Program-made: the position numbers and the translations under genes
The notes under the pieces: generated by a model
Told to the model about the DNA's origin: nothing
The model's input: only the letters and a program-made list of their open reading frames with translations
The model's database searches: none
In this document: positions 1-64,000 of the stretch, one piece after another
How positions within the stretch are numbered: the first letter of the stretch is position 1
How the letters are laid out: each line of letters starts with the position of its first letter
Origin: Clostridia bacterium
GTDB lineage: Bacteria > Bacillota > Clostridia > Oscillospirales > CAG-272
Assembly: GCA_029007295.1 (NCBI GenBank)
Contig: JAQXHN010000014.1
Span: 58,813 to 122,812 of the forward strand
Direction of reading: 5' to 3'
DNA length: 64,000 nt

Positions 1-1
1 T

Positions 2-136
2 ACCAGAGAATACAACCGTTGCAAGATCTGCGGTCGTCCCCATGCTTACCTTCGTAAGTACGGTATCTGCCGTATCTGCTTCCGTGAATTGGCTTACAAG
101 GGCCAGATCCCCGGTGTCCGCAAGGCATCTTGGTAA
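2..136 (+). CDS. rpsN: 30S ribosomal protein S14 type Z (zinc-binding), 5'-truncated at window edge
   Basis: Manual translation [44 protein letters not shown] shows the CxxC...CxxC S14-Z signature. It lies upstream of rpsH as in the spc operon. Confidence 0.9.
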
Positions 137-269
137 TATATTTACCTAAAAACGTTAAACGCGGCTCACAGAGCCGATGTGGAAAACTCCACGCTAATCG
201 GAAGGAGCGAGAGCTAACCGCCGATATCAAGTCGCAACAGCGGCAACTGCATAAAGGAGATATAAAACA

Positions 270-665
270 ATGCAAATGTCAGACGTAATCGCTGATATGC
301 TTACGAGAATTCGTAACGCAAGCAATGCAAAGCATGCAACAGTTGATGTACCTGCTTCAAACATGAAGAAGGCAATCGCAGAGATTCTCTTCAATGAAGG
401 CTACATCAAAGAGTACAAAATCGTAGAAGACGGCAAGCAGGGTGTTATCAGAATCACACTCAAGTATGTCGGTAAGGAAAAGGCAATCAAGGGCATAAGA
501 AGAGTATCCAAGCCCGGTCTTCGAGTTTATTCAAACTGCGAAGATATGCCCCGTGTAATGAACGGTCTCGGTATAGCGATCATCTCTACATCAAAGGGAA
601 TTATGACCGACCGTAACGCACGCAAGCAGAATATAGGCGGCGAAGTGCTCGCCTTTGTATGGTAA
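270..665 (+). CDS. rpsH: 30S ribosomal protein S8
   Basis: ORF track protein contains [15 protein letters not shown], the conserved S8 N-terminus. AGGAGA RBS upstream. Operon order fits. Confidence 0.97.
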
Positions 666-681
666 GGGGAGGTATTACGAG

Positions 682-1221
682 ATGTCAAGAATCGGAAGAA
701 TGCCCATTATCATTCCTGCAGGCGTAGAAATTACAATCGCCGACGGAAATGTCGTAACAGTAAAGGGTGCAAAGGTAACTCTCACACAGACATTTAACAG
801 CCGTCTGACCATTGAGAAGGTCGACAACACAATAGTTGTTAAGCGTCCTACCGATGAGAAGGAGGACCGTGCAATTCACGGACTTACCCGTGCGCTTATC
901 CAGAACATGGTTACAGGCGTAACGGAAGGCTTCAAGAAGGAGCTTCAGATCAACGGCGTAGGTTATAAGGCTGCAAAGCAGGGTACTACACTGGTACTCA
1001 ACCTCGGACACTCACATGACATTAAGTTCGAGGAAAAGGACGGAATCACATTTGAGGTTCCTAATCCCAATACAATTATCGTTCACGGCGCAGAGAAGCA
1101 GACCGTAGGTCAAATAGCAGCTCAGATCCGTGAGAAGAGACCTCCGGAGCCGTACCTCGGCAAGGGCGTTAAATATGCCGATGAGCATATTCGCCGTAAG
1201 GCCGGTAAGGCTAGCAAGTAA
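682..1221 (+). CDS. rplF: 50S ribosomal protein L6
   Basis: MSRIGRMPIIIPAGVEITI is an L6 N-terminus. The internal ATG at 682 was chosen over the ORF-track start at 655 because of the GGGGAGG RBS at 666-672. Confidence 0.96.
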   Translation: MSRIGRMPIIIPAGVEITIADGNVVTVKGAKVTLTQTFNSRLTIEKVDNTIVVKRPTDEKEDRAIHGLTRALIQNMVTGVTEGFKKELQINGVGYKAAKQGTTLVLNLGHSHDIKFEEKDGITFEVPNPNTIIVHGAEKQTVGQIAAQIREKRPPEPYLGKGVKYADEHIRRKAGKASK

Positions 1222-1239
1222 AGGAAGGAGTGAAGTAGT

Positions 1240-1599
1240 ATGATAACTAAAGCTGATACAAATAAGGCGCGTCTTAAAAGACATACAAGAGTAAGAGCTA
1301 AGATATCCGGCACAGCACAAAGACCCCGTCTGTGCGTATTTCGCTCCAATGCCAACATCGCAGTTCAGATAATTGACGATGTAGCCGGAACAACACTTGT
1401 TGCGGCGTCCACACTCGAAAAGAGTTTCACCGAATACGGCGGTAACAAGACCGCAGCCCGTGAATTAGGAAAAATAATCGCCAAGAGAGCCCTTGATAAG
1501 GGAATCGAAAATGTAGTTTTCGACCGCGGCGGATATCTCTATCACGGACGTGTTCTTGAGCTTGCCGAAGGCGCCCGCGAAGGCGGACTCAAATTCTGA
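1240..1599 (+). CDS. rplR: 50S ribosomal protein L18
   Basis: The [25 protein letters not shown] motif is typical of L18. Operon position fits. Confidence 0.97.
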
Positions 1600-1615
1600 G
1601 GGAGGATAAGTAAAA

Positions 1616-2116
1616 ATGGCAGATAGAATAGACGCAAATACCCTCGACTTGCTTGAAACAAACGTAGCGATTAAGCGTGTATCCAAGACTGTAAAGGGTG
1701 GTAGAATTGCAAGATTTACCGCAATTATGGTAGTAGGAGACGGCGCAGGACATATCGGCTACGGTCAGGGAAAAGCAGCCGAGGTACCGGAAGCAATTCG
1801 CAAAGCAATCGAAGATGCGAAGAAAAACTTAATTACCGTATCCCTCAAGGGAGACACAATTCCCCACGAGATTACAGGTGAATTCGGCGCAGGCAAGGTT
1901 CTTTTGAAGCCGGCTCCCGAAGGTACCGGTATCATTGCAGGCGGTACTGTACGTAAGGTACTTGAGATTGCCGGTATTAAGAATATCCGTGCAAAATGTA
2001 TGCGTTCAAACAACCCCGTAAACGTTGTTAAGGCAACATTTGAAGGACTTAAGGCTCTTCGTACTGCTGAGCAGGTAGCAGCAATCCGCGGAATTTCCGC
2101 AGATGAATTAAACTAA
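1616..2116 (+). CDS. rpsE: 30S ribosomal protein S5
   Basis: [36 protein letters not shown] is the S5 dsRBD signature. Confidence 0.97.
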
Positions 2117-2132
2117 TTGGAGGCGCAAAGCA

Positions 2133-2315
2133 ATGGCAACTAAATTAGCTAAAGTTACGCTTGTAAAGAGCCTCATCGGTTCCAAGCCGAATCAGAAGCT
2201 TACCGCAAAGAGTCTCGGTCTTAACAAGATCGGAGATTGTATCGAACACGCAAACGACGGTGTTTTAAAGGGCAAGCTCAAGGTTATCGGCCATCTCGTC
2301 AAGGTTGACGAGTAA
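2133..2315 (+). CDS. rpmD: 50S ribosomal protein L30
   Basis: 60-aa protein with [15 protein letters not shown], between S5 and L15. Confidence 0.95.
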
Positions 2316-2341
2316 GCAAATTTTTAAAAGGAGGAAATCCA

Positions 2342-2782
2342 ATGAAGCTCCATGAACTCTCACCCGCCGAAGGCTCTGCAAAGGCAGCATGGCGTAGAGG
2401 CAGAGGTCCCGGCTCCGGCAACGGTAAGACCGGCGGCAGAGGACACAAGGGACAGAATGCCCGTTCAGGCGGCGGCGTACGCCCCGGTTTTGAAGGAGGA
2501 CAGCTCCCTCTTTACAGAAAGCTCCCTAAAAGAGGCTTTCACAACATCTTCGCTAAGAAGTATGCAATCGTAAATGTAAGTGCCCTTGAGGCATTTGATA
2601 ACGGCGCTGAGATCGATATCGACACTCTTCTCGAAAAGAAGATCGTACGCAATAAGTACGATGGACTGAAGGTTCTCGGTAACGGTCAGCTCACCAAGAA
2701 AGTAACTGTAAAAGCAACAGTCTTCTCCGGAACAGCAAAGGAAAAGATTGAAGCGGCAGGAGGAAAGGCCGAGGTGATGTAA
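2342..2782 (+). CDS. rplO: 50S ribosomal protein L15
   Basis: [12 protein letters not shown]...[35 protein letters not shown] is the L15 signature. Confidence 0.97.
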
Positions 2783-2783
2783 A

Positions 2784-4073
2784 GTGTTTAAGACTCTTAC
2801 AAACGCATGGAAAACCCCTGAGCTTCGCAAAAAGCTTATTGTAACAGTATTTATTATTATACTTTACAGACTCGGTTCAACAATCCCTATGCCGTATGTT
2901 AATGCCGGCCTTATGGAAAGCATCAACACAATATACGGCGGAACTATTTTGCAGTATTTAAATATACTCTCCGGTTCAGCGTTTGCACAGGCAACACTTT
3001 TCGCACTTTCAATTTCACCCTATATCACCGCGTCCATTGTTATCCAGCTTCTCACTGTTGCTATTCCCGCACTTGAAAAGCTTTCAAAGAACGGTGAGGA
3101 GGGCAGAAAAAAACTCACACAGATTACTCGTTATGTAACCGTGGTGCTCGGTTTGATTACCGCTTTCGGTTATTATATGTTCCTTCGTAATCAGGGCTGG
3201 CTCACAAACAACAGCGTTTTCGTTGCATTCGTAATTATCGCATGCTACGGCGCAGGTGCGGCTCTTATTATGTGGCTTGCGGAAAAAATCAATGAGCATG
3301 GAATCGGTAACGGTATCTCAATGATTCTTTTTGCAAATATTTTGGCAAGCGGCACACAGATTATTTCAACATTCTCCGAATTCATCAAGGAAGGCCCCTG
3401 GGGTATTGTTAAGACGGAAGTAATCGTTGTGATTTCACTTGCAATTATCACTTTCGTAGTATTCGTAACCGAGAGTGAACGCAGAATTCCCGTACAGTAC
3501 GCCAAGAAGGTTGTCGGACGCAAGCAATACGGCGGTCAGAGCTCTAATCTTCCGATTAAGCTCAATATGTCCGGCGTTATGCCCATCATCTTCGCAAACT
3601 CCATTGTTGCAATTCCCGCAACAATCGGTATGATTGCAGGCGTTGATACAAACGGCACGGGCTTCTGGTCAAAGTTTATAAACTTCTTCTCGGCAGGATC
3701 ATGGTTCTATGTAATAATCTTCGTGATTCTTATTATTGCATTCGCATATTTCTATGTATCCATCTCCTTCAACCCTGTTGAAGTAGCCAACAATATGAAG
3801 AAGCAGGGCGGTTTTATCCCCGGTATTCGTCCGGGCAAGCCGACATCTGATTACATTAAAAAGATTCTCGGAAGAATTACCTTAATCGGAGCGTTCTTCC
3901 TTTGCATCGTAGCGGCATTGCCTCTCATTGCAAGCATCATATCCGGCGGTGTGCTGTCCGGAATCGCATTCGGCGGTTCTTCGCTCCTCATCGTTGTAGG
4001 TGTTGCACTTGAAACGGCTCGTGAGCTTGAAGCACAGCTCACAATGCGTCACTACAAGGGCTTTCTTGAATAA
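2784..4073 (+). CDS. secY: preprotein translocase subunit SecY
   Basis: 429-aa polytopic membrane protein (LGSTIPMPYVN, GNGISMILFANI). GTG start one nt after the rplO stop. Canonical position. Confidence 0.97.
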   Translation: MFKTLTNAWKTPELRKKLIVTVFIIILYRLGSTIPMPYVNAGLMESINTIYGGTILQYLNILSGSAFAQATLFALSISPYITASIVIQLLTVAIPALEKLSKNGEEGRKKLTQITRYVTVVLGLITAFGYYMFLRNQGWLTNNSVFVAFVIIACYGAGAALIMWLAEKINEHGIGNGISMILFANILASGTQIISTFSEFIKEGPWGIVKTEVIVVISLAIITFVVFVTESERRIPVQYAKKVVGRKQYGGQSSNLPIKLNMSGVMPIIFANSIVAIPATIGMIAGVDTNGTGFWSKFINFFSAGSWFYVIIFVILIIAFAYFYVSISFNPVEVANNMKKQGGFIPGIRPGKPTSDYIKKILGRITLIGAFFLCIVAALPLIASIISGGVLSGIAFGGSSLLIVVGVALETARELEAQLTMRHYKGFLE

Positions 4074-4110
4074 TCGTAAGCTCTGTTAAACGTGCAAGGA
4101 GAAACACGCT

Positions 4111-4740
4111 ATGAAGATAATTTTTCTCGGAGCGCCCGGTGCCGGAAAGGGCACACAATCAGAAATAGCAAGCCGCGAATTCAACATTCCGACTATTTCA
4201 ACAGGCGCAATTATCCGCGAAGCTATTAAGAACGGAACAGAAATGGGCACAAAGGCTAAGGCTTATACCTCAACCGGGGCTCTTGTTCCCGACGAAGTAG
4301 TAATCGGCATTATCAAAGAACGTCTTGCACAGCCTGACTGTGCAAACGGATTCATCCTTGACGGTTTTCCGAGAACTGTGCCTCAGGCGCAGGCTCTCGA
4401 TGACATGGGAGTTAATATCGACCGTGTTGTAAGCATTGAAGTTGACGATGACGCTATCGTACGCCGAATGGGCGGAAGACGCTCATGTCCGGCGTGCGGA
4501 GCGACATTTCACATCGACTATAAGCCCTCGTCAAAGGGGAACAGGTGCGACAAATGCGGGGAAGAATTAACAATCCGTGCCGACGATAAACCGGATGTTG
4601 TTTTATCCCGCCTTGAGACCTATCATAAGACAACCGAGCCGCTTAAAGATTATTATGCAGCTAAGGGACTTCTTAAAACGGTAATAGGTCAGGAGGAGGT
4701 TGCCGATACAACGGCACTGACTTTAGAGGCACTTAAGTAA
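4111..4740 (+). CDS. adk: adenylate kinase (zinc-lid type)
   Basis: P-loop GAPGAGKGTQ and lid CPACG...CDKCG. Confidence 0.97.
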   Translation: MKIIFLGAPGAGKGTQSEIASREFNIPTISTGAIIREAIKNGTEMGTKAKAYTSTGALVPDEVVIGIIKERLAQPDCANGFILDGFPRTVPQAQALDDMGVNIDRVVSIEVDDDAIVRRMGGRRSCPACGATFHIDYKPSSKGNRCDKCGEELTIRADDKPDVVLSRLETYHKTTEPLKDYYAAKGLLKTVIGQEEVADTTALTLEALK

Positions 4741-4752
4741 AAGAGATTATTT

Positions 4753-5505
4753 ATGATACAGCTCAAAAAACCGGAACAAATTGAATTGATGAGGCAAGCC
4801 GGAAGAATTACCGGCGAGGCGCTCGTTCTTGCCGGAGAGGCAGTCGCCGAGGGCGTAACAACCAAGCATCTGGACGGTATTATTCGCAGTCATATTGAAA
4901 AATGCGGAGCAAAGCCGTCGTTTCTCGGATACGGCGGATTCCCGGCGAGCGCATGTATAAGTATCAACTCCGAGGTAATCCACGGAATACCTTCGCCCAA
5001 GAGGGTACTTCGCGAGGGGGACATCGTAAAAATAGATGTCGGCGCATTTTACCGCGGCTTCCACGGCGACAGTGCATGTACTTTCGCAGTGGGTAAAATC
5101 TCATCGGAAGCACAAAAGCTCATTGATGTAACAAAGCAAAGCTTTGAAGAAGGTGTGAAGAAGGCTTTGGTGGGTGGCAGAATCGGCGACATAGGTCACG
5201 CTGTTGATGCTTATGTAAAATCCTTCGGTTACAGTACAGTTAAGAGATATGTCGGTCACGGTGTGGGGCATGACCTGCACGAATCACCCGATGTTCCGAA
5301 TTACGGAAGCGTGGGAAGAGGACCGAGACTATATCCCGGTATGACTATTGCAATAGAGCCTATGGTTAATATCGGAGATTACGAGGTTGTCGAGCTCGAT
5401 GACGGCTGGACAGTGTTGACCAAGGATGGAAGCTTATCTGCTCACTATGAGCATACGGTTGCAATTTTGGACAACGGACCTGAGCTGCTTACAAAGGTCA
5501 ATTAA
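4753..5505 (+). CDS. map: type I methionine aminopeptidase
   Basis: Metal-ligand context DIVKIDVGA...HGDSA...GHGVG...IEPM...EHTV. Confidence 0.96.
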   Translation: MIQLKKPEQIELMRQAGRITGEALVLAGEAVAEGVTTKHLDGIIRSHIEKCGAKPSFLGYGGFPASACISINSEVIHGIPSPKRVLREGDIVKIDVGAFYRGFHGDSACTFAVGKISSEAQKLIDVTKQSFEEGVKKALVGGRIGDIGHAVDAYVKSFGYSTVKRYVGHGVGHDLHESPDVPNYGSVGRGPRLYPGMTIAIEPMVNIGDYEVVELDDGWTVLTKDGSLSAHYEHTVAILDNGPELLTKVN

Positions 5506-5559
5506 GAAATTCGGTAAGACATAACAGCCGAGAGGCTATCATAAGTAGGAGGGATTATT

Positions 5560-5778
5560 CTGCCAAAGGATGATGTTGTAAAATTTGAAGGAACGGTAAT
5601 CGAAGCATTGCCGAATGCAACCTTCAAGGTACAGTTGCCCAACGGGCATATAGTTACGGCACATATCTCCGGAAAGCTCCGTATGAATTATATATGGATT
5701 GTACCCGGCGATAAGGTTGACGTAGAGGTTTCGGTATACGATTTAACAAAAGGTCGTATAACCTGGAGAACAAAATAA
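5560..5778 (+). CDS. infA: translation initiation factor IF-1 (non-canonical start codon, CTG at 5560 or ATT at 5557)
   Basis: Not in the ORF track. Manual translation (L)[71 protein letters not shown] aligns end-to-end with bacterial IF-1. An in-frame TAA at 5542 leaves only GTA GGA GGG ATT ATT CTG upstream. AGGAGG RBS at 5547-5552. Confidence 0.9.
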
Positions 5779-5796
5779 GAAAGGTAAGGTATAAAA

Positions 5797-5910
5797 ATGA
5801 AAGTTAAACCTTCCGTAAAAAAGATTTGTGAAAAGTGCAAGGTTATCAAGCGCAAAGGTAAGGTAATGGTTATCTGCGAGAATCCGAAGCACAAACAGAG
5901 ACAGGGCTAA
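5797..5910 (+). CDS. rpmJ: 50S ribosomal protein L36
   Basis: Manual translation [37 protein letters not shown] (37 aa, too short for the ORF track). Confidence 0.95.
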
Positions 5911-5950
5911 TAGCTCTTAAATAACTAACTTAAGGAGTTGAAATCAAAGT

Positions 5951-6319
5951 ATGGCTCGTATAGCAGGTGTTGATATACCGAATGCGAAGCGCATTGAAAT
6001 TGCGCTTACCTACATTTACGGTATCGGAAGAACCAGCGCGAACAAAATACTGGCTGCAACAGGTATTGACCCGAATACAAGAGCAAAGGATCTTACCGAA
6101 GCAGAAACAGCAAAGCTTCGTGACGAGATAGAAAACAACTACAAGGTCGAGGGTGACCTCCGTCGCGATGTCGGACTTGATATCAAGCGTCTTGTCGAGA
6201 TTAACTGCTACCGCGGAATCCGTCACAGAAAGGGTTTGCCGGTAAGAGGACAGCGCACCAAGACCAATGCGAGAACCCGCAAGGGGCCCGTAAAGACAAT
6301 CGCTAATAAGAAGAAGTAA
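5951..6319 (+). CDS. rpsM: 30S ribosomal protein S13
   Basis: [26 protein letters not shown] is the S13 N-terminus. Confidence 0.97.
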
Positions 6320-6336
6320 GGAGGAGATTAACCAAA

Positions 6337-6732
6337 ATGGCTAAAGTAGTAAAGAAAGTCGTAAGAAAACGCCGTGAGCGTAAGAATATTGAAAAGGGAG
6401 CGGCACATATCAGAGCAACCTTTAACAATACAATCGTTACAATCACCGATGTTGCAGGAAATGCAGTATCTTGGGCTTCTGCCGGCGGACTCGGCTTCAA
6501 AGGCTCTAAAAAATCCACTCCTTTCGCTGCACAGATGGCATCTGAAAAGGCAGCTAAGGCAGCAATGGATCACGGTATGAAGACCGTTGAGGTTTATGTA
6601 AGAGGACCGGGATCGGGAAGAGAATCCGCAATCAGAGCGCTTCAGACTGCAGGTTTGAACATTACTCTTATTAAGGATGTAACACCTATCCCGCACAACG
6701 GATGCAGACCGCCTAAGCGCCGCAGAGTTTAA
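6337..6732 (+). CDS. rpsK: 30S ribosomal protein S11
   Basis: [30 protein letters not shown] is the S11 signature. Confidence 0.97.
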
Positions 6733-6753
6733 TTTGCAAGGAGGATATGTATT

Positions 6754-7380
6754 ATGGCAAGATATACTGGACCCGCATGTAAGCTTTGCCGCAGAGAGAA
6801 CACTAAGCTCTTTCTGAAGGGTGAGCGTTGTTTGTCGGGCAAATGCTCGTTTGAGCGTAGATCCTTCGCTCCCGGTCAGCACGGTACCGCGAGAAAGAAG
6901 GTAGAAGAGTACGGTCTTCAGCTTCGTGAAAAGCAGAAGGCAAAGAGATATTACGGTGTACTTGAGAATCAGTTCCACAACTACTTCTTAAAGGCAGACC
7001 GTATGGAAGGTATGACAGGCGAAAACCTCCTCGTACTTCTTGAGAGAAGACTTGATAATGTAATTTACAGAATGGGTATGGCAGAAAGCCGTAACGACGC
7101 AAGACAGCTTGTGCTTCACGGACACTTCACCTTGAACGGTAAGAAGGTTACGATCCCTTCACTCCTTATCAAGGCAGGCGATGTAATCACCGTAAGAGAA
7201 GCAAGCCGTTCATCTTCAAAGATTAAGGGACTTATCGAGGATCTCGATTCCCGTATTTTCCCGAAGTGGCTCGATGTTGACAAGAACACGGCTACTGCTA
7301 AGGTAACTGCGCTTCCCACAAGAGAAGACATCGAATTCCCGTTCGAGGAGCATCTCATTGTCGAGTTGTACTCCAAGTAA
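6754..7380 (+). CDS. rpsD: 30S ribosomal protein S4
   Basis: [15 protein letters not shown] is the zinc-type S4 N-terminus, and an S4 RNA-binding domain is present. Confidence 0.97.
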
Positions 7381-7450
7381 AAACACCTCCGGCAATAGCT
7401 GAACGCTATCGCAAAACAACCCACATTTTATGTATCAGGAGGATTATTGT

Positions 7451-8401
7451 ATGATAGAGATAGAAAAGCCCAATATAGAGACAGCCGAATTAAGCGAAGA
7501 CGGAAAATTCGGGAAGTTTGTTGTAGAACCGCTTGAGCGCGGATACGGCACAACCCTCGGAAATTCACTGCGCCGTGTGCTTTTAAGCTCACTGCCCGGT
7601 GTAGCCGTTGTCTCCATCAAGATTGACGGCGTACTTCACGAAATCTCCACGATACCCGGTATCAAGGAGGATGTAACCGAAATCGTCCTTAATGTAAAGG
7701 GAATTGTTGCAAAGCTTCACTGCGACGGGCCGAAGACCGTTGTTCTTGATGTCATCGGTCCGAATGTAGCAACAGCCGGTGATATAAAGGGTGACGACGA
7801 GATTGAAATTCTCAACCCCGAACATCTTATTGCAACGGTAGGAGACAATACACGCTTCTATATGGAGCTTACATTTGACCACGGCAGAGGATATGTTTCA
7901 CAGGAAAAGAACAAGCAGAACAATCCTACAGTTATCGGTTTAATCTACACAGATTCGATTTACACCCCTGTTTATAATGTAAGCTATACGGTAGAGAATA
8001 CCCGTGTCGGAAATATAACCGATTACGATAAGCTGACGCTTAACGTAACGACTAACGGAACCATCTCGGCCAAGGAAGCGGTATCGCTCGGTGCCAAGAT
8101 ACTCAACGAGCATCTCAACTTGTTTGTAGACCTCGATGAGGAAGCAAAGAAGACAGAGATTATGGTTGAAAGACCTGAAACCCAAAAGGAAAAGGTTCTT
8201 GAGATGGCCATTGAGGAGCTTGACATGTCGGTTCGTTCATTCAACTGCTTGAAGCGTGCCGGCATCAATACGGTTGACGACCTTACCAATCGTACAGAGG
8301 ACGATATGATTAAGGTAAGAAACCTCGGAAAAAAGTCTCTTGAAGAAGTAATTGCTAAGCTTCATTCTTTAGGCCTTGAGCTTAAGAAGGAAGAAGAATA
8401 A
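7451..8401 (+). CDS. rpoA: DNA-directed RNA polymerase subunit alpha
   Basis: [10 protein letters not shown]...[20 protein letters not shown] and the C-terminal [19 protein letters not shown] at 7451 preferred (AGGAGG at 7437-7442). Confidence 0.96.
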
Positions 8402-8452
8402 ACCGTTTTCGTAAAGTAAACGGAACGGAACGATTATAAGGAGGAAATCCTA

Positions 8453-8797
8453 ATGCCAGGAACAAGAAAACTCGGCAGACCCACGGCTCACCGTCAGGCA
8501 ATGCTCCGCGGTATGGTAACATATTTGCTCGAAAACGGACAGATTGAGACCACGCTTACAAGAGCTAAGGAAGTTCGTGCTCTGACCGATAAGATGATAA
8601 CTCTCGCAAAGACAAATACACTTGCATCCCGCCGTCAGGCGCTTGCATTTATTACAAAGCCGGAGGTTGTTAAGAAGCTGTTCTCAACGATAGCTCCTAA
8701 TTTCGCTGACCGTAAGGGCGGCTATACCAACCTTTACAAGCTCGGACCCCGTCGCGGCGACGCTGCCGAAATGGCGCTCATCAAGCTTGTTGACTGA
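8453..8797 (+). CDS. rplQ: 50S ribosomal protein L17
   Basis: [18 protein letters not shown] is the L17 signature. Last gene of the alpha operon. Confidence 0.97.
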
Positions 8798-8820
8798 GTT
8801 AATCACATTAAAAATAAAAA

Positions 8821-8849
8821 CGCACTCGCCCTCGGCGGGTGCGTTTTTT
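8821..8849 (+). terminator. intrinsic terminator of the ribosomal-protein operon
   Basis: CGCACTCGCC-CTC-GGCGGGTGCG hairpin (10 bp, one G:U) followed by TTTTTT. Confidence 0.8.
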
Positions 8850-8908
8850 CTCAATGTGCAAAGCGTTAAGAATTACAAGTGAGTATAAATAATAATACAG
8901 GTTGGTTT

Positions 8909-8937
8909 TTGAAAATAAGACAATTATACTGTACAAT
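8909..8937 (+). promoter_or_regulatory. sigma-A-like promoter (TTGAAA-17-TACAAT)
   Basis: Hexamers read directly, 17-nt spacer, about 30 nt upstream of the 8968 CDS. Confidence 0.45.
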
Positions 8938-8967
8938 TTAATTTATTGAAGAAAAAGGAGAAGAACA

Positions 8968-9255
8968 TTGGCTTTAAACATAAAATGTCCGAGATGCGGA
9001 GGTACGCATGTTCAACTGTCAAACGAACAAAGCAAGCACGGTTGCTTATGGACTATACTCTTCGGTATTTACTATATCGTTTGGGTATTGATTAAATGGA
9101 CAGTAGGATTGGTTCTGCTTTTTTCTGTGGATTGGTGGATGGCGATAATTAAAGCGTCAATGGGAAAAGGATATGTTTGGCAGTGCAGAAGATGCTTTTC
9201 GGCGAATAAAAGAATTTTTTACTGTCACGACTGCGGATATAATTTTAAAACATAA
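8968..9255 (+). CDS. small membrane protein with N- and C-terminal zinc-ribbon motifs
   Basis: CPRCGG...H near the N-terminus, two hydrophobic helices, then CRRC...CHDCG. TTG start with AAAGGAGAAG RBS. Confidence 0.6.
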   Translation: MALNIKCPRCGGTHVQLSNEQSKHGCLWTILFGIYYIVWVLIKWTVGLVLLFSVDWWMAIIKASMGKGYVWQCRRCFSANKRIFYCHDCGYNFKT

Positions 9256-9282
9256 AAATCGGCACGGGTTCTCCGTGCCGAT
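9254..9282. terminator. hairpin terminator between convergent genes (good U-tract for minus-strand putP)
   Basis: ATCGGCACGG-GTTCT-CCGTGCCGAT. The minus-strand reading is followed by TTTTTATGTTTT. Confidence 0.7.
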
Positions 9283-9304
9283 TATGCTATATCAAGTTCG
9301 GGAA

Positions 9305-10849
9305 TTACATATCGTCGTCAGACATTGCAATCGCCCTGTCGTACACGTCTACGGTTTCCTTCGCAGGAGCGCTGTCAATAAGAGTAACAACTATTGTAAT
9401 AATCATTCCGAATAAGAATCCGGGAGCCAGCTCATAAATTCCGGTGTCGCAGATAAGGCTTGCCGCGCCCTTGTTAAAGCAAAACATCCACGCAACGTCA
9501 ACAACTGCGCCGCCGATAACACCGGCTAAAGCACCCTTATACGTAAGACGTCTCCAGAAAAGCGAAAGTATTATTACCGGACCGAAGGCCGAGCCGAAGC
9601 CTGCCCACGCATTTTCAACCATATTCATAATAGCTTGAGCGCCGCTCGATTTGGAAGAGGCAATAAGGTAAGCAATAACGGCAACTACTAATACTACTAT
9701 TCTTCCTACCCACAGAACCTCCTTGTCGGAAGCTTTCTTTCTTATGATCGGACGGTAAATATCCGATGTAAATGAGGAGGAAGCGACGAGCAGCTGGCTG
9801 TCGGCGGTTGACATTGAAGCCGCAATTATTGCCGCCATTAGAATACCTGCAATAAAAGCGGGGAACAGCTTGCGTGCCAATGTGATGAAAACAAGCTTTT
9901 GATTACCGTCGGTAAGCAAATCCTTTGCGATTTCATTACCGATAATCATTCTTGTAAGATAAGCCATTAAAATTGAAGCGCCGAGCGTAATAACAACCCA
10001 AATTATAGCGATGGTTGCGGATTTCTTAACCATAGACGCCTTTTTTATTGACATAAAACGAACAAGAATATGAGGCATACCGAAGTAACCGAGACCCCAG
10101 GCAAGACCGGAAATGATTTCCTGAGGTGATGCGGAAAAGAGACTTGATTTAAATACTGCGTCAACAACAGAGCCGTCTGCGTCTGTATAAGAATATACCG
10201 TGCTTAAAAGGGATGCGTCGGTTTTACTGAATGCCATAATAGCAATCGGCACCGCAAGAAGCGCTATCAGCATAAGCAATCCCTGGAAAAAGTCTGTCCA
10301 GCAAACCGCCTTAAAGCCGCCGAGAAATGTATAGAGAAGAATAATTACCGCAAATATTGTCATTGCCAATGTGCGATCAAGCTTCGGAAAAAGTGAGGTG
10401 AACACGTCTGCGCCTGCAACAAAGCCGGAAGCGACATAAACAGTAAAGAAAACAAGAAAAATTACAGCGCATATAATTTGTAAAAGCTTTCCTCCGGTTG
10501 CAAATCGGTTCGAAAGATACTGAGGAAGCGTAATTGAATCCCCGGCAGCCTTTGAGAATTTACGCAGCCTTTTTGCAACGAAAATCCAATTTAAAGCAGT
10601 ACCTATCGCAAGACCGATACCTATCCACGCCTTGCCCAAACCGAAGGCCAAAACGGAACCGGGTAAGCCCATTAACAGCCAAGCGCTCATATCCGACGCT
10701 TGTGCGCTCATTGCAGTTACCCACGGACCCATCTGACGTCCGCCTAAAAAATAGTCCTTTTCCCCGTTTTTGGATTTTTCTTTAAAGAAAAAGATAAATC
10801 CTATTGAAAGCACGAGGACAAAGTAAAGTACAAATGCAAAAATTTCCAT
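9305..10849 (-). CDS. putP: sodium:proline symporter (SSF family)
   Basis: 514 aa, about 13 TM. The N-terminal DYFLGGRQMGPWVTAMSAQASDMSAWLLMGLPG is typical of PutP. Confidence 0.85.
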   Translation of the reverse strand: MEIFAFVLYFVLVLSIGFIFFFKEKSKNGEKDYFLGGRQMGPWVTAMSAQASDMSAWLLMGLPGSVLAFGLGKAWIGIGLAIGTALNWIFVAKRLRKFSKAAGDSITLPQYLSNRFATGGKLLQIICAVIFLVFFTVYVASGFVAGADVFTSLFPKLDRTLAMTIFAVIILLYTFLGGFKAVCWTDFFQGLLMLIALLAVPIAIMAFSKTDASLLSTVYSYTDADGSVVDAVFKSSLFSASPQEIISGLAWGLGYFGMPHILVRFMSIKKASMVKKSATIAIIWVVITLGASILMAYLTRMIIGNEIAKDLLTDGNQKLVFITLARKLFPAFIAGILMAAIIAASMSTADSQLLVASSSFTSDIYRPIIRKKASDKEVLWVGRIVVLVVAVIAYLIASSKSSGAQAIMNMVENAWAGFGSAFGPVIILSLFWRRLTYKGALAGVIGGAVVDVAWMFCFNKGAASLICDTGIYELAPGFLFGMIITIVVTLIDSAPAKETVDVYDRAIAMSDDDM

Positions 10850-10877
10850 AATATACCTCTTTTAAAAAATATGTAAT

Positions 10878-10906
10878 ATTATAGCAAAAAATCAAGCAGA
10901 ACGCAA
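10878..10906 (-). promoter_or_regulatory. sigma-A-like promoter of putP (TTGCGT-17-TATAAT)
   Basis: Read on the minus strand; about 20-nt leader with an AAGAGG RBS. Confidence 0.45.
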
Positions 10907-10942
10907 TACAGAATAAAGTACAAACTTTTTATAATACAAAAA

Positions 10943-10987
10943 AGTGATAATATCTTATAAACCCAACAAATACAAGATATTATCACT
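10943..10987 (-). terminator. intrinsic terminator after the TetR gene
   Basis: Perfect 14-bp inverted repeat AGTGATAATATCTT/AAGATATTATCACT with a 17-nt loop, followed on the minus strand by TTTTTTG. Confidence 0.65.
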
Positions 10988-11028
10988 GTACATAATATAA
11001 ACTATTACTAAATCTAAAATGTAAACAC

Positions 11029-11613
11029 TTATTTAATAATAAACTTTATCATATCAGGCAAAAGTGTATGCGAGTATCGGGAAAGCGAGTACTCTCCGTT
11101 GCATATACACCAGTCGTAAATAAAGCCTCTCTCAATCAGGGCGTATATTTTGACAATTTCGTCGATAGGGAGCGCATTTGTTAATTCGCCGTTTGCCTGT
11201 CCCTCGGAAACTATGCGTCGAAGCAGCTTATAGTATGTACGCCGTCTGTCGAGCAGGTGGCGCTCGCCTCTGGTTACGAGCTGAGAAGAATAGAGCATTG
11301 CGAGAAGCTCTATAGGAACGCTGTTTTCTATTGTCAAAAACAGCTCTTTGTTTAGGAAAATCAGCTTCTCAAAGGCGCCCTCGACAGCGTCCAGAGAGTC
11401 TGCCAGCTCCTCGTATCTTTCGTCGAAAAGGCTGGATAAGGTGCCGAGCAAGGCGTCCTTTCCGTCAAAATAATGATAAAAGGAGCCCTTTGACGTGTGT
11501 GATTCGAAAATAATATCCTCAACCGTTGTATCTTCGTAGCCCTGCTCGTAAAACAGCTTCCATGCGGCTGTAATAATTTTACTTTTAGTGTTTTTTTGAG
11601 TTTTTTTCTGCAT
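11029..11613 (-). CDS. TetR/AcrR family transcriptional regulator
   Basis: N-terminal HTH region KIITAAWKLFYEQGYEDTTVEDIIFESHTSKGSFYHYF. ATG at 11613 preferred (AGGAG RBS). Confidence 0.85.
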   Translation of the reverse strand: MQKKTQKNTKSKIITAAWKLFYEQGYEDTTVEDIIFESHTSKGSFYHYFDGKDALLGTLSSLFDERYEELADSLDAVEGAFEKLIFLNKELFLTIENSVPIELLAMLYSSQLVTRGERHLLDRRRTYYKLLRRIVSEGQANGELTNALPIDEIVKIYALIERGFIYDWCICNGEYSLSRYSHTLLPDMIKFIIK

Positions 11614-11640
11614 AATACCGACTCCTGACTGATTTATTAA

Positions 11641-11669
11641 ATTATACAATAAAATGTCGAATATTGCAA
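11641..11669 (-). promoter_or_regulatory. sigma-A-like promoter of the TetR gene (TTGCAA-17-TATAAT)
   Basis: Hexamers and 17-nt spacer read on the minus strand. Confidence 0.5.
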
Positions 11670-11675
11670 TAGAAA

Positions 11676-11697
11676 AAGGACCGTCGAAGCGGTCCTT
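11676..11697 (-). terminator. intrinsic terminator
   Basis: AAGGACCG-CTTCGA-CGGTCCTT followed by TTTTT on the minus strand, just downstream of the 11721 CDS. Confidence 0.7.
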
Positions 11698-11720
11698 AAA
11701 TAAATTAAATATCTAAAAGC

Positions 11721-12305
11721 TCAAAATAATTTTCTGTCGGGTAGATATTTGTCGAGAATCTTAGTTAAGCAAACCACAGCGCTTGCGCCGCAGATAAACA
11801 AAAGGAAAAACCAACCTACGGAAACGGTGACAGAAACATATTCCACATCTATAATCATTCCGAGAATGTTAAGAAGGAAAGCTAAGCCGAAGGTTCCGTA
11901 ATATCCGACTGTCACATACTTATGAATCGGAAGGTTATTGTGTAAGATGGATTTGAAGTTCACAAAATATGTGATAATGTTTACTGCGCCCAAAACGATA
12001 GCGATTATAGCAAAAATCTTTGCTATGCCGAATGCGGCACTTAATTCGAACATATCGCTATGGTAAATAGAAAAACTTTCAAATCCCGAAATTCTAAACC
12101 ACGGCAGTACAAGCATAAGAATGAATGAAACAACAGTCGCTCCGAGTCTTATAAGATTATTAAGCGTAGGAATTATGATGGGTGAAGACGATCCGTTGTT
12201 GGATGTGCTGCGGGCACGGGGAGCTCCTCCCTGCTGTGCTCCGCACTTGGGACAAAATGCGGCTCCGTCAGATAGCTGATTGCCGCACTTATAACAAAAA
12301 GCCAT
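11721..12305 (-). CDS. zinc-ribbon domain membrane protein
   Basis: MAFCYKCGNQLSDGAAFCPKCG N-terminal zinc ribbon followed by 4-5 hydrophobic helices. Confidence 0.7.
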   Translation of the reverse strand: MAFCYKCGNQLSDGAAFCPKCGAQQGGAPRARSTSNNGSSSPIIIPTLNNLIRLGATVVSFILMLVLPWFRISGFESFSIYHSDMFELSAAFGIAKIFAIIAIVLGAVNIITYFVNFKSILHNNLPIHKYVTVGYYGTFGLAFLLNILGMIIDVEYVSVTVSVGWFFLLFICGASAVVCLTKILDKYLPDRKLF

Positions 12306-12533
12306 TAGAAAATCCTCCTAATATATATTACTTAAAATATGATATCACATAATATGCGAAAAATCAATACAATTTGTAAAAAATAAACACAATAAGCAAA
12401 AAAAATCGCAAGACAGGGATTTATATATTAAATGTATCTTTTACAAAAAGATTTCCGAATAGTATACTTTTGCACAGAAAAGCTCTTTGAGAAGGGAATT
12501 AAAAAAGTTTATTATATTATTACCGAAAATTCA

Positions 12534-12562
12534 TTGAAAAAAGCTCGAAAAAATAGGATAAT
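12534..12562 (+). promoter_or_regulatory. candidate promoter (TTGAAA-17-GATAAT) overlapping copy 1 of the tandem repeat
   Basis: Hexamers read directly. Copy 2 carries TAGAAA-17-GATAAT. Confidence 0.4.
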
Positions 12563-12591
12563 AGAAAAAAGCTCGAAAAAATAGGATAATA
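12536..12591. repeat. perfect 2 x 28-bp tandem direct repeat
   Basis: GAAAAAAGCTCGAAAAAATAGGATAATA occurs at 12536-12563 and again at 12564-12591 with no mismatch. Confidence 0.95.
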
Positions 12592-12619
12592 AAAATACAA
12601 ATACTATGGTGGTTACAGT

Positions 12620-15166
12620 ATGAAAAAACATAAATATTCGATTATTTCTGTAATTACGGCGATAATTTCAACAGCCGTGATTGTTGCCATGACCTCGTCC
12701 TGCTCCGCCGCAAAGCCGAGCGAGGACAAGAAATTATCAAGCGAACAAGCTGTGAACGAAATATCTGAAAATACCGAAGCTGCGCCCGAAAATGTTTCGA
12801 CCCCATCGGCAATGCCGTTTAACGACGTGAAAGCCGGTAAATGGTATTACAATGCGGTGAAATTCTGTTATGTTAACGGATATATGAACGGAACATCCGA
12901 AAATACTTTTTCACCGAGCGCCCCCGTTACAAGAGCCATGTTTGCAACTGTACTGTATAAAACGGCATCGGCAAGCGCTGTATACGATTCGAGCTCTTTT
13001 ACGGATGTTGAAGGCGGTAAATGGTATACGAGCGCTGTTCAGTGGGCATATGAAAACGGATATGCTTCGGGCGTCGGAGGAGGAAAATTTTCACCTAACG
13101 CCGAGGTAAGCCGGGAACAAATGTGCGTATTTTTACATACCTATTCCTTGAAAAACGGATATGATGTTTCCAAAAGCGCCGAATTGGACTCGTTTAACGA
13201 TGAAAATACCGTTTCGCAGTGGGCGAGAGACGCTGTTAAGTGGGCTGTGGCAAATGAAATTATCAGCGGAACCTCGGGCAGGAAATTAAGTCCGAAAATT
13301 GCATCAACAAGGGCAATGACGGCTCAGATATTTCATAAATACAATTCGATTATTTCCTATGCCGAGGTATCCGATGAAATAAATGTTGTACCTTCATCGT
13401 TTGACGCAGTGGACGCTCTTGCGAGAGTGGTTGCGGACGGCACCGTAGCCAGAGCGAAAACCGAGGGAAAGTATGTCGGTATGTTTTATTGGTCATGGCA
13501 CCAGACGCCTCAGACAGCGGATATTCCCAGAGTTGCAGGCGATATTGTCAAAAAATTCCCCGACGCGGTCAATGATTTTTACCATGAAGCATGGGAAAAC
13601 ACCCCGGAGGGAACGAGGTATTTCTGGGGAAAACCTCTTTTCGGCTTTTACACAACGGAGGATAAATGGGTACTGCGCCGCCATGCGGAAATGCTTGCGG
13701 ACGCCGGAGTAGACGTAATCTTTTTTGATTGCACAAACGGCACTTATCTGTGGGAGGAATCCGCAAAAGCGATATTCGAGGTTTTTGAGGAAGCAAGAAA
13801 GGACGGAGTGAACACCCCTAAAATCGCTTTCATGCTTAATTTCATAAAGAACAAAAATAACAAGGAACAGTTAATAAGACTGTACGATACGATTTACTCA
13901 AAGCATTTATATGATGATTTATGGTTCTATTGGGAGGGAAAGCCGTTAATTCTTTCATACGAGGATTCCATGGATTTAGACGAAGGTACTACAATCAGCA
14001 CTTCGAAGGCGGAGGCCATTAAGAATTTCTTTACCTTCAGGCATAACAATGCGTCGTATTTTTCATCCGACAAAAAAATCAGCAAAAAAACATGGGGCTG
14101 GCTTTCGGTTTATCCGCAGACAAAATACGGAGTCAGGGATGACGGTACAGTTGAGCAGATCTGCGTATCCGTTGCACAGAATTCGACCGATACGGAGCTT
14201 GTTGCGATGAATGCGGGAAGCGCTGTTCACGGACGCTCCTACGCCAAGGGCTCTTATGAATATTATTATGACCGCTACGGAACAAATATTACGGTTAATT
14301 CGGATATTGAAAACAGCGAGCTATACGGAATAAATTTCCAACAGCAGTGGGATTACGCTTTAAAGACGGATCCGGATTTTGTATTTGTGACCGGCTGGAA
14401 CGAGTGGATTGCCATGCGATTTGAAACCTGGCAGGGCACGGCAAATGCGTTTCCCGACGAATTTTCCGAGGAGTACAGCAGGGATATAGAGCCTGAGGAC
14501 GGCGTTTTGAAGGACAATTATTATATGCAGCTGTGCAGTAATATCAGGAAGTATAAGGGAGTAGACTCTTTGGATACTTCTCCCATGCAAAAAAGCATAT
14601 GCTTATCTACGGGCGGCGCCGGCTGGCAGGATGTTGTTCCATCTTATGACGATTATATCGACTGCGAAGAGGGAAGAGACGCAAACGGTTACCCCGGCGA
14701 GCATTATACCGAGGATGCGGTAAGGAACGACATAATACACTCCAAATTTGCTTATGATGAAAACAATCTATACTTTATGGTTCAGACAAAAAACGAGCTT
14801 ACTCCCTGCGATGATGACATGTGGATGCGCTTGTTTATCACCGTTTCGGACTTTAAGGAGGATTCGTTTGAGGGCTTCGATTATGTAGTAAACAGAGAAA
14901 CGCCCGTAAAAGGAATAACCGCAATAGAGAGGCTCTCGCCCGACGGCTCATGCGAAAAAGCGGGGGAATGCAGATTTTCTCTTAACGGCAACACGCTGGT
15001 AATTTCCGTTCCGAGAAAAACACTCGGTATTTCGGAAGGAGATCTGCCTACCGTCCGCTTTAAGTGGGTCGACAATGCTATTGACTTTGACAATCCGGAC
15101 ATTATGGACGTATATAAGCGAGGCGACAGCGCACCCAACGGCAGATTTATGTACAGAGTTAAATAA
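12620..15166 (+). CDS. SLH-domain surface protein with glycoside-hydrolase-like catalytic region (family not assigned)
   Basis: Signal peptide, then three SLH repeats (FNDVKAGKWYYNAV.., FTDVEGGKWYTSAV.., FNDENTVSQWARDAV..). The region with FFDCTNG and VTGWNEWIAMRF motifs is reminiscent of TIM-barrel glycosidases. Confidence 0.75.
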   Translation: MKKHKYSIISVITAIISTAVIVAMTSSCSAAKPSEDKKLSSEQAVNEISENTEAAPENVSTPSAMPFNDVKAGKWYYNAVKFCYVNGYMNGTSENTFSPSAPVTRAMFATVLYKTASASAVYDSSSFTDVEGGKWYTSAVQWAYENGYASGVGGGKFSPNAEVSREQMCVFLHTYSLKNGYDVSKSAELDSFNDENTVSQWARDAVKWAVANEIISGTSGRKLSPKIASTRAMTAQIFHKYNSIISYAEVSDEINVVPSSFDAVDALARVVADGTVARAKTEGKYVGMFYWSWHQTPQTADIPRVAGDIVKKFPDAVNDFYHEAWENTPEGTRYFWGKPLFGFYTTEDKWVLRRHAEMLADAGVDVIFFDCTNGTYLWEESAKAIFEVFEEARKDGVNTPKIAFMLNFIKNKNNKEQLIRLYDTIYSKHLYDDLWFYWEGKPLILSYEDSMDLDEGTTISTSKAEAIKNFFTFRHNNASYFSSDKKISKKTWGWLSVYPQTKYGVRDDGTVEQICVSVAQNSTDTELVAMNAGSAVHGRSYAKGSYEYYYDRYGTNITVNSDIENSELYGINFQQQWDYALKTDPDFVFVTGWNEWIAMRFETWQGTANAFPDEFSEEYSRDIEPEDGVLKDNYYMQLCSNIRKYKGVDSLDTSPMQKSICLSTGGAGWQDVVPSYDDYIDCEEGRDANGYPGEHYTEDAVRNDIIHSKFAYDENNLYFMVQTKNELTPCDDDMWMRLFITVSDFKEDSFEGFDYVVNRETPVKGITAIERLSPDGSCEKAGECRFSLNGNTLVISVPRKTLGISEGDLPTVRFKWVDNAIDFDNPDIMDVYKRGDSAPNGRFMYRVK

Positions 15167-15173
15167 AATGAAA

Positions 15174-15207
15174 AACGGCGGTAAGGCTTCTTCCTTACTG
15201 CCGTTTT
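15174..15207 (+). terminator. intrinsic terminator of the SLH gene
   Basis: AACGGCGGTAAGG-CTTCTT-CCTTACTGCCGTT (one G:U) followed by TTTC. Confidence 0.7.
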
Positions 15208-15380
15208 CAATACCCTTTACGGGAAAGAGCATATTCCGGAATCGAAGCGGAATATACTCAACCGTAAACGCCCTGTCAAGCATAGGGACGGTCAGCAGAA
15301 ACACGCTTTGATTTCCGATGTTCTTTCGGGTACATTTGTATTATTTCACATTGTTACCGCAATTATTCATTTGAATTAAA

Positions 15381-15589
15381 AATAAAAATAAAAAAATAAC
15401 CGCGGAAAAGCTTCGCTTCATTTCCGCGGTCGGTTCTTGGAATAGGCTCTCACCTATGTACTCACGCCGATAACATTTCGTTCATCATCGGCTATTCCAA
15501 TAAATGGTATTACTTAATGTGTTTCGACACATTTCGTAACATAACAGCAGCAAGCGACAGACACAATATATTGTATTTTCGTTTGCGAT
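15381..15589 (-). ncRNA. candidate about 200-nt small RNA of unknown class
   Basis: Bracketed by a perfect consensus promoter (15624-15596) and a strong terminator: ACCGCGGAAA-12 nt-TTTCCGCGGT at 15430-15399, then a long U-tract. There is no ORF above 15 codons and no RBS. Internal helices: 7-bp hairpin at 15516-15533; 9-bp closing stem 15437-15445/15492-15500 enclosing CCGAT/ATCGG. Confidence 0.45.
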
Positions 15590-15595
15590 AAATCA

Positions 15596-15624
15596 ATTAT
15601 ATAGTGTAATTTTTCACTTGTCAA
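15596..15624 (-). promoter_or_regulatory. consensus sigma-A promoter (TTGACA-17-TATAAT)
   Basis: Reverse complement reads TTGACA agtgaaaaattacacta TATAAT. Confidence 0.6.
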
Positions 15625-15769
15625 CAGTGTTTTTTAATTATTTTTTTGAAAACGCAAAATTTAAAATTCAGAAAATAATAATTAATACTATATTCATATT
15701 TGACGACGAACAGTCAGAGTTTTTTTCGCACTTGCAAAGAACGGATATTTATGATATAATAGCATAGAA

Positions 15770-16843
15770 TTAAGATTTTTTGATTACATCGGTTTCGACA
15801 TATTTTACGCATACGGTGACGGCAATAGGACATAAAATCATACCCGGCATACCGAAAAATCTGTAACCGCAATATATTGAAATCAACGTTGCAATAGGGT
15901 GCAGTCCGATTGATTTGGAGAGAAGATGAGGCTCGGTAAAGGAGCGGATCGCCTCGACGATTCCCCACAGACCGAGAAGATATAATCCCTTTACCGAATC
16001 ACCTGAAATAATCTGAACGACGCCCCACGGAGCGAGAATTGTTCCGACGCCGAGGACGGGCAGAAAATCAACAAACGCAATCAGCGCCGACAGCAACAGC
16101 GCATATCTTATGCCGATAACCGTAAGTCCGACCGACACCGTTATGAACGTAATCAGCATCATTATAAGGGAAGCCTTCAGATAGTCGAGAGTTATTTCCT
16201 TTGCCGTGTTTTTAACGCTGAAAACGCGAAAACGAATTTTCGACGGAAGCAGCTTTGAAATAAAGGCTTTAACTCTGTTATAATCAATCGCAAAATAGAC
16301 TGCTGCGATAATGCTTTCAACAGTGAAAAGCAGTATCTCCGGAACCGCGGACACGGTTTCGGTCAACAGCCTTACAATGAACGAATAGACGGATTTGATA
16401 ATTGAATTAACGCTATCGGTAACGGTCGCTCCGAGGGTGGTGTCGACTCCCGAATATCCGGAATCTGGTCTTGGCAGAAGCTTTGACAGTTCAGAAACCG
16501 CCTTTCCGATAAATTCACCTATTTTGTCCTTTTTATCGCTCATAGCTCCGACCAGCTCTCCGAGCTCAAGAATACTGCGTCTGACGGCAAAGAAAACGGC
16601 GGCGCCGAGTGCGGATAAAAAAACAACGGTGACAATAACGGCTGTTAATTTTCTTGCGATTCGGAATTTTTCCGAAAAATACGAAATCGGCTTTTGTAAA
16701 ACAGACGCAATGAGCCACGAGACAATGAAAGGTGCGAGCGCCGGCAAAAAAGCGCCGAATATTTTAATCAAAAAATACCCCATTACGGCGTATGCGCCCA
16801 CCACCAATATTTTTGCCCACAAACGAGAGGGTAGCCAATCCAC
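15770..16843 (-). CDS. ytvI: AI-2E family transporter / sporulation integral membrane protein YtvI-like
   Basis: 357 aa, 8 TM. N-terminal pattern and C-terminal HPIATLISIYCGYRFFG are typical of the YtvI/PerM family. Confidence 0.75.
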   Translation of the reverse strand: MDWLPSRLWAKILVVGAYAVMGYFLIKIFGAFLPALAPFIVSWLIASVLQKPISYFSEKFRIARKLTAVIVTVVFLSALGAAVFFAVRRSILELGELVGAMSDKKDKIGEFIGKAVSELSKLLPRPDSGYSGVDTTLGATVTDSVNSIIKSVYSFIVRLLTETVSAVPEILLFTVESIIAAVYFAIDYNRVKAFISKLLPSKIRFRVFSVKNTAKEITLDYLKASLIMMLITFITVSVGLTVIGIRYALLLSALIAFVDFLPVLGVGTILAPWGVVQIISGDSVKGLYLLGLWGIVEAIRSFTEPHLLSKSIGLHPIATLISIYCGYRFFGMPGMILCPIAVTVCVKYVETDVIKKS

Positions 16844-16935
16844 ACAATCACCGCCTTTATACCATTACAGTTACAACTATAATATATACGGCGTTGCATT
16901 ATTTAATACAAAGATTATATAAGGAGTAATATAAA

Positions 16936-17406
16936 ATGATTAAAATTGAGATGGAAAATTCAAAGACAATGACCTTTGAGCTTGACGCCAAGGCGGCACC
17001 GAAAACCGTTGCCAACTTTGAAAAGCTTGTAAAGGAAGGCTTTTACGACGGACTGATTTTTCACCGTGTAATCAGAGGCTTCATGATTCAGGGCGGCGAT
17101 CCGCAAGGCAGCGGCTTCGGTGGCTCCGACGAAAATATTGCAGGCGAATTTAAAAATAACGGCTATGACAATCCTATCTCCCATAAGCGAGGCGTTATTT
17201 CCATGGCTCGCTCGCAGAATCCTGATTCTGCGTCGTCCCAGTTCTTTATCTGCCATGCCGACGCTGAATTTTTAGACGGCGACTATGCCGCCTTCGGTAT
17301 GATGACGGACGGCTTTGATACCCTTGATGAGATTGCCGCTACCCCGACCGATATGATGGACCGTCCGATGCGCGAGCAAAAGATTAAAACCGTAACGATT
17401 ATTTGA
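16936..17406 (+). CDS. ppiB: peptidyl-prolyl cis-trans isomerase, cyclophilin type
   Basis: FHRVIRGFMIQGGDP...SMARS..PDSASSQFFI is the cyclophilin signature. Confidence 0.93.
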   Translation: MIKIEMENSKTMTFELDAKAAPKTVANFEKLVKEGFYDGLIFHRVIRGFMIQGGDPQGSGFGGSDENIAGEFKNNGYDNPISHKRGVISMARSQNPDSASSQFFICHADAEFLDGDYAAFGMMTDGFDTLDEIAATPTDMMDRPMREQKIKTVTII

Positions 17407-17427
17407 CGAATAGGTTGGGTGTATAAA

Positions 17428-18822
17428 ATGAGTGTAAAAAAAACATTGACCGGAATTATTGTCGGGGCGACAATTCTTACATCGATTACGGGCCACGGTG
17501 CGTTTGCAAAGAAATTTGACGATACAGCAGACGGAAAATGGTATTCGGGAGCCGTAGATTTTTGTTCTGAGCGTCTTTATATGGCGGGTACCGATGAAAA
17601 CAGCTTTTCTCCCGATAAGCTGATAACGAGGCAGGAGCTTGCTGCTATTCTTCATTCTCTCGACAACAGTCCTACATACGACCTTGACGACGAGGAGCTC
17701 GGCGAGCCGTACCCGTTTCCGGATATTCAGCGAAGCGACTGGTTTAAGGATGATGTTTTGTGGGTTAACACAAAAAAGCTGATGACGGGTTATCCTGACG
17801 GAAAGTTCGGCGTAGGATATACGGTTAGCCGTCAGCAGATGGCGCTTACTCTTTATAATTTAGCAGATTATCGCGGCAACGACATAACAACAAGAGACTC
17901 TCTATCACGCTTTAAGGATGCGGATAAAGTTGCAGCATGGGCAAAAGACGCACTTCAATGGGCTGTTTCAAAGGGAGTTATCGCAGGAGCCAATGATAAA
18001 TACGGCGATCTGTACCTAAATCCCAACGGAAAAGTAACAAGAGCCGAGGCCGCTTGTATGGTGCGTTCATTCTATCAGAAAATAACGGCTCCGATTTACA
18101 AAGGAACAAATAAGGGAACCTATATGCTGCTGGGCGGAAGCGGAAAGGGCAGTAATAACGAGAGTGATGTAAGGCAGGAAATTCAGGATATTGCGAGAGG
18201 AGAAAAGCCGAATTTACTTTACATCGGACTTGCGGTAAAAGACCCTTCCGGCGATTTTTCATGGATTAAACAGGCGTTTGCCCACGGCGAGGAAACGGTA
18301 TGCGATCTTTTATCCGAGGAGGACATCAAGGACAGCGAGATTGCAAGCAAAAAAATCGCCGACGCCGACATAATATATGTAGGCGGCGGAGATACGGTAC
18401 GTATGATAGGCTTGATGAAGCAGTACGGAATTGACGCCATGCTAAGAGACGCGGCTGCAAACGGCTGTGTCATGGCAGGCTCAAGCGCAGGAGCAATTTG
18501 CTTTTGCGAGAGCGGTGAATCCTCCGTTTCGCCCTCCTTTATGAGAATAGACGCCATCGGATGCCTGAATATCCTTTATTGTCCCCACGCATATGAGGAG
18601 CCGGCAAGATATGAGCTTATGAAAAAGGAGCTTATGAACACTCCTTATATGGTAGGAGTTGCAATGGACGGTGCGGCGCTTGAAATCAAGGACGGACAGT
18701 ATAGGGCGGTAATATACGCATATTATCACACGGCGGATATTGTCCGTGTGGTTAACGGAGAGGTAGTTTCGGAGCCGATGAGCACCGAATGGAGACCTCT
18801 TTCAGAGCTTGTGGGAGAATAA
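17428..18822 (+). CDS. SLH-domain protein fused to peptidase S51 (dipeptidase E / cyanophycinase-like) domain
   Basis: Signal peptide and SLH repeats (FDDTADGKWYSGAV, FPDIQRSDWFKDDV, FKDADKVAAWAKDAL). C-terminal IIYVGGGDTVRM...VMAGSSAGAICF is the S51 nucleophile-elbow context. Start 17428 (ATG) or 17419 (GTG). Confidence 0.75.
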   Translation: MSVKKTLTGIIVGATILTSITGHGAFAKKFDDTADGKWYSGAVDFCSERLYMAGTDENSFSPDKLITRQELAAILHSLDNSPTYDLDDEELGEPYPFPDIQRSDWFKDDVLWVNTKKLMTGYPDGKFGVGYTVSRQQMALTLYNLADYRGNDITTRDSLSRFKDADKVAAWAKDALQWAVSKGVIAGANDKYGDLYLNPNGKVTRAEAACMVRSFYQKITAPIYKGTNKGTYMLLGGSGKGSNNESDVRQEIQDIARGEKPNLLYIGLAVKDPSGDFSWIKQAFAHGEETVCDLLSEEDIKDSEIASKKIADADIIYVGGGDTVRMIGLMKQYGIDAMLRDAAANGCVMAGSSAGAICFCESGESSVSPSFMRIDAIGCLNILYCPHAYEEPARYELMKKELMNTPYMVGVAMDGAALEIKDGQYRAVIYAYYHTADIVRVVNGEVVSEPMSTEWRPLSELVGE

Positions 18823-18840
18823 TAAATATCAAAATGAAAA

Positions 18841-18865
18841 AGAGAAGCCTCGGCTTCTCTTTTTT
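18841..18865. terminator. bidirectional intrinsic terminator
   Basis: AGAGAAGC-CTCG-GCTTCTCT flanked by an A-run upstream and TTTTT downstream, between convergent genes. Confidence 0.75.
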
Positions 18866-18870
18866 AGCTT

Positions 18871-21156
18871 TTAAAGAATAATTCTGTTAAAATCGAGCTT
18901 TGCTTCCCTTGCGCAATTTGCGTCTCGGCTTTGGCTTGTGAACAATAAAATTTGCATACCGTCCTTTTCCATTTCGGACAGAATCATAAGTATTTTTGAA
19001 AGCCTTTCGTCGTCAATGCAGGCAAAGCTTTCGTCAAAAATCACAGGTGGCTTTTCACGGTTAAACAGTATTTCCGTCAGTGCAAAACGAAGAGATATAT
19101 AGGCGGTCTCTCTTGTGCCGAAGCTCATGTATTCAATGCCGTGATTCATTCCGTCGTTTGCGGTATATTCCATCTGAAGCTTGTCGCCTACGCCTATTGA
19201 CGTGTATCTGGAATCGGTAACTGCGGCGACGATTTCTCCCGCACGCCGTGAAAGACGCGGAGCTATTGAAGAACGCAAATCAGCCGCCGCGGCATTCAGA
19301 GCTTCATTTGCAAGAACGAGTGCCCGGTGCTGCTTTGTTGCCTTTTCGATATCTCTTGACAGACACAAAAGCGAATCTGCCAAAGCCGTAGGAGCTTCAA
19401 CGGTAGCATTAAGAATCGCAATCTCTTTTTCAAGCTGCTTTTCCTTTTCCTCAAGGAGCTCCGTTGAACAGGAGTAGAAGTCATACTGCTTCTTCGAGTT
19501 CTCGGTTTCCGATTCGTTAAAGCTTTCCTGTGCGTAAGGTCTTCCGTTTAGTATCTTCGTAATTTTCTCTGTTTCCTCATCGGACAGCCTTGTTCCCATT
19601 GTATCGCGTGCAAGAGCATATTTTTCGGCATTTCCGAGAAGCGATTCTTCTTTTGCCATTGTTTTTAACACAACGGAAACAGCTTCTCGGACGGTTTCTG
19701 CCCCGATAGGACGTATTGTGTTTTCCGTTTCCTCCTTCAATTCGGCAATTTCGCTTTCGAGAGAGGATATTTTTTCCCTGAACTCATGGCTCTTCGTTTG
19801 ATGCATTGTCATCAGAACATGACTGTAATTGAGCTTAGAAAGAATATCGTCAAGGTCGTCGCGGTCTTCGACGTCAAAGGCAAGTAAAATATCGCTTTCA
19901 ATCATATTCTGATTGCTTTTTGCAACGAACATAAGTATCATCACGGCAAAAAACGTAACGGCAACCGCACCCGAAATAATACCGGAAACGGATTTTGAGA
20001 ACGGGAGCCTTTCAAGAAATTTGTCTGCATAAGGGGTTGCAAATATCACTGCGGAAAACGCCCCGAAAATCAGTGAAATAACGAGGGATAAATATCCGAA
20101 AAAGGATAGGCGCTTTTTTGCTTTGTCGGCACGTAAAAGCGTATTGCGAATGCCGTCCTCTCCGCCGAACGAGGAAACCTTTTGAATTTGCGAGGAAATA
20201 AGCTGAACCTCATGAGCCTTTGAGTTGTGCTCTGCCAAATCGTAATTTGCCTTATTGTACTCCGACTCAAGCTCTGCCGAGCGCTTGTCGAGATCGTTCA
20301 GCTTGGAAATAAGCTCCTCCGACGGAATAAAGCCGTTTTGCTCCGTTTCCGATTTGAATTTTAAGTATTCCTCTCGGGCAAGATTGGCTTTTTCGTCTAA
20401 CTCGTTGTATTTGAGGATTTCACGGTATAGCTTTGCCGCATTATAATATTGGATTTTTTCGGACAAATCCTGAAGCTTAGTCCTGTTTTCAGCGATTTTT
20501 GCTCTTGTTTCGCGAAGCGTTCCTTCTTTTTCAATAAGAGCCGCATTGTCGCTTTTAGCTTTTTCCAAACGGACGTGAAGCTTGTCTCGCTCCGTACACA
20601 TATCGTAAATGGCGCCGCCCTTATGATTTTTATGCAAGAGGCGGACTCTTGCTTCGTCTAGCTTCTTTAGTGCTTTTTCGGTTCCGGTTGATTCGTCTCC
20701 GGAGAAAAGCATATTTTCTATTGCAGCGCTCAATTTTTCTCCGCCTATGTTTCCGGAATCTGCCTGTCCGACAAAAGCGCTTGCCGAGAAAACTCTCTCC
20801 GGTACGCCGAGGAACATATATCCGGGAGCCGTAATGCCGTTTTCCGTCATTCCGGTATTTAGATTTACGACCCTCAGTCTCTCGGGCGAGCCCTCTGTGT
20901 ATGTGCGGTCAATTCTGTATTTTCCGTTATTTACCGAAACAGTCATGGTTCCGGACGCGGTATTTGTCCCGAAGGAATAAAATCTCATTCTCTCGGCCTT
21001 GTCGGTAAATCCGTAGAGCATGAATTTAATAAATGCGGAAATTGTGGACTTACCGCTTTCGTTTTTACCCTCGATAATATTTATTCCGTTTTTTAAGTCA
21101 ATTACCGTGTTTGCCGTTCCCGAAAAGTTTATAATATTCAGCTTTTCAATAATCAT
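18871..21156 (-). CDS. YhaN-like Rad50/SbcC-family AAA ATPase with central transmembrane hairpin
   Basis: N-terminal Walker A (GKNESGKST), long heptad-rich middle, C-terminal signature/Walker B (PPVIFDESF). Two hydrophobic helices at aa 351-412. Confidence 0.75.
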   Translation of the reverse strand: MIIEKLNIINFSGTANTVIDLKNGINIIEGKNESGKSTISAFIKFMLYGFTDKAERMRFYSFGTNTASGTMTVSVNNGKYRIDRTYTEGSPERLRVVNLNTGMTENGITAPGYMFLGVPERVFSASAFVGQADSGNIGGEKLSAAIENMLFSGDESTGTEKALKKLDEARVRLLHKNHKGGAIYDMCTERDKLHVRLEKAKSDNAALIEKEGTLRETRAKIAENRTKLQDLSEKIQYYNAAKLYREILKYNELDEKANLAREEYLKFKSETEQNGFIPSEELISKLNDLDKRSAELESEYNKANYDLAEHNSKAHEVQLISSQIQKVSSFGGEDGIRNTLLRADKAKKRLSFFGYLSLVISLIFGAFSAVIFATPYADKFLERLPFSKSVSGIISGAVAVTFFAVMILMFVAKSNQNMIESDILLAFDVEDRDDLDDILSKLNYSHVLMTMHQTKSHEFREKISSLESEIAELKEETENTIRPIGAETVREAVSVVLKTMAKEESLLGNAEKYALARDTMGTRLSDEETEKITKILNGRPYAQESFNESETENSKKQYDFYSCSTELLEEKEKQLEKEIAILNATVEAPTALADSLLCLSRDIEKATKQHRALVLANEALNAAAADLRSSIAPRLSRRAGEIVAAVTDSRYTSIGVGDKLQMEYTANDGMNHGIEYMSFGTRETAYISLRFALTEILFNREKPPVIFDESFACIDDERLSKILMILSEMEKDGMQILLFTSQSRDANCAREAKLDFNRIIL

Positions 21157-21158
21157 AC

Positions 21159-22295
21159 TCAGACCTGCTTTCCGGAATCAAGATTTGAATTGAGCGCCGC
21201 CAGAGCGTATCGCAATGCCAATGCGGCGATTTCCCTGTCCTCCGGCGTTCCGCTTGTCAGCGAGGGCAGCAGTCTTTTAAACAGTGCTCCTCTGACCGTA
21301 GGGTCGTCCCTGAGCAGTTCGCAGTCGTAAAGAGGCAGTGTATTATCAGAGACGGAAAATGAAAATACAGGTCTTATCAGCCCCTTGAGCTGTTCCGATG
21401 AAAATTCCAAATCGGGTGAAACGTTGCCCTGTAAATCAACTCTCAGCATGGTGTCGTCTCCGTAGCCGTTTGCAATTATTACATCGTTAATCTGTCTTGC
21501 AAGCTCGGAAATATCTGTGCACCCGGTAACGTCAATTTTTTCTAAAGCGTACCTTCTTCTTGAAAAGCGCACGGGGTTTAAGTTTAAAAACACACCGTTC
21601 TCGTTTTTGTCGATTTCGCCAAAGAAGGCTCCCTTGTATCCGCATTCTCCGAAGTCTCTGCCTTCGAGGCAGCCGCTGTAGGCGTAAAAGGTTTGTCCGG
21701 CTTTTTTTATTTCACCGCCGTTGTGAACATGACCGAGCGCAACGTAGTCGAATCCCGAAGCGTAAATATCCCCCTCGTTAACGGGGGCATATTTTGAAAT
21801 CGGACTCATTAAATCGGCATGGGCGCACAAAATATTAATCCTGTCCGGATTGTCCGGGCGCAGGGAGGCTATGGGATTGCGCTCCATAAATTTTCCGCAA
21901 AAGGCATAGCCGTAGACGTCTGTGTTAAGGTCCGGAAAGGAAAACTTTGCCGGAGTTTCCGAAGAAAAAATATGTACATTTTCAGGGAAAACCGTTTTCC
22001 GGTATACTCCGTTTTCTGCGTAGGGGTCATGATTTCCGGGAGATATGACTATCTCGCACCGGCAGGCCCGTTCAAATTCCGACAAAACAAGAGAAACCGT
22101 TTCCTTCGTAGCATATTCATATTCAAAAAGATCGCCTGCAATCAGCAACAGCCGAACGTCCCTCTCGCGAACATATTTCATCATATCCGTAAAGGCCTCA
22201 CGCAGCTCGTTCTTTCTTGTTTGGGATATGCAGGAATCCTCAAGTGCAAAAGGGCTGTCGAGATGAATATCCGCAGTATGCAATATCTTAACCAT
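21159..22295 (-). CDS. YhaO-like Mre11/SbcD-family metallophosphoesterase (DNA repair exonuclease)
   Basis: MVKILHTADIHLD, LLIAGDLF, GNHD and GHVH calcineurin-like motifs. ATG at 22295 preferred (GGGGA RBS); the ORF track starts at 22316. Confidence 0.8.
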   Translation of the reverse strand: MVKILHTADIHLDSPFALEDSCISQTRKNELREAFTDMMKYVRERDVRLLLIAGDLFEYEYATKETVSLVLSEFERACRCEIVISPGNHDPYAENGVYRKTVFPENVHIFSSETPAKFSFPDLNTDVYGYAFCGKFMERNPIASLRPDNPDRINILCAHADLMSPISKYAPVNEGDIYASGFDYVALGHVHNGGEIKKAGQTFYAYSGCLEGRDFGECGYKGAFFGEIDKNENGVFLNLNPVRFSRRRYALEKIDVTGCTDISELARQINDVIIANGYGDDTMLRVDLQGNVSPDLEFSSEQLKGLIRPVFSFSVSDNTLPLYDCELLRDDPTVRGALFKRLLPSLTSGTPEDREIAALALRYALAALNSNLDSGKQV

Positions 22296-22368
22296 TTTGT
22301 TCCCCTTGATAAACATTCTGTAGTCTAAAATATATTATACCTTATCGCAATATTTTTTTCAATATTAT

Positions 22369-22397
22369 TTGAAAAAAATAAAAAAGTGTGGTACAAT
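22369..22397 (+). promoter_or_regulatory. sigma-A-like promoter with extended -10 (TTGAAA-17-TGgTACAAT)
   Basis: Read directly upstream of rbfA. Confidence 0.5.
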
Positions 22398-22426
22398 ATC
22401 TACAACAAAAAATTACGGAGAACAAT

Positions 22427-22810
22427 ATGTCAAATTACAGAAGAGACAGAATTAACGATTCTATGGCAAAGGAATTGACGGAGATACTTCGTTCCGTAAA
22501 GGATCCGAGAGTATCCTCTGCGTTCGTTTCCGTAACCGGGGTGGACTGTACGCCGGATTTAAAATACGCCAAGGTTTTTTATTCCTCTATCGGCGGCAAG
22601 GACGACGAAAAGGGAGTACAGAAGGGACTTGACAGTGCGGCGGGATATGTCAGAAAACAGCTTGCGATAAGGCTTGATTTGAGAAATACCCCGGAGCTTC
22701 GATTTGTACGGGACCGTTCAATGGAGCACGGCGCTCACATTATGGGCATACTCAAAAAGGTAGAAAACGAGCTTCGCGAGATAGATGAAAAGGAAAAAAA
22801 CGATGATTGA
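22427..22810 (+). CDS. rbfA: ribosome-binding factor A
   Basis: MSNYRRDRINDSMAKELTEILRSVKDPRV is the RbfA N-terminus. ATG at 22427 with GGAG RBS. Confidence 0.92.
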   Translation: MSNYRRDRINDSMAKELTEILRSVKDPRVSSAFVSVTGVDCTPDLKYAKVFYSSIGGKDDEKGVQKGLDSAAGYVRKQLAIRLDLRNTPELRFVRDRSMEHGAHIMGILKKVENELREIDEKEKNDD

Positions 22811-23771
22811 TTCTGAAATTTCCGTAGAAAAAGCGGCCGAGCTGTTAAAGAGCGGGAAAAAAATACTGATCTTCGTTCATTCGCACCCCGACGGAGACAC
22901 ACTCGGCTCCGCACTTGCTTTAAAAGAGGCTCTTTGCGAAAAGGAGGTTGTCATTGCATGCACGACGGCCGTTTCTGACCGGCTGTCGTTCCTTTTAGAG
23001 GGAGAAACTCAGCTTGTAATACCGGAGAATTTTGAACCGGATACGGTGGTTTCGGTCGATGTTGCCGAGCTTAATATGCTTGGGGATTATGAGCAAGCGT
23101 ACGGGGACAGAATTGATTTAAAAATAGACCATCACAAAACGGGCGAGCTGTTCGCCAAGCACAATCTTGTCAACGCAAATTCCGCCGCATGCGCTGAAAT
23201 TATATACGAGATAATTTCAGAAATGAACGCTCTTAACGACAAAACCGCATATTATCTTTACGTCGGAATTTCCACGGATACCGGATGCTTCAAATACGGT
23301 AATACCACGCCGCAAACTCATGCTATAGCGTCAAAGCTTACAAGGTTTGATTTCAATGCGGGAAAATTGAATTCAAGATTGTTTGATTCAAAGAGCAAGG
23401 GCGAAATAACCGCAATGAAGCTTGCGCTTAATACGATGCACTTTTACTGCGGCGGAAAGACGGCGATTGTTTCCTTTACAAACGAAATGAAGGAAAAAAA
23501 CTCGATAACAGATGATGATTTGCAGATAATAAAGTCCTTGCCCAGAGAGATAGAAGGAGTGCTTCTCGGAATTACGGTTAAAGAAAAGACCGGCGAGAAC
23601 GGAACCTTCAAGGTTTCAATGCGTACAGGCGGGGAGATTGACGCCTCTGCGCTCTGTTCTCTTTTCGGCGGAGGCGGTCACATGGGAGCTGCCGGCTGCG
23701 AATTGACTGCGGACAGCGCCGAAGAGGTCGAAAAAATGCTTATGGACGCAATAAAGGATTATTTAAAGTGA
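22803..23771 (+). CDS. nrnA: DHH/DHHA1 phosphoesterase (NrnA-type oligoribonuclease / pAp phosphatase)
   Basis: HSHPDGDTLGS, DHHKT and GGGGHMGAAG (DHHA1) motifs. Start overlaps the rbfA stop by 8 nt. Confidence 0.85.
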   Translation: MIDSEISVEKAAELLKSGKKILIFVHSHPDGDTLGSALALKEALCEKEVVIACTTAVSDRLSFLLEGETQLVIPENFEPDTVVSVDVAELNMLGDYEQAYGDRIDLKIDHHKTGELFAKHNLVNANSAACAEIIYEIISEMNALNDKTAYYLYVGISTDTGCFKYGNTTPQTHAIASKLTRFDFNAGKLNSRLFDSKSKGEITAMKLALNTMHFYCGGKTAIVSFTNEMKEKNSITDDDLQIIKSLPREIEGVLLGITVKEKTGENGTFKVSMRTGGEIDASALCSLFGGGGHMGAAGCELTADSAEEVEKMLMDAIKDYLK

Positions 23772-24691
23772 AAAACAGTCAACAAAGAATCGCTCCCGTA
23801 ACGGGCGGCGTGCTGACGGTCGACAAGCCGTCCGGCATGACGAGCCACGATGTTGTAAACGCCGTGAGGAGACTTTATCAGACAAAAAAAGTCGGCCATA
23901 CGGGAACGCTTGACCCAATGGCGACGGGCGTATTGTGCGTTCTTGTGGAAAGGGCGGCAAAGGCGGCGGAATATCTTGTTTCGGATGAGAAAATTTACGA
24001 AGCTACGCTTCGCTTGGGAATAAAAACAACAACCGACGATACCGAGGGCGAAATTACGGCTAAAAGCGACAACATCCCCTCGGAGGACGAGGTTCTGTCA
24101 GCCGTTGCGGAGTTTATCGGCAAGCAAAAGCAGATACCTCCCATGTATTCGGCGTTAAAAAAAGACGGAGTCAAGCTGATTGACCTTGCAAGAAGGGGAA
24201 TAGAAGTTGAAAGAGAAGCAAGAGATATAGAAATATTCTCCGTTTCGGCCGCAAAAATCAATGAAACCGATTATTCACTGTCGGTGCATTGCTCGAAGGG
24301 TACGTATATCCGCACACTGTGCGCCGATATAGGAGAAAAGCTCGGCTGCCACGGAGCAATGGCGTCATTGAGACGGATAAAAAGCGGCAGCTTCTCCATA
24401 GAAAATGCCGTTACACTTGAACAATTGGCTTCGGCAACGAAAGAAGAAAGGGTCGGTCTGCTTTTACCCTGCGAAGCTCTTTTTGAAGGCTGCGAAGCTG
24501 TAAAGCTCAATGATTTTTTTGCAAGACTCGCTCATTCGGGAAACGAGATATATCAGGAAAAAATTCATACGGATTTTGAATTAGGAAAGAGAATAAGACT
24601 GTACGATAAGGACGGCTTTTTTGCTCTCGGAGAGGTTATGCGATATTCCGAACGAACAGCGATAAAGCCTGTTAAATTTTTTAACATTTGA
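23768..24691 (+). CDS. truB: tRNA pseudouridine(55) synthase
   Basis: GVLTVDKPSGMTSHDVV...VGHTGTLDPMATGVL contains the catalytic Asp motif. GTGA overlap with the nrnA stop. Confidence 0.93.
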   Translation: MKNSQQRIAPVTGGVLTVDKPSGMTSHDVVNAVRRLYQTKKVGHTGTLDPMATGVLCVLVERAAKAAEYLVSDEKIYEATLRLGIKTTTDDTEGEITAKSDNIPSEDEVLSAVAEFIGKQKQIPPMYSALKKDGVKLIDLARRGIEVEREARDIEIFSVSAAKINETDYSLSVHCSKGTYIRTLCADIGEKLGCHGAMASLRRIKSGSFSIENAVTLEQLASATKEERVGLLLPCEALFEGCEAVKLNDFFARLAHSGNEIYQEKIHTDFELGKRIRLYDKDGFFALGEVMRYSERTAIKPVKFFNI

Positions 24692-24750
24692 TATATGGAA
24701 ACCGCAATACGCATAAGCTTGTCCGAAAAAGACGCTGAAGGTAAAGAAAA

Positions 24751-24794
24751 CCCTTTAAGGCAGGATGAAAACAGCCTGCGTAAAGGGGATTTTT
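24751..24794 (+). terminator. intrinsic terminator after truB
   Basis: CCCTTTAAGGCAGG...CCTGCGTAAAGGG long hairpin followed by GATTTTT. Confidence 0.65.
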
Positions 24795-24878
24795 CACTAT
24801 TCTACCGAAAAAAGAGCTAATGTAGAGTCTCTCTACCGAAACGCATACGAGCAGTAGAGGCGTTATTTTACAATTAGG

Positions 24879-24907
24879 TTGACCCGTAAATGCTTAATAA
24901 GTATAAT
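24879..24907 (+). promoter_or_regulatory. sigma-A-like promoter (TTGACC-17-TATAAT) of the GT8 operon
   Basis: Read directly. It would exclude the ORF-track start at 24890. Confidence 0.4.
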
Positions 24908-24928
24908 AATCAGCGAGGTGAGGCACTT

Positions 24929-25708
24929 TTGAATATAATGTTTTGCGGCGATTCAAATGCAAGGGAAGGGATTTTCTTATCCGCACTTTCCGTTTGCAAA
25001 AACACATCGCAGGATATAAATATTTATATACTAACGGCAAGTATAGACAAGTACAGAGCCATCAATCAGGACTTTGCCGACAAAATAATGCAAAACAGAC
25101 TTATAAAAAGGAAAAAGGGCGTCACGGTGACAATAATTGATATGACCGAGACTTTCGGCGCATATTTACCTCTTGCCAACATGGCGACTCGATTTACCCC
25201 TCTTTGTATGCTGCGGCTGTTTGCCGATACGGCGCCGCAGATTCCCGATAAAATTTTATATTTGGATGCCGATGTTATGTGCCGCAAAGATTTCGGCGAT
25301 ATGTATGACCTTGATATTTCACAATATGAAATTGCAGGTGTCCCCGACAGATACGGAAAGTGGTTTTTCGGCAATATTTTTAAACACAGCTACCTTAATT
25401 CCGGAGTTCTGCTGATGAATATGAAAAAGATTCGCCAAAGCGGTCTTTTTCAAAGGTGCCGTGAGCTATGCCGAGAAAAAAAGCTGTTTATGCCCGATCA
25501 GTCGGCGCTGAACAAGCTTGCCGAAAAGCGCAAAATTCCCTCTAAATATAATTCGCAGGGTAAAATAAAAGAGGATACCGTCTTCAAGCACTTTACAACC
25601 TATTTTAAATTTTTTCCGTATATACGGGCGGTTACCGTTAAACCGTGGCATACCGAAAAGCTTCACGACGAACTGAAAATCTACGAGTTTGACGATATTT
25701 TAGACTAA
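24929..25708 (+). CDS. glycosyltransferase family 8
   Basis: YLDADVMCRKD (DxD), YLNSGVLLMNMKKIR and MPDQSALN motifs. Start TTG 24929 or ATG 24938 after the GAGGTGAGG RBS. Confidence 0.8.
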   Translation: MNIMFCGDSNAREGIFLSALSVCKNTSQDINIYILTASIDKYRAINQDFADKIMQNRLIKRKKGVTVTIIDMTETFGAYLPLANMATRFTPLCMLRLFADTAPQIPDKILYLDADVMCRKDFGDMYDLDISQYEIAGVPDRYGKWFFGNIFKHSYLNSGVLLMNMKKIRQSGLFQRCRELCREKKLFMPDQSALNKLAEKRKIPSKYNSQGKIKEDTVFKHFTTYFKFFPYIRAVTVKPWHTEKLHDELKIYEFDDILD

Positions 25709-25727
25709 TACAAAAGGAGCGACAGCT

Positions 25728-26681
25728 ATGAATAGGGAGATCCCGATTTTTTTTACCATTGACAACAGCTATGCGCCGTTTTTGGCGACAGCTCTTAATT
25801 CCGCAATAAAAAATGCGTCCGAAGAACGGCAGTATCACGCCTTTGTATTGCACCGGGAATTAAGCGAAGAAAACGCGGTGCGGCTGAAGGCTCTCGAAAC
25901 CGATAATTTTACAATAGAGCCGGTGCCGATGAAAGCGAATTTTGACGCTCTCGACGACAGGCTGAGCAATCGTTTGCGGTGCGATTATTTCACGCTTACG
26001 ATTTACTTTCGCCTCTTTATCCCCGATATGTTTTTGCAATATGACAAGGGGATATACGTAGACAGCGACGTTGTCTTTACATCGGATATTGCAAAGCTGT
26101 TTGACATAGAAATAGGCGATAATTTAATCGGAGCATGCAATGATTTGTCTATTGCGGATATTCCGCCGCTTGTGTCGTATACCGAAAATGCAGTCGGGGT
26201 TAAAAAGCAGGAATATATAAATTCGGGTGTTCTTCTGATGAACCTTAAAGCAATGCGCAAATGTGATCTTGAGGGACATTTTCTGAATCTGCTAAACACC
26301 TATCATTTTGATACCATTGCGCCCGACCAGGATTATCTAAACGCAATTTGCAACGGCAGAATTTATTATCTTAACGAGTCGTGGAACGCCATGCCGAACG
26401 ATGCAAGACCTACGCTTGCCCATACCGATTTAATCCACTACAACCTTTTTTCAAAACCGTGGTGCTACGACGACGTTCAGTACGGCGATGAGTTTTGGAA
26501 ATATGCGCAGGAAAGCGGTTTTATTGATGAAATAAAGGCGTATAAAGCGAATTATTCGGACGAAAAGAAAAAAGCGGACAGCGATTGTCTCGAGCTTCTT
26601 ATTCGCAGAGGAACGGAAATTTCGGAAACCGAAGTAACATTTAAGAAGCTGTATCAAAAGGGAGTTAAAATCAGATTATGA
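25728..26681 (+). CDS. glycosyltransferase family 8
   Basis: IPIFFTIDNSY, YVDSDVVF (DxD), YINSGVLLMNLKAMR and APDQDYLN motifs. Confidence 0.85.
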   Translation: MNREIPIFFTIDNSYAPFLATALNSAIKNASEERQYHAFVLHRELSEENAVRLKALETDNFTIEPVPMKANFDALDDRLSNRLRCDYFTLTIYFRLFIPDMFLQYDKGIYVDSDVVFTSDIAKLFDIEIGDNLIGACNDLSIADIPPLVSYTENAVGVKKQEYINSGVLLMNLKAMRKCDLEGHFLNLLNTYHFDTIAPDQDYLNAICNGRIYYLNESWNAMPNDARPTLAHTDLIHYNLFSKPWCYDDVQYGDEFWKYAQESGFIDEIKAYKANYSDEKKKADSDCLELLIRRGTEISETEVTFKKLYQKGVKIRL

Positions 26682-27541
26682 TTATAGGCGAAAACCGAAG
26701 GGCTGTCATAGAAAATATCAAAGCCTTTGCCGAAAGCGGTGAATTTCATAATAAGGTTGAGCTAAACGACCCTGTTCTGAGCGCCGAGCAAAGCAGAATT
26801 ATAACGGAAAACTATATCAAAAAGAAAAACAGCGCCTCTTACAGAATAAAAAGCTCGCTCTGCGTTTTTATGGTTAAAGCTGTATCAAGAGTGATTAACA
26901 AAGATACCGAAATTGTCGGAATCGAAAAAATTCCGAGGGATCTGGGCGGCATGCTTATTACAAGCAACCATTTCAACCCCCTTGAAAATACCGTTATACG
27001 GCACTTGACCGACAAGCTCGGCAGAAAAGAGCTCGGCATAATAAGCCAGACATCGAATTTTGCGATGACGGGAATGCTCGGGTACATAATGAATTATGCC
27101 GATACAATACCCATATATGCCAATCCCCGCTACCTTGCCGGAGATTTTCTGTCCGTTATGAGGGAGCGGCTGGTGGATAAAAAACAACCTGTTCTTTTGT
27201 ATCCCGAACAGGAGATGTGGTTTAACTACCGCAAACCCCGTCCCCCTAAAAGCGGAGCGTATTTCTATGCGGCAAAGCTTAATGTGCCAATCGTTTCCTG
27301 CTTTGTGGAAATAGCTGATTTGGATAAGGACGATACAAACGAATTCAAAAAGGTAAAATACATCCTTCATGTTTTAAGCGTGCTTTATCCCGATCCGGAA
27401 AAATCTGTAAGGGAAAACACTAGGGAGCTGGGAGACTTGGATTACAGACTGAAAAAAACCTGTTATGAGACAGTTTACGGAAAGCCGTTAACATATAAAT
27501 TTGAAAATTCCGACATAGCGGGTTGGAAAGAAGCGTTATGA
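26678..27541 (+). CDS. PlsC-family (lysophospholipid) acyltransferase
   Basis: Block I-like SNHFNPLEN (HX4E variant) and block III-like LLYPEQEMW. ATGA overlap with the upstream GT8 gene. Confidence 0.65.
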   Translation: MIIGENRRAVIENIKAFAESGEFHNKVELNDPVLSAEQSRIITENYIKKKNSASYRIKSSLCVFMVKAVSRVINKDTEIVGIEKIPRDLGGMLITSNHFNPLENTVIRHLTDKLGRKELGIISQTSNFAMTGMLGYIMNYADTIPIYANPRYLAGDFLSVMRERLVDKKQPVLLYPEQEMWFNYRKPRPPKSGAYFYAAKLNVPIVSCFVEIADLDKDDTNEFKKVKYILHVLSVLYPDPEKSVRENTRELGDLDYRLKKTCYETVYGKPLTYKFENSDIAGWKEAL

Positions 27542-28293
27542 GGGAAATAAGATATTACGAATCATACGGCGATGATTTCGAGAAAAGCGCAAATCAAAAT
27601 TTTCAGCTCCCCGAAAATTACAAATGGGTGAGAAACGACCTTCTTTCTAAATTTCTGTCCGGACTTATTTACGGATTGGCGGTGAGCTTGGGCGGCGCAT
27701 ATTGCAGATTCTTTCTTCATGTGAGGGTAAAGGGAAGAGATAAGCTTAAAGGGCAAAAGGGCGGATTTTTCATATACGGCAATCACACACAGCCTATTGG
27801 AGATGTTTTTATTCCGGCTGTTTGTGCTTTGCCCAAAAGAATCTATACGGTGGTAGGCACTGCAAATTACGGTATTCCGGTCGTTGGGAAAATCTTGCCT
27901 TTTTTAGGAGCCCTGCCTATTGTCGATTCCTTACACGGAATCAAGGAGCTGAACAAAGCCGTGAAAAAACGAATCGAGGACAGGCACCCTGTTGTAATTT
28001 ATCCAGAAGCGCACGTTTGGGAATACTGTACCGAAATCAGACCTTTTCCCGATACCTCGTTCAGGTTTCCGGTAAAGCTTAATAAGCCTGCTTTTGCAAT
28101 GACTGTTACTTATAAAAAGTCAAAGCTTTTCAAAAAACCGACGGCGCAGGTATATCTTGACGGTCCTTTTTACCCGCAGGGCGACAGCGACAAAGAAAAA
28201 ACGAAAAATCTACACGAGGCCGTTGTCTTAGCAATGCAGGAGCGCAGTAAAAAAAGCGACTGTCAATATATCGTGTATAAAGCAAAGCAATAA
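27538..28293 (+). CDS. PlsC-family acyltransferase (second paralog)
   Basis: GNHTQPIGD and VIYPEAHVWEY blocks. ATG 27538 forms an ATGA overlap with the upstream stop. Confidence 0.65.
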   Translation: MREIRYYESYGDDFEKSANQNFQLPENYKWVRNDLLSKFLSGLIYGLAVSLGGAYCRFFLHVRVKGRDKLKGQKGGFFIYGNHTQPIGDVFIPAVCALPKRIYTVVGTANYGIPVVGKILPFLGALPIVDSLHGIKELNKAVKKRIEDRHPVVIYPEAHVWEYCTEIRPFPDTSFRFPVKLNKPAFAMTVTYKKSKLFKKPTAQVYLDGPFYPQGDSDKEKTKNLHEAVVLAMQERSKKSDCQYIVYKAKQ

Positions 28294-28313
28294 AATGTCA
28301 ACACTCGCTTTAA

Positions 28314-28354
28314 TAAAAAAATTCAGTACGGAGCAGTAACGTACTGAATTTTTC
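28314..28354. terminator. bidirectional intrinsic terminator
   Basis: AAAAAAA-ATTCAGTACG-GAGCAGTAA-CGTACTGAAT-TTTTC between convergent operons. Confidence 0.8.
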
Positions 28355-28427
28355 TTTTATTACAACCGTTTTTTAAATATCCAACGTGTTGCAAAGCGTT
28401 TACTGAGGGCTGAAGGTCCCAGCTTGA

Positions 28428-30374
28428 TTATTCAAGCTCAAATGCGCCGGTGTAGAGCTGATAATATTTTCCCTTTTCGGCTATCAGCTTTTCATGACTG
28501 CCCCTTTCGATAATTCTTCCGTGTTCAAGTACAATAATAACATCGGAATTTTTAACCGTCGACAGTCTGTGAGCTATAACGAATACGGTTCTTCCGTCCA
28601 TTAAAGCGTCCATTGCGCGCTGAACAATCGCCTCTGTTCTTGTGTCAATGGAGGACGTTGCCTCATCGAGAATCATTACCGGCGGATCGGAAACGGCCGC
28701 TCTTGCGATGGAAATCAACTGTCTTTGTCCCTGCGAAAGACCTGAGCCGTCTCCCTCAAGGACGGTATTGTAGCCGTCGGGAAGCATACGGATAAATCCG
28801 TCGGCGGAAACACGCTTTGCGGCGGCGATACATTCCTCGTCCGTGGCGTCAAGTCTGCCGTAACGAATGTTTTCCATCACGGTGCCCGTAAACAGATTTA
28901 CATCCTGCAAAACAACGCCGAGAGAACGCCGCAAATCCGGCTTTCTAATCTTGTTGATATTTATACCGTCGTATCTTACCTTACCGTCCGCAATATCGTA
29001 GAAGCGGTTGATGAGGTTTGTTATTGTTGTCTTTCCCGCACCGGTTGCTCCTACGAACGCTACTTTTTGTCCGGGCTCTGCATAGAGTGAAATGTTATGA
29101 AGAACACGCTTGCCTTCAACATATTCAAAATCCACGTCGTCAAGAACAACATTTCCCTGCAGCTTTGTGTAGGTGACGGTTCCGTCCTCCTTATGCGGAT
29201 GCTTCCATGCCCAGATTCCCGTATGCTCTTTGCTTTCGGTGATGGTGCCGTCGTCAAGTATTTTTGCGTTTACGAGCGTAACGTAACCGTCATCCTGCTC
29301 GGGCTCTTCGTCAATCAATTCAAATACTCTCTTTGCTCCGGCAAGCGCCATAATAATAGAGGACAGCTGCTGTGTAACCTGATTTATCGGCATGATAAAC
29401 TGTCTTGAAAGAGTAAGGAAGGAGGCTATCGTTCCGAGAGTAAGAGCGGTCATTCCGGTAAGAGTTAAATTCGGGACATCGGCTATAGCCAACGCACCGC
29501 CGACGATAGCTAAAAGCACATAAAGAACATGACCTAAATTGTTGGTAATCGGGCCTAAAAGATTGGCAAAAGTATTGGCCTTTGTAGCATTTTCACAAAG
29601 AACGGCGTTTTTCTTATCGAACTCCTCCTTTGCCTTTTCTTCATGGCAGAAAACCTTGACAACCTTTTGTCCGTTAATCATTTCCTCAATAAAGCCGTTA
29701 ACATCGCCGAGAGATTTCTGTTGCATCATAAAATACTTTCCGCTGTTGCCTGCGATTTTGCCGGTAATAATCATCAGCAGCACGGAGAAGAGTACGATAA
29801 ACAGCGTAATCCAAACGCTCATTGAAAGCATTGTGCAAAATACAAATATAATTGTTACAACAGAAGACAGGGCCTGCGGCAAGCTCTGCGAAATCATCTG
29901 ACGGAGAGTGTCGCAGTCGTTTGTGTAACGGCTCATTATATCGCCTGTCGAATTGCTGTCGAAATAGCGTATGGGCAGAGTCTGCATATGGGAGAACATA
30001 TCGTCTCTGATGGCTTTAAGCACTCCCTGAGAAATTACAGCCATTGTTCTGTTGTAAATAAAGCCCGACAGTATTCCCGATAAATAAATTACGCCGATAT
30101 AGATTATTCCCGTTATGAGTATTTTATAGGAGCCGGTTTTGACAATCTCGGGGATGTACTTGTCTATCAGACTTTTCAGGAATACGGCTGACATTACGCT
30201 TGCTACCGAACTGATAATTATCGAAACGATTACTATCCCTATTTTGAGCTTGAAGCGTTTAAAGTAGGTGAAAAGTCGCTTTACGGTCGCCTTGTCAAAT
30301 TTCTTTAAATCAGGCTTTCCGGCAGGGGCGCCGTGGCGCGGTCCCCGCATTTGTCCGGGTTTTGAATTATTCAT
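28428..30374 (-). CDS. ABC transporter ATP-binding/permease protein (type I exporter half-transporter)
   Basis: 6-TM domain plus NBD (GATGAGKTT, LSQGQRQ, ILDEATS). Internal ATG 30374 (MNNSKPG..) chosen; it overlaps the upstream stop by 8 nt. Confidence 0.88.
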   Translation of the reverse strand: MNNSKPGQMRGPRHGAPAGKPDLKKFDKATVKRLFTYFKRFKLKIGIVIVSIIISSVASVMSAVFLKSLIDKYIPEIVKTGSYKILITGIIYIGVIYLSGILSGFIYNRTMAVISQGVLKAIRDDMFSHMQTLPIRYFDSNSTGDIMSRYTNDCDTLRQMISQSLPQALSSVVTIIFVFCTMLSMSVWITLFIVLFSVLLMIITGKIAGNSGKYFMMQQKSLGDVNGFIEEMINGQKVVKVFCHEEKAKEEFDKKNAVLCENATKANTFANLLGPITNNLGHVLYVLLAIVGGALAIADVPNLTLTGMTALTLGTIASFLTLSRQFIMPINQVTQQLSSIIMALAGAKRVFELIDEEPEQDDGYVTLVNAKILDDGTITESKEHTGIWAWKHPHKEDGTVTYTKLQGNVVLDDVDFEYVEGKRVLHNISLYAEPGQKVAFVGATGAGKTTITNLINRFYDIADGKVRYDGININKIRKPDLRRSLGVVLQDVNLFTGTVMENIRYGRLDATDEECIAAAKRVSADGFIRMLPDGYNTVLEGDGSGLSQGQRQLISIARAAVSDPPVMILDEATSSIDTRTEAIVQRAMDALMDGRTVFVIAHRLSTVKNSDVIIVLEHGRIIERGSHEKLIAEKGKYYQLYTGAFELE

Positions 30375-32100
30375 CCGATCTACCGCCCTTCGTCTGTGAG
30401 TTATATACCTCGCGGTATATGTCGCTGATTTCGAGCAGCTCTTTGTGAGTACCGACGGCCGAAATCCTGCCGTCATCGAGAACGATTATTCTGTCGGAAT
30501 TAATAACGGAGTCTATTCTCTGAGCGATAATCAATTTCGTAGTGTCGGGTATTTCGGCGGCGAACGCTTCACGGATTTTTTTGTCCGTCGCAGTGTCCAC
30601 GGCGCTGGTTGAGTCGTCCAAAATCAGTATTTTCGGCTTTTTCAACAGAGCTCTGGCAATACAAATACGCTGTTTCTGACCGCCGGATACATTTGTACCG
30701 CCCTGTTCGATATATGTATTGTAGCCCTCGGGCATTTCGGAAATAAATCCGTTTGCCTGCGCATATTCGCATACTCGCTTCAAATCCTCGTCAGTCGCAT
30801 TCTCGTCGCCCCAACGAAGATTTTCCGCAAGGGTGCCGGAGAAAAGCACGTTCTTTTGGAGAACAACGGAAACGGCGTTTCTTAATACCTTAAGGTCATA
30901 ATCCCGTACATTTATTCCGCCGACGGTGACTTCTCCGCAGTCTGCGTCATACAGACGGGAAATAAGCGACACAAACGTGGATTTAGACGAGCCGGTTCCG
31001 CCGATTATGCCTATCGTTTCTCCGGATTTAATATCAATATTTATATTGTCAAGACAGCGCTTTTCACCGTGCTTTGAATATGAGAAGCAAACATTCTTAA
31101 ATGAAATCGAGCCGTCCTTAACCTCCTTGACGGGGTTTTCCTTCTCCTTGATGTCGCTCTCCTCGACAAGAACCTCGCATATTCTTTCTGCGCTGGCTCT
31201 GGATATGGCGATCATAACGAAAATCATCGAGAGCATCATAAGGCTTGAGAGTATCTGCATTGCATAGGTGATAAGGCTCATCAGCTCGCCCGTCGTTAAC
31301 TCGTTTCCGACAACGGCTTTTGCGCCGAGCCATGCAATAAGTATCATACATGCGTCAATGCAGAACGTCATTAAAGGCATATTGAAAGCCAGAAGCTTTT
31401 CCGCTCTTGTAAAGTTATCGTATATTTCCTTTGACGTATTTTTAAATTTTTCGTCTTCGTGCTCTTCGCGGACAAAGGATTTAACGACTCGCACGCCTCT
31501 TATGTTTTCTTGTACGGTACGGTTCAGCTTATCGTATATTTTAAAAACCTTTTCAAAAATGGGGTGCGCCTTTGAAAAAATAAAATAAAGTCCAAATCCG
31601 AGTATCGGTACTGCGGCAAGGAATACAAGAGACAGCTTGACATTGACCGTGAACGAGCAGATAAGTGAAAATATCAGCATAAACGGTGAACGGATTGCAA
31701 TTCTTATTATCATTTGAAATGCCATTTGGACATTGCTTACATCTGTCGTCAGTCTTGTTACAAGACTTGCAGTTGAAAATTTGTCTATGTTCGAGAATGA
31801 AAAGTCCTGAACACGGTAATACATATCGCGGCGCAAATTAGCTGCAAAGCCGCAGGAGGCGACAGAGGCGCTCTTGCCTGCTATTGCTCCGAAAAGCATG
31901 GAAAACAGCGCCGAAATTAAAAGGGCGATTCCCATTTTTACAATGTAGGGCAGGTTTCCTTTCTCAATGCCGTTGTCAATAAGCCGGGCCATCAACAGGG
32001 GAATGATAACCTCCATAATTACCTCTAACGAAACAAAGAGAGGGGATTTTAAAGAGTCTTTTTTGTATTTGCCTACACTCTTTAACAGCGTTTTAATCAT
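30367..32100 (-). CDS. ABC transporter ATP-binding/permease protein (heterodimer partner)
   Basis: 6-TM domain plus NBD (GGTGSSKST, VSGGQKQR, ILDDSTS). Confidence 0.9.
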   Translation of the reverse strand: MIKTLLKSVGKYKKDSLKSPLFVSLEVIMEVIIPLLMARLIDNGIEKGNLPYIVKMGIALLISALFSMLFGAIAGKSASVASCGFAANLRRDMYYRVQDFSFSNIDKFSTASLVTRLTTDVSNVQMAFQMIIRIAIRSPFMLIFSLICSFTVNVKLSLVFLAAVPILGFGLYFIFSKAHPIFEKVFKIYDKLNRTVQENIRGVRVVKSFVREEHEDEKFKNTSKEIYDNFTRAEKLLAFNMPLMTFCIDACMILIAWLGAKAVVGNELTTGELMSLITYAMQILSSLMMLSMIFVMIAISRASAERICEVLVEESDIKEKENPVKEVKDGSISFKNVCFSYSKHGEKRCLDNINIDIKSGETIGIIGGTGSSKSTFVSLISRLYDADCGEVTVGGINVRDYDLKVLRNAVSVVLQKNVLFSGTLAENLRWGDENATDEDLKRVCEYAQANGFISEMPEGYNTYIEQGGTNVSGGQKQRICIARALLKKPKILILDDSTSAVDTATDKKIREAFAAEIPDTTKLIIAQRIDSVINSDRIIVLDDGRISAVGTHKELLEISDIYREVYNSQTKGGRSDE

Positions 32101-32124
32101 TATTTTTTCCTTTTCTGTCTGATG

Positions 32125-32559
32125 TCAATCCGAAATGTTTTTTTCGAGCCGGGCAAGATAACCGAGCATCGTTTTGATTTCATCGGGCGAAAAGCCCTTT
32201 GTAATGCATTTTTCGACCTCCCTCGCGTCGTCTCTCATAAGCTCGGCCAATTCTTTTGCTTTCTTGGTCAGAACGAGCTTTTTCAGTCTTGCGTCGCTCG
32301 AAACCTTTTCTGTTTTGATCAAATCCTTTTCCGTCATAAGGGAGATTATTTTCGATGTTGTTGAACGGGTGATTCCGAATTCACGTTCAATATCCCGTTG
32401 GAAAATATCCTTGTTTGAGTTCTCATACAAATAGCCTATAATAAAGCTGTTTGCGCCGGTTACTCTCTCGACGGTTTTTTTATTCAGGTTGTTGTCGACA
32501 TAACGGCGGATTTTGTGGTTAAGACTTCTAAACGCCGTCGATAACTGCATTTCTTCCAT
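32125..32559 (-). CDS. MarR family transcriptional regulator
   Basis: Winged-helix region FQRDIEREFGITRSTTSKIISLMTEKDLI. First gene of the MarR-ABC-ABC operon. Confidence 0.85.
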   Translation of the reverse strand: MEEMQLSTAFRSLNHKIRRYVDNNLNKKTVERVTGANSFIIGYLYENSNKDIFQRDIEREFGITRSTTSKIISLMTEKDLIKTEKVSSDARLKKLVLTKKAKELAELMRDDAREVEKCITKGFSPDEIKTMLGYLARLEKNISD

Positions 32560-32745
32560 AGAGTTTTCCTTTCTATATTGTTTGATATACAACATTATAT
32601 TCGTTTTTTATGTAAAGTCAATACTCTTTGTTGAGATTTCATAATCAATTTACACAGATTAAAAATAAGTTCACAATAGTCATTTTTCGACATAATATGT
32701 AATATGTATGGCTAAAAAAATGAAAGGAATGGTAATACCGAAAAA

Positions 32746-33594
32746 ATGAAAAACAAGATTGCCGTTCTCGGCAATGACAGCAGATTTGCATTTTGTGTAA
32801 ATGCGCTTTCGGAAAAAGGATATAATGCCACGGCGGGCAGCGGCAGCGGAGTTTCGGATTTTGATAATTGCATAAAAAATTCGATTGCCTGTGTTGTCGG
32901 TGTTCCGATGTCGAGGGACGATATGTATTTGTCCGGCGTCGGAAATTCGCTTAAAATTTCACTTGAACATTTTTTTGAAAGATGTTCACAGAGCAATGCG
33001 TGCGTTTTCGGGGGACTTATTTCCGCAAAAACCCGTAACAAAGCAGAAAAATACGGTGTACGCATCTTTGATTATCAGGAGGATGAAGCTTATCTTTTAA
33101 GAAATGCGAAATGCACGGCGACCGCTTCGTTAAGCCTTATGATGAATACGCTTACCGTGTCGCCGGATACGGCAAGCGCCCTTATTATAGGTAACGGCAG
33201 GGTGGGAAAGGCTCTTTCACATGTTCTTTGCTGTGTCGGCACCGATGTTACGGTTTGCGCAAGGAGCAAGCGGGATCTTGCTTATGCACACTGTTCGGGC
33301 TGCGATACCGTCGATATTTCCCGCGGTATCTGTGATTTACCGTACTGCGATATTGTATTCAATACGGTGCCTAATATGATTTTTGACACAAATAATGTAG
33401 GAAAAATATCGGAAAACGCTTTTGTATGCAATCTTGCCTCCCGAAACGGAGGCTTCAGCGACGGCGCAAGGGAACTTCTCGGAGAAAGATATCTGTGTGC
33501 GTCCTCCTTACCGGGAAAGATTTTCCCCGAAACGGCAGGGTATGATCTTGCCGAGGCTGTTTCGGATATAATCGAAAGAGAGGGTTTGCTATGA
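32746..33594 (+). CDS. dpaA: dipicolinate synthase subunit A
   Basis: MKNKIAVLGNDSR... N-terminus and Rossmann GNGRVGKA. Overlaps dpaB by 4 nt. Confidence 0.75.
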   Translation: MKNKIAVLGNDSRFAFCVNALSEKGYNATAGSGSGVSDFDNCIKNSIACVVGVPMSRDDMYLSGVGNSLKISLEHFFERCSQSNACVFGGLISAKTRNKAEKYGVRIFDYQEDEAYLLRNAKCTATASLSLMMNTLTVSPDTASALIIGNGRVGKALSHVLCCVGTDVTVCARSKRDLAYAHCSGCDTVDISRGICDLPYCDIVFNTVPNMIFDTNNVGKISENAFVCNLASRNGGFSDGARELLGERYLCASSLPGKIFPETAGYDLAEAVSDIIEREGLL

Positions 33595-34157
33595 TAGGAT
33601 ATGCTATGTGCGGTTCCTTTTGCACCGTAGAAAAAGCTCTTAATCAGATGAGAGAGCTTGTCAAAATGGGAAACGAAATTCTGCCGATTTTATCCGAAAA
33701 TCTGATAAAGAACGATACAAGATTCGGAAAGGGAAGCGAAATAGTCGAAAACGTACGGTTAATAGCCCAAAACGAGCCTGTGACAACTATAGCAGGAGCA
33801 GAACCGTTAGGACCTAAAATCCGTCTTGAGGCTTTGATTATCGCCCCCTGCACGGGAAATACCTTGGCAAAAATTTCATCCGGAATAACGGATACCTGCG
33901 TTACCATGGCATATAAAGCGCACCGGCGCTCGCTTCGTCCGACAATTATTGCGCTGGCCTCGAATGACGCTCTCTCCGTGGGATTATGCAATATCGGAAG
34001 CATGCTGCAGAAGAAAAATGTATTTTTCGTTCCGATGGTTCAGGATTCGCCGACGTCCAAGCCGAATTCGCTTGTTTGCGATTACTCCCAAATTCCGAGA
34101 GCGCTTACCTACGCTCTGTCGGGAAGACAGATTTTGCCGATGTTTTTAACGGAATAA
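33591..34157 (+). CDS. dpaB: dipicolinate synthase subunit B (flavoprotein)
   Basis: GYAMCGSFCT and IAPCTGNTLAKISSGITDT motifs typical of SpoVFB. Confidence 0.85.
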   Translation: MIGYAMCGSFCTVEKALNQMRELVKMGNEILPILSENLIKNDTRFGKGSEIVENVRLIAQNEPVTTIAGAEPLGPKIRLEALIIAPCTGNTLAKISSGITDTCVTMAYKAHRRSLRPTIIALASNDALSVGLCNIGSMLQKKNVFFVPMVQDSPTSKPNSLVCDYSQIPRALTYALSGRQILPMFLTE

Positions 34158-34159
34158 GA

Positions 34160-34197
34160 AACAGCAGGATGTTTTCAGTTGAAAATATCCTGCTGTT
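34160..34197. terminator. hairpin between convergent dpaB and nifS
   Basis: AACAGCAGGAT-15 nt-ATCCTGCTGTT (11 bp); weak U-tracts. Confidence 0.55.
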
Positions 34198-34217
34198 TAA
34201 AGCATATTTGAAATTAA

Positions 34218-35369
34218 TCAACGGCGTCTTATTTTTACCAACCGTTCAATTCCTTCTTTAAAGGCGTCGGCGACATACTCGATATCGCCGTCGGAAAGAT
34301 TATCCTCAAAGGAAAGTCTGAGGGTGCAGTCTGCGTCAAAATCGGACAGTCCGAAATCCGAAAGCACATAGCTGGCATGACCCGTATTTGACGAGCAAGC
34401 CGAGCCGCTTGATACGAATATGCCCTTTGACGAAAGGAAATGAAGCATTGTTTCACTCTTTATGCTCGGTAAAGTCACGCTGAGTATTCCCGGGTAGTAA
34501 TCTGCGCAGGGAGTATTGATTTTTACCGATTCGGGAAGAGCATTAATGAGCTTTTGACGGATTTCACCTATTTTGTCAAGGTTCGGTGTATGCAAAACCG
34601 CTTCACCGAGCCCGACGATCCCGAGCGTGTTTTCGGTACCCGAACGGATTCCGGATTCCTGACCTCCTCCGTATAAAAAGGGGATAATTTTCTTTTTCTT
34701 TATCATCTCGTCGCTTATGTAAAGACCGCCGACTCCCTTCGGCGCATGGATCTTGTGTCCTGAAAAGGAGATCAAATCCGCCTTCATTTTTTTAGGATTA
34801 AGCTTCAGCTTGCCAAATGCCTGAACTGCGTCGGTGTGAGTTATGATATCGGGATTATAGGACTTAACGGCGGAAAACAGATTTTCAATACCGTAAATTG
34901 CGCCGGTTTCGTTGTTTACGGTCATAATGCTGACAAGAAAAGTTTTTTCGTTGAGAGCGTTTTTTAATTCGTCCGGGCTGATAACCCCGCCCTTGGCGGA
35001 AAGACGGACGACGTCAAATCCGTCCTTTTCGAGCTTTTTCATACATTCAAGCACGGACGGATGCTCCGTTGCGCTTGTTATTATCCTGCCTTGGCGGTAG
35101 CATTGCTTTGAATAAGCGGTACCGAAAATTGCGGTATTGTTTGACTCAGAGCCGCAGGAGGTAAAAATGATATTATGCTCCTTTGAGGTAACAAGAGCAA
35201 GAGCCTTTGCGACATTTTGCCTAGCGCGGCGTATTTGCGCTTCTGCATTGACACCGAGCGTGTGCAGCGAAGACGGATTGCCGAAGCAATCCATAACGCT
35301 CATTATTGCGCCCTTAACCTCCTCCGAAAGGGGAGTTGTTGCGCTGTTGTCAAGATAAACAGTATTCAT
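34218..35369 (-). CDS. nifS: cysteine desulfurase (NifS/IscS, class V aminotransferase)
   Basis: YLDNSATTP, PLP-lysine context SGHKIHAPKGVG, and active-site SSGSACSS. Confidence 0.9.
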   Translation of the reverse strand: MNTVYLDNSATTPLSEEVKGAIMSVMDCFGNPSSLHTLGVNAEAQIRRARQNVAKALALVTSKEHNIIFTSCGSESNNTAIFGTAYSKQCYRQGRIITSATEHPSVLECMKKLEKDGFDVVRLSAKGGVISPDELKNALNEKTFLVSIMTVNNETGAIYGIENLFSAVKSYNPDIITHTDAVQAFGKLKLNPKKMKADLISFSGHKIHAPKGVGGLYISDEMIKKKKIIPFLYGGGQESGIRSGTENTLGIVGLGEAVLHTPNLDKIGEIRQKLINALPESVKINTPCADYYPGILSVTLPSIKSETMLHFLSSKGIFVSSGSACSSNTGHASYVLSDFGLSDFDADCTLRLSFEDNLSDGDIEYVADAFKEGIERLVKIRRR

Positions 35370-35965
35370 CAGTTGAATCTGACGTTCTTAACGATTTTAT
35401 CGACATCGTCAAGGTGAGAGTCAAACGCTTCTTCGGTTGCGGTGTAGCAGAAGATGTAAACATCGGTACCGTGTACGCATACTATTTGAATGAATTTGTA
35501 GTCTGTTCCGTCAAGCTGTGCGGAAAAGGTATACTTGTTTGCGTCGAGTCCGTCAAGCTTGACCGTGGAGTAATTAACCGCAACCGATTTTCCGTCTTCT
35601 GTTGTTTCTTCGCCGTAGGTTTCGTATTTGATGTCGGATAACACGTCCTTTAACTTGTTCTCATAGTATTCCCAGTAGGATTTTGCGTCGGAAATATATT
35701 TGCCGTCGGGGGTTAATGCGTCGTCCGGGACGGTGTACGCCGTAAACGATATATTGGAGCGGTCAGTGGAGGAAGCGTATGCGCTTGCAAAGCCACTCGA
35801 CATATCGGCGACCCATTCATTCGGAATGTAAACAGTATATGAGCCGGAGGCTTGGTCGAGAATTTTCATTCCGTCAGGCGCGTCGGATTCCGTTGAAGCG
35901 CAGGATACAAGAACAAAAATTACGGCCGTACATATCAAAAGGGAAACGATATTCTTTATTTTCAT
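35369..35965 (-). CDS. lipoprotein of unknown function
   Basis: MKIKNIVSLLICTAVIFVLVSCAS signal with a lipobox. GGGAG RBS before ATG 35965. The stop overlaps the nifS start (TGATG). Confidence 0.65.
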   Translation of the reverse strand: MKIKNIVSLLICTAVIFVLVSCASTESDAPDGMKILDQASGSYTVYIPNEWVADMSSGFASAYASSTDRSNISFTAYTVPDDALTPDGKYISDAKSYWEYYENKLKDVLSDIKYETYGEETTEDGKSVAVNYSTVKLDGLDANKYTFSAQLDGTDYKFIQIVCVHGTDVYIFCYTATEEAFDSHLDDVDKIVKNVRFN

Positions 35966-36106
35966 AATGGAAGCTCCCGATTTTTTTCTTTTCATTATAC
36001 TATCGGAAAAATCAGTATACAAGACAATATTTGTAAACAATAGGGACGAAAAAAAGCAAAACCTCGGCGAAAAAAACGGATTTTGCCGTTTTCGGTATCA
36101 TTATTT

Positions 36107-37477
36107 TTATTTCTCACACAGCATTTCGCCGACTTTCCATACATCCCCTGCACCCATAGTAATAACAAGGTCGCCCGCGGCGGCATTTTCCTTGATATAA
36201 TTTACGATATTTTCAAACGAACCGAGGTAGATCGCTTTACTTCCCACCGCACTTGCAAGCATTTTGGAGGAAACGCCGAAAGTATTTGTTTCTCTTGCCG
36301 CATAAATGTCGGCAAAAATAACCGTATCAACATCGGAAAACGCATTGGCAAATTCATTGAACAGACCTGCGGTACGGGAGTAGGTGTGAGGCTGAAAAAC
36401 ACAAAATATCTTTTTATAGCCTCTTTTTGAAACGCCGTGAAGCGTAGTTGAAATTTCACTTGGATGGTGCGCATAATCGTCGTACACGTCGACGCCGTTA
36501 AATTCGCCGGTTTTCTCGAAGCGTCTGTGCGCTCCCGTAAAATGCAAAAGTCCGGAGCGAATGGCTTCAAAGTCGATACCCGATATATGAGAGGACGCCG
36601 ACGCGCAAAGTGCGTCAATTATGCTGTGCTCTCCGGGTACCGATAATTTTATGTGTCCGAGCAAGGCGCCGTGGCAGAGAATATCAAATTCACCGAAGCC
36701 GTTATCGTACGTAATATTGTCCGCTTTGTAGTCCAGTCCCTCGCTCTTAAATCCGCATTTAACGAGGTTCCCCCTGTAGCCTTCGCAGGCAAGGCGGACT
36801 CTTGCGTCGTCCCAGTTGACAACCGCCGTATCGGCAAGGCTTATGTACCGCCTGAACGATTCTATGGTCTGCTCCATGGAGAGAAAATAATCCACATGGT
36901 CACGGTCGATATTCAGTACAATCGCAACGGTAGGCAAAAACGACAGAAAAGAATCTGTGTATTCGCAGGCCTCGAATATAAAATGCTCTCTTGAGCCTAC
37001 ACGATACGCTCCGTCAAGAATGCCGAGCTCCGCTCCGCTGACTATTGTGGGGTTAACGGCGCTTTCGATGAAAATCTGAGAAAGCATAGAGGTCGTTGTG
37101 CTTTTGCCGTGCATACCCGCAACTCCTATTCTGTTGCGGTAATCCTTCATTATGTATCCTAAAAATTCAGCTCTTTTAAGACACGGAATGCCGAGCGCAC
37201 CGGCGTTTTTCATTTCCGGATTGTCGCTTTTTACTGCGGCTGTATATATCACTGCGTCGGCGCCGACTACATTTTCCGGCTTATGCCCGTATGTGATTTC
37301 GGCACCTGCCGATTCGAGCTTCATGCACAGTTCGCTTTGATTTCTGTCACTGCCGGTAACGTGAAAACCGAGATCTACGGCAATCATTGCAAGCGACGAC
37401 ATACTGATACCGCCGATGCCTACAAAATGAAGACGGCGGGCGTTTTTCAATATTTCACAAATTTCGTTTATTTCCAC
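36107..37477 (-). CDS. murC: UDP-N-acetylmuramate--L-alanine ligase
   Basis: HFVGIGGISMSSLA and GMHGKSTTTSM motifs of Mur ligases. Size and C-terminus fit MurC. Confidence 0.93.
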   Translation of the reverse strand: MEINEICEILKNARRLHFVGIGGISMSSLAMIAVDLGFHVTGSDRNQSELCMKLESAGAEITYGHKPENVVGADAVIYTAAVKSDNPEMKNAGALGIPCLKRAEFLGYIMKDYRNRIGVAGMHGKSTTTSMLSQIFIESAVNPTIVSGAELGILDGAYRVGSREHFIFEACEYTDSFLSFLPTVAIVLNIDRDHVDYFLSMEQTIESFRRYISLADTAVVNWDDARVRLACEGYRGNLVKCGFKSEGLDYKADNITYDNGFGEFDILCHGALLGHIKLSVPGEHSIIDALCASASSHISGIDFEAIRSGLLHFTGAHRRFEKTGEFNGVDVYDDYAHHPSEISTTLHGVSKRGYKKIFCVFQPHTYSRTAGLFNEFANAFSDVDTVIFADIYAARETNTFGVSSKMLASAVGSKAIYLGSFENIVNYIKENAAAGDLVITMGAGDVWKVGEMLCEK

Positions 37478-37668
37478 GGTAATCTCCCTTTTTTAATTAT
37501 AATAAAAAAATAATATATTTTCATGAATAAGATAATCGATTTTAATTGTAAATATTTGTGATATTTAATAATTTTTAATTTTAACAAACAAATTGTTTAA
37601 AAATACGTCATATAGTGATTGTATAATTAGTTTCAGTGTGGGTTATTTTATTAAAAGGAAGGGATATT

Positions 37669-37950
37669 ATGCAGATTACAGACATCAAAATCCGCAAGTT
37701 TTTTGATGATGACAGTCCGATGAAGGCGGTTGTATCTGTTACATTGGATGACCAGCTTGTTATTCATGACATTAAGGTCATCTATGCGAGAGAAAGACAC
37801 TTTATCGTGATGCCCAGTCGAAAAAATCCTGACGGATCATATCGCGATATAGTTCATCCGATTAACTCCGATTTTCGTAATCTTTTGGAAGCCGGCGTTA
37901 TTAATGAATATTTGCGCGAGCATGAAAATCAATCTGAAACCGAAGAATAA
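37669..37950 (+). CDS. spoVG: septation protein SpoVG
   Basis: MQITDIKIRK...KAVVSVTLDDQLVIHDIKVI...FIVMPSRK is the SpoVG signature. ATG 37669 with GGAAGGG RBS. Confidence 0.93.
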   Translation: MQITDIKIRKFFDDDSPMKAVVSVTLDDQLVIHDIKVIYARERHFIVMPSRKNPDGSYRDIVHPINSDFRNLLEAGVINEYLREHENQSETEE

Positions 37951-37964
37951 TATACTTCAATTAA

Positions 37965-37991
37965 AACTCCCGATTTTATCGGGAGTTTTTT
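37965..37991 (+). terminator. intrinsic terminator of spoVG
   Basis: CTCCCGAT-TTT-ATCGGGAG followed by TTTTTT. Confidence 0.8.
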
Positions 37992-38128
37992 CGTTTTTCC
38001 GATAATTAGAATATCATTATTTTTCTGTGATGTCAATAGCATTGTCGCCGATTAAACGATTTTAGTTGTCTATTACAACAAAACATACGGCTTTTTTTGT
38101 GTTTTTAAGTCATAGAGCGGGTTTTGGG

Positions 38129-38157
38129 TTGATTTTTTATTTGATTTATGATAGAAT
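38129..38157 (+). promoter_or_regulatory. sigma-A-like promoter with extended -10 (TTGATT-17-TGaTAGAAT) of the polysaccharide locus
   Basis: Read directly, about 70 nt upstream of the epimerase gene. Confidence 0.45.
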
Positions 38158-38226
38158 AGAGCGATAAGGTCTCTGTAATAATATTGGTAATGACATAGTT
38201 TTTTTTCATTCAGGAGGTTTTTAAAT

Positions 38227-39201
38227 ATGGGATACGGAAATTTGAAATTTCCCGAAAATACGCTTTTTCTTGTTACCGGAGGCGCCGGATTTATCGGTTC
38301 GAATCTTTGCGAGGCGATACTTAATATGGGATATCGCGTTCGTTGCCTTGACGATTTATCTACAGGCAGGCAAGCCAATATCGACTTGTTTTCAGATAAT
38401 GATAATTATGAATTTATTAAGGGTGACATTAAAGATTTTGATACATGTATGCGGGCGTGCGCAGACGTTGACTATGTTTTGCACGAGGCTGCGTGGGGCA
38501 GTGTGCCCCGTTCTATCGAAATGCCCCTTTTCTATAGCTTAAACAATATTCAGGGAACTCTGAATATGCTGGAGGCCGCAAGACAAAACGGCGTCAAAAG
38601 ATTTGTTTACGCTTCAAGCTCCTCCGTTTACGGCGACGAGCCTAAGCTCCCCAAAAAGGAGGGCGGAGAGGGAAATCTTCTTTCCCCGTATGCGTTGACA
38701 AAGCGCTGCGATGAGGAGTGGGCGAAGCAGTATACCCGTCACTACGGTCTTGCCACAGTCGGTTTGAGATATTTCAACGTCTTCGGCAGAAGACAGGATC
38801 CAAACGGCGCATACGCCGCCGTCATACCGAAATTTATTATGCAGCTCATGCGCGGAGAAAGACCCACTGTCAACGGCGACGGAAAGCAAAGCAGGGACTT
38901 TACCTATATCGAGAATGTTATTGAAGCCAATTTAAAGGCTTGCCTTGCGCCGAAAGAGGCTGAAGGCGAGACTTTTAATGTTGCATACGGCGGCAGAGAA
39001 TATTTAATCGACATATACTATAGCTTAACAAAGGAGTTGGGCGTCGATATCGAGCCGATTTTCGGTCCCGACAGAAAGGGAGACATTAAGCATTCAAACG
39101 CCGATATAGGAAAAGCGAAGAAGCTTTTGGGGTACGAGCCGGAATACGATTTCGCAAAGGGACTCGCCGAGGCGATTGACTGGTATAAAGAGAATTTATA
39201 G
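38227..39201 (+). CDS. NAD-dependent nucleotide-sugar epimerase (WbpP/TviC-like SDR)
   Basis: LVTGGAGFIGSNL Rossmann fold and YALTK (YxxxK) catalytic motif. Confidence 0.85.
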   Translation: MGYGNLKFPENTLFLVTGGAGFIGSNLCEAILNMGYRVRCLDDLSTGRQANIDLFSDNDNYEFIKGDIKDFDTCMRACADVDYVLHEAAWGSVPRSIEMPLFYSLNNIQGTLNMLEAARQNGVKRFVYASSSSVYGDEPKLPKKEGGEGNLLSPYALTKRCDEEWAKQYTRHYGLATVGLRYFNVFGRRQDPNGAYAAVIPKFIMQLMRGERPTVNGDGKQSRDFTYIENVIEANLKACLAPKEAEGETFNVAYGGREYLIDIYYSLTKELGVDIEPIFGPDRKGDIKHSNADIGKAKKLLGYEPEYDFAKGLAEAIDWYKENL

Positions 39202-39215
39202 TTTTCGGGAGAAGC

Positions 39216-39575
39216 ATGATGTTCGGAAAAAAGAAAAAAATCGAACCTGCCTCACAGGAAAAGAAAGAAAAGCCGATCCCCTCTTATCTTTGCGAAGATT
39301 ATCCGTATAAAGCGATAGGGCAACGGATTACGGACCTTGATTCTCTAAAGCAAAACGGCGTTGTTTATGAAATTATGTGTCCAGAATGCAAGCTCAGTAT
39401 TCGCTCGCAGGGCTGTAATATTAAGACTGCATACGAAAAAATGATGAATGAAAAGGGATGTGTCGGCTGCGGCGGCAGGGAGCTTATTGTCAAGGAAGTC
39501 TGTATGAGCAAAACAACCGACGATCAATCGGAAGGCTTATCAAGCCGGTGCTTCGATAAAACCGACAATATTTAA
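39216..39575 (+). CDS. hypothetical small protein with CxxC...CxxC zinc-ribbon
   Basis: 119 aa with a Lys-rich N-terminus and CPECK...CVGCGG. The stop is 1 nt before the next gene's ATG. Confidence 0.5.
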   Translation: MMFGKKKKIEPASQEKKEKPIPSYLCEDYPYKAIGQRITDLDSLKQNGVVYEIMCPECKLSIRSQGCNIKTAYEKMMNEKGCVGCGGRELIVKEVCMSKTTDDQSEGLSSRCFDKTDNI

Positions 39576-39576
39576 A

Positions 39577-40719
39577 ATGGACAAAAATAAATGCCTCGAT
39601 ATTTTTTTCGCTCTTTTGACTTCTCAGCTGACCGGCGGCAATAAGGTCAGCCTTGACGGTATCACGGAGGAAGAGATAGGCTATATTTTTTCGCTTGCAA
39701 AAGCTCATGAGCTTTTGCCGATAGTATTATCGGCCGTTTCGCACTCCGACAGCCGTTTTGCAAAAAGCTCTGCCGTAAAAAACGGCATATATAAAGCAAT
39801 AGGAATTCATGAAAGAAAGCTTACCGCCAAGGATACAATCGTCGGCATTTTGGAAGCGGAAAAAATTGATTATATACTGTTAAAGGGAAGTGCGATAAGC
39901 AGCTTATATCCCGTTTATTGGTGGCGTACCTTCGGTGACATTGACATCCTGATAAAAAGGGAGGATGTCTTAAGGGCAACGGACGCTTTGAAAAGAAAAA
40001 GTGATTTCCTGATAACGGTAAGCGGATATAAAGACATTCAAATTTTATATTGCTCTAACGAAAAAATAGAATTGCATTTGTCTCTGTCTGGTATTAACGG
40101 CAATAAGGCTTCGTGCGTGCTTGACAGAGTGTGGGATTATTCCGTCAGAAAAAATAAAGACGTAAGCGAACATGTTTTAAATGACGAAATGCTTTTCTTC
40201 TATCATTTATCGCATATGGCCTCCCATTTTCAAAACGGGGGCTGCGGTATAAGATTCTTTTGCGATTATTATCTGTTACTGAAAAACAAAGATTGCGATT
40301 TTAATAAATTAAACGAAATGCTCAGACAAGCGGGTCTTGAAAAATTTGCAGACTGTGTTTTACGGATATGTAATATGTGGTTTGAAGGAAAAAACGACGA
40401 CGGTGTTAAGGAGACTGCCGAGTATATTATTTCTACCGGAAATTTCGGCACAAGGAAAACGTTTCTCGGAACTAAGTGCTCTCAAAAGGGGACGTTCAGA
40501 TATGTTTTGTCGAGGATATTTATTTCTCACGCAGAGCTGTGCGAATTATATCCGAGCTTGAAAGAGAAAAAATATAAGGCTCCCGTTTTCAGAATCAAAT
40601 ATTTGGGTTCTGTTTTTTTCGACCGTAATCGCTTTACCCGCGCTGCGAAGGATTATCTTAAAATAAATAAAAACGACAAAAATAAAATAAAACGGATTTT
40701 AGATACAGTCGGGTTATAA
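39577..40719 (+). CDS. uncharacterised nucleotidyltransferase family protein (NTP_transf_5-like)
   Basis: LLKGSAISSLYPVYWWRTFGDIDILI is the characteristic G[SA]..(x)..DIDxL nucleotidyltransferase block. Confidence 0.65.
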   Translation: MDKNKCLDIFFALLTSQLTGGNKVSLDGITEEEIGYIFSLAKAHELLPIVLSAVSHSDSRFAKSSAVKNGIYKAIGIHERKLTAKDTIVGILEAEKIDYILLKGSAISSLYPVYWWRTFGDIDILIKREDVLRATDALKRKSDFLITVSGYKDIQILYCSNEKIELHLSLSGINGNKASCVLDRVWDYSVRKNKDVSEHVLNDEMLFFYHLSHMASHFQNGGCGIRFFCDYYLLLKNKDCDFNKLNEMLRQAGLEKFADCVLRICNMWFEGKNDDGVKETAEYIISTGNFGTRKTFLGTKCSQKGTFRYVLSRIFISHAELCELYPSLKEKKYKAPVFRIKYLGSVFFDRNRFTRAAKDYLKINKNDKNKIKRILDTVGL

Positions 40720-40759
40720 TTGTATTTAATTGAGAATCCGAAGCTCGAAAGGAAGAATA

Positions 40760-41734
40760 ATGGAAATAAATTCCGAAAATAATCAAACAGTGTCTTTCAA
40801 TCAGAACACGGAAAAAAGAAGCGTTTCTTCAAATGATAGGCAGAGCGAGGCTTTATCGTTTAATATCATTGATTTTTTTGAAGTTCTTCTTAAAAGATTA
40901 TGGATTATCATTCTTGTAGGTGCCATGGTTACCGTTGGAATCTACTACAGAGACAAGAAGAATTACACGCCGAGATATACCTCAACAGCAACGCTGTATA
41001 TGCTGTTTGAGAATCAGGTAAGCGACAATGCGTCTTATGCGTACAATTTTGCCAAGGCCCTGATAGGGGATATTCAGTATTGTATTATCAGCTCGCCGAC
41101 GGCAAAGATTACATACGACAGGCTAAAGGATTACAATATCAGCTACAACGAGATATACGGCTCTGTTTCAACCGAAAATCCGGAGGATACGAGATACGTT
41201 TTGGTAACGTCAGTTGCCTCCTCTCCGGAAAAGGCAAAGCTTATTGTAAATACAATATGTCAGGTCTGCAAGGAAAAAATGAAGGAGGATACCGGAGACG
41301 AGGTAGTAAACATTTCAGCTCCCGGGGAAGAGGTTAACACGCCTATAAATGCCGTCTCCATAAACAGGGGTCTGAAATACGGACTTATTTCGTCGGCGCT
41401 GTTGTTGGCGGTGTTCTATGTCCTGCGCATGTTTGACGACAGATTCAGAGACGAATACGATATGGAAAAAACCTTGAACGTTACCTTGCTCGGATCAATT
41501 CCCGACGCAAATTCCGCAGTATCCGGAAAGTATTCACGTTACGGTAAACGAAGAAGAAAATACAAATACGGCGGAAAATACGGCTACGGTTACGGCTACG
41601 GTTATACCTACGGCTACGGCTCCGCATACGGCGGAAGAGAAAGAACCTCTTTGACAAAGACCGCCGACAAAAAGATGAAGAAGAAAAACAAAAAGACGCA
41701 CGACAAAAATTCTGTAGATTCGGAGGCACAGTGA
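40760..41734 (+). CDS. Wzz/CpsC/YwqC-like chain-length determinant (BY-kinase transmembrane modulator) with atypical Tyr/Gly-rich C-terminal tail
   Basis: Two TM helices flank an extracytoplasmic domain. The juxtamembrane DEYDMEKTLNVTLLGSIP motif normally ends such modulators, but here it is followed by about 70 extra aa including KYKYGGKYGYGYGYGYTYGYGSAYGG. Confidence 0.8.
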   Translation: MEINSENNQTVSFNQNTEKRSVSSNDRQSEALSFNIIDFFEVLLKRLWIIILVGAMVTVGIYYRDKKNYTPRYTSTATLYMLFENQVSDNASYAYNFAKALIGDIQYCIISSPTAKITYDRLKDYNISYNEIYGSVSTENPEDTRYVLVTSVASSPEKAKLIVNTICQVCKEKMKEDTGDEVVNISAPGEEVNTPINAVSINRGLKYGLISSALLLAVFYVLRMFDDRFRDEYDMEKTLNVTLLGSIPDANSAVSGKYSRYGKRRRKYKYGGKYGYGYGYGYTYGYGSAYGGRERTSLTKTADKKMKKKNKKTHDKNSVDSEAQ

Positions 41735-41735
41735 T

Positions 41736-42398
41736 ATGGAAAATACTCAGAAGAAAATAAAAGTCACTGTCCCCGGGCAGGATAGCTACTTTATGCAGGA
41801 GGCTGTTAAGGTTATCAGAACCAATCTTGAATTTTGCGGACGGGATATCAAGACAATAGCCTTTACAAGCTACGGAGAAAACGAAGGAAAGACCACGGTT
41901 TCCGTCTTTATAGCAAAGAGCCTGGCGGAGCTCGGCAAAAAAGTTTTGTTTGTGGACGCAGATATGAGAAAATCGGTTTTTGCGGTAAGAAACACCGATT
42001 CCACCGATTACTCAGGTCTTAGCGAGGTGCTCAGCGGAATAAAGGCCCTTGACGAATGTATCCGTGAAACGACGCAGGACGGACTTTATATTCTGCAGTC
42101 CGGAAAATACCCACCGAATCCTGTCGAACTGATTAACAGCAAGTATTTTGAAGATTTGATTGTCAACTCTAAACAGATATTTGACTACGTCATTATCGAC
42201 ACGCCTCCCATAGGCTATACCATTGACGCCGCAATCATTTCCGGAATTTCCGACGGTGTTGTTATCATTATAGGTGACCCGAATCTGAAAAGGCGCCAGG
42301 CGAAATCAATGATGACTCAGCTAAGCAAAGCAAACTGTCACATTCTCGGGCTCATCAGAAACAATATAAAAAGACAGTCAAAAAAAAGGTACAGATAA
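41736..42398 (+). CDS. CpsD/CapB/YwqD-family bacterial tyrosine kinase (cytoplasmic subunit) lacking a C-terminal Tyr cluster
   Basis: Walker A GENEGKTT, Walker A' VLFVDADMRK, Walker B YVIIDTPP. The C-terminus ...NNIKRQSKKRYR has a single Tyr. Confidence 0.85.
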   Translation: MENTQKKIKVTVPGQDSYFMQEAVKVIRTNLEFCGRDIKTIAFTSYGENEGKTTVSVFIAKSLAELGKKVLFVDADMRKSVFAVRNTDSTDYSGLSEVLSGIKALDECIRETTQDGLYILQSGKYPPNPVELINSKYFEDLIVNSKQIFDYVIIDTPPIGYTIDAAIISGISDGVVIIIGDPNLKRRQAKSMMTQLSKANCHILGLIRNNIKRQSKKRYR

Positions 42399-42434
42399 AG
42401 GAAACAAAAAATAGAATAAAACGGAGAAAGAACA

Positions 42435-44399
42435 ATGAAGTGGATTGAACGGCTTCTGATCAATATCAGCAAGCGAGTTCACGGAAGGGCTCGAATTGCG
42501 GTGTTGATCCTCGTAGATTTTGCTATTTTTGCATTGATTGACTCTATTTATTATCTCGCTTCACAACATTTATATTCTGATCCTATGCATTCGTCGTTTG
42601 AATTATATTTGAACGGCTCCGTTATACTGCTTTTATGCACTTTTGCTACCAGAATCATTACGAGAATATACAGAAATGTATGGAGATTTCCCAATACCGG
42701 CGCATATCTGAAATTAATCCTTTCAGATGCTGTTGCCACGTTAATTGCAATAATAATAAGCGAGGTTATCGGCAAATACGCAGGAATATGGCATTTTGTT
42801 ACGGTAATTTCTCTCTCATTGCTTTTGACCCTGATATCAAGATTTATATACCGCATTTTATACAAGAAGCTATATAAGACCGAGAATATGGGAGAAGAAA
42901 CCGACCGAAAGCTGACAAATGTGGCGATTGTCGGTGCGGGACAGCTCGGCGTATATCTTGCGAAGGAAATAAGCAACGATTACACGCTCGGATATAAAGT
43001 TTGCTGCTTTATAGATATCGATAACGAAAAGACCGGCGGTTATATTTCCGGTATCAAGATCGAGAATTCCGGCGAAATGCAAAAAATAGTCAGTCGATAT
43101 TCGATAGAAAAATTTATTATAGCAATAGATAAAATATCTAATCAGGCGCTGACAAATCTCTATAATCGATGTAATTCCTTCGGATGCGACGTAAAAATTT
43201 TCGACGCTCCGTTCAGAAAAGAAAATGAGTACGAAAAAACGAACACAAAAAAAGTCATACGCGATTTTACAATAGAGGATTTGCTTTTCCGCGATCAGGT
43301 AAAACTGCTTGAAAAAGATGTAATTGACTATTATTCCGGCAAAACGGTGATGATTACCGGGGGCGGTGGCTCTATCGGAAGCGAAATATGCAGACAGATT
43401 GCAAAATGCAATCCGAAAAGGATAATAATATTCGATATTTACGAAAACAACGCATATGATATTCAGCAGGAGCTTACGCTGAAATATAACGATAAGCTTG
43501 ATCTGCGAGTTGAAATCGGCTCGGTTAGAGATTACGACAGATTGAGCGCTGTTTTTGATTATTACAGACCGGAAATAGTGTTTCATGCCGCAGCGCATAA
43601 GCACGTGCCCCTGATGGAGCACTGCGTATGCGAGGCTATTAAGAACAATGTGCTTGGTACATACAATACCGTAAATGTCGCAGAAAAATATGAGGTTGAA
43701 AAATTCATAATGATTTCTACCGACAAGGCGGTGAATCCTACTAACGTTATGGGAGCCTCCAAACGGATATGCGAGATGATTGTCCGTTCGCATTCCGATT
43801 CAAGGACATGCTTTTCCGCTGTCAGGTTCGGGAACGTATTAGGCTCGAACGGCTCGGTCATCCCGTTATTCAGAAGACAAATCGAAGCCGGCGGTCCGGT
43901 TACAATTACCGATAAGAGAATTATTCGATACTTTATGACAATTCCGGAGGCAAGTCAGCTTGTGCTGACGGCGGGCAGTATGGCAAAGTCCGACGAGCTG
44001 TTTGTGCTTGATATGGGCAATCCCGTTAAGATTTACGATTTATGCGTTAATATGATCCGTCTTATGGGATATGAGCCCGATAAGGATATAGAGATAAGGG
44101 AAATTGGGCTGAGACCCGGCGAAAAGCTTTACGAGGAGCTTTTGGTTCAGAGCAAGAATTTGTCAAAAACCGATAATGACAGAATCTTTATCGAGCATGA
44201 GGCTCCCGTTGACACAGTCGCTATGGCGGAAAATCTGAACAAGCTGTTCCTTGCGGTTGAAAATAACAAGAATACTCTTGATATGAGTGAAATATACGAT
44301 ACGATACGGTCGGTGGTTCCTACCTTCCGCAGTCCGGACTATGTAAATAAAAACGCACTGGACTCAATGGAAATGAAGCTTGTAAACAGCGGCATTTAA
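42435..44399 (+). CDS. capD: membrane-bound polysaccharide biosynthesis protein CapD/PglF/WbpM-type (UDP-GlcNAc 4,6-dehydratase family)
   Basis: 4 N-terminal TM helices, two Rossmann regions (VGAGQLG; ITGGGGSIGSE), and an SDR catalytic region. Confidence 0.88.
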   Translation: MKWIERLLINISKRVHGRARIAVLILVDFAIFALIDSIYYLASQHLYSDPMHSSFELYLNGSVILLLCTFATRIITRIYRNVWRFPNTGAYLKLILSDAVATLIAIIISEVIGKYAGIWHFVTVISLSLLLTLISRFIYRILYKKLYKTENMGEETDRKLTNVAIVGAGQLGVYLAKEISNDYTLGYKVCCFIDIDNEKTGGYISGIKIENSGEMQKIVSRYSIEKFIIAIDKISNQALTNLYNRCNSFGCDVKIFDAPFRKENEYEKTNTKKVIRDFTIEDLLFRDQVKLLEKDVIDYYSGKTVMITGGGGSIGSEICRQIAKCNPKRIIIFDIYENNAYDIQQELTLKYNDKLDLRVEIGSVRDYDRLSAVFDYYRPEIVFHAAAHKHVPLMEHCVCEAIKNNVLGTYNTVNVAEKYEVEKFIMISTDKAVNPTNVMGASKRICEMIVRSHSDSRTCFSAVRFGNVLGSNGSVIPLFRRQIEAGGPVTITDKRIIRYFMTIPEASQLVLTAGSMAKSDELFVLDMGNPVKIYDLCVNMIRLMGYEPDKDIEIREIGLRPGEKLYEELLVQSKNLSKTDNDRIFIEHEAPVDTVAMAENLNKLFLAVENNKNTLDMSEIYDTIRSVVPTFRSPDYVNKNALDSMEMKLVNSGI

Positions 44400-44432
44400 T
44401 TTTATAAAATTAATGAATCGGGGTTTGGCATT

Positions 44433-46133
44433 ATGAATAAAAAGAGCATTGTTTTCTTTCTTTGTATTACCGCATTGTTTCTTATTTGTCAGTTTACCAT
44501 TTGTGCGGAAGATACCTTCGTCAAAATCGGAAGTGTAATGTTAACCGAAACAACAAACGATGTTTTCGGGGACGGCAGTGCGTCTTATAATCGTGAAAGC
44601 AACGTACTTACCTTAAACGGTTATAGGAGCAACGGAGCAGTATATCCTTTTGACGGCGATAAGGGTGCGGCTATTTATTCTAACGGCGACATTACCCTAA
44701 GGCTTACGGGTGAAAACACGGTTGAGAACGATATCCCCACCTCGGCTTCTTTTGCGATTTATATTGACGGCAGTCTTACAATAGACGGTGACGGAATATT
44801 GAACGCTTCATCATTGCAAGCTGTTACGGAATCCTGCGGGATATACGCAAGTAAGGGCATTATTGTACGTTCGGGCACGGTTAGTGCCTGTTCTGCAGAT
44901 ATACCGTCGGAAATAAGCAACGGAAAAAGTGCCGGAATAATCGGCAATTCAGGTATTACCGTTAAGGGAGGAATACTCAGCGGTATCGGCGGAGAAGCTC
45001 CGTTTCGCAGCTACGGCGTTGTAGCGGATACGGTTAGAGTAAGCGGCGGAAGACTTTACGGAGAGGCAAAAAAATCAGAGTTCTCCATAGGTATTCGCTC
45101 GGACGGCTCAATTGAGTTAACCGACGGAGAAATATACGGTATCGGCGCAGATGCGTCGGATAACAGCTACGGAATTCATATAACCGAAACAGACGCAAAA
45201 TTAACGGTGGACGGCGGAAAAGCCGAATGCCGAGGCGGCAAGGACGCCTTAATAACTTCCAGCGGAATACGCATGGCGGGCGTAACGGACGGCGTTTATT
45301 TGACCGGGGGCGCAGTGCTGTGCAGCGGAGACACTTACGGGTTTGACGGGGCTAAGGGTCCATATCTTTCAAGACGGGGAAAAATCACCGCAATAGGCGG
45401 CGTTCAGGCGTATTCGACAGCGATGATATTTTCACACATGCCTCCGACGTTTCTAAATCCGAATTATGAAATAACGGTAGGCTCTAACGCCGAAAACAGC
45501 GTAAAGCTTACAAATTCTTCCGATATTTCTTTTAAAAGCAAATATATTGATATTACCTGCGCTGTGATATTTGCCGACGTCCCCGAGGACGCATGGTATG
45601 CAAAGTCGGTAAAATACTGCAGTGATAAATCCTACATGAACGGTACCGGCGAAACAGAGTTTTCCCCCTCGTCGCCTCTGACCAGAGCCATGCTTGTTCA
45701 GATACTCGCAAAGATAGAGGGGGCGGATTTGTCCGAGTACAAAGATGTTTCTTCATTTGACGACGTTTTACCGGGACGATGGTACTCGTCGGCAGTAGAG
45801 TGGGCATATCGAAACAAAATTACCGAGGGCGTCGGAAATAATTTGTTTTCGCCGAGCTCAAACGTTTCAAGAGAGCAGACGGCGGTATTCCTTCGTGCTT
45901 ATGCCCAAAGGCGGGGAACGGATATAGAAAGAACAGCGGATATTTCAAATTATCCGGACGCTTCGGAGGTTCATTCATGGGCGTTTGACGCAATGGCGTG
46001 GGCTGTCGGAAACGGACTTATCTCCGGTGTAAAATCAGGGGATACAGTAACACTGTCGCCGCTTAATCCGTCAAGCCGAGCCATGGTATCGGTAATTATA
46101 ATGAATTTCGACAGTATGTTAAAGCGCAGATAA
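44433..46133 (+). CDS. SLH-anchored surface protein with beta-helix-like repeat region
   Basis: Signal peptide, then about 8 repeats of about 28 aa (..GI.s.G.I.v.GG.l...). Three C-terminal SLH repeats (FADVPEDAWYAKSV, FDDVLPGRWYSSAV, YPDASEVHSWAFDAM). Confidence 0.75.
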   Translation: MNKKSIVFFLCITALFLICQFTICAEDTFVKIGSVMLTETTNDVFGDGSASYNRESNVLTLNGYRSNGAVYPFDGDKGAAIYSNGDITLRLTGENTVENDIPTSASFAIYIDGSLTIDGDGILNASSLQAVTESCGIYASKGIIVRSGTVSACSADIPSEISNGKSAGIIGNSGITVKGGILSGIGGEAPFRSYGVVADTVRVSGGRLYGEAKKSEFSIGIRSDGSIELTDGEIYGIGADASDNSYGIHITETDAKLTVDGGKAECRGGKDALITSSGIRMAGVTDGVYLTGGAVLCSGDTYGFDGAKGPYLSRRGKITAIGGVQAYSTAMIFSHMPPTFLNPNYEITVGSNAENSVKLTNSSDISFKSKYIDITCAVIFADVPEDAWYAKSVKYCSDKSYMNGTGETEFSPSSPLTRAMLVQILAKIEGADLSEYKDVSSFDDVLPGRWYSSAVEWAYRNKITEGVGNNLFSPSSNVSREQTAVFLRAYAQRRGTDIERTADISNYPDASEVHSWAFDAMAWAVGNGLISGVKSGDTVTLSPLNPSSRAMVSVIIMNFDSMLKRR

Positions 46134-46138
46134 ATAAT

Positions 46139-46181
46139 AAAACAGCAACCGTTACAGTCTTTATCGGTTGCTGTTTTTTTG
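46139..46181. terminator. bidirectional intrinsic terminator
   Basis: AACAGCAACCG-13 nt-CGGTTGCTGTT followed by TTTTT, with an A-rich 5' flank. Between convergent operons. Confidence 0.8.
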
Positions 46182-46221
46182 TGTGAATTTGTCGGGGAGG
46201 GCCGATTTTCGGTCGCCTCTG

Positions 46222-47418
46222 TTAACCTAAATTATAATCCGCCGCAAGCTTTGCAAAAAGAGGCAGGGAGTTTTCAATAGTTTTTGTTTCTACGCAGAAA
46301 GCAATCCTTACATAACCGGGACAGCGGAATGAATCCGTCGGAACAATAAGCAAATCATACTTTCTTGCGCTCAGGCAAAATTCGGTTGCATTTTCTATCG
46401 GAGACTTCATCAAAAGGTAGAACGTACCGCCCGGGCGTATACAGTCAAATCCCATTTCAACAAGTGAATTGTACAGTAAATCCCTGTTTCTTTCATATAC
46501 GGACATATCTGCCGTTTGCCCGTCGCATATTGAAACGACCTTTTGGAAAAGCGAAGGAGCATTAACAAAGCCCAGCATCCTTCCGGCACCGCAGACGGCG
46601 GCATAAACGTCATCGTGACCGCAAACCCTTTCGGGAACATAAATGTAACCGATACGCTCGCCCGGAATGGAAAGAGATTTGCTGTATGAATAGCAAACGA
46701 TAGTGTTGTCATAAAAATCGGGAACCCAGGGCGCACGTTTTCCGTCGAATACTATTTCACGGTACGGCTCGTCGTTAATCAAAAAAATCGGATGCCCGAT
46801 TTCCTCGGATTTCTTTCTCAACAGCTCGGAGAGCCTTGCAATAACCGCACCGTCGTAAACAACGCCGGAGGGATTATTGGGTGAATTAATTACAATGCCC
46901 TTTGTATTAATGTTGATTGCTTTTTCGATAGCTTCAAAATCAGGCATAAAATCCTTATAATCGGGTTGGCAAATAACCGCCTTTGCTCCTGCGTTTTGGA
47001 GGAAAACTTCATATTCGCTGAAAAACGGAGCCAAAAGTATAAATTCATCATCGGGCACGGTCAGCGCCTTGAAGGTGATGGTCAATGCCGCCGCCGCACC
47101 TACCGTAAAATATAAATCGTCCGGGGAAACATTACCGCCGAATCTTCTTTGCAGGGAGTCGGCAAGACGCTTTCTGTTGTCGTAGGCTCCCTGAGCGCTG
47201 GTATATGCATGAATGCTGTCGGACAATTCGCCCGAAAGAATATCTCTTACGGTGTCGTTAACAGACCTCGGAGGAGCAACGCTCGGATTTCCGAGCGAGT
47301 AATCGTAAACCTTATCGCTGCCCACCTGCGCTTTACGTTTATTTCCGTACTCAAAGGTTTCACGCATAATATTTCTCGTCCTGCCGTGTGCAAGAACATT
47401 TTCCGGAAGCTTAACCAT
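46222..47418 (-). CDS. class I/II pyridoxal-phosphate-dependent aminotransferase
   Basis: 398 aa with INSPNNPSG and YSYSKSLSIPGERIG (PLP-lysine) motifs. Last gene of the T-box operon. Confidence 0.88.
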   Translation of the reverse strand: MVKLPENVLAHGRTRNIMRETFEYGNKRKAQVGSDKVYDYSLGNPSVAPPRSVNDTVRDILSGELSDSIHAYTSAQGAYDNRKRLADSLQRRFGGNVSPDDLYFTVGAAAALTITFKALTVPDDEFILLAPFFSEYEVFLQNAGAKAVICQPDYKDFMPDFEAIEKAININTKGIVINSPNNPSGVVYDGAVIARLSELLRKKSEEIGHPIFLINDEPYREIVFDGKRAPWVPDFYDNTIVCYSYSKSLSIPGERIGYIYVPERVCGHDDVYAAVCGAGRMLGFVNAPSLFQKVVSICDGQTADMSVYERNRDLLYNSLVEMGFDCIRPGGTFYLLMKSPIENATEFCLSARKYDLLIVPTDSFRCPGYVRIAFCVETKTIENSLPLFAKLAADYNLG

Positions 47419-47434
47419 TTAAAAAATCTCCTTA

Positions 47435-47869
47435 TCAAATAATATCGAGGTCATGTTCCGATACTAAATCATAACCGTTACGGAATAACAAATTATCTAT
47501 TTCTTCGGAATTATCTGTTTTGAGAATCATATATGCGTCTCTTGTTTTTCTCGAATACAGCGAATACATATAGCTAAGGCCGACGCCTGCCTCGGACAGA
47601 ATACACAGAAGCGACGAAAGCGCCCCCGCAACATCGGGAACGGATACTGCGGTAACATGATTTACCTTGGCAACACAGCCTGCATTTTTTAAAGCGTCCA
47701 AAGCCTTATTCACATCGGAGCAGATAATCCGTAAAATACCGAAATCAAGTGAATCCGCAACTGATATGGCTCTGATATCAATACCGCTGTCTGCGAGAAT
47801 TTTCATAACCTTTGCTATTTTGCCGGGCTTGTTTTCGGCAAAAACCGAAATTTGTCTTATCTTAACCAT
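47435..47869 (-). CDS. ACT-domain (amino-acid-binding) protein
   Basis: 144 aa with two ACT-like halves (ISVFAENKPGKIAKVMKILADSGIDI..). Commonly encoded next to PaaK-type ligases. Confidence 0.75.
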   Translation of the reverse strand: MVKIRQISVFAENKPGKIAKVMKILADSGIDIRAISVADSLDFGILRIICSDVNKALDALKNAGCVAKVNHVTAVSVPDVAGALSSLLCILSEAGVGLSYMYSLYSRKTRDAYMILKTDNSEEIDNLLFRNGYDLVSEHDLDII

Positions 47870-47881
47870 ATTTCCTCCTCA

Positions 47882-49192
47882 TCAGCTGTAAAGCTTTCTT
47901 TTATCAATCACTCTTACCGCCTTGCCCTCCGAACGGGGAATGGAGTTTGGCTCCAGCAGAGTAACCTTGGCAACGATACCCAGTAAGGATTTCAGCGCTT
48001 CGCTGACGTTGCGGCTTATTGTTTCAAGATCGCCTATGGTTTCAAACGAAGTTTCCGGCGGCAATTCAACCTTTACCTCGCAGGTATCCGAATTATCCAC
48101 TCTGTCGACTACAATTTGATATGCGGTGTAGAAGCCCCGTTCAACCAAAACGGTTTCTATCTGGCTCGGAAATACGTTTACTCCTCTTATAATCAGCATA
48201 TCGTCGGTTCTTCCCATAGGCTTTGTCATGCGGAGGAAGGTTCTGCCGCATGTGCATTTCTCCTTGGTGATTTTACCTATATCTCTTGTCCTGTAACGGA
48301 TAACGGGGAACGCTTTTTTTGTCAGCGAGGTGAATACCAATTCTCCTGTCTCGCCCTCCGGCAGTACCTTTCCTGTGTCGGGGTCTATTACCTCGACGAT
48401 AAAGTGATCCTCGTTTACATGCATACCGCACTGGTATTTACATTCGTATGAGACGCCCGGACCCATAACCTCGGTCAGACCGTAAATGTCGTATGCTTTA
48501 ATTCCGAGCATTTCCTCGATTTTACGGCGCATCTCCTCGGTCCACGGCTCGGCTCCGAAAATTCCCGCCTTCAACGAGATATCTTCTTTTCTAACGCCCA
48601 TACTCTGCATAGTCTCGGCAAGATGCATTGCATATGAGGGGGTCGAGCACAGAACGGTGGAGCCGAAATCCTTAAAAATAGTGACTTGCCGTTGCGTGTT
48701 ACCGCTTGAAACGGGAATAGCGGTGCTTCCGAGCTTTTCGGAGCCGTTATACAGGCCGAATCCGCCCGTAAACAAACCGAAGCCGTACGATACGTGAACC
48801 ATGTCGTTTTTATCGGCGCCTGCCGCCGCCAAAGCCCGCGCGCAAATCTCAGACCAAATATCAATATCATCCTTTGTGTAACCGACGACAATCTGTTTTC
48901 CGGTTGTACCGCTGGAGGCGTGTAAACGTATAACCTCCTCCATCGGAACCGCAAACATTCCGTAGGGATAGGTGTCTCGCAGATCCGCCTTCACCGTGAA
49001 CGGCAGCTTATGTAAATCCTCAATGCCTTTTATATCCTCGGGAGATATTCCCTTTTCATCCATTCTTCTTCTGTAAAGCTCTACGTTGTCATAGACGTGT
49101 TTTATCTGCTGACAAAGAAGAGTGCTTTGCAATATGGATAATTCTTCACGGGGCATGGTTTCGGCTTTTTCGTTAAAGTATCTCATATTCAA
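47882..49192 (-). CDS. paaK: phenylacetate--CoA ligase family protein (PaaK-type)
   Basis: LPFTVKADLRDTYPYGMFAVP and HASSGTTGK motifs; 436 aa. Confidence 0.88.
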   Translation of the reverse strand: MNMRYFNEKAETMPREELSILQSTLLCQQIKHVYDNVELYRRRMDEKGISPEDIKGIEDLHKLPFTVKADLRDTYPYGMFAVPMEEVIRLHASSGTTGKQIVVGYTKDDIDIWSEICARALAAAGADKNDMVHVSYGFGLFTGGFGLYNGSEKLGSTAIPVSSGNTQRQVTIFKDFGSTVLCSTPSYAMHLAETMQSMGVRKEDISLKAGIFGAEPWTEEMRRKIEEMLGIKAYDIYGLTEVMGPGVSYECKYQCGMHVNEDHFIVEVIDPDTGKVLPEGETGELVFTSLTKKAFPVIRYRTRDIGKITKEKCTCGRTFLRMTKPMGRTDDMLIIRGVNVFPSQIETVLVERGFYTAYQIVVDRVDNSDTCEVKVELPPETSFETIGDLETISRNVSEALKSLLGIVAKVTLLEPNSIPRSEGKAVRVIDKRKLYS

Positions 49193-49200
49193 ACCCTCAA

Positions 49201-49776
49201 TTAATGATTTTTTCCTAACAGAAACGCCTTTTTATTCAATTCGACAAACTTAGGAGGTACGCATTTTTCAATTGCTTCAAGCCATGCGCTTTCCGGGATA
49301 TCAAAATATTTTGAAAGAACGCCCATCAAAACAATGTTAACGGCTTTTTGCGAGCCTGCCTCAGTCGCAATGGCAAGAGCGTCCAAACCGTCGACGGATA
49401 TTTGCTTAGCCTTGATTTTTTCGAGAAGCTTCTCCGGATATTTTGCGGCGCCGGTAATAACGGTAATCGGATTAATTTCCTGAGTGTTGACAATAATCGT
49501 ACCGCCCTCCTTTAAATATTCGGTATATCTTGCGGCCTCTAAAAGCTCAAATGAAACTATCATATCCGCACAGCCCTTATCCGTTATGGGGGAATAAACC
49601 TTATCGCCGAATCTGACATAGGTTACAACAGAGCCGCCTCTCTGACTCATACCGTGAACCTCAGAAACCTTAACGTCATAGTTTTCGGCTAACAGCACGG
49701 AGCCCAAAAGCTTGCTCGCCAAAAGCGAGCCCTGACCTCCTACGCCTACAATCATTATATCCTTAGTTGTGTTCAT
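49201..49776 (-). CDS. iorB: indolepyruvate:ferredoxin oxidoreductase subunit beta
   Basis: IMIVGVGGQGSLLASKLLG...SEVHGMSQRGGSV is the gamma-like domain typical of IorB. Confidence 0.88.
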   Translation of the reverse strand: MNTTKDIMIVGVGGQGSLLASKLLGSVLLAENYDVKVSEVHGMSQRGGSVVTYVRFGDKVYSPITDKGCADMIVSFELLEAARYTEYLKEGGTIIVNTQEINPITVITGAAKYPEKLLEKIKAKQISVDGLDALAIATEAGSQKAVNIVLMGVLSKYFDIPESAWLEAIEKCVPPKFVELNKKAFLLGKNH

Positions 49777-51515
49777 TATTTTTCATCCTTTCCGCCGAAG
49801 GCACCGAATTTGCATAGCTGCTCGCAGACGCCGCAGCCTACGCATTGGGTAGGATCAACGGATACTTTTTTGTTGTCCGCAATATACAGCGCAGGGCAAC
49901 CGAGCTTCATACAAGCATGGCAGGCTTTGCATTTTTCGCTGTCAACGGAAAGCGAAGGCTTGGTTTTAACATATTTTAAGAGAACGCACGGACGGCGCGA
50001 TATAATGACCGAGGCCTCCTCTGCCGCCAGCTCTTCTTTGATCGCTTTATCGCACTCGGAAATGTTATACGGGTCTACAACCCTGACCCTTTTAATACCG
50101 ATTGCGCGGCAAAGCGCTTCAAGGTCTATTTTGGCTGCGGGATCGCCCTTCAGATTCATACCGGTTGTCGGGTTGTGCTGATGGCCTGTCATACCGGTTA
50201 TGGAGTTGTCGAGAATTATAACCGTGCCGTGAGTATCGTTATATGTCATGTTTACAAGCCCCGTAATACCGGAGTGCATAAACGTCGAGTCGCCGATAAC
50301 ACATACGCTCTTTTGCTCCGCTTCTTTTCCGAGAGCCTTGTTATATCCGTGAAGTCCCGATACGGAAGCGCCCATACATATTACCGTATCTATGGCGTTC
50401 AGCGGCGGCTGTGCTCCTAACGTATAGCAGCCTATGTCGCCGAATACGGTGATTTTATTTTTCGCCAAGGTGTAGAATAAGCCTCTGTGAGGACAGCCTG
50501 CACACATAACCGGGGGACGGACGGGAAGCTCGTCGTCAAGCGTCTTTCCGTGAGGAATTTCTTTGCCCAAGAGCTCGGCAAGCTTATTCTGCGAAAGCTC
50601 GCCTATCATCGGAATTTTGTCCTTTCCCGTAACGGAAAGACCCAATGAATTGCAATGGGACTCGATAATTCCGTCAAGCTCCTCAACAACGATAAGCTTG
50701 TCGACAGACGCCGCAAAATCAAGTATTTTTCTTTTCGGCATGGGATTGATCATACCGAGCTTCAACACCTTAACGCTGTCGCCGAAAACCTCTTTAACAT
50801 ACTGATACGATGTGCTTGAGGTAATGACTCCGATATTTCCTTCGCCTTCTATTCTGTTTATGTCGCTTGTTTCGGCAAACTCCGTTAAATCCGCAGTCCT
50901 TTTCTCAACGAGCGGATGGCGCTTTTTGGCAAAGCCGGGCATCATTATGTATTTTTGAGGATTTTTCTCATATTTGCGTTCGGGAGCCTCGACTCTGTCC
51001 GACAATTCGCACACGCTTTGCGAATGGGCAACTCTTGTACACATCTTTATGATAACGGGCGTGTCATATTTTTCGGAAATATAATATGCCTTCTTAGCAA
51101 ATTCCAGAGCCTCGCGAGAATCCGAGGGCTCGAGCATGGGAAGCTTTGCGGCAACGGCATAATGACGGGAATCCTGCTCATTCTGCGAAGAGTGCATTCC
51201 GGCGTCATCGGCAACTGCAATAATCATTCCGCCGTTTACGCCGGTATAAGAAATAGTAAAGAGAGGGTCTGCCGCAACATTAAGTCCTACATGCTTCATG
51301 CCGCAGAAGGAACGCTTACCTGCGACGCTTGCACCGAAGGCGCTCTCCATCGCTACCTTTTCGTTCGGTGCCCATTCGGCATAGATTTCACCGTACTTTG
51401 CGGCATATTCCGTTATTTCGGTGCTGGGGGTTCCGGGATAGCTTGACACAAACGAACATCCGGCTTCCCACAGTCCTCGGGCAAGAGCCTCGTTTCCGAG
51501 CAATAATTTTTTCAT
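49776..51515 (-). CDS. iorA: indolepyruvate:ferredoxin oxidoreductase subunit alpha
   Basis: 579 aa with a TPP-binding region (GDSTFMHSG) and two C-terminal 4Fe-4S motifs (CKACHAC..C; CVGCGVCEQLC). Confidence 0.9.
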   Translation of the reverse strand: MKKLLLGNEALARGLWEAGCSFVSSYPGTPSTEITEYAAKYGEIYAEWAPNEKVAMESAFGASVAGKRSFCGMKHVGLNVAADPLFTISYTGVNGGMIIAVADDAGMHSSQNEQDSRHYAVAAKLPMLEPSDSREALEFAKKAYYISEKYDTPVIIKMCTRVAHSQSVCELSDRVEAPERKYEKNPQKYIMMPGFAKKRHPLVEKRTADLTEFAETSDINRIEGEGNIGVITSSTSYQYVKEVFGDSVKVLKLGMINPMPKRKILDFAASVDKLIVVEELDGIIESHCNSLGLSVTGKDKIPMIGELSQNKLAELLGKEIPHGKTLDDELPVRPPVMCAGCPHRGLFYTLAKNKITVFGDIGCYTLGAQPPLNAIDTVICMGASVSGLHGYNKALGKEAEQKSVCVIGDSTFMHSGITGLVNMTYNDTHGTVIILDNSITGMTGHQHNPTTGMNLKGDPAAKIDLEALCRAIGIKRVRVVDPYNISECDKAIKEELAAEEASVIISRRPCVLLKYVKTKPSLSVDSEKCKACHACMKLGCPALYIADNKKVSVDPTQCVGCGVCEQLCKFGAFGGKDEK

Positions 51516-51547
51516 AATTTTGTCTCCGATGATTATTTATTTTGTTA

Positions 51548-53077
51548 TCAGTCTCCGAGAGAGTCCTTTGCATGAACGCTTATTGTAATGTCATAGCATG
51601 AGAATGCATCGTCAACAAGCTTTTCACTCGGCTTTTTGGTTATCAGGCTTACAACAGGTACTATTATCAATCCCGCAAGCATTACAAAAGCGCCGCAGTT
51701 AACGGGCGACTGCAAAAGAGCGGGGAAGGAGCTTCTTGCAAGCATATTGGCAACCATGACTCCCACAGCGAATATAAAGTTTACCCAAACCGCGCAGACG
51801 CTGACCTTCTTCCAGTATAAGCCGTAAATGTAAGGTGCGAGGAACGAGCCTGCCATAGCGCCCCATGAAATGCCCATCATTTGAGCTATATATGTATTTG
51901 CGCTGTTGTACTGGTAAATTGCGATTCCCGCCGATATTGCAACGAACACAACAATGAAAATACGGATTACAAAAACCTGAGTTTTCTGTCCCATATTCTT
52001 CTTTGCCGGCTTTACAACATCCAGCGTCATTGTCGAAGATGAAGTCATAACAAGCGACGAAAGCGTAGACATTGATGCGGAAAGCACCAATACTATAACA
52101 ACCGCAATCAAAATATCGGGCAATTTTTCAAGCATAGTGGGAATAATTGAGTCAAAGCCCTGATTTGCAACCTCCGAATCTGTGAGGAATATTCTTCCGA
52201 AGCCGCCCAGGAAGTAGCAACCGCCGGCAACGATGATTGCAAATACCGTGGACACTATTGTTCCCTTTGTAATTGCCTGCTCATTTTTAATTGCATAAAA
52301 TTTCTGAGTCATCTGCGGCAAGCCCCATGTGCCGAGAGAGGTAAGTATTATTACCGCCAAAAGCGATGTCTTGTCGGGACCGAAGAAGGAGGCGTATACG
52401 CCCGGAACGGAGCTGTCTCCCTTGACGGAAGCAAGCTCGATCAGCGACTGCGTAAAGCCGCCGTTTATATTCAAAACCGCTATAACCACGGCAACGATAC
52501 CGAACAGCATAATTATTCCCTGAATAAAATCATTGACCACCGTCGCCATATAACCGCCGGCAACCACATAAATACAGGTAAGCGCCGCCATAGCTAAAAT
52601 ACACCATGTGTAATTTATGTTAAAAGCCATCTCAAAAAGGCGTGAAAGTCCGTTATAGAGAGACGCGGTGTAGGGGATCATAAATACAAATATTATCAGC
52701 GCCGCACCGAAACGAAGTGATTTTGAGCCGTACCGTGCACCGATGAACTGAGGCATGGTTGCGCTTTTCAGATGCTGAGTCATGATTCTCGTTCTTCTGC
52801 CGAGCACGAGCCATGCGATAAACGAGCCGAGAATAGCGTTTCCTATGCCTATCCATGTAGACGCAATTCCGAACTTCCATCCGAACTGACCGGCATATCC
52901 GATGAAAATAACCGCAGAAAAGTAGGACGTACCGTAGGCGAATGCAGTCATCCATGCGCCTACGTTTCTGCCGCCAAGTACAAATCCGTTAACATTGTCG
53001 TTCTTTTTGCGGCAGGCAAAGCCTACGGCCACCATTACGGCAAAAAAAACTACCAGCAATAAAATTTTGATTACCAT
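51548..53077 (-). CDS. sodium:solute symporter family transporter (substrate unknown)
   Basis: 509 aa, about 13 TM, with FVLGGRNVGAWMTAFAYGTSYFSA in the SSF N-terminal region. Confidence 0.85.
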   Translation of the reverse strand: MVIKILLLVVFFAVMVAVGFACRKKNDNVNGFVLGGRNVGAWMTAFAYGTSYFSAVIFIGYAGQFGWKFGIASTWIGIGNAILGSFIAWLVLGRRTRIMTQHLKSATMPQFIGARYGSKSLRFGAALIIFVFMIPYTASLYNGLSRLFEMAFNINYTWCILAMAALTCIYVVAGGYMATVVNDFIQGIIMLFGIVAVVIAVLNINGGFTQSLIELASVKGDSSVPGVYASFFGPDKTSLLAVIILTSLGTWGLPQMTQKFYAIKNEQAITKGTIVSTVFAIIVAGGCYFLGGFGRIFLTDSEVANQGFDSIIPTMLEKLPDILIAVVIVLVLSASMSTLSSLVMTSSSTMTLDVVKPAKKNMGQKTQVFVIRIFIVVFVAISAGIAIYQYNSANTYIAQMMGISWGAMAGSFLAPYIYGLYWKKVSVCAVWVNFIFAVGVMVANMLARSSFPALLQSPVNCGAFVMLAGLIIVPVVSLITKKPSEKLVDDAFSCYDITISVHAKDSLGD

Positions 53078-53085
53078 TTTTCTCC

Positions 53086-54726
53086 TTAGCCCTTTATTTG
53101 TGAAGTAATAAGATTATCTCCGCCGTAGCGGTGTCTTAAAACCGGCTTCTCTATCTTGCCGGTGGGGTTTCTCGGGATATCGGCCAGAATTATCTTGTGA
53201 GGCCTTTTGTAACGGGGGAGAGCCTGACAGAATTCATTCAGCTCCTCAAGCGTTGCCGTATGTCCGTCCTTTAATTCGATTATGGCGCAGGTGGTTTCTC
53301 CCAATCGGGCGTCCGGTATGCCTATAACGGCGGCGTCCTTTATGGAATTGTTTGTGCGAAGGAAATCCTCGATTTCCACAGGATAAATGTTTTCTCCTCC
53401 GGAAATAACGACGTCCTTTTTTCTGTCCACGAGGTAGATAAAGCCGTCATCGTCCGTTTTTGCCATATCGCCGGTATACAGCCAGCCGTCACGGAGAATT
53501 TCGTCGGTTGCCACGGGATTTTTGTAGTAGCACTTCATTACTCCGTCGCCGAATACGGCGAGCTCGCCCACCTCTCCCGGCTTTACTTCGTTTCCGTTTG
53601 CGTCGACTATCTTTGCTTTCCAGCCGAATCCCGCTTTTCCGATTGCGCCAACCTTGTGAATGTTTTCAACTCCGAGGTGAACGCAGCCCGGGCCGATAGA
53701 TTCGGATAAGCCGTAGTTTGTATCGTATTTGTGGTTTGGAAAATGCTCGAGCCAGCGTTTAATTAAGCTCGGCGGGACGGGCTGCGCGCCTATGTGCATC
53801 AATCTCCACTGTGACAGATTCATTTTACCGATATCCACATTTCCCGAGTCGATCGAGTCGAGAATATCCTGAGCCCACGGCACTAACAGCCATACTATAG
53901 TTGCCCTCTCATCGGAAACGGCTCGCAAAATCCATTCGGGCTTGACGCCTCTCAAAATAACCGCACGGCTGCCGGAAATAAGGCTGCCGAACCAATGCAT
54001 TTTTGCGCCGGTATGATAAAGAGGGGGTATGCAGAGAAATACGTCGTCGTGTGTCTGAGAATGATGTTTTTGCTCCGTTAGGCAGGAGCAAATCAACGCT
54101 TTGTGCGCATGAAGAATCGCCTTGGGTCTTCCTGTCGTGCCGGAAGAAAAATATATTGCAGCGTCGTCGTTTTCGTCAAGTGCGACCGCAGGGGGCTGTG
54201 TCGAGCAGAATAATACATATTCGCCGTACAAATCCGCATAGTCGGGACAGGTCTCTTTGCTTCCGACAAAAAACATGTCCTTAATGCCGGGAAGGGAGGG
54301 CGCAACCGTGTCGATACGCTGAATGAATTCCGGACTGAAAACGAGGCACCTTAAATCGGCAAGCTCGGCGCAATATTTTATTTCGTCGGCAGTGTAACGG
54401 AAATTAAGGGGAACGGCAAGCGCCCCGGTTTTCAGAACTCCGAAATAGCAGGGAAGCCATTCCAGCGAATTCATCATCAGTATGCCGACCTTATCGCCCT
54501 TGCGTATTCCTCTTGTCAGGAGCAGATTAGCAAAGCGATTTGCTTTTTTGTCGAATTCATTCCATGTCATTTCACGCCGATACTTGCCACCGGAGGCGGA
54601 TTCTATAAGATTGAATTCCATCCATGTTTTGGCGTTGTCCATCTCGTTCGACGGATTGATTTCGACAAGGGCGACCTCGTTTGCGTATATTTTAGCGTTT
54701 CTTTCAAGAAAATCAGTAATTACCAT
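53086..54726 (-). CDS. AMP-binding acyl-CoA synthetase (class I adenylate-forming enzyme)
   Basis: IYFSSGTTGRPKA (A3), YTGDMA (A8) and PTGKIEK (A10) motifs. First gene after the T-box leader. Confidence 0.9.
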   Translation of the reverse strand: MVITDFLERNAKIYANEVALVEINPSNEMDNAKTWMEFNLIESASGGKYRREMTWNEFDKKANRFANLLLTRGIRKGDKVGILMMNSLEWLPCYFGVLKTGALAVPLNFRYTADEIKYCAELADLRCLVFSPEFIQRIDTVAPSLPGIKDMFFVGSKETCPDYADLYGEYVLFCSTQPPAVALDENDDAAIYFSSGTTGRPKAILHAHKALICSCLTEQKHHSQTHDDVFLCIPPLYHTGAKMHWFGSLISGSRAVILRGVKPEWILRAVSDERATIVWLLVPWAQDILDSIDSGNVDIGKMNLSQWRLMHIGAQPVPPSLIKRWLEHFPNHKYDTNYGLSESIGPGCVHLGVENIHKVGAIGKAGFGWKAKIVDANGNEVKPGEVGELAVFGDGVMKCYYKNPVATDEILRDGWLYTGDMAKTDDDGFIYLVDRKKDVVISGGENIYPVEIEDFLRTNNSIKDAAVIGIPDARLGETTCAIIELKDGHTATLEELNEFCQALPRYKRPHKIILADIPRNPTGKIEKPVLRHRYGGDNLITSQIKG

Positions 54727-54754
54727 ATTGCCTACCCTTTCTTTTCAGCGAAAA

Positions 54755-55025
54755 CAAAAAAGTCCTCTCGCCTGTTGCGAGAGGACGATTAAATCGCGGT
54801 ACCACCTCTGTTCACATCAGCCTCACGACCGATGTCTTACACGGTACGGCAAAATGCGATACCGTATTCGCTTTAACGGGCGAGCCCGTCGTAGCCTACT
54901 CGAAAATTCTTTGGGTACGAAGCTATCGGAAGGTATTCCCATACTCTCAATACTGTCTTTCACCAAACGACAGCTCTCTTAAATTGATTACGTATGCTAC
55001 TGTTTTCCGGTCAAAGCCTTTCAAT
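54755..55025 (-). promoter_or_regulatory. T-box riboswitch leader (probable Tyr specifier UAC)
   Basis: Minus-strand reading shows stem I with AGAGAG bulge, distal loop GUUUGGUGAAA and a specifier loop GGAAUACC. The T-box sequence GGUGGUACCGCG lies at 54806-54795. The terminator GUCCUCUCGC-AACAG-GCGAGAGGAC-UUUUUUG lies at 54786-54755 and competes with an AGAGG/CCUCU antiterminator. Confidence 0.85.
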
Positions 55026-55031
55026 GCAGAT

Positions 55032-55060
55032 ATTTTATCATGTTAACATGTTTTTGTCAA
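55032..55060 (-). promoter_or_regulatory. sigma-A promoter (TTGACA-17-TAAAAT) of the T-box operon
   Basis: Hexamers and 17-nt spacer read on the minus strand. Confidence 0.6.
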
Positions 55061-55145
55061 TAGTTTTCAAGAAAATGAATTTTTTGTCTTTTTGTGTTTT
55101 AATACGGGTTTTTATGCGTTGTATAAGCATAAATCGGACAGGGCG

Positions 55146-55820
55146 TTAAACCGAGGCAAGCAACACGCTCCGTATTTTATCTTCAATAACCGAATAACCC
55201 TTTTCCGTCGGATGAATACCGTCTGTGCAAATCAATTCTCCGTAATCGTGCCGAAGCAGAAAATCTCCTCTCAAATCCACAAAAATACATCCGTTTTTTC
55301 TTGCGATATTTTCAATTATATGATTGTAATATTCGTGCCACCTTGACAGCATGCTTACGTCGCCGAGCCAAGAGATAATATTGTCCTTTGAAAGTCCTTT
55401 GCTTATCCAGGACAGGTATTTTTCGGAATCAATCGGCACAAGCGAAGCAACGGCAACCCTTGCGCCGTTTGACGACGCTTTTTTTATCGCCTTTGCGTAA
55501 AGATTTTTGAAAAGCTCCGGCGGAGTTTTCGGATTATGCGCGGCTTCGGGCGAATTTGAAACCTCTTGCCAGTTGTAATCGCAGTCATTTCCGCCCATTT
55601 CCAAAAGCACGACGTCTGTTTTTGAAGCCTTGTTTATAAAGCGCTCCTGCAAATTCAGTATTTTCTCGGCGGTCGCCCCCATCCTTGAATGATTTTCGAC
55701 CTCAATTTCATTGTCGGCAAAGGAATCGTATTTACTGCCTTTTCTAAGCCTATAGCGCCTTTGCTCGTCGGAATACACCACTCCCTGTAAAATCGAATCT
55801 CCGAAAATTTGCAATTTCAT
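55146..55820 (-). CDS. SGNH/GDSL-family hydrolase
   Basis: Block I FGDSI, block III GGND, and a C-terminal DGIHP (DxxH) motif. Confidence 0.85.
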   Translation of the reverse strand: MKLQIFGDSILQGVVYSDEQRRYRLRKGSKYDSFADNEIEVENHSRMGATAEKILNLQERFINKASKTDVVLLEMGGNDCDYNWQEVSNSPEAAHNPKTPPELFKNLYAKAIKKASSNGARVAVASLVPIDSEKYLSWISKGLSKDNIISWLGDVSMLSRWHEYYNHIIENIARKNGCIFVDLRGDFLLRHDYGELICTDGIHPTEKGYSVIEDKIRSVLLASV

Positions 55821-55942
55821 TATTTACCTCCCCGACGTATTGTCGATATTATTATTCTCGCTGCTTGGAATTATCATATTCCCGTATTATTATTTTTTCA
55901 ACCTACGGTGGTTATTCCCGTATCTAATGTTTATCAAACCGT

Positions 55943-55971
55943 CGGTAGAGTGATTTAAAATCACTCTACCG
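55943..55971. repeat. perfect 29-nt palindrome (14-bp arms)
   Basis: CGGTAGAGTGATTT-A-AAATCACTCTACCG; no flanking U-tract on either strand. Confidence 0.9.
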
Positions 55972-56165
55972 TGAAAAGAATTACCTTAGTTCGGAACCTT
56001 TAGATAGCATAATCAAGTTGTTTAGATATTCTACAACCAATCAGTTTGGCTATTCTACACAATTATATTAATAAAAGTCGGTGAAAAAAATTAAACCAAA
56101 TGTATTTTGTTTTACAGTAAACTATGATATAATCTTAATACAGTTTTCAGAACTAAGGAGGTTCT

Positions 56166-59100
56166 ATGATGAAAAAATTCAAACGCGTATGCGCTGTGAT
56201 TCTTTGCATCATGATGGTTATTCCTACGATGGCTTTTTCAGCTTCCGCAGCTGAAAGCCCGTGGATTTTCCTCGGCGGCAAATTCTCATCAAACGCTACG
56301 ACAATTATTTTTGACGGTGATAAGGTTCGCGATACCGGATTCACTTTCACGGAAAATGAAAACGGAGGCATAGACGTGCACTCTCCTTCCTATGAAGAGG
56401 CGGCGGGTGTATACGGCGTCAGCTTGCTTTCCAATAAAAATAAAACAACACTTGACAATTTAAGCGTTGTTATTACTCCGGGCGATACGTTTGATGCAAC
56501 CCGCGACAGCTTCGGCTTTTCCGACAGACTGAGCATTATGTTTTCGGAAAATGCAGTTACCGAGCTTTCGAGAAAAGAAGAGGGAACGGGCTCATATATC
56601 GGTCTGTACAATTATGAAATGGTCGGAACAAACGGTATCCGCCATCTTATGCCGAAAGAGGGAAATTCGCTTGTAGTATCGGTAAACAATACCTATGACG
56701 GTTATGACGGACAGATTTTCTCTGATGTAGCTATTGTAAAAGGCGACGGAGAGTTTGAAGACTATAACGATCACCGTCCCGGATACAGATGGGTATTCAC
56801 AGGCGAGACCGTCGGAGATAAGGTTACTTCTGAGTTTCTGCGTGTTGATGTATCGCGCGGACTTGTATTTGAGATAATTCCGGACACAACTCTCGGCTTC
56901 AAGGTTTCGGTTAACGGTAACGAATACTTCAGCGGTAAAAGCATAAAGTTTTTCCCCATTGACGTAGATAATTCCTTTTCTAAAAAGAGAGCCGATATCG
57001 ACCTTAGCAATTTGGTAGGTGTTCAGGGCTATTTGGCTATAGGCTCCTGCGCCGCATTCAAGAACGCTCTCGATTATACGGTTGAAAAAATTAACGGTTA
57101 CGATGCCGCAACCTGGGCAGGAGAAGCTCCTGCGGAGCATACTCATTCCTTCAACGTAACGGAAAAGGAAGTAGAATGTCTCAGCGACGGCATAGAATAT
57201 GTTGAGTGCGAATGCGGTCAGCACTATATCAGGAAAAACACAAAGCAGACCGGTCATATTTGGGCAACTAACAAGGATCCGATATTCCGTGACTGGGGAT
57301 ATTCCTTTACGGACACATATTGGTCTGAAAACATAACAAACACGTTCAGAACGTATACTTTTGTCGAATATCCTACCTGTACCGAAACCGGATTAAATCA
57401 CAAGGTTTGTAGGGTATGCGGAGAATCGGAGGATGATATTCTTCCCGCAAGAAATCATCAGGCCTTTTACATTAAGAAAGATGATAAGCAAAACGGAAAG
57501 AACAAGATATATTATGCAAACCGCTGGGGCGATTGGGAAATCACGACTCCGGCAACGGCAACAACAAAGGGCGTCAAAACAAGAACCTGTTTTATGTGCG
57601 GCGCAACCGAAACTATGGAGTATTCCAAGTGGGATGACCAAGAGGACATAAACGACAAATGGTATGTTTCGGGAGAAACAACTATTTCCCGTTCAAACGG
57701 CAATCTCACCGGTAAAGTAATCTATACAGCGGTTAATACCGACGGCAAGAGAGTTAAGACGGTTGTAGGTGAAGACGGTTCTATTTCTCTTCTTGACGCC
57801 GCCGCTCAGACGGGTGTGCTCGACGCTACTACATCGTACAACAACATTACGAAAATTACATCAAGGAACCAGTCCGATCTTAACGGCTTTTCCGCTACTG
57901 TTCAGATGATTCCGGTAAACGGAAAGTATGCGGATTCCATTAATTTCATATGGACAAACAAATATGACAGTTATAAGTATGCAGGACAGTATTCCGCAGG
58001 TTCATTCTCAAAGTCTCAAGGTTCGGCGATTGAGGATTCCCGTTTCGGATATCTGTGGGACTACTATATTCCGGGAGAAGAATATTCATTTGTTGTTACC
58101 TTGATGGACGGTCTTAATCTTTGGGACCAGTATTTCTACGGCACAATGAACGACAATATTTACGATGTTGCATTCTACAGCAGCATCTGCCGCGGCAATC
58201 TTTGGAATGTTAAGTACAGCGAAACAGGTATTAACCTTGAGACATACGACAACGAAAAGATAGCAATCGACGCTTCAGAGCCTATTTCCGTTCAGACAAA
58301 CTACTGCTACGACGAGGACGAATGCGTTCCGGATATTTTGTCGTTTGATTTAAACGGACTGCGAGTATTCGCATTGGAGATGAACGCCAGCCAGTCATAC
58401 GAAAAGATTTACCACTTCAGCACATGTGGCTTTGCGGCCGGCGCAGGCAGCAAGACCTCATCCTTTAAGCTTATCGACGTTTGCGGTCAAAGGGCGACAG
58501 ACTTTGTTTCCTTTGAAAACACCGAGGACTGCGAGCACGAGTGGGGCGAATATGTTTGGAATACCAAGGTAGTAATCCGAGACGGCAAGTATACCATAAT
58601 CAATGACGAGCCTGATTGCATTACAGAGGGTTCAAAAATTTCGACCTGTTCAAAATGCGAAGCAACAAGAAAGCTGATAATACCCGCTAAAGGCCATGAC
58701 TTCGGCAATGACGATATTATCAAGAGCCCTACCTGTACAAGCGACGGTATCGGAATGCATTATTGCAAGGTATGGTTCCTCTCTGATAAGGGAATCAATA
58801 CTCCCTGCAGCGATATAGAGTACTTCCTCATAAAGAGCAAAGGACATAAATTCGGCGAATGGGAAATTGTTGAAGAGGCAACAGACGACAAAGACGGACT
58901 TAAGAAGAGAACCTGCGAAATATGCTTGGAAGTTGAAGAAGAAAAAATTCCTGCGTTGAATCCCGTAATAGAAAATCCTTTCAAGGATTTACCGAAGGGT
59001 AAATGGTATACAGACCCCGCTCTTTGGTGCTATGCAAAGGGATATTTGACGGGACTTTCGGACACGGTGTTCGGACCCGACAACAAGCTTACAAGAGCGC

Positions 59101-59537
59101 AGTTTGTGCAGATTCTTGCAAAGGTATCAAATGCGGACCTCGACAGTATTGAATATAAGGATACGTTTAAGGACGTGCCTGAGGGCAAGTGGTACACAAA
59201 CGCAGTATTGTGGGCTTCTGAAAACGGCGTTACAAGCGGATTAGGAAACGGATTGTTCGGTACGGCTAATTATGTTACGAGAGAACAGCTCGCAACCTTC
59301 CTTTACAGCTATTCGAAGAAGGCGGGATGCGATGTTGACGCCAAGGCAGACATTACAGACTATGAAGATTACTCATCTGTTTCAACCTGGGCAAGAGACT
59401 CTTTGGCATGGGCGGTAAACGCTAAGCTGATTGCAAGTACAAGCACCGAGGCAAAGATTCTTTCGCCTAAGAATATTGCAACGCGCGGTCAGGCGGCGGT
59501 AATCATCAAAGCTCTGTGCCTGAACGTTCTTAAATGA
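56166..59537 (+). CDS. large SLH-anchored surface protein with two sets of Cys-rich zinc-ribbon-like modules
   Basis: Signal peptide. Domain (aa 30-320), Cys modules (aa 325-485), second domain (aa 490-785), Cys modules (aa 788-930), then three SLH repeats (FKDLPKGKWYTDPA, FKDVPEGKWYTNAV, YEDYSSVSTWARDSL). Confidence 0.85.
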   Translation: MMKKFKRVCAVILCIMMVIPTMAFSASAAESPWIFLGGKFSSNATTIIFDGDKVRDTGFTFTENENGGIDVHSPSYEEAAGVYGVSLLSNKNKTTLDNLSVVITPGDTFDATRDSFGFSDRLSIMFSENAVTELSRKEEGTGSYIGLYNYEMVGTNGIRHLMPKEGNSLVVSVNNTYDGYDGQIFSDVAIVKGDGEFEDYNDHRPGYRWVFTGETVGDKVTSEFLRVDVSRGLVFEIIPDTTLGFKVSVNGNEYFSGKSIKFFPIDVDNSFSKKRADIDLSNLVGVQGYLAIGSCAAFKNALDYTVEKINGYDAATWAGEAPAEHTHSFNVTEKEVECLSDGIEYVECECGQHYIRKNTKQTGHIWATNKDPIFRDWGYSFTDTYWSENITNTFRTYTFVEYPTCTETGLNHKVCRVCGESEDDILPARNHQAFYIKKDDKQNGKNKIYYANRWGDWEITTPATATTKGVKTRTCFMCGATETMEYSKWDDQEDINDKWYVSGETTISRSNGNLTGKVIYTAVNTDGKRVKTVVGEDGSISLLDAAAQTGVLDATTSYNNITKITSRNQSDLNGFSATVQMIPVNGKYADSINFIWTNKYDSYKYAGQYSAGSFSKSQGSAIEDSRFGYLWDYYIPGEEYSFVVTLMDGLNLWDQYFYGTMNDNIYDVAFYSSICRGNLWNVKYSETGINLETYDNEKIAIDASEPISVQTNYCYDEDECVPDILSFDLNGLRVFALEMNASQSYEKIYHFSTCGFAAGAGSKTSSFKLIDVCGQRATDFVSFENTEDCEHEWGEYVWNTKVVIRDGKYTIINDEPDCITEGSKISTCSKCEATRKLIIPAKGHDFGNDDIIKSPTCTSDGIGMHYCKVWFLSDKGINTPCSDIEYFLIKSKGHKFGEWEIVEEATDDKDGLKKRTCEICLEVEEEKIPALNPVIENPFKDLPKGKWYTDPALWCYAKGYLTGLSDTVFGPDNKLTRAQFVQILAKVSNADLDSIEYKDTFKDVPEGKWYTNAVLWASENGVTSGLGNGLFGTANYVTREQLATFLYSYSKKAGCDVDAKADITDYEDYSSVSTWARDSLAWAVNAKLIASTSTEAKILSPKNIATRGQAAVIIKALCLNVLK

Positions 59538-59626
59538 TAAGAATCAAGAATTATATATTCGCATGATTTCTTGAATTTGTTACCGTTTTGTACTCGGTAC
59601 GACGGGCGGCAAATTCCGATAAAGCC

Positions 59627-59668
59627 GGTAACGACGGGCAAAGCAGCCCGTCGTTACCTTGTTTTTTT
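59627..59668 (+). terminator. intrinsic terminator of the large SLH gene
   Basis: GGTAACGACGGGC-AAAGCA-GCCCGTCGTTACC (13 bp) followed by TTGTTTTTTT. A near-copy GGTACGACGGGC lies at 59596-59607. Confidence 0.85.
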
Positions 59669-59810
59669 AATATCTGTTATTGTTTGGTGACAAAACAAGC
59701 TGCTTATTTGCCCGTTTTTACCGCTGATACCCGGTGGACTTTTTGTCTCGGGATCAAAGCATACCTGAAGCTTAGATTTTATAATTATATATTCTGTCTT
59801 CAGTAACTGC

Positions 59811-59879
59811 ATAAGAAAGCTCTCCTAAATGTACAATAAGACTTTCGGTCTTTAAGTATCTTTAGGAGAGCTTTCTTAT
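59811..59879. repeat. perfect 19-bp inverted repeat with 31-nt spacer
   Basis: ATAAGAAAGCTCTCCTAAA (59811-59829) pairs with TTTAGGAGAGCTTTCTTAT (59861-59879). The spacer holds a small hairpin AAGAC-TTTCG-GTCTT. Confidence 0.9.
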
Positions 59880-59918
59880 AATGAAGCGAATAATTACTGT
59901 TTACATGTAGGGCGTTCG

Positions 59919-62255
59919 TTATTGTGTACCGTATTTAAAGTGATGTCTTTGATAGTATTGAACGTTTTCATACCGGGAAACCAGTTCAGAGATTTCCGGA
60001 TTTGGCTCCATTGACAGGGTGCCGTCGCTTGTAAGAGTCGCTCCGGTAACATGATCCACCGCGACGGTCTTTGATACATGCGTTATATACTGATTAAACG
60101 AATCGCCCTTCCAGCCGAGCATTTCAAACACTCGGCTCATTAGCATATACGCTCCGATTTTTCCTGCGTCGCCGACAAAATCGTTTCCGCTGATTCTTTT
60201 TGCTTCTTCATTTGCCCATACCACAAACGGAGTCATATAGTAATTGTAAAAGCCCTCTTCGGTGGATAAATCCAAATTTATTCCGAGCATTTTATATATG
60301 CTTGCATTATTTCCGAGCCAGGGCATATGGTCGCCGAAGAAGATAAGAATTACCGGCTCGCTGTCATATCTCAGCTCATTTATCAGTTTTTCAAGCTCGG
60401 TATTCGCACTGTCAATATTAAAGAGGTAATTGTTTAAAATATTGTATTCGCCTTCGGTATAGCCTTTGTTTTTAATATATTCGCGGTCAAACCAGCAGTA
60501 GTCCTCGGAATAAGGACTGTGTCCCTGATAGGTGATATTAAAACTGAAATAATTACCTCCGTTCTCGATACCCTTTCTGTAATTATTCAGAACGTCCGGG
60601 AACATCAGATAGTTTGTTTCATAGCGGTAATGCCCCTCGGTATTATCGAGTATGACATCATCGAAATAATAATTACTAAAGCCGAGATGCTCGTTGATAT
60701 TCCTGCGATTATAGAACCAGGAATAAGACGGATGATATCCCTGCGTGTTGTATCCCTGCGAACGTAAATACCATACATAGGAATTGGTATTTGAACGAAA
60801 TGAGGGAAGATAATTCATTCCGGTGAGAAACTGTCTTTCCGTTGTGATTGTACCCGCCGCAAAAATATCGGTTACAAGATATCCGCTGTACGATTCCTTT
60901 TGCAGCTCATGCAAGAACGAGTATACGTCGTCCGTAAATTCAAGCACGCCGAAACGGTCAAGATCCGTGTATGCTTCGAGCATAAACGAAAGAATATTAA
61001 CTCTTTTTTCCTCCGGAATATCCTCATCCTTATATTGTGAAAGAATTTTCTCGGTTTCTTTTTCATTATAATTGTCGGGAGCCGTGTCAAACGCTGTATT
61101 TAACGAATGAATAAACGGATACACAAAACCCCTTGAGATAAACTGCTGTGTTGCCGACCATTTTACGATACCGCAGGAATTGTTCTGATTTCTGATATAC
61201 GTATCCTCGGACAGATACCACTTCATTCCGAATGCGGTTACCGCCGACAGTACAATGAAAACCGTCGGACGGACATAATTCAATTTAATTTTGGCATTGA
61301 AAAGAAGGCGTCCCGCTACGGCAAAAACAAACAGAAGCACGAAGCAGATTATCATATTCGGCGTAATATTCACATCGAATTTGGACGTCATATTTCCGGC
61401 TTCGTCTATATATTTAAAATCCTCGACAAGAAAGGGGTCGTTTCTGAACAGGATTTTAAAATAGTTGACAAGCGAGAGAATCAACGTCAGAAATCCCGTT
61501 GTGAATATTGAAAATGTTACCGAATTCGATAAAAGCCATAACAGTAACGCTGTAATAAGGACCGGTAAAATATTGAGCAAAACAAGCTCGAAATGTGAAA
61601 AATAAGACTTGAAGAGCTCGGAACGCGCAGAATACGTTCGAGATGAAAAATACATTCCGACAACAGCCCAAAATGAAGAGACGGCGGCAATAAATAATAC
61701 AGACGAGGTAAAATGTACAGCACGCATCCGGATATATTTTACCCGGGAGGAGAAAAGCTTTCTGCCGAAAACATAAACCCTTGCAAAAGCCGATTGCATG
61801 ATAGGCGACGAAATGTGTCCGTATGCGGTAAAATCGCTTTTGCAAGAACATGCGTATTCCGAATAGTTAACATAATTCAAAAATTTCTTTTCGGTCTCAT
61901 CGTATTCCGAAGCGACACATTTACAGCAAAGCATAGGCTTGATTATGCTGTCGGGGTGATGAGAAAGCACAGTCATGTCTGATTCCGGAATAAAAAATTT
62001 TGCTTTTTTTGCAAAGCCTTCAATCAGCTTTTCTCTGTTTTTAAGATTCGCAAGAAACGACCATCTCTTTTCAAGATACCGCATTTCCTTTATGATATGA
62101 AAATATTTTAATATACCGAGTAAAAAATAAAACGGAGCATATTTTATCAGCGAAATCTGTCTTAACATACAGTAAAGATAGAAGGATTTTTCCGTTTTTT
62201 TTCTGTATACGCATTCTTCGAATATTATCAGCTTCAAAATTAATCCTCTTTTCAA
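59919..62255 (-). CDS. LTA synthase / sulfatase-family membrane enzyme (LtaS-like) with N-terminal extension
   Basis: Multi-TM region followed by an extracellular alkaline-phosphatase-superfamily domain (FMLEAYTD, AAGTITTERQFLTG, FFGDHMPW). The start is uncertain: TTG 62255, TTG 62237 after AGAGGA, or a later ATG. Confidence 0.75.
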   Translation of the reverse strand: MKRGLILKLIIFEECVYRKKTEKSFYLYCMLRQISLIKYAPFYFLLGILKYFHIIKEMRYLEKRWSFLANLKNREKLIEGFAKKAKFFIPESDMTVLSHHPDSIIKPMLCCKCVASEYDETEKKFLNYVNYSEYACSCKSDFTAYGHISSPIMQSAFARVYVFGRKLFSSRVKYIRMRAVHFTSSVLFIAAVSSFWAVVGMYFSSRTYSARSELFKSYFSHFELVLLNILPVLITALLLWLLSNSVTFSIFTTGFLTLILSLVNYFKILFRNDPFLVEDFKYIDEAGNMTSKFDVNITPNMIICFVLLFVFAVAGRLLFNAKIKLNYVRPTVFIVLSAVTAFGMKWYLSEDTYIRNQNNSCGIVKWSATQQFISRGFVYPFIHSLNTAFDTAPDNYNEKETEKILSQYKDEDIPEEKRVNILSFMLEAYTDLDRFGVLEFTDDVYSFLHELQKESYSGYLVTDIFAAGTITTERQFLTGMNYLPSFRSNTNSYVWYLRSQGYNTQGYHPSYSWFYNRRNINEHLGFSNYYFDDVILDNTEGHYRYETNYLMFPDVLNNYRKGIENGGNYFSFNITYQGHSPYSEDYCWFDREYIKNKGYTEGEYNILNNYLFNIDSANTELEKLINELRYDSEPVILIFFGDHMPWLGNNASIYKMLGINLDLSTEEGFYNYYMTPFVVWANEEAKRISGNDFVGDAGKIGAYMLMSRVFEMLGWKGDSFNQYITHVSKTVAVDHVTGATLTSDGTLSMEPNPEISELVSRYENVQYYQRHHFKYGTQ

Positions 62256-62368
62256 GTATCTATGAAAATTATAGCACCGAAAACATTAATAGTCAATATT
62301 CCGTATTGACTTATTTATATGCAGTTGGTATAATTGCAAGTGATAATACGCTCTCGAAAGGAGAAATC

Positions 62369-64000
62369 ATGTATAAACAATTCTTAGACAAGGGCTGGCA
62401 TATTACCTATACACCCCCCGTTGACCGTAAAGTCACGGCAAAGGATATTCCGTCCTTAGCTTCGAACTGGATGCCCTGCGATGTTCCGGGCGATATCAAT
62501 GTCGCCTTATTTAAGAACAAGGTAGTGGAGGATCCGCACTACGACACAAACGCACAGCAGCTTTATTTTGTCACCGCTAACGATTGGTGGTACAGGCTTG
62601 AATTTTCGCTCGACAGAATTTGCGACGGCAAAATGGAGATGTTTTTTGAAACGCTGGACGGAGAATGCGAGGTTTTCTTGAACGGCGAAAAGGTTATGGA
62701 GTCGACCAGCGCTTTTTATCCGCATTCGTTTAATTGCAGAGGCAAGCTCTTTACCGAAAAAAATATTTTGGCTGTCCGCTTTAAGTCTATAGACCGTCGT
62801 TTGAAATCTGCAAGATATTCCGGTCAGGTAGGCTGGAGTCAGAGAAGAACGCACCTTCGCAAGCCTCAGTTCAATTTCGGTTGGGACTGGGCGCTTCCCG
62901 TACCGTCACTCGGCATAGGCGGGCCGGTTATTTTAAAGTATGACTGCGAAGCAGAGATAGCGGATGTTAACGTGGACGCTCACACCGACGGCAGAGTCGA
63001 CTTCACCGTTGAGGTTGTTGATACCACGCTCGAACACGAGTTCGTACTTGAAGTGGAGGTGTCGGGTCACGGCTTCTCCGAAAAGAAAGTAATTCCCGCA
63101 AGAAGGCTGCAGGTATGTACTTATATCAGAATAGACAACCCAAAGCTTTGGTTCCCGAACGGCTACGGCGACCCCAATGTTTATGAATATACTGTCAGAC
63201 TTATCTCACTTGACGAGGTTCGCGATGTAAAAACCGGCTTGTTCGGCTTCCGAGACGTTAAGGTTATAGAAGAGCCCTTTACCGAGGAGGCAGGAAACGG
63301 TTACAGCTTTTGGATCAGCGTAAACGGTATTCGTGTATTCTGCAAAGGCGGTAACTGGATTCCAACGGAGATTTGGCCCGCCGTATGCAAAAAGGAGGAC
63401 CTAAAATGGTACGTTGAAAAGGCAAGAGAAGCAAATTTCAACATGCTTCGCGTTTGGGGCGGCGGTATCTACCAGCCTGATGATTTTTACAATGCATGCG
63501 ACAGAAACGGTATCATGGTATGGCAGGATTTTATGTTTGCGAGCGCCGGCTATCCTTTGCCCTTAATGCGTGAGGATATTATCGCAGAGGCAAATTATCA
63601 GATACTGCGCCTTCGCACTCATCCCTGCATTACTATGTGGTGCGGTTGCAACGAGGATTGCTTCTCATGGGTAGACAGGGTCAGCGGAGCTGTTTCATCA
63701 CAGAACGACGTTCAGGCCGAGGAGGAGGAGCCCGGCGATGAATGGCGATATGACAGACTTAAGTATGACCCTGAATTATATTCTATGATATTAAGGGGAC
63801 TTGTAAGCAAGCATTGTCACGGCACGCCGTATGTTGAGTCAAGCCCTCAGGCAAGGGACGGCGCAGGAAATCAGCCTAACTCCGGCAACGCTCATATTTC
63901 CTGTTGGAAATTTGCACTTTTTGATGTTGTCGGCGATATGTCCTTCCGCGATCATTTTAAAAGAGTCTGCTCATTTGACTCGGAATTCTGCATCCAGGGT
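62369..64000 (+). CDS. glycoside hydrolase family 2, beta-mannosidase-like (3'-truncated at window edge)
   Basis: Not in the ORF track because there is no stop in the window. Manual translation MYKQFLDKGWHITYTPP...ANDWWYRLEF...FNFGWDWALPVP...NMLRVWGGGIYQPDDFYNACDRNGIMVWQDFMFA. GGAGAA RBS before ATG 62369. Confidence 0.85.
   Translation, partial: MYKQFLDKGWHITYTPPVDRKVTAKDIPSLASNWMPCDVPGDINVALFKNKVVEDPHYDTNAQQLYFVTANDWWYRLEFSLDRICDGKMEMFFETLDGECEVFLNGEKVMESTSAFYPHSFNCRGKLFTEKNILAVRFKSIDRRLKSARYSGQVGWSQRRTHLRKPQFNFGWDWALPVPSLGIGGPVILKYDCEAEIADVNVDAHTDGRVDFTVEVVDTTLEHEFVLEVEVSGHGFSEKKVIPARRLQVCTYIRIDNPKLWFPNGYGDPNVYEYTVRLISLDEVRDVKTGLFGFRDVKVIEEPFTEEAGNGYSFWISVNGIRVFCKGGNWIPTEIWPAVCKKEDLKWYVEKAREANFNMLRVWGGGIYQPDDFYNACDRNGIMVWQDFMFASAGYPLPLMREDIIAEANYQILRLRTHPCITMWCGCNEDCFSWVDRVSGAVSSQNDVQAEEEEPGDEWRYDRLKYDPELYSMILRGLVSKHCHGTPYVESSPQARDGAGNQPNSGNAHISCWKFALFDVVGDMSFRDHFKRVCSFDSEFCIQG

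What the first reader, a model, noticed from the sequence alone, without database searches (positions are those of the whole stretch)
40760..42398. Tyrosine cluster relocated from the BY-kinase to its transmembrane modulator
In Firmicute two-component BY-kinases (CpsC/CpsD, CapA/CapB, YwqC/YwqD) the cytoplasmic kinase ends in a Tyr-rich autophosphorylation cluster. The modulator ends shortly after the activating juxtamembrane motif (..E.DIEK.LG.PVLGSI..). Here the kinase (41736-42398) has intact Walker A/A'/B but ends ...NNIKRQSKKRYR with no cluster. The modulator continues about 70 aa beyond DEYDMEKTLNVTLLGSIP. This tail reads SGKYSRYGKRRRKYKYGGKYGYGYGYGYTYGYGSAYGG (at least 12 Tyr) followed by a Lys-rich end. 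This suggests the phospho-acceptor module has moved to the activator subunit, so phosphorylation would be in trans between subunits. No phosphotyrosine phosphatase gene (CpsB/PHP or LMW-PTP) is visible in the locus.
Basis: partly seen in the sequence, partly recalled or inferred. Interest (0 to 1): 0.65.

Follow-up and report, generated by a model that had tools for sequence, protein, structure and literature searches.

The report
Tyrosine-rich tail on kinase activator
A gut Clostridia membrane protein that switches on a capsule-regulating tyrosine kinase carries its own tyrosine-rich tail; many relatives have this tail too, but here the kinase has almost lost its own tyrosine cluster, so the tail is the likeliest remaining phosphorylation target.

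Summary
The modulator (40760-41734) has a 76-residue disordered, cytoplasmic tail with 12 Tyr. The adjacent kinase (41736-42398) has intact Walker A/A'/B but only one Tyr after its core. No CpsB or LMW-PTP gene lies in the 64 kb. Independent assemblies agree on both protein ends.

"Relocated" is not the right description. I compared 110 distinct modulator/kinase pairs from genomes and metagenomes. Of these, 69 modulators carry at least 3 Tyr in the tail, and 65 of those sit beside a kinase that keeps at least 3 Tyr. Tyr counts of the two partners rise together (rho 0.34). The tail is therefore a clade-wide second cluster, and the window is a rare lineage that lost the kinase cluster. The syntenic relative L082 keeps cpsB, a 13-Tyr modulator tail and a 4-Tyr kinase tail.

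The tail starts exactly where S. aureus CapA1 ends, next to the nucleotide pocket and the platform that binds the substrate Y-cluster. Its first Tyr sits at a conserved +10 spacing behind a basic-Gly motif that resembles the kinase's own tail.

My best reading is a modulator-borne phospho-acceptor cluster (inferred, about 0.55). I found no report of this in the literature I could search. It is a new variant of a known kind, of moderate interest.

The parts
40760..41734 (+). PCP-2b type transmembrane modulator (CpsC/CapA-like), 324 aa; an alternative TTG start lies at 40730
   Evidence: TIGR01006 E 1.8e-18 and PF02706 E 6e-4. 34 homologues, mostly from Clostridia metagenomes. The AF2 model shows two TM helices flanking an ordered extracellular domain.
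40874..40945 (+). TM1 (about residues 39-62)
   Evidence: Hydropathy; AF2 helix 36-67.
41369..41437 (+). TM2 (about residues 204-226)
   Evidence: Hydropathy; AF2 helix 201-225.
41438..41503 (+). Juxtamembrane kinase-activating motif DRFRDEYDMEKTLNVTLLGSIP (residues 227-248)
   Evidence: Aligns with the CapA1 C-terminal fragment [28 protein letters not shown] in chimeras 2VED, 3BFV and 4JLV.
41504..41731 (+). 76-aa disordered cytoplasmic tail: a 9-aa spacer, a 38-aa G/Y/K/R segment with 12 Tyr (41531-41644), then a Lys-rich end
   Evidence: pLDDT is below 50 for almost all of 243-324. Residues 228-324 hold 23 K/R against 10 D/E.
41579..41632 (+). Hexanucleotide tandem repeat (TACGGC x9) that encodes the GY run
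   Evidence: TRF. Strain variant P0160 lacks four residues (GYGY) in frame.
41736..42398 (+). CpsD/CapB-type BY-kinase catalytic subunit, 220 aa: Walker A 41874-41897, A' 41943-41975, B 42186-42209
   Evidence: TIGR01007 181.7 bits against cut-off 108. Best PDB sequence matches are the CapA1Ct-CapB chimeras, E 6e-29. Motif positions.
42366..42395 (+). Residual kinase tail IKRQSKKRYR with a single Tyr (Y219)
   Evidence: Identical in 4 assemblies. Among the 120 closest kinases listed, most have at least 2 Tyr in the last 25 residues.
39577..40719 (+). NTP_transf_5 gene directly upstream. In the syntenic locus L082 a cpsB gene lies between this gene and the modulator; here the gap is only 40 nt.
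   Evidence: PF14907 E 1e-35. L082 gene order.
42435..44399 (+). CapD-like membrane-anchored sugar 4,6-dehydratase (Polysacc_synt_2), the downstream member of the conserved cassette
   Evidence: PF02719 E 5e-121. Same position in L082.
44433..46133 (+). SLH-domain surface protein, last member of the cassette that is syntenic with L082
   Evidence: PF00395 x3.

Best explanation
Shown.
- This is a two-component (F-type) BY-kinase pair from an uncultured Clostridia bacterium; the window also carries dipicolinate synthase genes and several SLH-domain proteins, which suggest a spore-former with an S-layer.
- Its modulator belongs to a large clade, mainly Oscillospirales-like gut MAGs. In this clade the cytoplasmic C-terminus extends past the kinase-activating motif into a disordered, basic, Gly/Tyr-rich tail.
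- In that clade the kinase normally keeps its own C-terminal Tyr cluster as well, so the systems carry two clusters, and cpsB usually sits directly upstream.
- The window lineage differs. Its kinase tail is reduced to one Tyr and cpsB is missing from the locus, while the modulator keeps a 12-Tyr tail.

Inferred.
- The modulator tail is a second phospho-acceptor cluster for the bound kinase. It leaves the complex at the point where CapA1 ends, beside the adenine pocket and the platform that binds the substrate Y-cluster.
- A conserved spacer of about 9 residues could deliver its first Tyr to the active site of its own kinase or of a neighbouring one in the ring.
- Phosphorylation of the tail would add negative charge around the ring and help drive the assembly/disassembly cycle that tunes polysaccharide production. 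A phosphatase encoded elsewhere in the genome would reset it.
- In the window this heterologous kinase-to-modulator phosphorylation would be the main or only cluster phosphorylation.
For: 1. The tail is a family trait under constraint.
- Nearly all of the 24 closest modulators have it.
- 69 of 110 distinct loci have it.
- 71 of 130 complete 50%-identity representatives have it.
- L082 and the window share only 43% modulator identity, yet both keep 12-13 Tyr.

2. Fixed geometry. The first Tyr lies at +10 after 'IP' in 44 of 69 tails, preceded by KKxGK. The kinase cluster's first Tyr lies at +8 after 'RNN' in 54 of 68, preceded by KKKxGG. This is the same basic-Gly-Tyr layout.

3. Partners evolve together. 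Tyr counts (rho 0.34, p 0.005) and GY/YG counts (rho 0.39, p 0.001) of modulator and kinase tails correlate. For example, in L027 both are GYGYGYGY runs.

4. Position. CapA1 ends at F221-N222, exactly where the window tail begins. F221 stacks on the adenine. N222, together with the CapB N-terminus, forms the platform for the substrate Y-cluster (PMC3795738; PMC2422856).

5. Kinases with at most 1 Tyr still keep an adjacent CpsB and a Tyr-bearing modulator: L084 (kinase 0, modulator 4), L085 (1, 2) and L010 (1, 3). A pTyr substrate other than the kinase tail is therefore implied.

6. CapAB lacking its Y-cluster still phosphorylates CapO (PMC2422856), so a clusterless kinase can be catalytically competent.

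7. The tail is predicted disordered and cytoplasmic, as Y-clusters are.
Against: - There is no biochemical evidence; phosphorylation of any modulator tail is untested.
- The residue aligned with the essential CapA1 F221 is Ala in the window, so the detailed geometry may differ from CapA/CapB.
- G/Y/K-rich low complexity can arise from repeat slippage; here it is a 6-nt repeat with a length polymorphism. Such sequence could serve other roles.
- No phosphatase lies in the 64 kb, so a reversible cycle is unproven for this organism.
- Y219 of the kinase remains and could be a minimal autophosphorylation site.
- The correlations are not phylogenetically corrected, and the metagenome sample is dominated by a few lineages.
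Confidence: 0.55

Rival explanations
1. True relocation or compensation. The acceptor module was transferred from kinase to modulator, so a modulator tail goes together with loss of the kinase cluster.
For: The window has kinase 1 Tyr and modulator 12 Tyr. All five kinases with at most 1 Tyr pair with modulators that have at least 2 Tyr, and none of 35 pairs with fewer than 2 modulator Tyr does. Median kinase Tyr count is 5 beside Tyr-tailed modulators and 9 beside Tyr-poor ones.
Against: 65 of 69 tail-bearing modulators sit beside kinases with at least 3 Tyr. 13 of the 15 with the largest tails have kinases with at least 4 Tyr. The within-clade correlation is positive. Fisher p is 0.18. The closest syntenic relative, L082, has both clusters. 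The tail therefore predates the loss, and the loss is rare.
Confidence: 0.12
2. The tail is not phosphorylated. It is a flexible, sticky, basic G/Y/K/R region. It could be a linker left over from, or equivalent to, the TAD-kinase linker of fused forms. It could also bind the membrane or drive clustering of the complexes.
For: In the fused Oscillospiraceae proteins P0029-P0032 the same GY-rich stretch is the linker between the modulator part and the kinase domain. Relatives without Tyr have Lys-rich tails at the same place. The tail is predicted disordered. It is repeat-encoded and varies in length.
Against: A plain linker or membrane-binding region does not explain the conserved +10 position of the first Tyr, the KKxGK-Y motif that mirrors the kinase cluster, or the co-variation with the partner's cluster. 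In split systems no linker is needed.
Confidence: 0.23
3. The system is decaying in this lineage. After losing cpsB and the kinase cluster, the pair works only as an ATP-dependent co-polymerase (GumC-like, independent of phosphorylation), and the tail is an inherited relic.
For: cpsB is absent while the syntenic L082 has it. The kinase tail is cut to one Tyr. No glycosyltransferase, flippase or polymerase genes flank the pair. GumC is a precedent for a BY-kinase-like domain without a Y-cluster (PMC9800525).
Against: All catalytic motifs and the invariant residues of the family are intact. The tail is kept intact in six assemblies and across 43% modulator identity to L082. cpsB is not adjacent in 24 of 106 loci, including L083 with full clusters on both partners. 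A phosphatase may be encoded elsewhere.
Confidence: 0.1

Closest known systems
S. aureus CapA1/CapB2 (also S. pneumoniae CpsC/CpsD and B. subtilis TkmA/PtkA, EpsA/EpsB): F-type two-component BY-kinases
   Same: Separate adjacent genes for a two-TM modulator and a P-loop kinase. The juxtamembrane activating motif aligns (..D.R...E.D.EK.L....LGSI..). Walker A/A'/B are present. The kinase core gives E 6e-29 to the CapA1Ct-CapB chimeras.
   Different: CapA1 ends 4 residues after LGSI, whereas here 76 more residues follow, with 12 Tyr. The CapB-type C-terminal Y-cluster is reduced to one Tyr. The residue aligned with CapA1 F221 is Ala. No cpsB or PTP gene lies in the locus.
Dual-cluster pairs in related gut Clostridia MAGs (for example L082, L001/P0007+P0101, L002, L008, L027)
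   Same: Same modulator family. Same tail layout (IPNA-x-KKxGK-YGYY..., then GY runs, then a Lys-rich end). L082 has the same cassette: NTP_transf_5, modulator, kinase, CapD-like, SLH.
   Different: Their kinases keep 4-14 Tyr, and most have cpsB directly upstream. The window has 1 Tyr and no cpsB.
P-type fused BY-kinases (E. coli Wzc) and the fused Oscillospiraceae proteins P0029-P0032
   Same: Same order of modules: TM activator domain, then kinase. In P0029-P0032 a GY-rich stretch sits between the activator and the kinase, exactly where the window's tail would lie if the two genes were fused.
   Different: The window genes are separate (TGA, 1 nt, then ATG, in a different frame). Wzc has no Tyr-rich linker, and its acceptor cluster is C-terminal to the kinase.
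Xanthomonas GumC-type co-polymerases without a Y-cluster
   Same: A BY-kinase-like cytosolic domain that lacks a C-terminal Y-cluster (PMC9800525).
   Different: GumC is described there as working without phosphorylation. The window kinase keeps all catalytic motifs and has a Tyr-rich partner tail.

Membership tests
BY-kinase catalytic subunit (CpsD/CapB, TIGR01007) | Profile match above the curated cut-off | tested here: met
   TIGR01007 181.7 bits against 108.05, profile positions 3-196 of 204.
BY-kinase catalytic subunit (CpsD/CapB, TIGR01007) | Walker A, Walker A' (DxD) and Walker B motifs | tested here: met
   GENEGKTT at 47, VLFVDADMRKS at 70, YVIIDTPP at 151. G51, K52, D74, D76, R78, D155, P157 and P158 are invariant in a 28-sequence alignment.
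BY-kinase catalytic subunit (CpsD/CapB, TIGR01007) | C-terminal Tyr cluster (several Tyr in a flexible tail) | tested here: not met
   The tail IKRQSKKRYR has one Tyr. The end is identical in 4 assemblies. No Tyr codons follow the stop.
BY-kinase catalytic subunit (CpsD/CapB, TIGR01007) | Tyrosine autokinase or substrate kinase activity | not testable with these tools
   Needs biochemistry.
PCP-2b modulator (CpsC/CapA; TIGR01006, PF02706 Wzz) | Profile match | tested here: inconclusive
   Significant E-values (TIGR01006 1.8e-18; PF02706 6e-4), but both fall below the curated cut-offs (66.8 against 296 bits; 20.4 against 25.5). Homologues carry PF02706.
PCP-2b modulator (CpsC/CapA; TIGR01006, PF02706 Wzz) | Two TM helices flanking an extracellular domain, with both ends cytoplasmic | tested here: met
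   Hydropathy peaks at 39-62 and 204-226; the C-terminal part is net positive. The AF2 model shows the same layout.
PCP-2b modulator (CpsC/CapA; TIGR01006, PF02706 Wzz) | C-terminal juxtamembrane activating motif next to a cognate kinase gene | tested here: met
   Aligns with CapA1Ct in 2VED, 3BFV and 4JLV. The kinase gene starts 1 nt after the stop. The F221-equivalent residue is Ala, so the aromatic contact to adenine is not conserved at that exact position.
Phospho-acceptor Y-cluster (as defined on BY-kinase C-termini) | Several Tyr in a flexible cytoplasmic tail within reach of the active site | tested here: met
   12 Tyr; pLDDT below 50; starts at the CapA1 C-terminal position beside the nucleotide pocket (PMC3795738).
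Phospho-acceptor Y-cluster (as defined on BY-kinase C-termini) | Phosphorylated by the kinase and dephosphorylated by a cognate PTP | not testable with these tools
   No experimental data. No PTP gene in the window.
P-type fused BY-kinase (Wzc-like) | Activator domain and kinase in one polypeptide | tested here: not met
   Stop TGA at 41732-41734 and ATG at 41736, in a different frame. The same split is seen in all strain variants.

The most novel reading that the evidence does not exclude
A large clade of gut Clostridia runs dual-cluster BY-kinase systems. In these, the transmembrane activator is itself a dedicated, multiply phosphorylated substrate. Its Tyr cluster is held at a fixed distance from the activating motif and is fed into the active site of its own kinase (in cis) or a neighbouring one. 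In lineages such as this window the kinase cluster has become dispensable. The assembly/disassembly switch is then controlled entirely by kinase-to-activator phosphorylation, so enzyme and acceptor are naturally separated.
Probability: 0.4. Interest if true: 0.7.

Novelty: new variant of a known kind. Interest (0 to 1): 0.5.

Why it matters
BY-kinase regulation is currently explained by autophosphorylation of the kinase's own C-terminal Y-cluster. That phosphorylation drives octamer disassembly and so sets the length and amount of the polysaccharide (PMC9800525, PMC2422856). A modulator-borne cluster would add a second charge switch on the membrane subunit. Such clusters are common in gut Clostridia: 55% of the 130 closest 50%-identity representatives have one.

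The window and a few relatives (L084, L085, L010, L007) have nearly clusterless kinases. They are natural constructs in which enzyme and acceptor are separate proteins. That makes it straightforward to ask by experiment whether phosphorylation is cis or trans and what the cluster does.

It also matters for annotation. Rules that require a kinase Y-cluster (the BYKdb-style signature) would reject kinases like this one. Nothing here is hazardous or clinically pressing; the interest is mechanistic.

Tried and rejected
- Sequencing or assembly artefact, or a frameshift hiding a kinase cluster: rejected. No Tyr codons follow the stop in any frame, and the ends are identical in independent assemblies.
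- A second kinase, modulator or CpsB elsewhere in the window: none found.
- LMW-PTP by C-x5-R-S/T signature: only spurious hits outside real genes. Pfam on all ORFs of 150 aa or more taken as genes shows no PHP or LMWPc.
- Identifying the organism through the look-up of encoding contigs on the window kinase: it returned only a 927-nt Logan contig. The genome-contig scan returned no locus above 55% identity, so the species was not recovered.
- Literature search for a Tyr cluster on a modulator: nothing found. One search was too unspecific to be useful. The library lacks many subscription papers, so absence is not proof.
- Modelling the modulator-tail/kinase complex: not attempted. The structure tool takes single chains from the window or from homologue searches only, and the natural fused relatives offer only four near-identical sequences.
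- Negative correlation as support for relocation: across all 74 pairs of the first sample rho was -0.26 (p 0.03). This reflects a difference between clades (Lachnospiraceae-type against Oscillospirales-type). It reverses within the tail-bearing clade.
Full report
WHAT IS THERE

The two ORFs are as described. ORF 40760-41734 encodes a 324-aa protein. An upstream TTG at 40730 is an alternative start. The protein matches the CpsC chain-length-determinant subfamily TIGR01006 (E 1.8e-18) and, weakly, Wzz PF02706.

Hydropathy gives two TM segments, at about residues 39-62 and 204-226. The C-terminal part is strongly basic, with 23 K/R against 10 D/E. An AlphaFold2 model built on 22 homologues gives TM helices at 36-67 and 201-225. 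Between them lies a confidently folded extracellular domain. A short helix follows at 232-239, and pLDDT is below 50 for almost all of 243-324.

After the juxtamembrane motif DRFRDEYDMEKTLNVTLLGSIP the protein continues for 76 residues:
- a 9-residue spacer, DANSAVSGK;
- a 38-residue Gly/Tyr/Lys/Arg segment with 12 Tyr;
- a Lys-rich end.

The GY run is encoded by a hexanucleotide tandem repeat, TACGGC x9, at 41579-41632.

One nucleotide after the stop codon, ORF 41736-42398 encodes a 220-aa CpsD/CapB-type kinase. It scores 181.7 bits on TIGR01007 against a cut-off of 108. Walker A, A' and B are intact. Its best matches among solved structures are the S. aureus CapA1Ct-CapB chimeras (E 6e-29).

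The kinase ends LGLIRNN-IKRQSKKRYR. So it is not strictly Tyr-free. One Tyr (Y219) remains at +9, about where relatives' clusters begin (+8). No Tyr codon follows the stop in any frame.

Both ends are real. Four independent assemblies have the same kinase end, and six have the same modulator tail. One of those six has an in-frame loss of GYGY, which is a repeat-number polymorphism.

THE LOCUS

The cassette reads: epimerase (38227), a small Cys-rich ORF, NTP_transf_5, modulator, kinase, CapD-like dehydratase, SLH protein. Housekeeping and sporulation genes flank it: a MurC-like ligase, aminotransferases and DpaA/DpaB. No glycosyltransferase, flippase or polymerase gene is adjacent.

I found no phosphotyrosine phosphatase gene in the 64 kb:
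- tblastn and an HMM built from four CpsB proteins give nothing;
- no LMW-PTP signature lies in a real ORF;
- Pfam shows no PHP or LMWPc domain.

The closest informative relative is L082, whose kinase P0037 is 68-70% identical. It has the same gene order, but a cpsB gene lies between NTP_transf_5 and the modulator. Its modulator tail has 13 Tyr and its kinase tail has 4. In the window only 40 nt separate NTP_transf_5 from the modulator.

SURVEY

I collected loci in three ways:
- a kinase alignment scanned against one genome per GTDB species (80 loci);
- a modulator alignment scanned against metagenome contigs (80 loci);
- direct look-ups of chosen proteins.

Tails were cut objectively, using HMMs anchored at 'LG.IP' for the modulator and 'LG..RNN' for the kinase. 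This gave 110 distinct pairs.

Results:
- 69 modulators have at least 3 Tyr in the tail, and 65 of these are paired with a kinase that has at least 3 Tyr.
- For the 15 modulators with at least 8 Tyr, the kinase counts are 1 (the window), 3, 4, 5, 5, 6, 6, 6, 7, 10, 11, 12, 12, 14, 14.
- Within the tail-bearing clade the partners' Tyr counts correlate positively (rho 0.34, p 0.005). So do their GY/YG counts (rho 0.39, p 0.001).
- Lachnospiraceae-type relatives have Lys-rich tails with few or no Tyr, and kinases with YYGK repeats.
- Kinases with at most 1 Tyr are rare, 5 of 110. All five sit beside modulators with at least 2 Tyr (5/75 against 0/35). Fisher p is 0.18, and the sample is not phylogenetically independent.
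- Three of those five (L010, L084, L085) still have cpsB directly upstream.
- cpsB is present in 82 of 106 loci where it could be assessed.

An exhaustive profile search of 1.84 billion cluster representatives puts the family at 808 clusters with E at or below 1e-30. Among the 130 complete best representatives, 71 have at least 3 tail Tyr and 16 have at least 8.

The Tyr-rich tail is therefore a widespread clade trait that normally accompanies a kinase cluster. The window is a rare derivative that lost the kinase cluster.

HOW IT PROBABLY WORKS

The modulator's activating motif aligns residue for residue with CapA1Ct in the crystallised chimeras. CapA1 ends at F221-N222, precisely where the window tail begins.

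In those structures F221 stacks on the adenine of the bound nucleotide. N222, together with the first residues of CapB, forms the basic platform on which the substrate Y-cluster binds (PMC3795738; PMC2422856). An extension from this point emerges at the mouth of the active site.

Across the clade the first Tyr of the tail sits at +10 after 'IP' in 44 of 69 cases, preceded by KKxGK. The kinase's own cluster starts at +8 after 'RNN' in 54 of 68 cases, preceded by KKKxGG. The two tails thus present the same basic-Gly-Tyr layout.

Five lines of evidence point to a second phospho-acceptor cluster:
- this shared layout at a conserved spacing;
- the co-variation of the two partners' tails;
- the predicted disorder and cytoplasmic location of the tail;
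- the retention of CpsB beside clusterless kinases;
- the fact that CapAB lacking its cluster still phosphorylates CapO.

In the window it would be the principal acceptor. This step is inference. No phosphorylation data exist.

RIVALS

(a) Genuine relocation or compensation. The survey contradicts it as a rule, and only the non-significant 5/75 against 0/35 hints at it.

(b) A non-phosphorylated sticky or basic linker-like region. This is supported by the fused proteins P0029-P0032, where the same GY stretch links the activator and kinase domains. The repeat-driven length variation also fits. It does not explain the conserved Tyr register or the resemblance to the kinase cluster.

(c) A decaying system in this lineage, with no cpsB, one kinase Tyr and no neighbouring polysaccharide genes. 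Against this, the catalytic motifs are intact and the tail is conserved.

COMPARISON AND NOVELTY

The pair is an F-type BY-kinase system (CapA/CapB, CpsC/CpsD). The kinase fails one defining feature, the C-terminal Y-cluster. The modulator carries a feature that is not part of the family description.

The reviews and primary papers I could read place the Y-cluster only on the catalytic domain (PMC9800525, PMC4007543, PMC2422856, PMC3245071). Targeted searches found no report of a modulator-borne cluster. The library is incomplete, so this is not proof of absence.

I rate it a new variant of a known kind. Interest is moderate. The surprise is less the single window than the existence of a large dual-cluster clade, which includes natural variants with nearly clusterless kinases that make the mechanism testable.

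Noticed in passing
window 40719-40760, compared with L082 6301-7026: cpsB (PHP-type phosphotyrosine phosphatase) lies between NTP_transf_5 and the modulator in the syntenic relative L082. In the window it is cleanly absent: the gap is 40 nt and tblastn finds no remnant.
   Followed up: yes
window 41579-41632: The GY run is a hexanucleotide tandem repeat (TACGGC x9). One strain variant (P0160) lacks 12 nt (GYGY) in frame, so the number of tail Tyr varies between strains by repeat slippage.
   Followed up: partly
window 39216-39575 (+): A 119-aa ORF with CPEC...CVGCGG (zinc-ribbon-like Cys pairs) and no Pfam match, sitting between the epimerase and the NTP_transf_5 gene.
   Followed up: no
P0029-P0032 (about 505 aa, Oscillospiraceae MAGs): Natural fusions of modulator and kinase. 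A GY-rich stretch (for example GKYGRYGYGYRKRYGYGYGYGYG) forms the inter-domain linker, and the kinase C-terminus is also Tyr-rich. This is the same two-cluster layout in a single chain.
   Followed up: partly
L064 (Lachnospiraceae bacterium UBA7060), kinase ORF: The kinase reading frame continues for more than 600 aa beyond its Y-cluster, through a hydrophobic stretch into a further long region. This is either a gene fusion or a missing stop codon in the assembly. I excluded it from the statistics.
   Followed up: no
window 12620-15166, 17419-18822, 44433-46133, 56166-59537: Four SLH-domain proteins in 64 kb, one of them fused to a peptidase S51 domain. Together with dpaA/dpaB-like genes at 32746-34157, this suggests a spore-forming Clostridia member with an S-layer or secondary cell-wall polymer.
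   Followed up: no
window 35369-36040 (-) and 16395-16922 (+): ORFs of 223 and 175 aa with no Pfam match. The second overlaps the AI-2E transporter gene on the opposite strand and is probably not a gene.
   Followed up: no
L084 and L085 (kinases P0092, P0139): Kinases with 0-1 tail Tyr beside cpsB and modulators with short tails of 2-4 Tyr. These independent examples of nearly clusterless kinases could serve as further test cases.
   Followed up: partly

Follow-up and report, generated by a model that had tools for sequence, protein, structure and literature searches.

A probable tRNA-Tyr-sensing T-box leader precedes a seven-gene IorAB and putative arylacetate-CoA ligase operon in an Oscillospirales genome

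Gene content of the operon

The operon occupies positions 46222-54726 of the window, that is, the whole 64 kb stretch of DNA that was analysed and to which all coordinates refer. Its seven genes are all on the minus strand and are listed here in order of transcription.

53086-54726, minus strand: FadD-like AMP-forming acyl-CoA ligase, 546 aa (PF00501 and PF13193)
51548-53077, minus strand: sodium:solute symporter (SSF) family transporter, 509 aa (PF00474)
49776-51515, minus strand: IorA, indolepyruvate (arylpyruvate):ferredoxin oxidoreductase (IOR) alpha subunit, 579 aa (TIGR03336)
49201-49776, minus strand: IorB, beta subunit, 191 aa (NF005325)
47882-49192, minus strand: putative arylacetate-CoA ligase of the PaaK family, AMP-forming, 436 aa (TIGR02155 and structures)
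47435-47869, minus strand: stand-alone ACT-domain-pair protein, 144 aa (PF19571, ACT_8)
46222-47418, minus strand: class-I PLP aminotransferase, 398 aa, last gene of the operon (NF005305)

The first-pass annotation had described seven tightly packed genes in this order, and the same spacings were obtained when the gene positions were recomputed: 8 nt, 32 nt, a 1-nt overlap between iorA and iorB, and then 8, 12 and 16 nt. No internal terminator scores well within the operon. The families it had assigned (acyl-CoA synthetase, symporter, IorA, IorB, PaaK-type ligase, ACT protein and aminotransferase) were borne out by domain and NCBIfam searches. IorA passes the equivalog TIGR03336 with 712 bits (cut-off 651) and IorB passes NF005325 with 277 bits (cut-off 230), the two subunits carrying TPP, POR_N and 4Fe-4S domains. 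The second ligase misses TIGR02155, the phenylacetate-CoA ligase equivalog (555 bits vs a cut-off of 646), yet it matches the PaaK1/PaaK2 structures 2y27 (E 1e-136) and 2y4o, as well as 4r1l (E 1e-119); being below the cut-off but clearly of the PaaK structural family, it is named PaaK-like here. The 546-aa ligase reached no NCBIfam model at cut-off, and its closest solved structures are FadD13, FadD5, feruloyl-CoA synthetase and 4-coumarate-CoA ligase. The best equivalogs of the symporter are PutP and PanF, both scoring below their cut-offs. The ACT-pair protein matches structure 2f06 (E 6.5e-23); this structure and 4r1l, deposited as phenylacetate-CoA ligase, are both presumably from B. thetaiotaomicron. 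The aminotransferase scores 513 bits with NF005305 (cut-off 376), matches structure 3ele (E 7e-138) and is convergent with an SLH gene ending at 46133.

One operon therefore holds an IOR, aryl-acid activation by two AMP-forming ligases and a class-I aminotransferase. A domain search found phosphate acyltransferase (PF01515), acyl kinase (PF00871) and ADP-forming ligase (PF13607) to be absent from all seven genes.

The T-box leader

The following elements lie upstream of the first ligase gene.

55032-55060, minus strand: sigma-70-type promoter, TTGACA-17-TAAAAT with an extended TG (11/12 positions)
54755-55023, minus strand: T-box leader with Stem I, Stem II, IIA/B, Stem III and antiterminator/terminator (RF00230)
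54933-54935, minus strand: specifier codon UAC (Tyr), in the loop GAA-UAC-C (54938-54932) above the helix strand UUCCG (54931-54927)
54780-54809, minus strand: antiterminator (fold of 54778-54812, -7.4 kcal/mol, and RF00230 alignment)
54756-54786, minus strand: intrinsic terminator GUCCUCUCGC-AACAG-GCGAGAGGAC followed by U6, with a 10-bp stem and a 5-nt loop (fold)

Within 45900-55400 no other site scores higher as a promoter, and an alignment places TTGAC(A/T)...TA(A/T)A(A/G)T at the same position before the leaders of relatives. The Rfam scan that had been proposed as a check gave a full-length match to RF00230 at 55023-54778 of the minus strand (model positions 1-219) with 126.1 bits and an E value of 1.4e-27, against a gathering score of 93 bits; it is the sole gathering-level Rfam hit across the 64 kb window. 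In the cmscan alignment Stem I carries the AGAGAG bulge and the UUUGGUGAAAG distal loop, and both the K-turn region and the S-turn/specifier loop are present, the latter (7 nt on each side) as AACAGUA / GAA-UAC-C above a CGGAA/UUCCG helix, with AGUA/GAA as the S-turn and the codon within the expected 2-4 nt of the bulge's 3' end. The T-box sequence GGUGGUACCGCG is found at 54806-54795 of the minus strand. The terminator folds with -19.8 kcal/mol (z -5.9), an energy equalled by 0 of 200 shuffled sequences. Folding both alternatives showed a weaker antiterminator, in which AGAGG (54809-54805) pairs with CCUCU (54784-54780) as helix A1 and GCGAU with AUCGU as helix A2, leaving the 7-nt bulge UGGUACC at 54804-54798. 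Both the antiterminator and the 5' arm of the terminator use 54786-54780, thus the two structures are mutually exclusive. Promoter, Stem I elements, T-box sequence, terminator and the alternative pairing of AGAGG all stand where the first-pass annotation had them, and its reading of the leader as a T-box holds; the specifier codon, which it had left unnamed, is read here as UAC (Tyr). Bacterial tRNA-Tyr and tRNA-Phe carry A73, and the UGGU of the bulge would pair with this discriminator base. No tRNA genes were found in the 64 kb window.

Conservation in related genomes

We compared the locus with 80 related loci from genomes of the Oscillospirales, the order containing Ruminococcus, which come mostly from MAGs of goat, sheep, deer, buffalo and chicken gut. 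The cluster ligase-(symporter)-iorA-iorB-paaK-ACT is conserved across them, with the ACT-pair gene coming after paaK in nearly all. Where enough upstream sequence is available, a T-box lies directly upstream of the ligase in 40 of 57 loci, so that the co-occurrence of T-box and ior/paaK in related Clostridia, named beforehand as a check, is found within this order; all 18 relatives' leaders scanned with Rfam exceed the gathering score (95-140 bits). Orthologous operons without a T-box make up 16 of the 57, thus T-box control is not universal, a point that counts against our main reading. At the end of the operon the relatives hold a different, non-orthologous aminotransferase, which argues that transamination is part of the unit.

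Among 43 leaders, the window's included, the specifier loop follows the consensus [G/C/A]AA + U(U/A)C + N, with UUC (Phe) in 22 and UAC (Tyr) in 21 (the window and 20 loci), and operons whose enzymes are almost identical can differ in having the Phe or the Tyr specifier.

Predicted pathway, alternatives and known systems

We consider it likely that the leader is a transcription-attenuating T-box riboswitch, with tRNA-Tyr as its most likely ligand, which controls a seven-gene operon leading from arylacetates to aromatic amino acids. In this scheme, transcription from the 55060-55032 promoter would normally end at the leader terminator (54786-54756). Uncharged tRNA-Tyr(GUA) would form two pairings, one between its anticodon and the UAC specifier of Stem I, the other between its unoccupied 3' ACCA and UGGU in the T-box bulge, and would thereby stabilise the weaker antiterminator, letting RNA polymerase read into the operon. 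The symporter would take up the precursor, an arylacetate or possibly the amino acid itself, and the two AMP-forming ligases would turn 4-hydroxyphenylacetate or phenylacetate (perhaps indoleacetate) into CoA thioesters. IorAB, with reduced ferredoxin and CO2, would reductively carboxylate these to arylpyruvates, from which the aminotransferase would make Tyr or Phe, the ACT-pair protein probably being an amino-acid-binding feedback element.

A T-box switches its genes on when the cognate amino acid runs short (T-box literature/TBDB). Starvation-induced control, AMP-forming ligases and the lack of Pta/kinase or ADP-forming ligase favour an anabolic route, and UAC/UUC specifiers in about 40 genomes provide the aromatic amino-acid signal that the anabolic model requires. 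The arylacetate-to-aromatic-amino-acid reading of the first-pass annotation is thus supported by the Tyr/Phe specifiers and the type of the ligases, while we infer the direction of flux. That two ligases share one operon counts against this reading.

PutP and PanF being the nearest curated families, the symporter could import the amino acid itself instead of arylacetate; known monocarboxylate carriers resemble it less, and T-boxes often govern transporters of the cognate amino acid. The operon might then be an uptake or homeostasis module, where the symporter imports Tyr/Phe and the IOR, ligases and aminotransferase, working either way, recycle or interconvert aromatic 2-oxo acids and acyl-CoAs or accept a broader set of 2-oxo acids, branched-chain ones among them, in place of a dedicated arylacetate-to-amino-acid route. 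The Phe/Tyr flips among near-identical enzymes suggest such broad specificity, and at three loci (L080, L021 and L015) the orthologous ior cluster is closely preceded by another ligase fusion that has an Ile-type (AUC) T-box in front of it. In L080, however, a promoter-like site separates iorA from the Ile-controlled gene, and ior may therefore lie beyond the reach of the Ile signal; moreover, many T-box-controlled orthologous operons lack the symporter but retain the ligases, IorAB and ACT, and IorA passes the IOR equivalog model. We thus regard this explanation as unlikely.

Clusters of IOR and PaaK are commonly annotated as catabolic, 2-oxoacid:ferredoxin oxidoreductases are reversible, and PMC13285125 cites work in which IOR accounts for part of the phenylacetate formed by B. 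thetaiotaomicron. A fermentative operon would transaminate Tyr/Phe, IorAB would oxidatively decarboxylate the arylpyruvate and arylacetate would be released, the T-box being an oddity or acting on the first gene only. The oxidative Stickland clusters HpdDEFG with HpdJ and HpdK in Clostridium scatologenes and the IOR-kinase cluster of C. difficile run the same ferredoxin-dependent chemistry in reverse, from arylpyruvate through arylacetyl-CoA to arylacetate; catabolic arylpyruvate-oxidoreductase clusters carry phosphotransacylase plus kinase, or an ADP-forming ligase, thereby gaining ATP, and the Stickland ones are induced during growth on tyrosine (PMC13285125). In contrast, the window operon has only AMP-forming ligases, which favour thioester synthesis, nothing among the enzymes named above for ATP conservation, and a leader wired to turn on when tRNA-Tyr is uncharged, that is, in starvation. 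Gene gaps of at most 32 nt, the lack of a well-scoring internal terminator and the conservation of Phe/Tyr specifiers in about 40 genomes also speak against this alternative, and we find a catabolic role very improbable.

The reading of the specifier depends on its frame. The pair closing the loop is Watson-Crick in 43/43 leaders and covaries (A-U in 32, G-C in 11), which fixes the frame at exactly the codon plus 1 nt before the helix; this is also the default frame of TBDB, where UAC and UUC account for 99% of known Tyr and Phe specifiers. Calibration on other T-boxes of the relatives gave GUC for valS and UGG for trpB and a TrpB-like gene. Two features count against UAC: 34 of the 43 leaders have C directly after the codon, where a purine is usual, and the cmscan columns put ACC (Thr) as the codon of the window if the lower helix has only 4 bp. 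A specifier one base later, ACC in the window and UCC/UCA/UCG (Ser) or ACC/ACA (Thr) in relatives, would have the operon sense Thr/Ser with codons that are all synonymous for one or the other, but we give this scarcely any credence, since the covarying pair and the valS and trpB leaders of the same lineage follow the proposed frame, the insertion variants L010 and L002 (GAA-U-UAC-C) preserve the register between UAC and the helix, the proposed frame ends every codon in C, a requirement of known T-boxes, where the shifted frame would give C, A or G, and it would make no sense metabolically for an operon of IOR, PaaK and aminotransferase to respond to Ser or Thr. The T-box of the window thus most likely reads tRNA-Tyr.

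Returning to the anabolic reading, the leader resembles canonical transcriptional T-boxes (RF00230; e.g. Bacillus subtilis tyrS, UAC) in its full Stem I, Stem II, IIA/B, Stem III, UGGN bulge and competing terminator. It differs in the C following the codon and in preceding a 2-oxoacid:ferredoxin oxidoreductase and acyl-CoA ligases, and no aminoacyl-tRNA synthetase, shikimate/prephenate enzyme or transporter alone.

Rumen bacteria were reportedly found by Allison and co-workers in the 1960s to reductively carboxylate phenylacetate and indoleacetate to Phe and Trp. The overall conversion predicted here is the same, as is the habitat, but that classical work defined physiology without genes or regulation; Phe synthesis from phenylacetate in the rumen is also mentioned in PMC7356843. 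Genetics in Methanococcus maripaludis established IOR-dependent assimilation of aryl acids into aromatic amino acids (Porat 2004, as reported in PMC4162585). IorAB works there in the reductive, biosynthetic direction predicted here from sequence; the archaeal system lacks a T-box, whereas the window packs transporter, two AMP-forming ligases, ACT protein and aminotransferase into one tRNA-gated transcript. For a Bacteroides cluster of IOR and AMP-forming arylacetate-CoA ligase, a biosynthetic role was suggested in 2026 because such ligases favour CoA-ester synthesis (PMC13285125). Both loci have IorAB beside a PaaK-type AMP-forming ligase and an ACT-pair protein, but flux in the Bacteroides cluster was conjectured from ligase type, and the window adds a starvation sensor, a second ligase, a symporter and an aminotransferase. 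To our knowledge, Bacteroidota are without T-boxes.

The pathway idea is therefore already known from rumen physiology, M. maripaludis genetics and the Bacteroides suggestion; only its tRNA-sensing control appears undescribed, as we found no report in the literature linking a T-box to an IOR/arylacetate-ligase operon. T-box control is regulatory evidence, independent of ligase type, that in Clostridia of gut and rumen the enzyme set runs towards biosynthesis.

A broader proposal, for and against which we see the case as evenly balanced, is that the Oscillospirales IOR/arylacetate-CoA-ligase operons are dedicated, tRNA-gated systems for salvage of 4-hydroxyphenylacetate/phenylacetate into Tyr/Phe, whose specifier was repeatedly retuned by a single base (UUC <-> UAC), perhaps to Ile in one subclade, and that they accompany a possibly incomplete shikimate/prephenate pathway. 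If this is true, the operons would consume fermentation products that are precursors of p-cresol and phenylacetylglutamine, would mark these taxa as net arylacetate sinks and not sources, and would supply the long-missing genes of the classical rumen reductive-carboxylation pathway.

The T-box leader and the genes it precedes

Scanning the 64-kb window with Rfam returned one match at gathering level, a T-box (RF00230) at 55023-54778 (-), which covers 219/219 model positions with 126.1 bits (gathering score 93, E 1.4e-27). This bears out the first-pass annotation, which had read a T-box here; its promoter, Stem I motifs, T-box sequence and pair of competing hairpins were likewise recovered, as was the run of seven tightly packed genes downstream, whose spacings are 8, 32, -1, 8, 12 and 16 nt.

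Features of the leader and operon, in order of transcription
55060-55032 (-): promoter TTGACA-17-TAAAAT with a TG extension, the top promoter-like site of the region
Stem I (-): AG bulge AGAGAG and distal loop UUUGGUGAAAG, both aligned to the RF00230 model
54806-54795 (-): T-box sequence GGUGGUACCGCG
Antiterminator (-): AGAGG/CCUCU around a 7-nt UGGUACC bulge, fold -7.4 kcal/mol
54786-54756 (-): terminator, fold -19.8 kcal/mol, z -5.9
53086-54726 (-): ligase 1, a FadD-like AMP-binding protein of 546 aa; no equivalog model attained
Symporter (-): 509 aa, SSF family; PutP and PanF top but under cut-off
IorA (-): 579 aa, TIGR03336, 712 bits (cut-off 651)
IorB (-): 191 aa, NF005325, 277 bits (cut-off 230)
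Ligase 2 (-): 436 aa, PaaK-like; TIGR02155 with 555 bits, under the cut-off of 646; PDB 2y27, E 1e-136
ACT protein (-): 144 aa, ACT_8 pair; PDB 2f06, E 6.5e-23
46222-47418 (-): class-I aminotransferase of 398 aa, PRK06836 type, like PDB 3ele; NF005305, 513 bits (cut-off 376)

The antiterminator borrows the 5' arm of the terminator, making the two structures mutually exclusive. When Stem I was folded alone thermodynamically the T-box Stem I was not recovered (z -1.2), so the covariance model and comparison with relatives, rather than a thermodynamic fold, underlie its assignment. By every criterion of sequence and structure, this is an unexceptional T-box leader. A 166-aa ORF at 54482-54982 (+), antisense to the leader and the start of ligase 1 and overlapping the conserved RNA, is most likely spurious.

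Both ligases are AMP-forming ANL enzymes. Ligase 1 comes closest to FadD13, feruloyl-CoA synthetase and 4-coumarate-CoA ligase, and from this one guess is that the two ligases divide phenolic and non-phenolic substrates. The symporter, given its closest likeness to PutP and PanF, could just as well import an amino acid rather than an arylacetate, while the ACT-pair protein is plausible as a putative amino-acid-binding feedback element.

Specifier reading and its variation among relatives

Relatives were collected by an IorA protein scan using one genome per GTDB species, which yielded 80 loci (L001 to L080), all of them in Oscillospirales-type gut or rumen MAGs and with IorA identities of 68-74%. 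In the window the specifier loop has 7 nt on each side, and its 3' side, GAAUACC, is followed by UUCCG pairing with CGGAA. The cmscan columns presuppose a 4-bp helix and place ACC (Thr) in the codon columns; for this reason the frame was tested by comparison with the relatives. Across 43 homologous leaders the loop invariably reads (G/C/A)AA, then U(U/A)C, then any base, and the pair that closes it is Watson-Crick in all 43 and covaries (A-U in 32, G-C in 11). Two insertion variants, L010 and L002 (GAA-U-UAC-C), show that the codon registers with the helix and not with GAA. Reading the codon with one base between it and the helix, as the default frame of TBDB does, likewise gives GUC in the L027 leader preceding valS, and UGG in the leaders of trpB (L076) and of a TrpB-like gene (L019).

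The covarying pair, the insertion variants, the valS/trpB calibration and the TBDB frame together give GAA + UAC + C and place the window specifier, which the first-pass annotation had left open, at 54935-54933 as UAC (Tyr). A Thr/Ser frame, as suggested by the cmscan columns, is rejected on the closing pair, the insertion variants, the calibration leaders and the structural rule that the third specifier position of T-boxes is C. Of the Tyr and Phe specifiers on record, 99% are UAC and UUC. Taken together, the comparison makes it very probable that a Tyr-responsive T-box controls the operon.

Among the relatives the specifier is UAC (Tyr) in 20 loci and UUC (Phe) in 22, and the two kinds of leader alternate among operons whose enzymes are just 6-10% apart (examples are L048:4973-5299, L029:4989-5311 and L030:4987-5336). 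The protein distance between locus L048 (UUC) and its neighbours L029 and L052 (both UAC) is 6-8%, and a clade of UUC loci includes L030 (UAC). Separate Phe-type and Tyr-type enzyme lineages were considered and rejected, as the types interleave in the IorA and ligase similarity trees, from which no substrate-specific subfamily could be defined. It looks as though the T-box was repeatedly respecified by one base with the enzymes unchanged, and this change of specifier over constant enzymes argues that the latter would handle both phenyl and 4-hydroxyphenyl substrates. The UUC/UAC flips are a clean natural case of single-base T-box respecification.

Conservation and genomic surroundings

An HMM built from the leaders located full-length homologues in about 47 of the 80 loci, and when T-box leaders of relatives were submitted to Rfam, 18/19 scored above the gathering score (95-140 bits), the one below it being a second, weaker leader in L019. 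The gene order ligase-(SSF)-iorA-iorB-paaK-ACT is kept across the 80 loci, as seen by tblastn with the seven window proteins. Leader position was counted where a locus included the ligase with 350 nt or more of sequence before it, which left 57 loci, and a T-box lies immediately before the ligase in 40 of these. Other placements are also found: between ligase and iorA in L009 (6674-6993), before iorA in L078, and between iorB and paaK in L003 (1-9607), where two ior clusters point away from each other and one of them contains a Phe T-box. The leader of L056 (3075-3565) was matched as two pieces, HMM positions 9-172 and 142-331, about 135 nt apart, which suggests that this T-box holds an insertion or partial duplication.

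No T-box is present in 16 of the 57 orthologous operons (L004, L005, L007, L008, L011, L020, L024, L032, L041, L046, L049, L055, L070, L071, L076 and L077). In those leaderless operons that were measured, the ligase is preceded by a gap of about 80-140 nt, too short for a T-box, and Rfam detected neither a divergent T-box nor another relevant riboswitch upstream of nine of them. The IorA proteins of locus L004, which lacks the T-box, and of L009, where one is present, are 3% apart. The terminal aminotransferase varies as well: in many relatives it is another class-I enzyme, closest to PRK08912 (under cut-off) and with 25-29% identity to that of the window (L022:11081-12265, L019:11171-12337, L027:11078-12244), so the operon has gained a terminal aminotransferase on more than one occasion. 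In L076 a PRK06836-type aminotransferase is found nearby on the opposite strand.

Further regulatory RNAs were observed in the relatives. Trp T-boxes (GAA-UGG-G) control trpB in L076 (1883-3537) and the TrpB-like gene in L019 (675-2446), with bulges UGGU and UGGC respectively; both lie a few kb from the ior operon, which hints that aromatic salvage functions may be locally grouped in these two loci. An Ile T-box (AUC-A, 95-98 bits) precedes a gene for an HTH_3/Cupin_2/AMP-binding fusion in L080 (4329-6927), L021 and L015, and in all three an orthologous iorAB-paaK-ACT cluster follows directly after the fusion gene. In L080 the fusion product has 755 aa, and 74 nt separate its gene from the iorA-iorB-paaK-ACT-luxS cluster downstream; this gap contains a promoter-like TTGATT-17-TATAAT site and no terminator. 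The flanks also carry TPP riboswitches (L004:15546-15660 (-), L010:1131-1223 (-)) and a Gut-1 RNA (L046:14992-15066 (+), 50.7 bits, gathering score 50).

No tRNA gene for a discriminator-base match was found in the 64-kb window, and those near the relatives' operons are tRNA-Val genes, unrelated to this check. They lie upstream of the operon in several of the relatives scanned (L033:2901-2977, L035:2271-2347, L060:780-856, L062:3211-3287 and L075:2090-2166). In L022, a locus with no tRNA gene, a large serine recombinase (CcrB/XisF-like, 3402-5024) is directly upstream of the operon and may belong to a mobile element inserted near a tRNA gene.

Other features of the window
32746-34157 (+): DpaA-N-domain protein, then flavoprotein, read as dipicolinate synthase dpaAB
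38227-44399 (+): polysaccharide-synthesis cluster
44433-46133 (+) and 56166-59537 (+): two large SLH-domain (S-layer homology) proteins flanking the operon

A Mur ligase and ABC exporters are also encoded. The SLH proteins, dpaAB and polysaccharide genes would fit a spore-forming Firmicute with an S-layer. Among the 20 annotated window neighbours there are no aro, phe or tyr genes, nor any further pointer to aromatic metabolism.

Predicted direction of the pathway

Under the proposed mechanism, whose regulatory part is standard T-box antitermination, uncharged tRNA-Tyr would pair through its anticodon with UAC and through its 3' NCCA end with UGGU. The antiterminator, by far the weaker of the two hairpins, would thereby be stabilised, and transcription would proceed into the operon. 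Arylacetate would then be taken up and converted to its CoA ester, IorAB would carry out reductive carboxylation of the ester with reduced ferredoxin and CO2, and transamination of the product would give Tyr or Phe.

Three independent lines lead us to infer this anabolic direction. T-boxes induce their genes upon shortage of the cognate amino acid; the ligases are AMP-forming, a type that drives thioester synthesis (PMC13285125); and a single transcript packs, by gene assignment, importer, activation, carboxylation and transamination functions. Characterised catabolic arylpyruvate-oxidoreductase clusters, in contrast, have a phosphotransacylase and kinase or an ADP-forming ligase (PMC13285125), and a domain search found none of these in the seven operon proteins. 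The anabolic reading of the first-pass annotation is supported as far as sequence allows, and the operon probably works as a route from arylacetate to Tyr/Phe.

An arylacetate-to-amino-acid pathway has been known physiologically since the 1960s. The making of Phe from phenylacetate belongs to classical rumen physiology (mentioned in PMC7356843), and in Methanococcus maripaludis IOR-dependent aryl-acid assimilation is genetically established (Porat 2004, cited in PMC4162585). For Bacteroides, a biosynthetic role of IOR beside an AMP-forming ligase has been suggested (PMC13285125). The pathway idea itself is not new; the T-box-controlled operon type appears unreported. The earlier claim that this is not a described unit stands for the regulatory link: full-text literature yielded no T-box linked to an indolepyruvate oxidoreductase, phenylacetate-CoA ligase or ferredoxin oxidoreductase, and an earlier TBDB or RegPrecise record may exist. 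Searches combining T-box, phenylacetate and tRNA returned irrelevant papers only, and Wels 2008 does not mention these genes.

Which way this enzyme set runs in bacteria had been a matter of conjecture; T-box regulation supplies a direction, and candidate genes can be named for a pathway known from old physiology. In gut anaerobes, IOR and PaaK clusters are by routine annotation taken to produce phenylacetate, 4-hydroxyphenylacetate and indoleacetate, which have been connected with phenylacetylglutamine, p-cresol and host signalling. Placed before such a cluster, a starvation-sensing T-box with a Tyr/Phe specifier speaks directly, at the level of regulation, for the reverse direction in a large Oscillospirales group, and makes both the old physiological observation and the current question of gut phenylacetate and 4-hydroxyphenylacetate directly testable.
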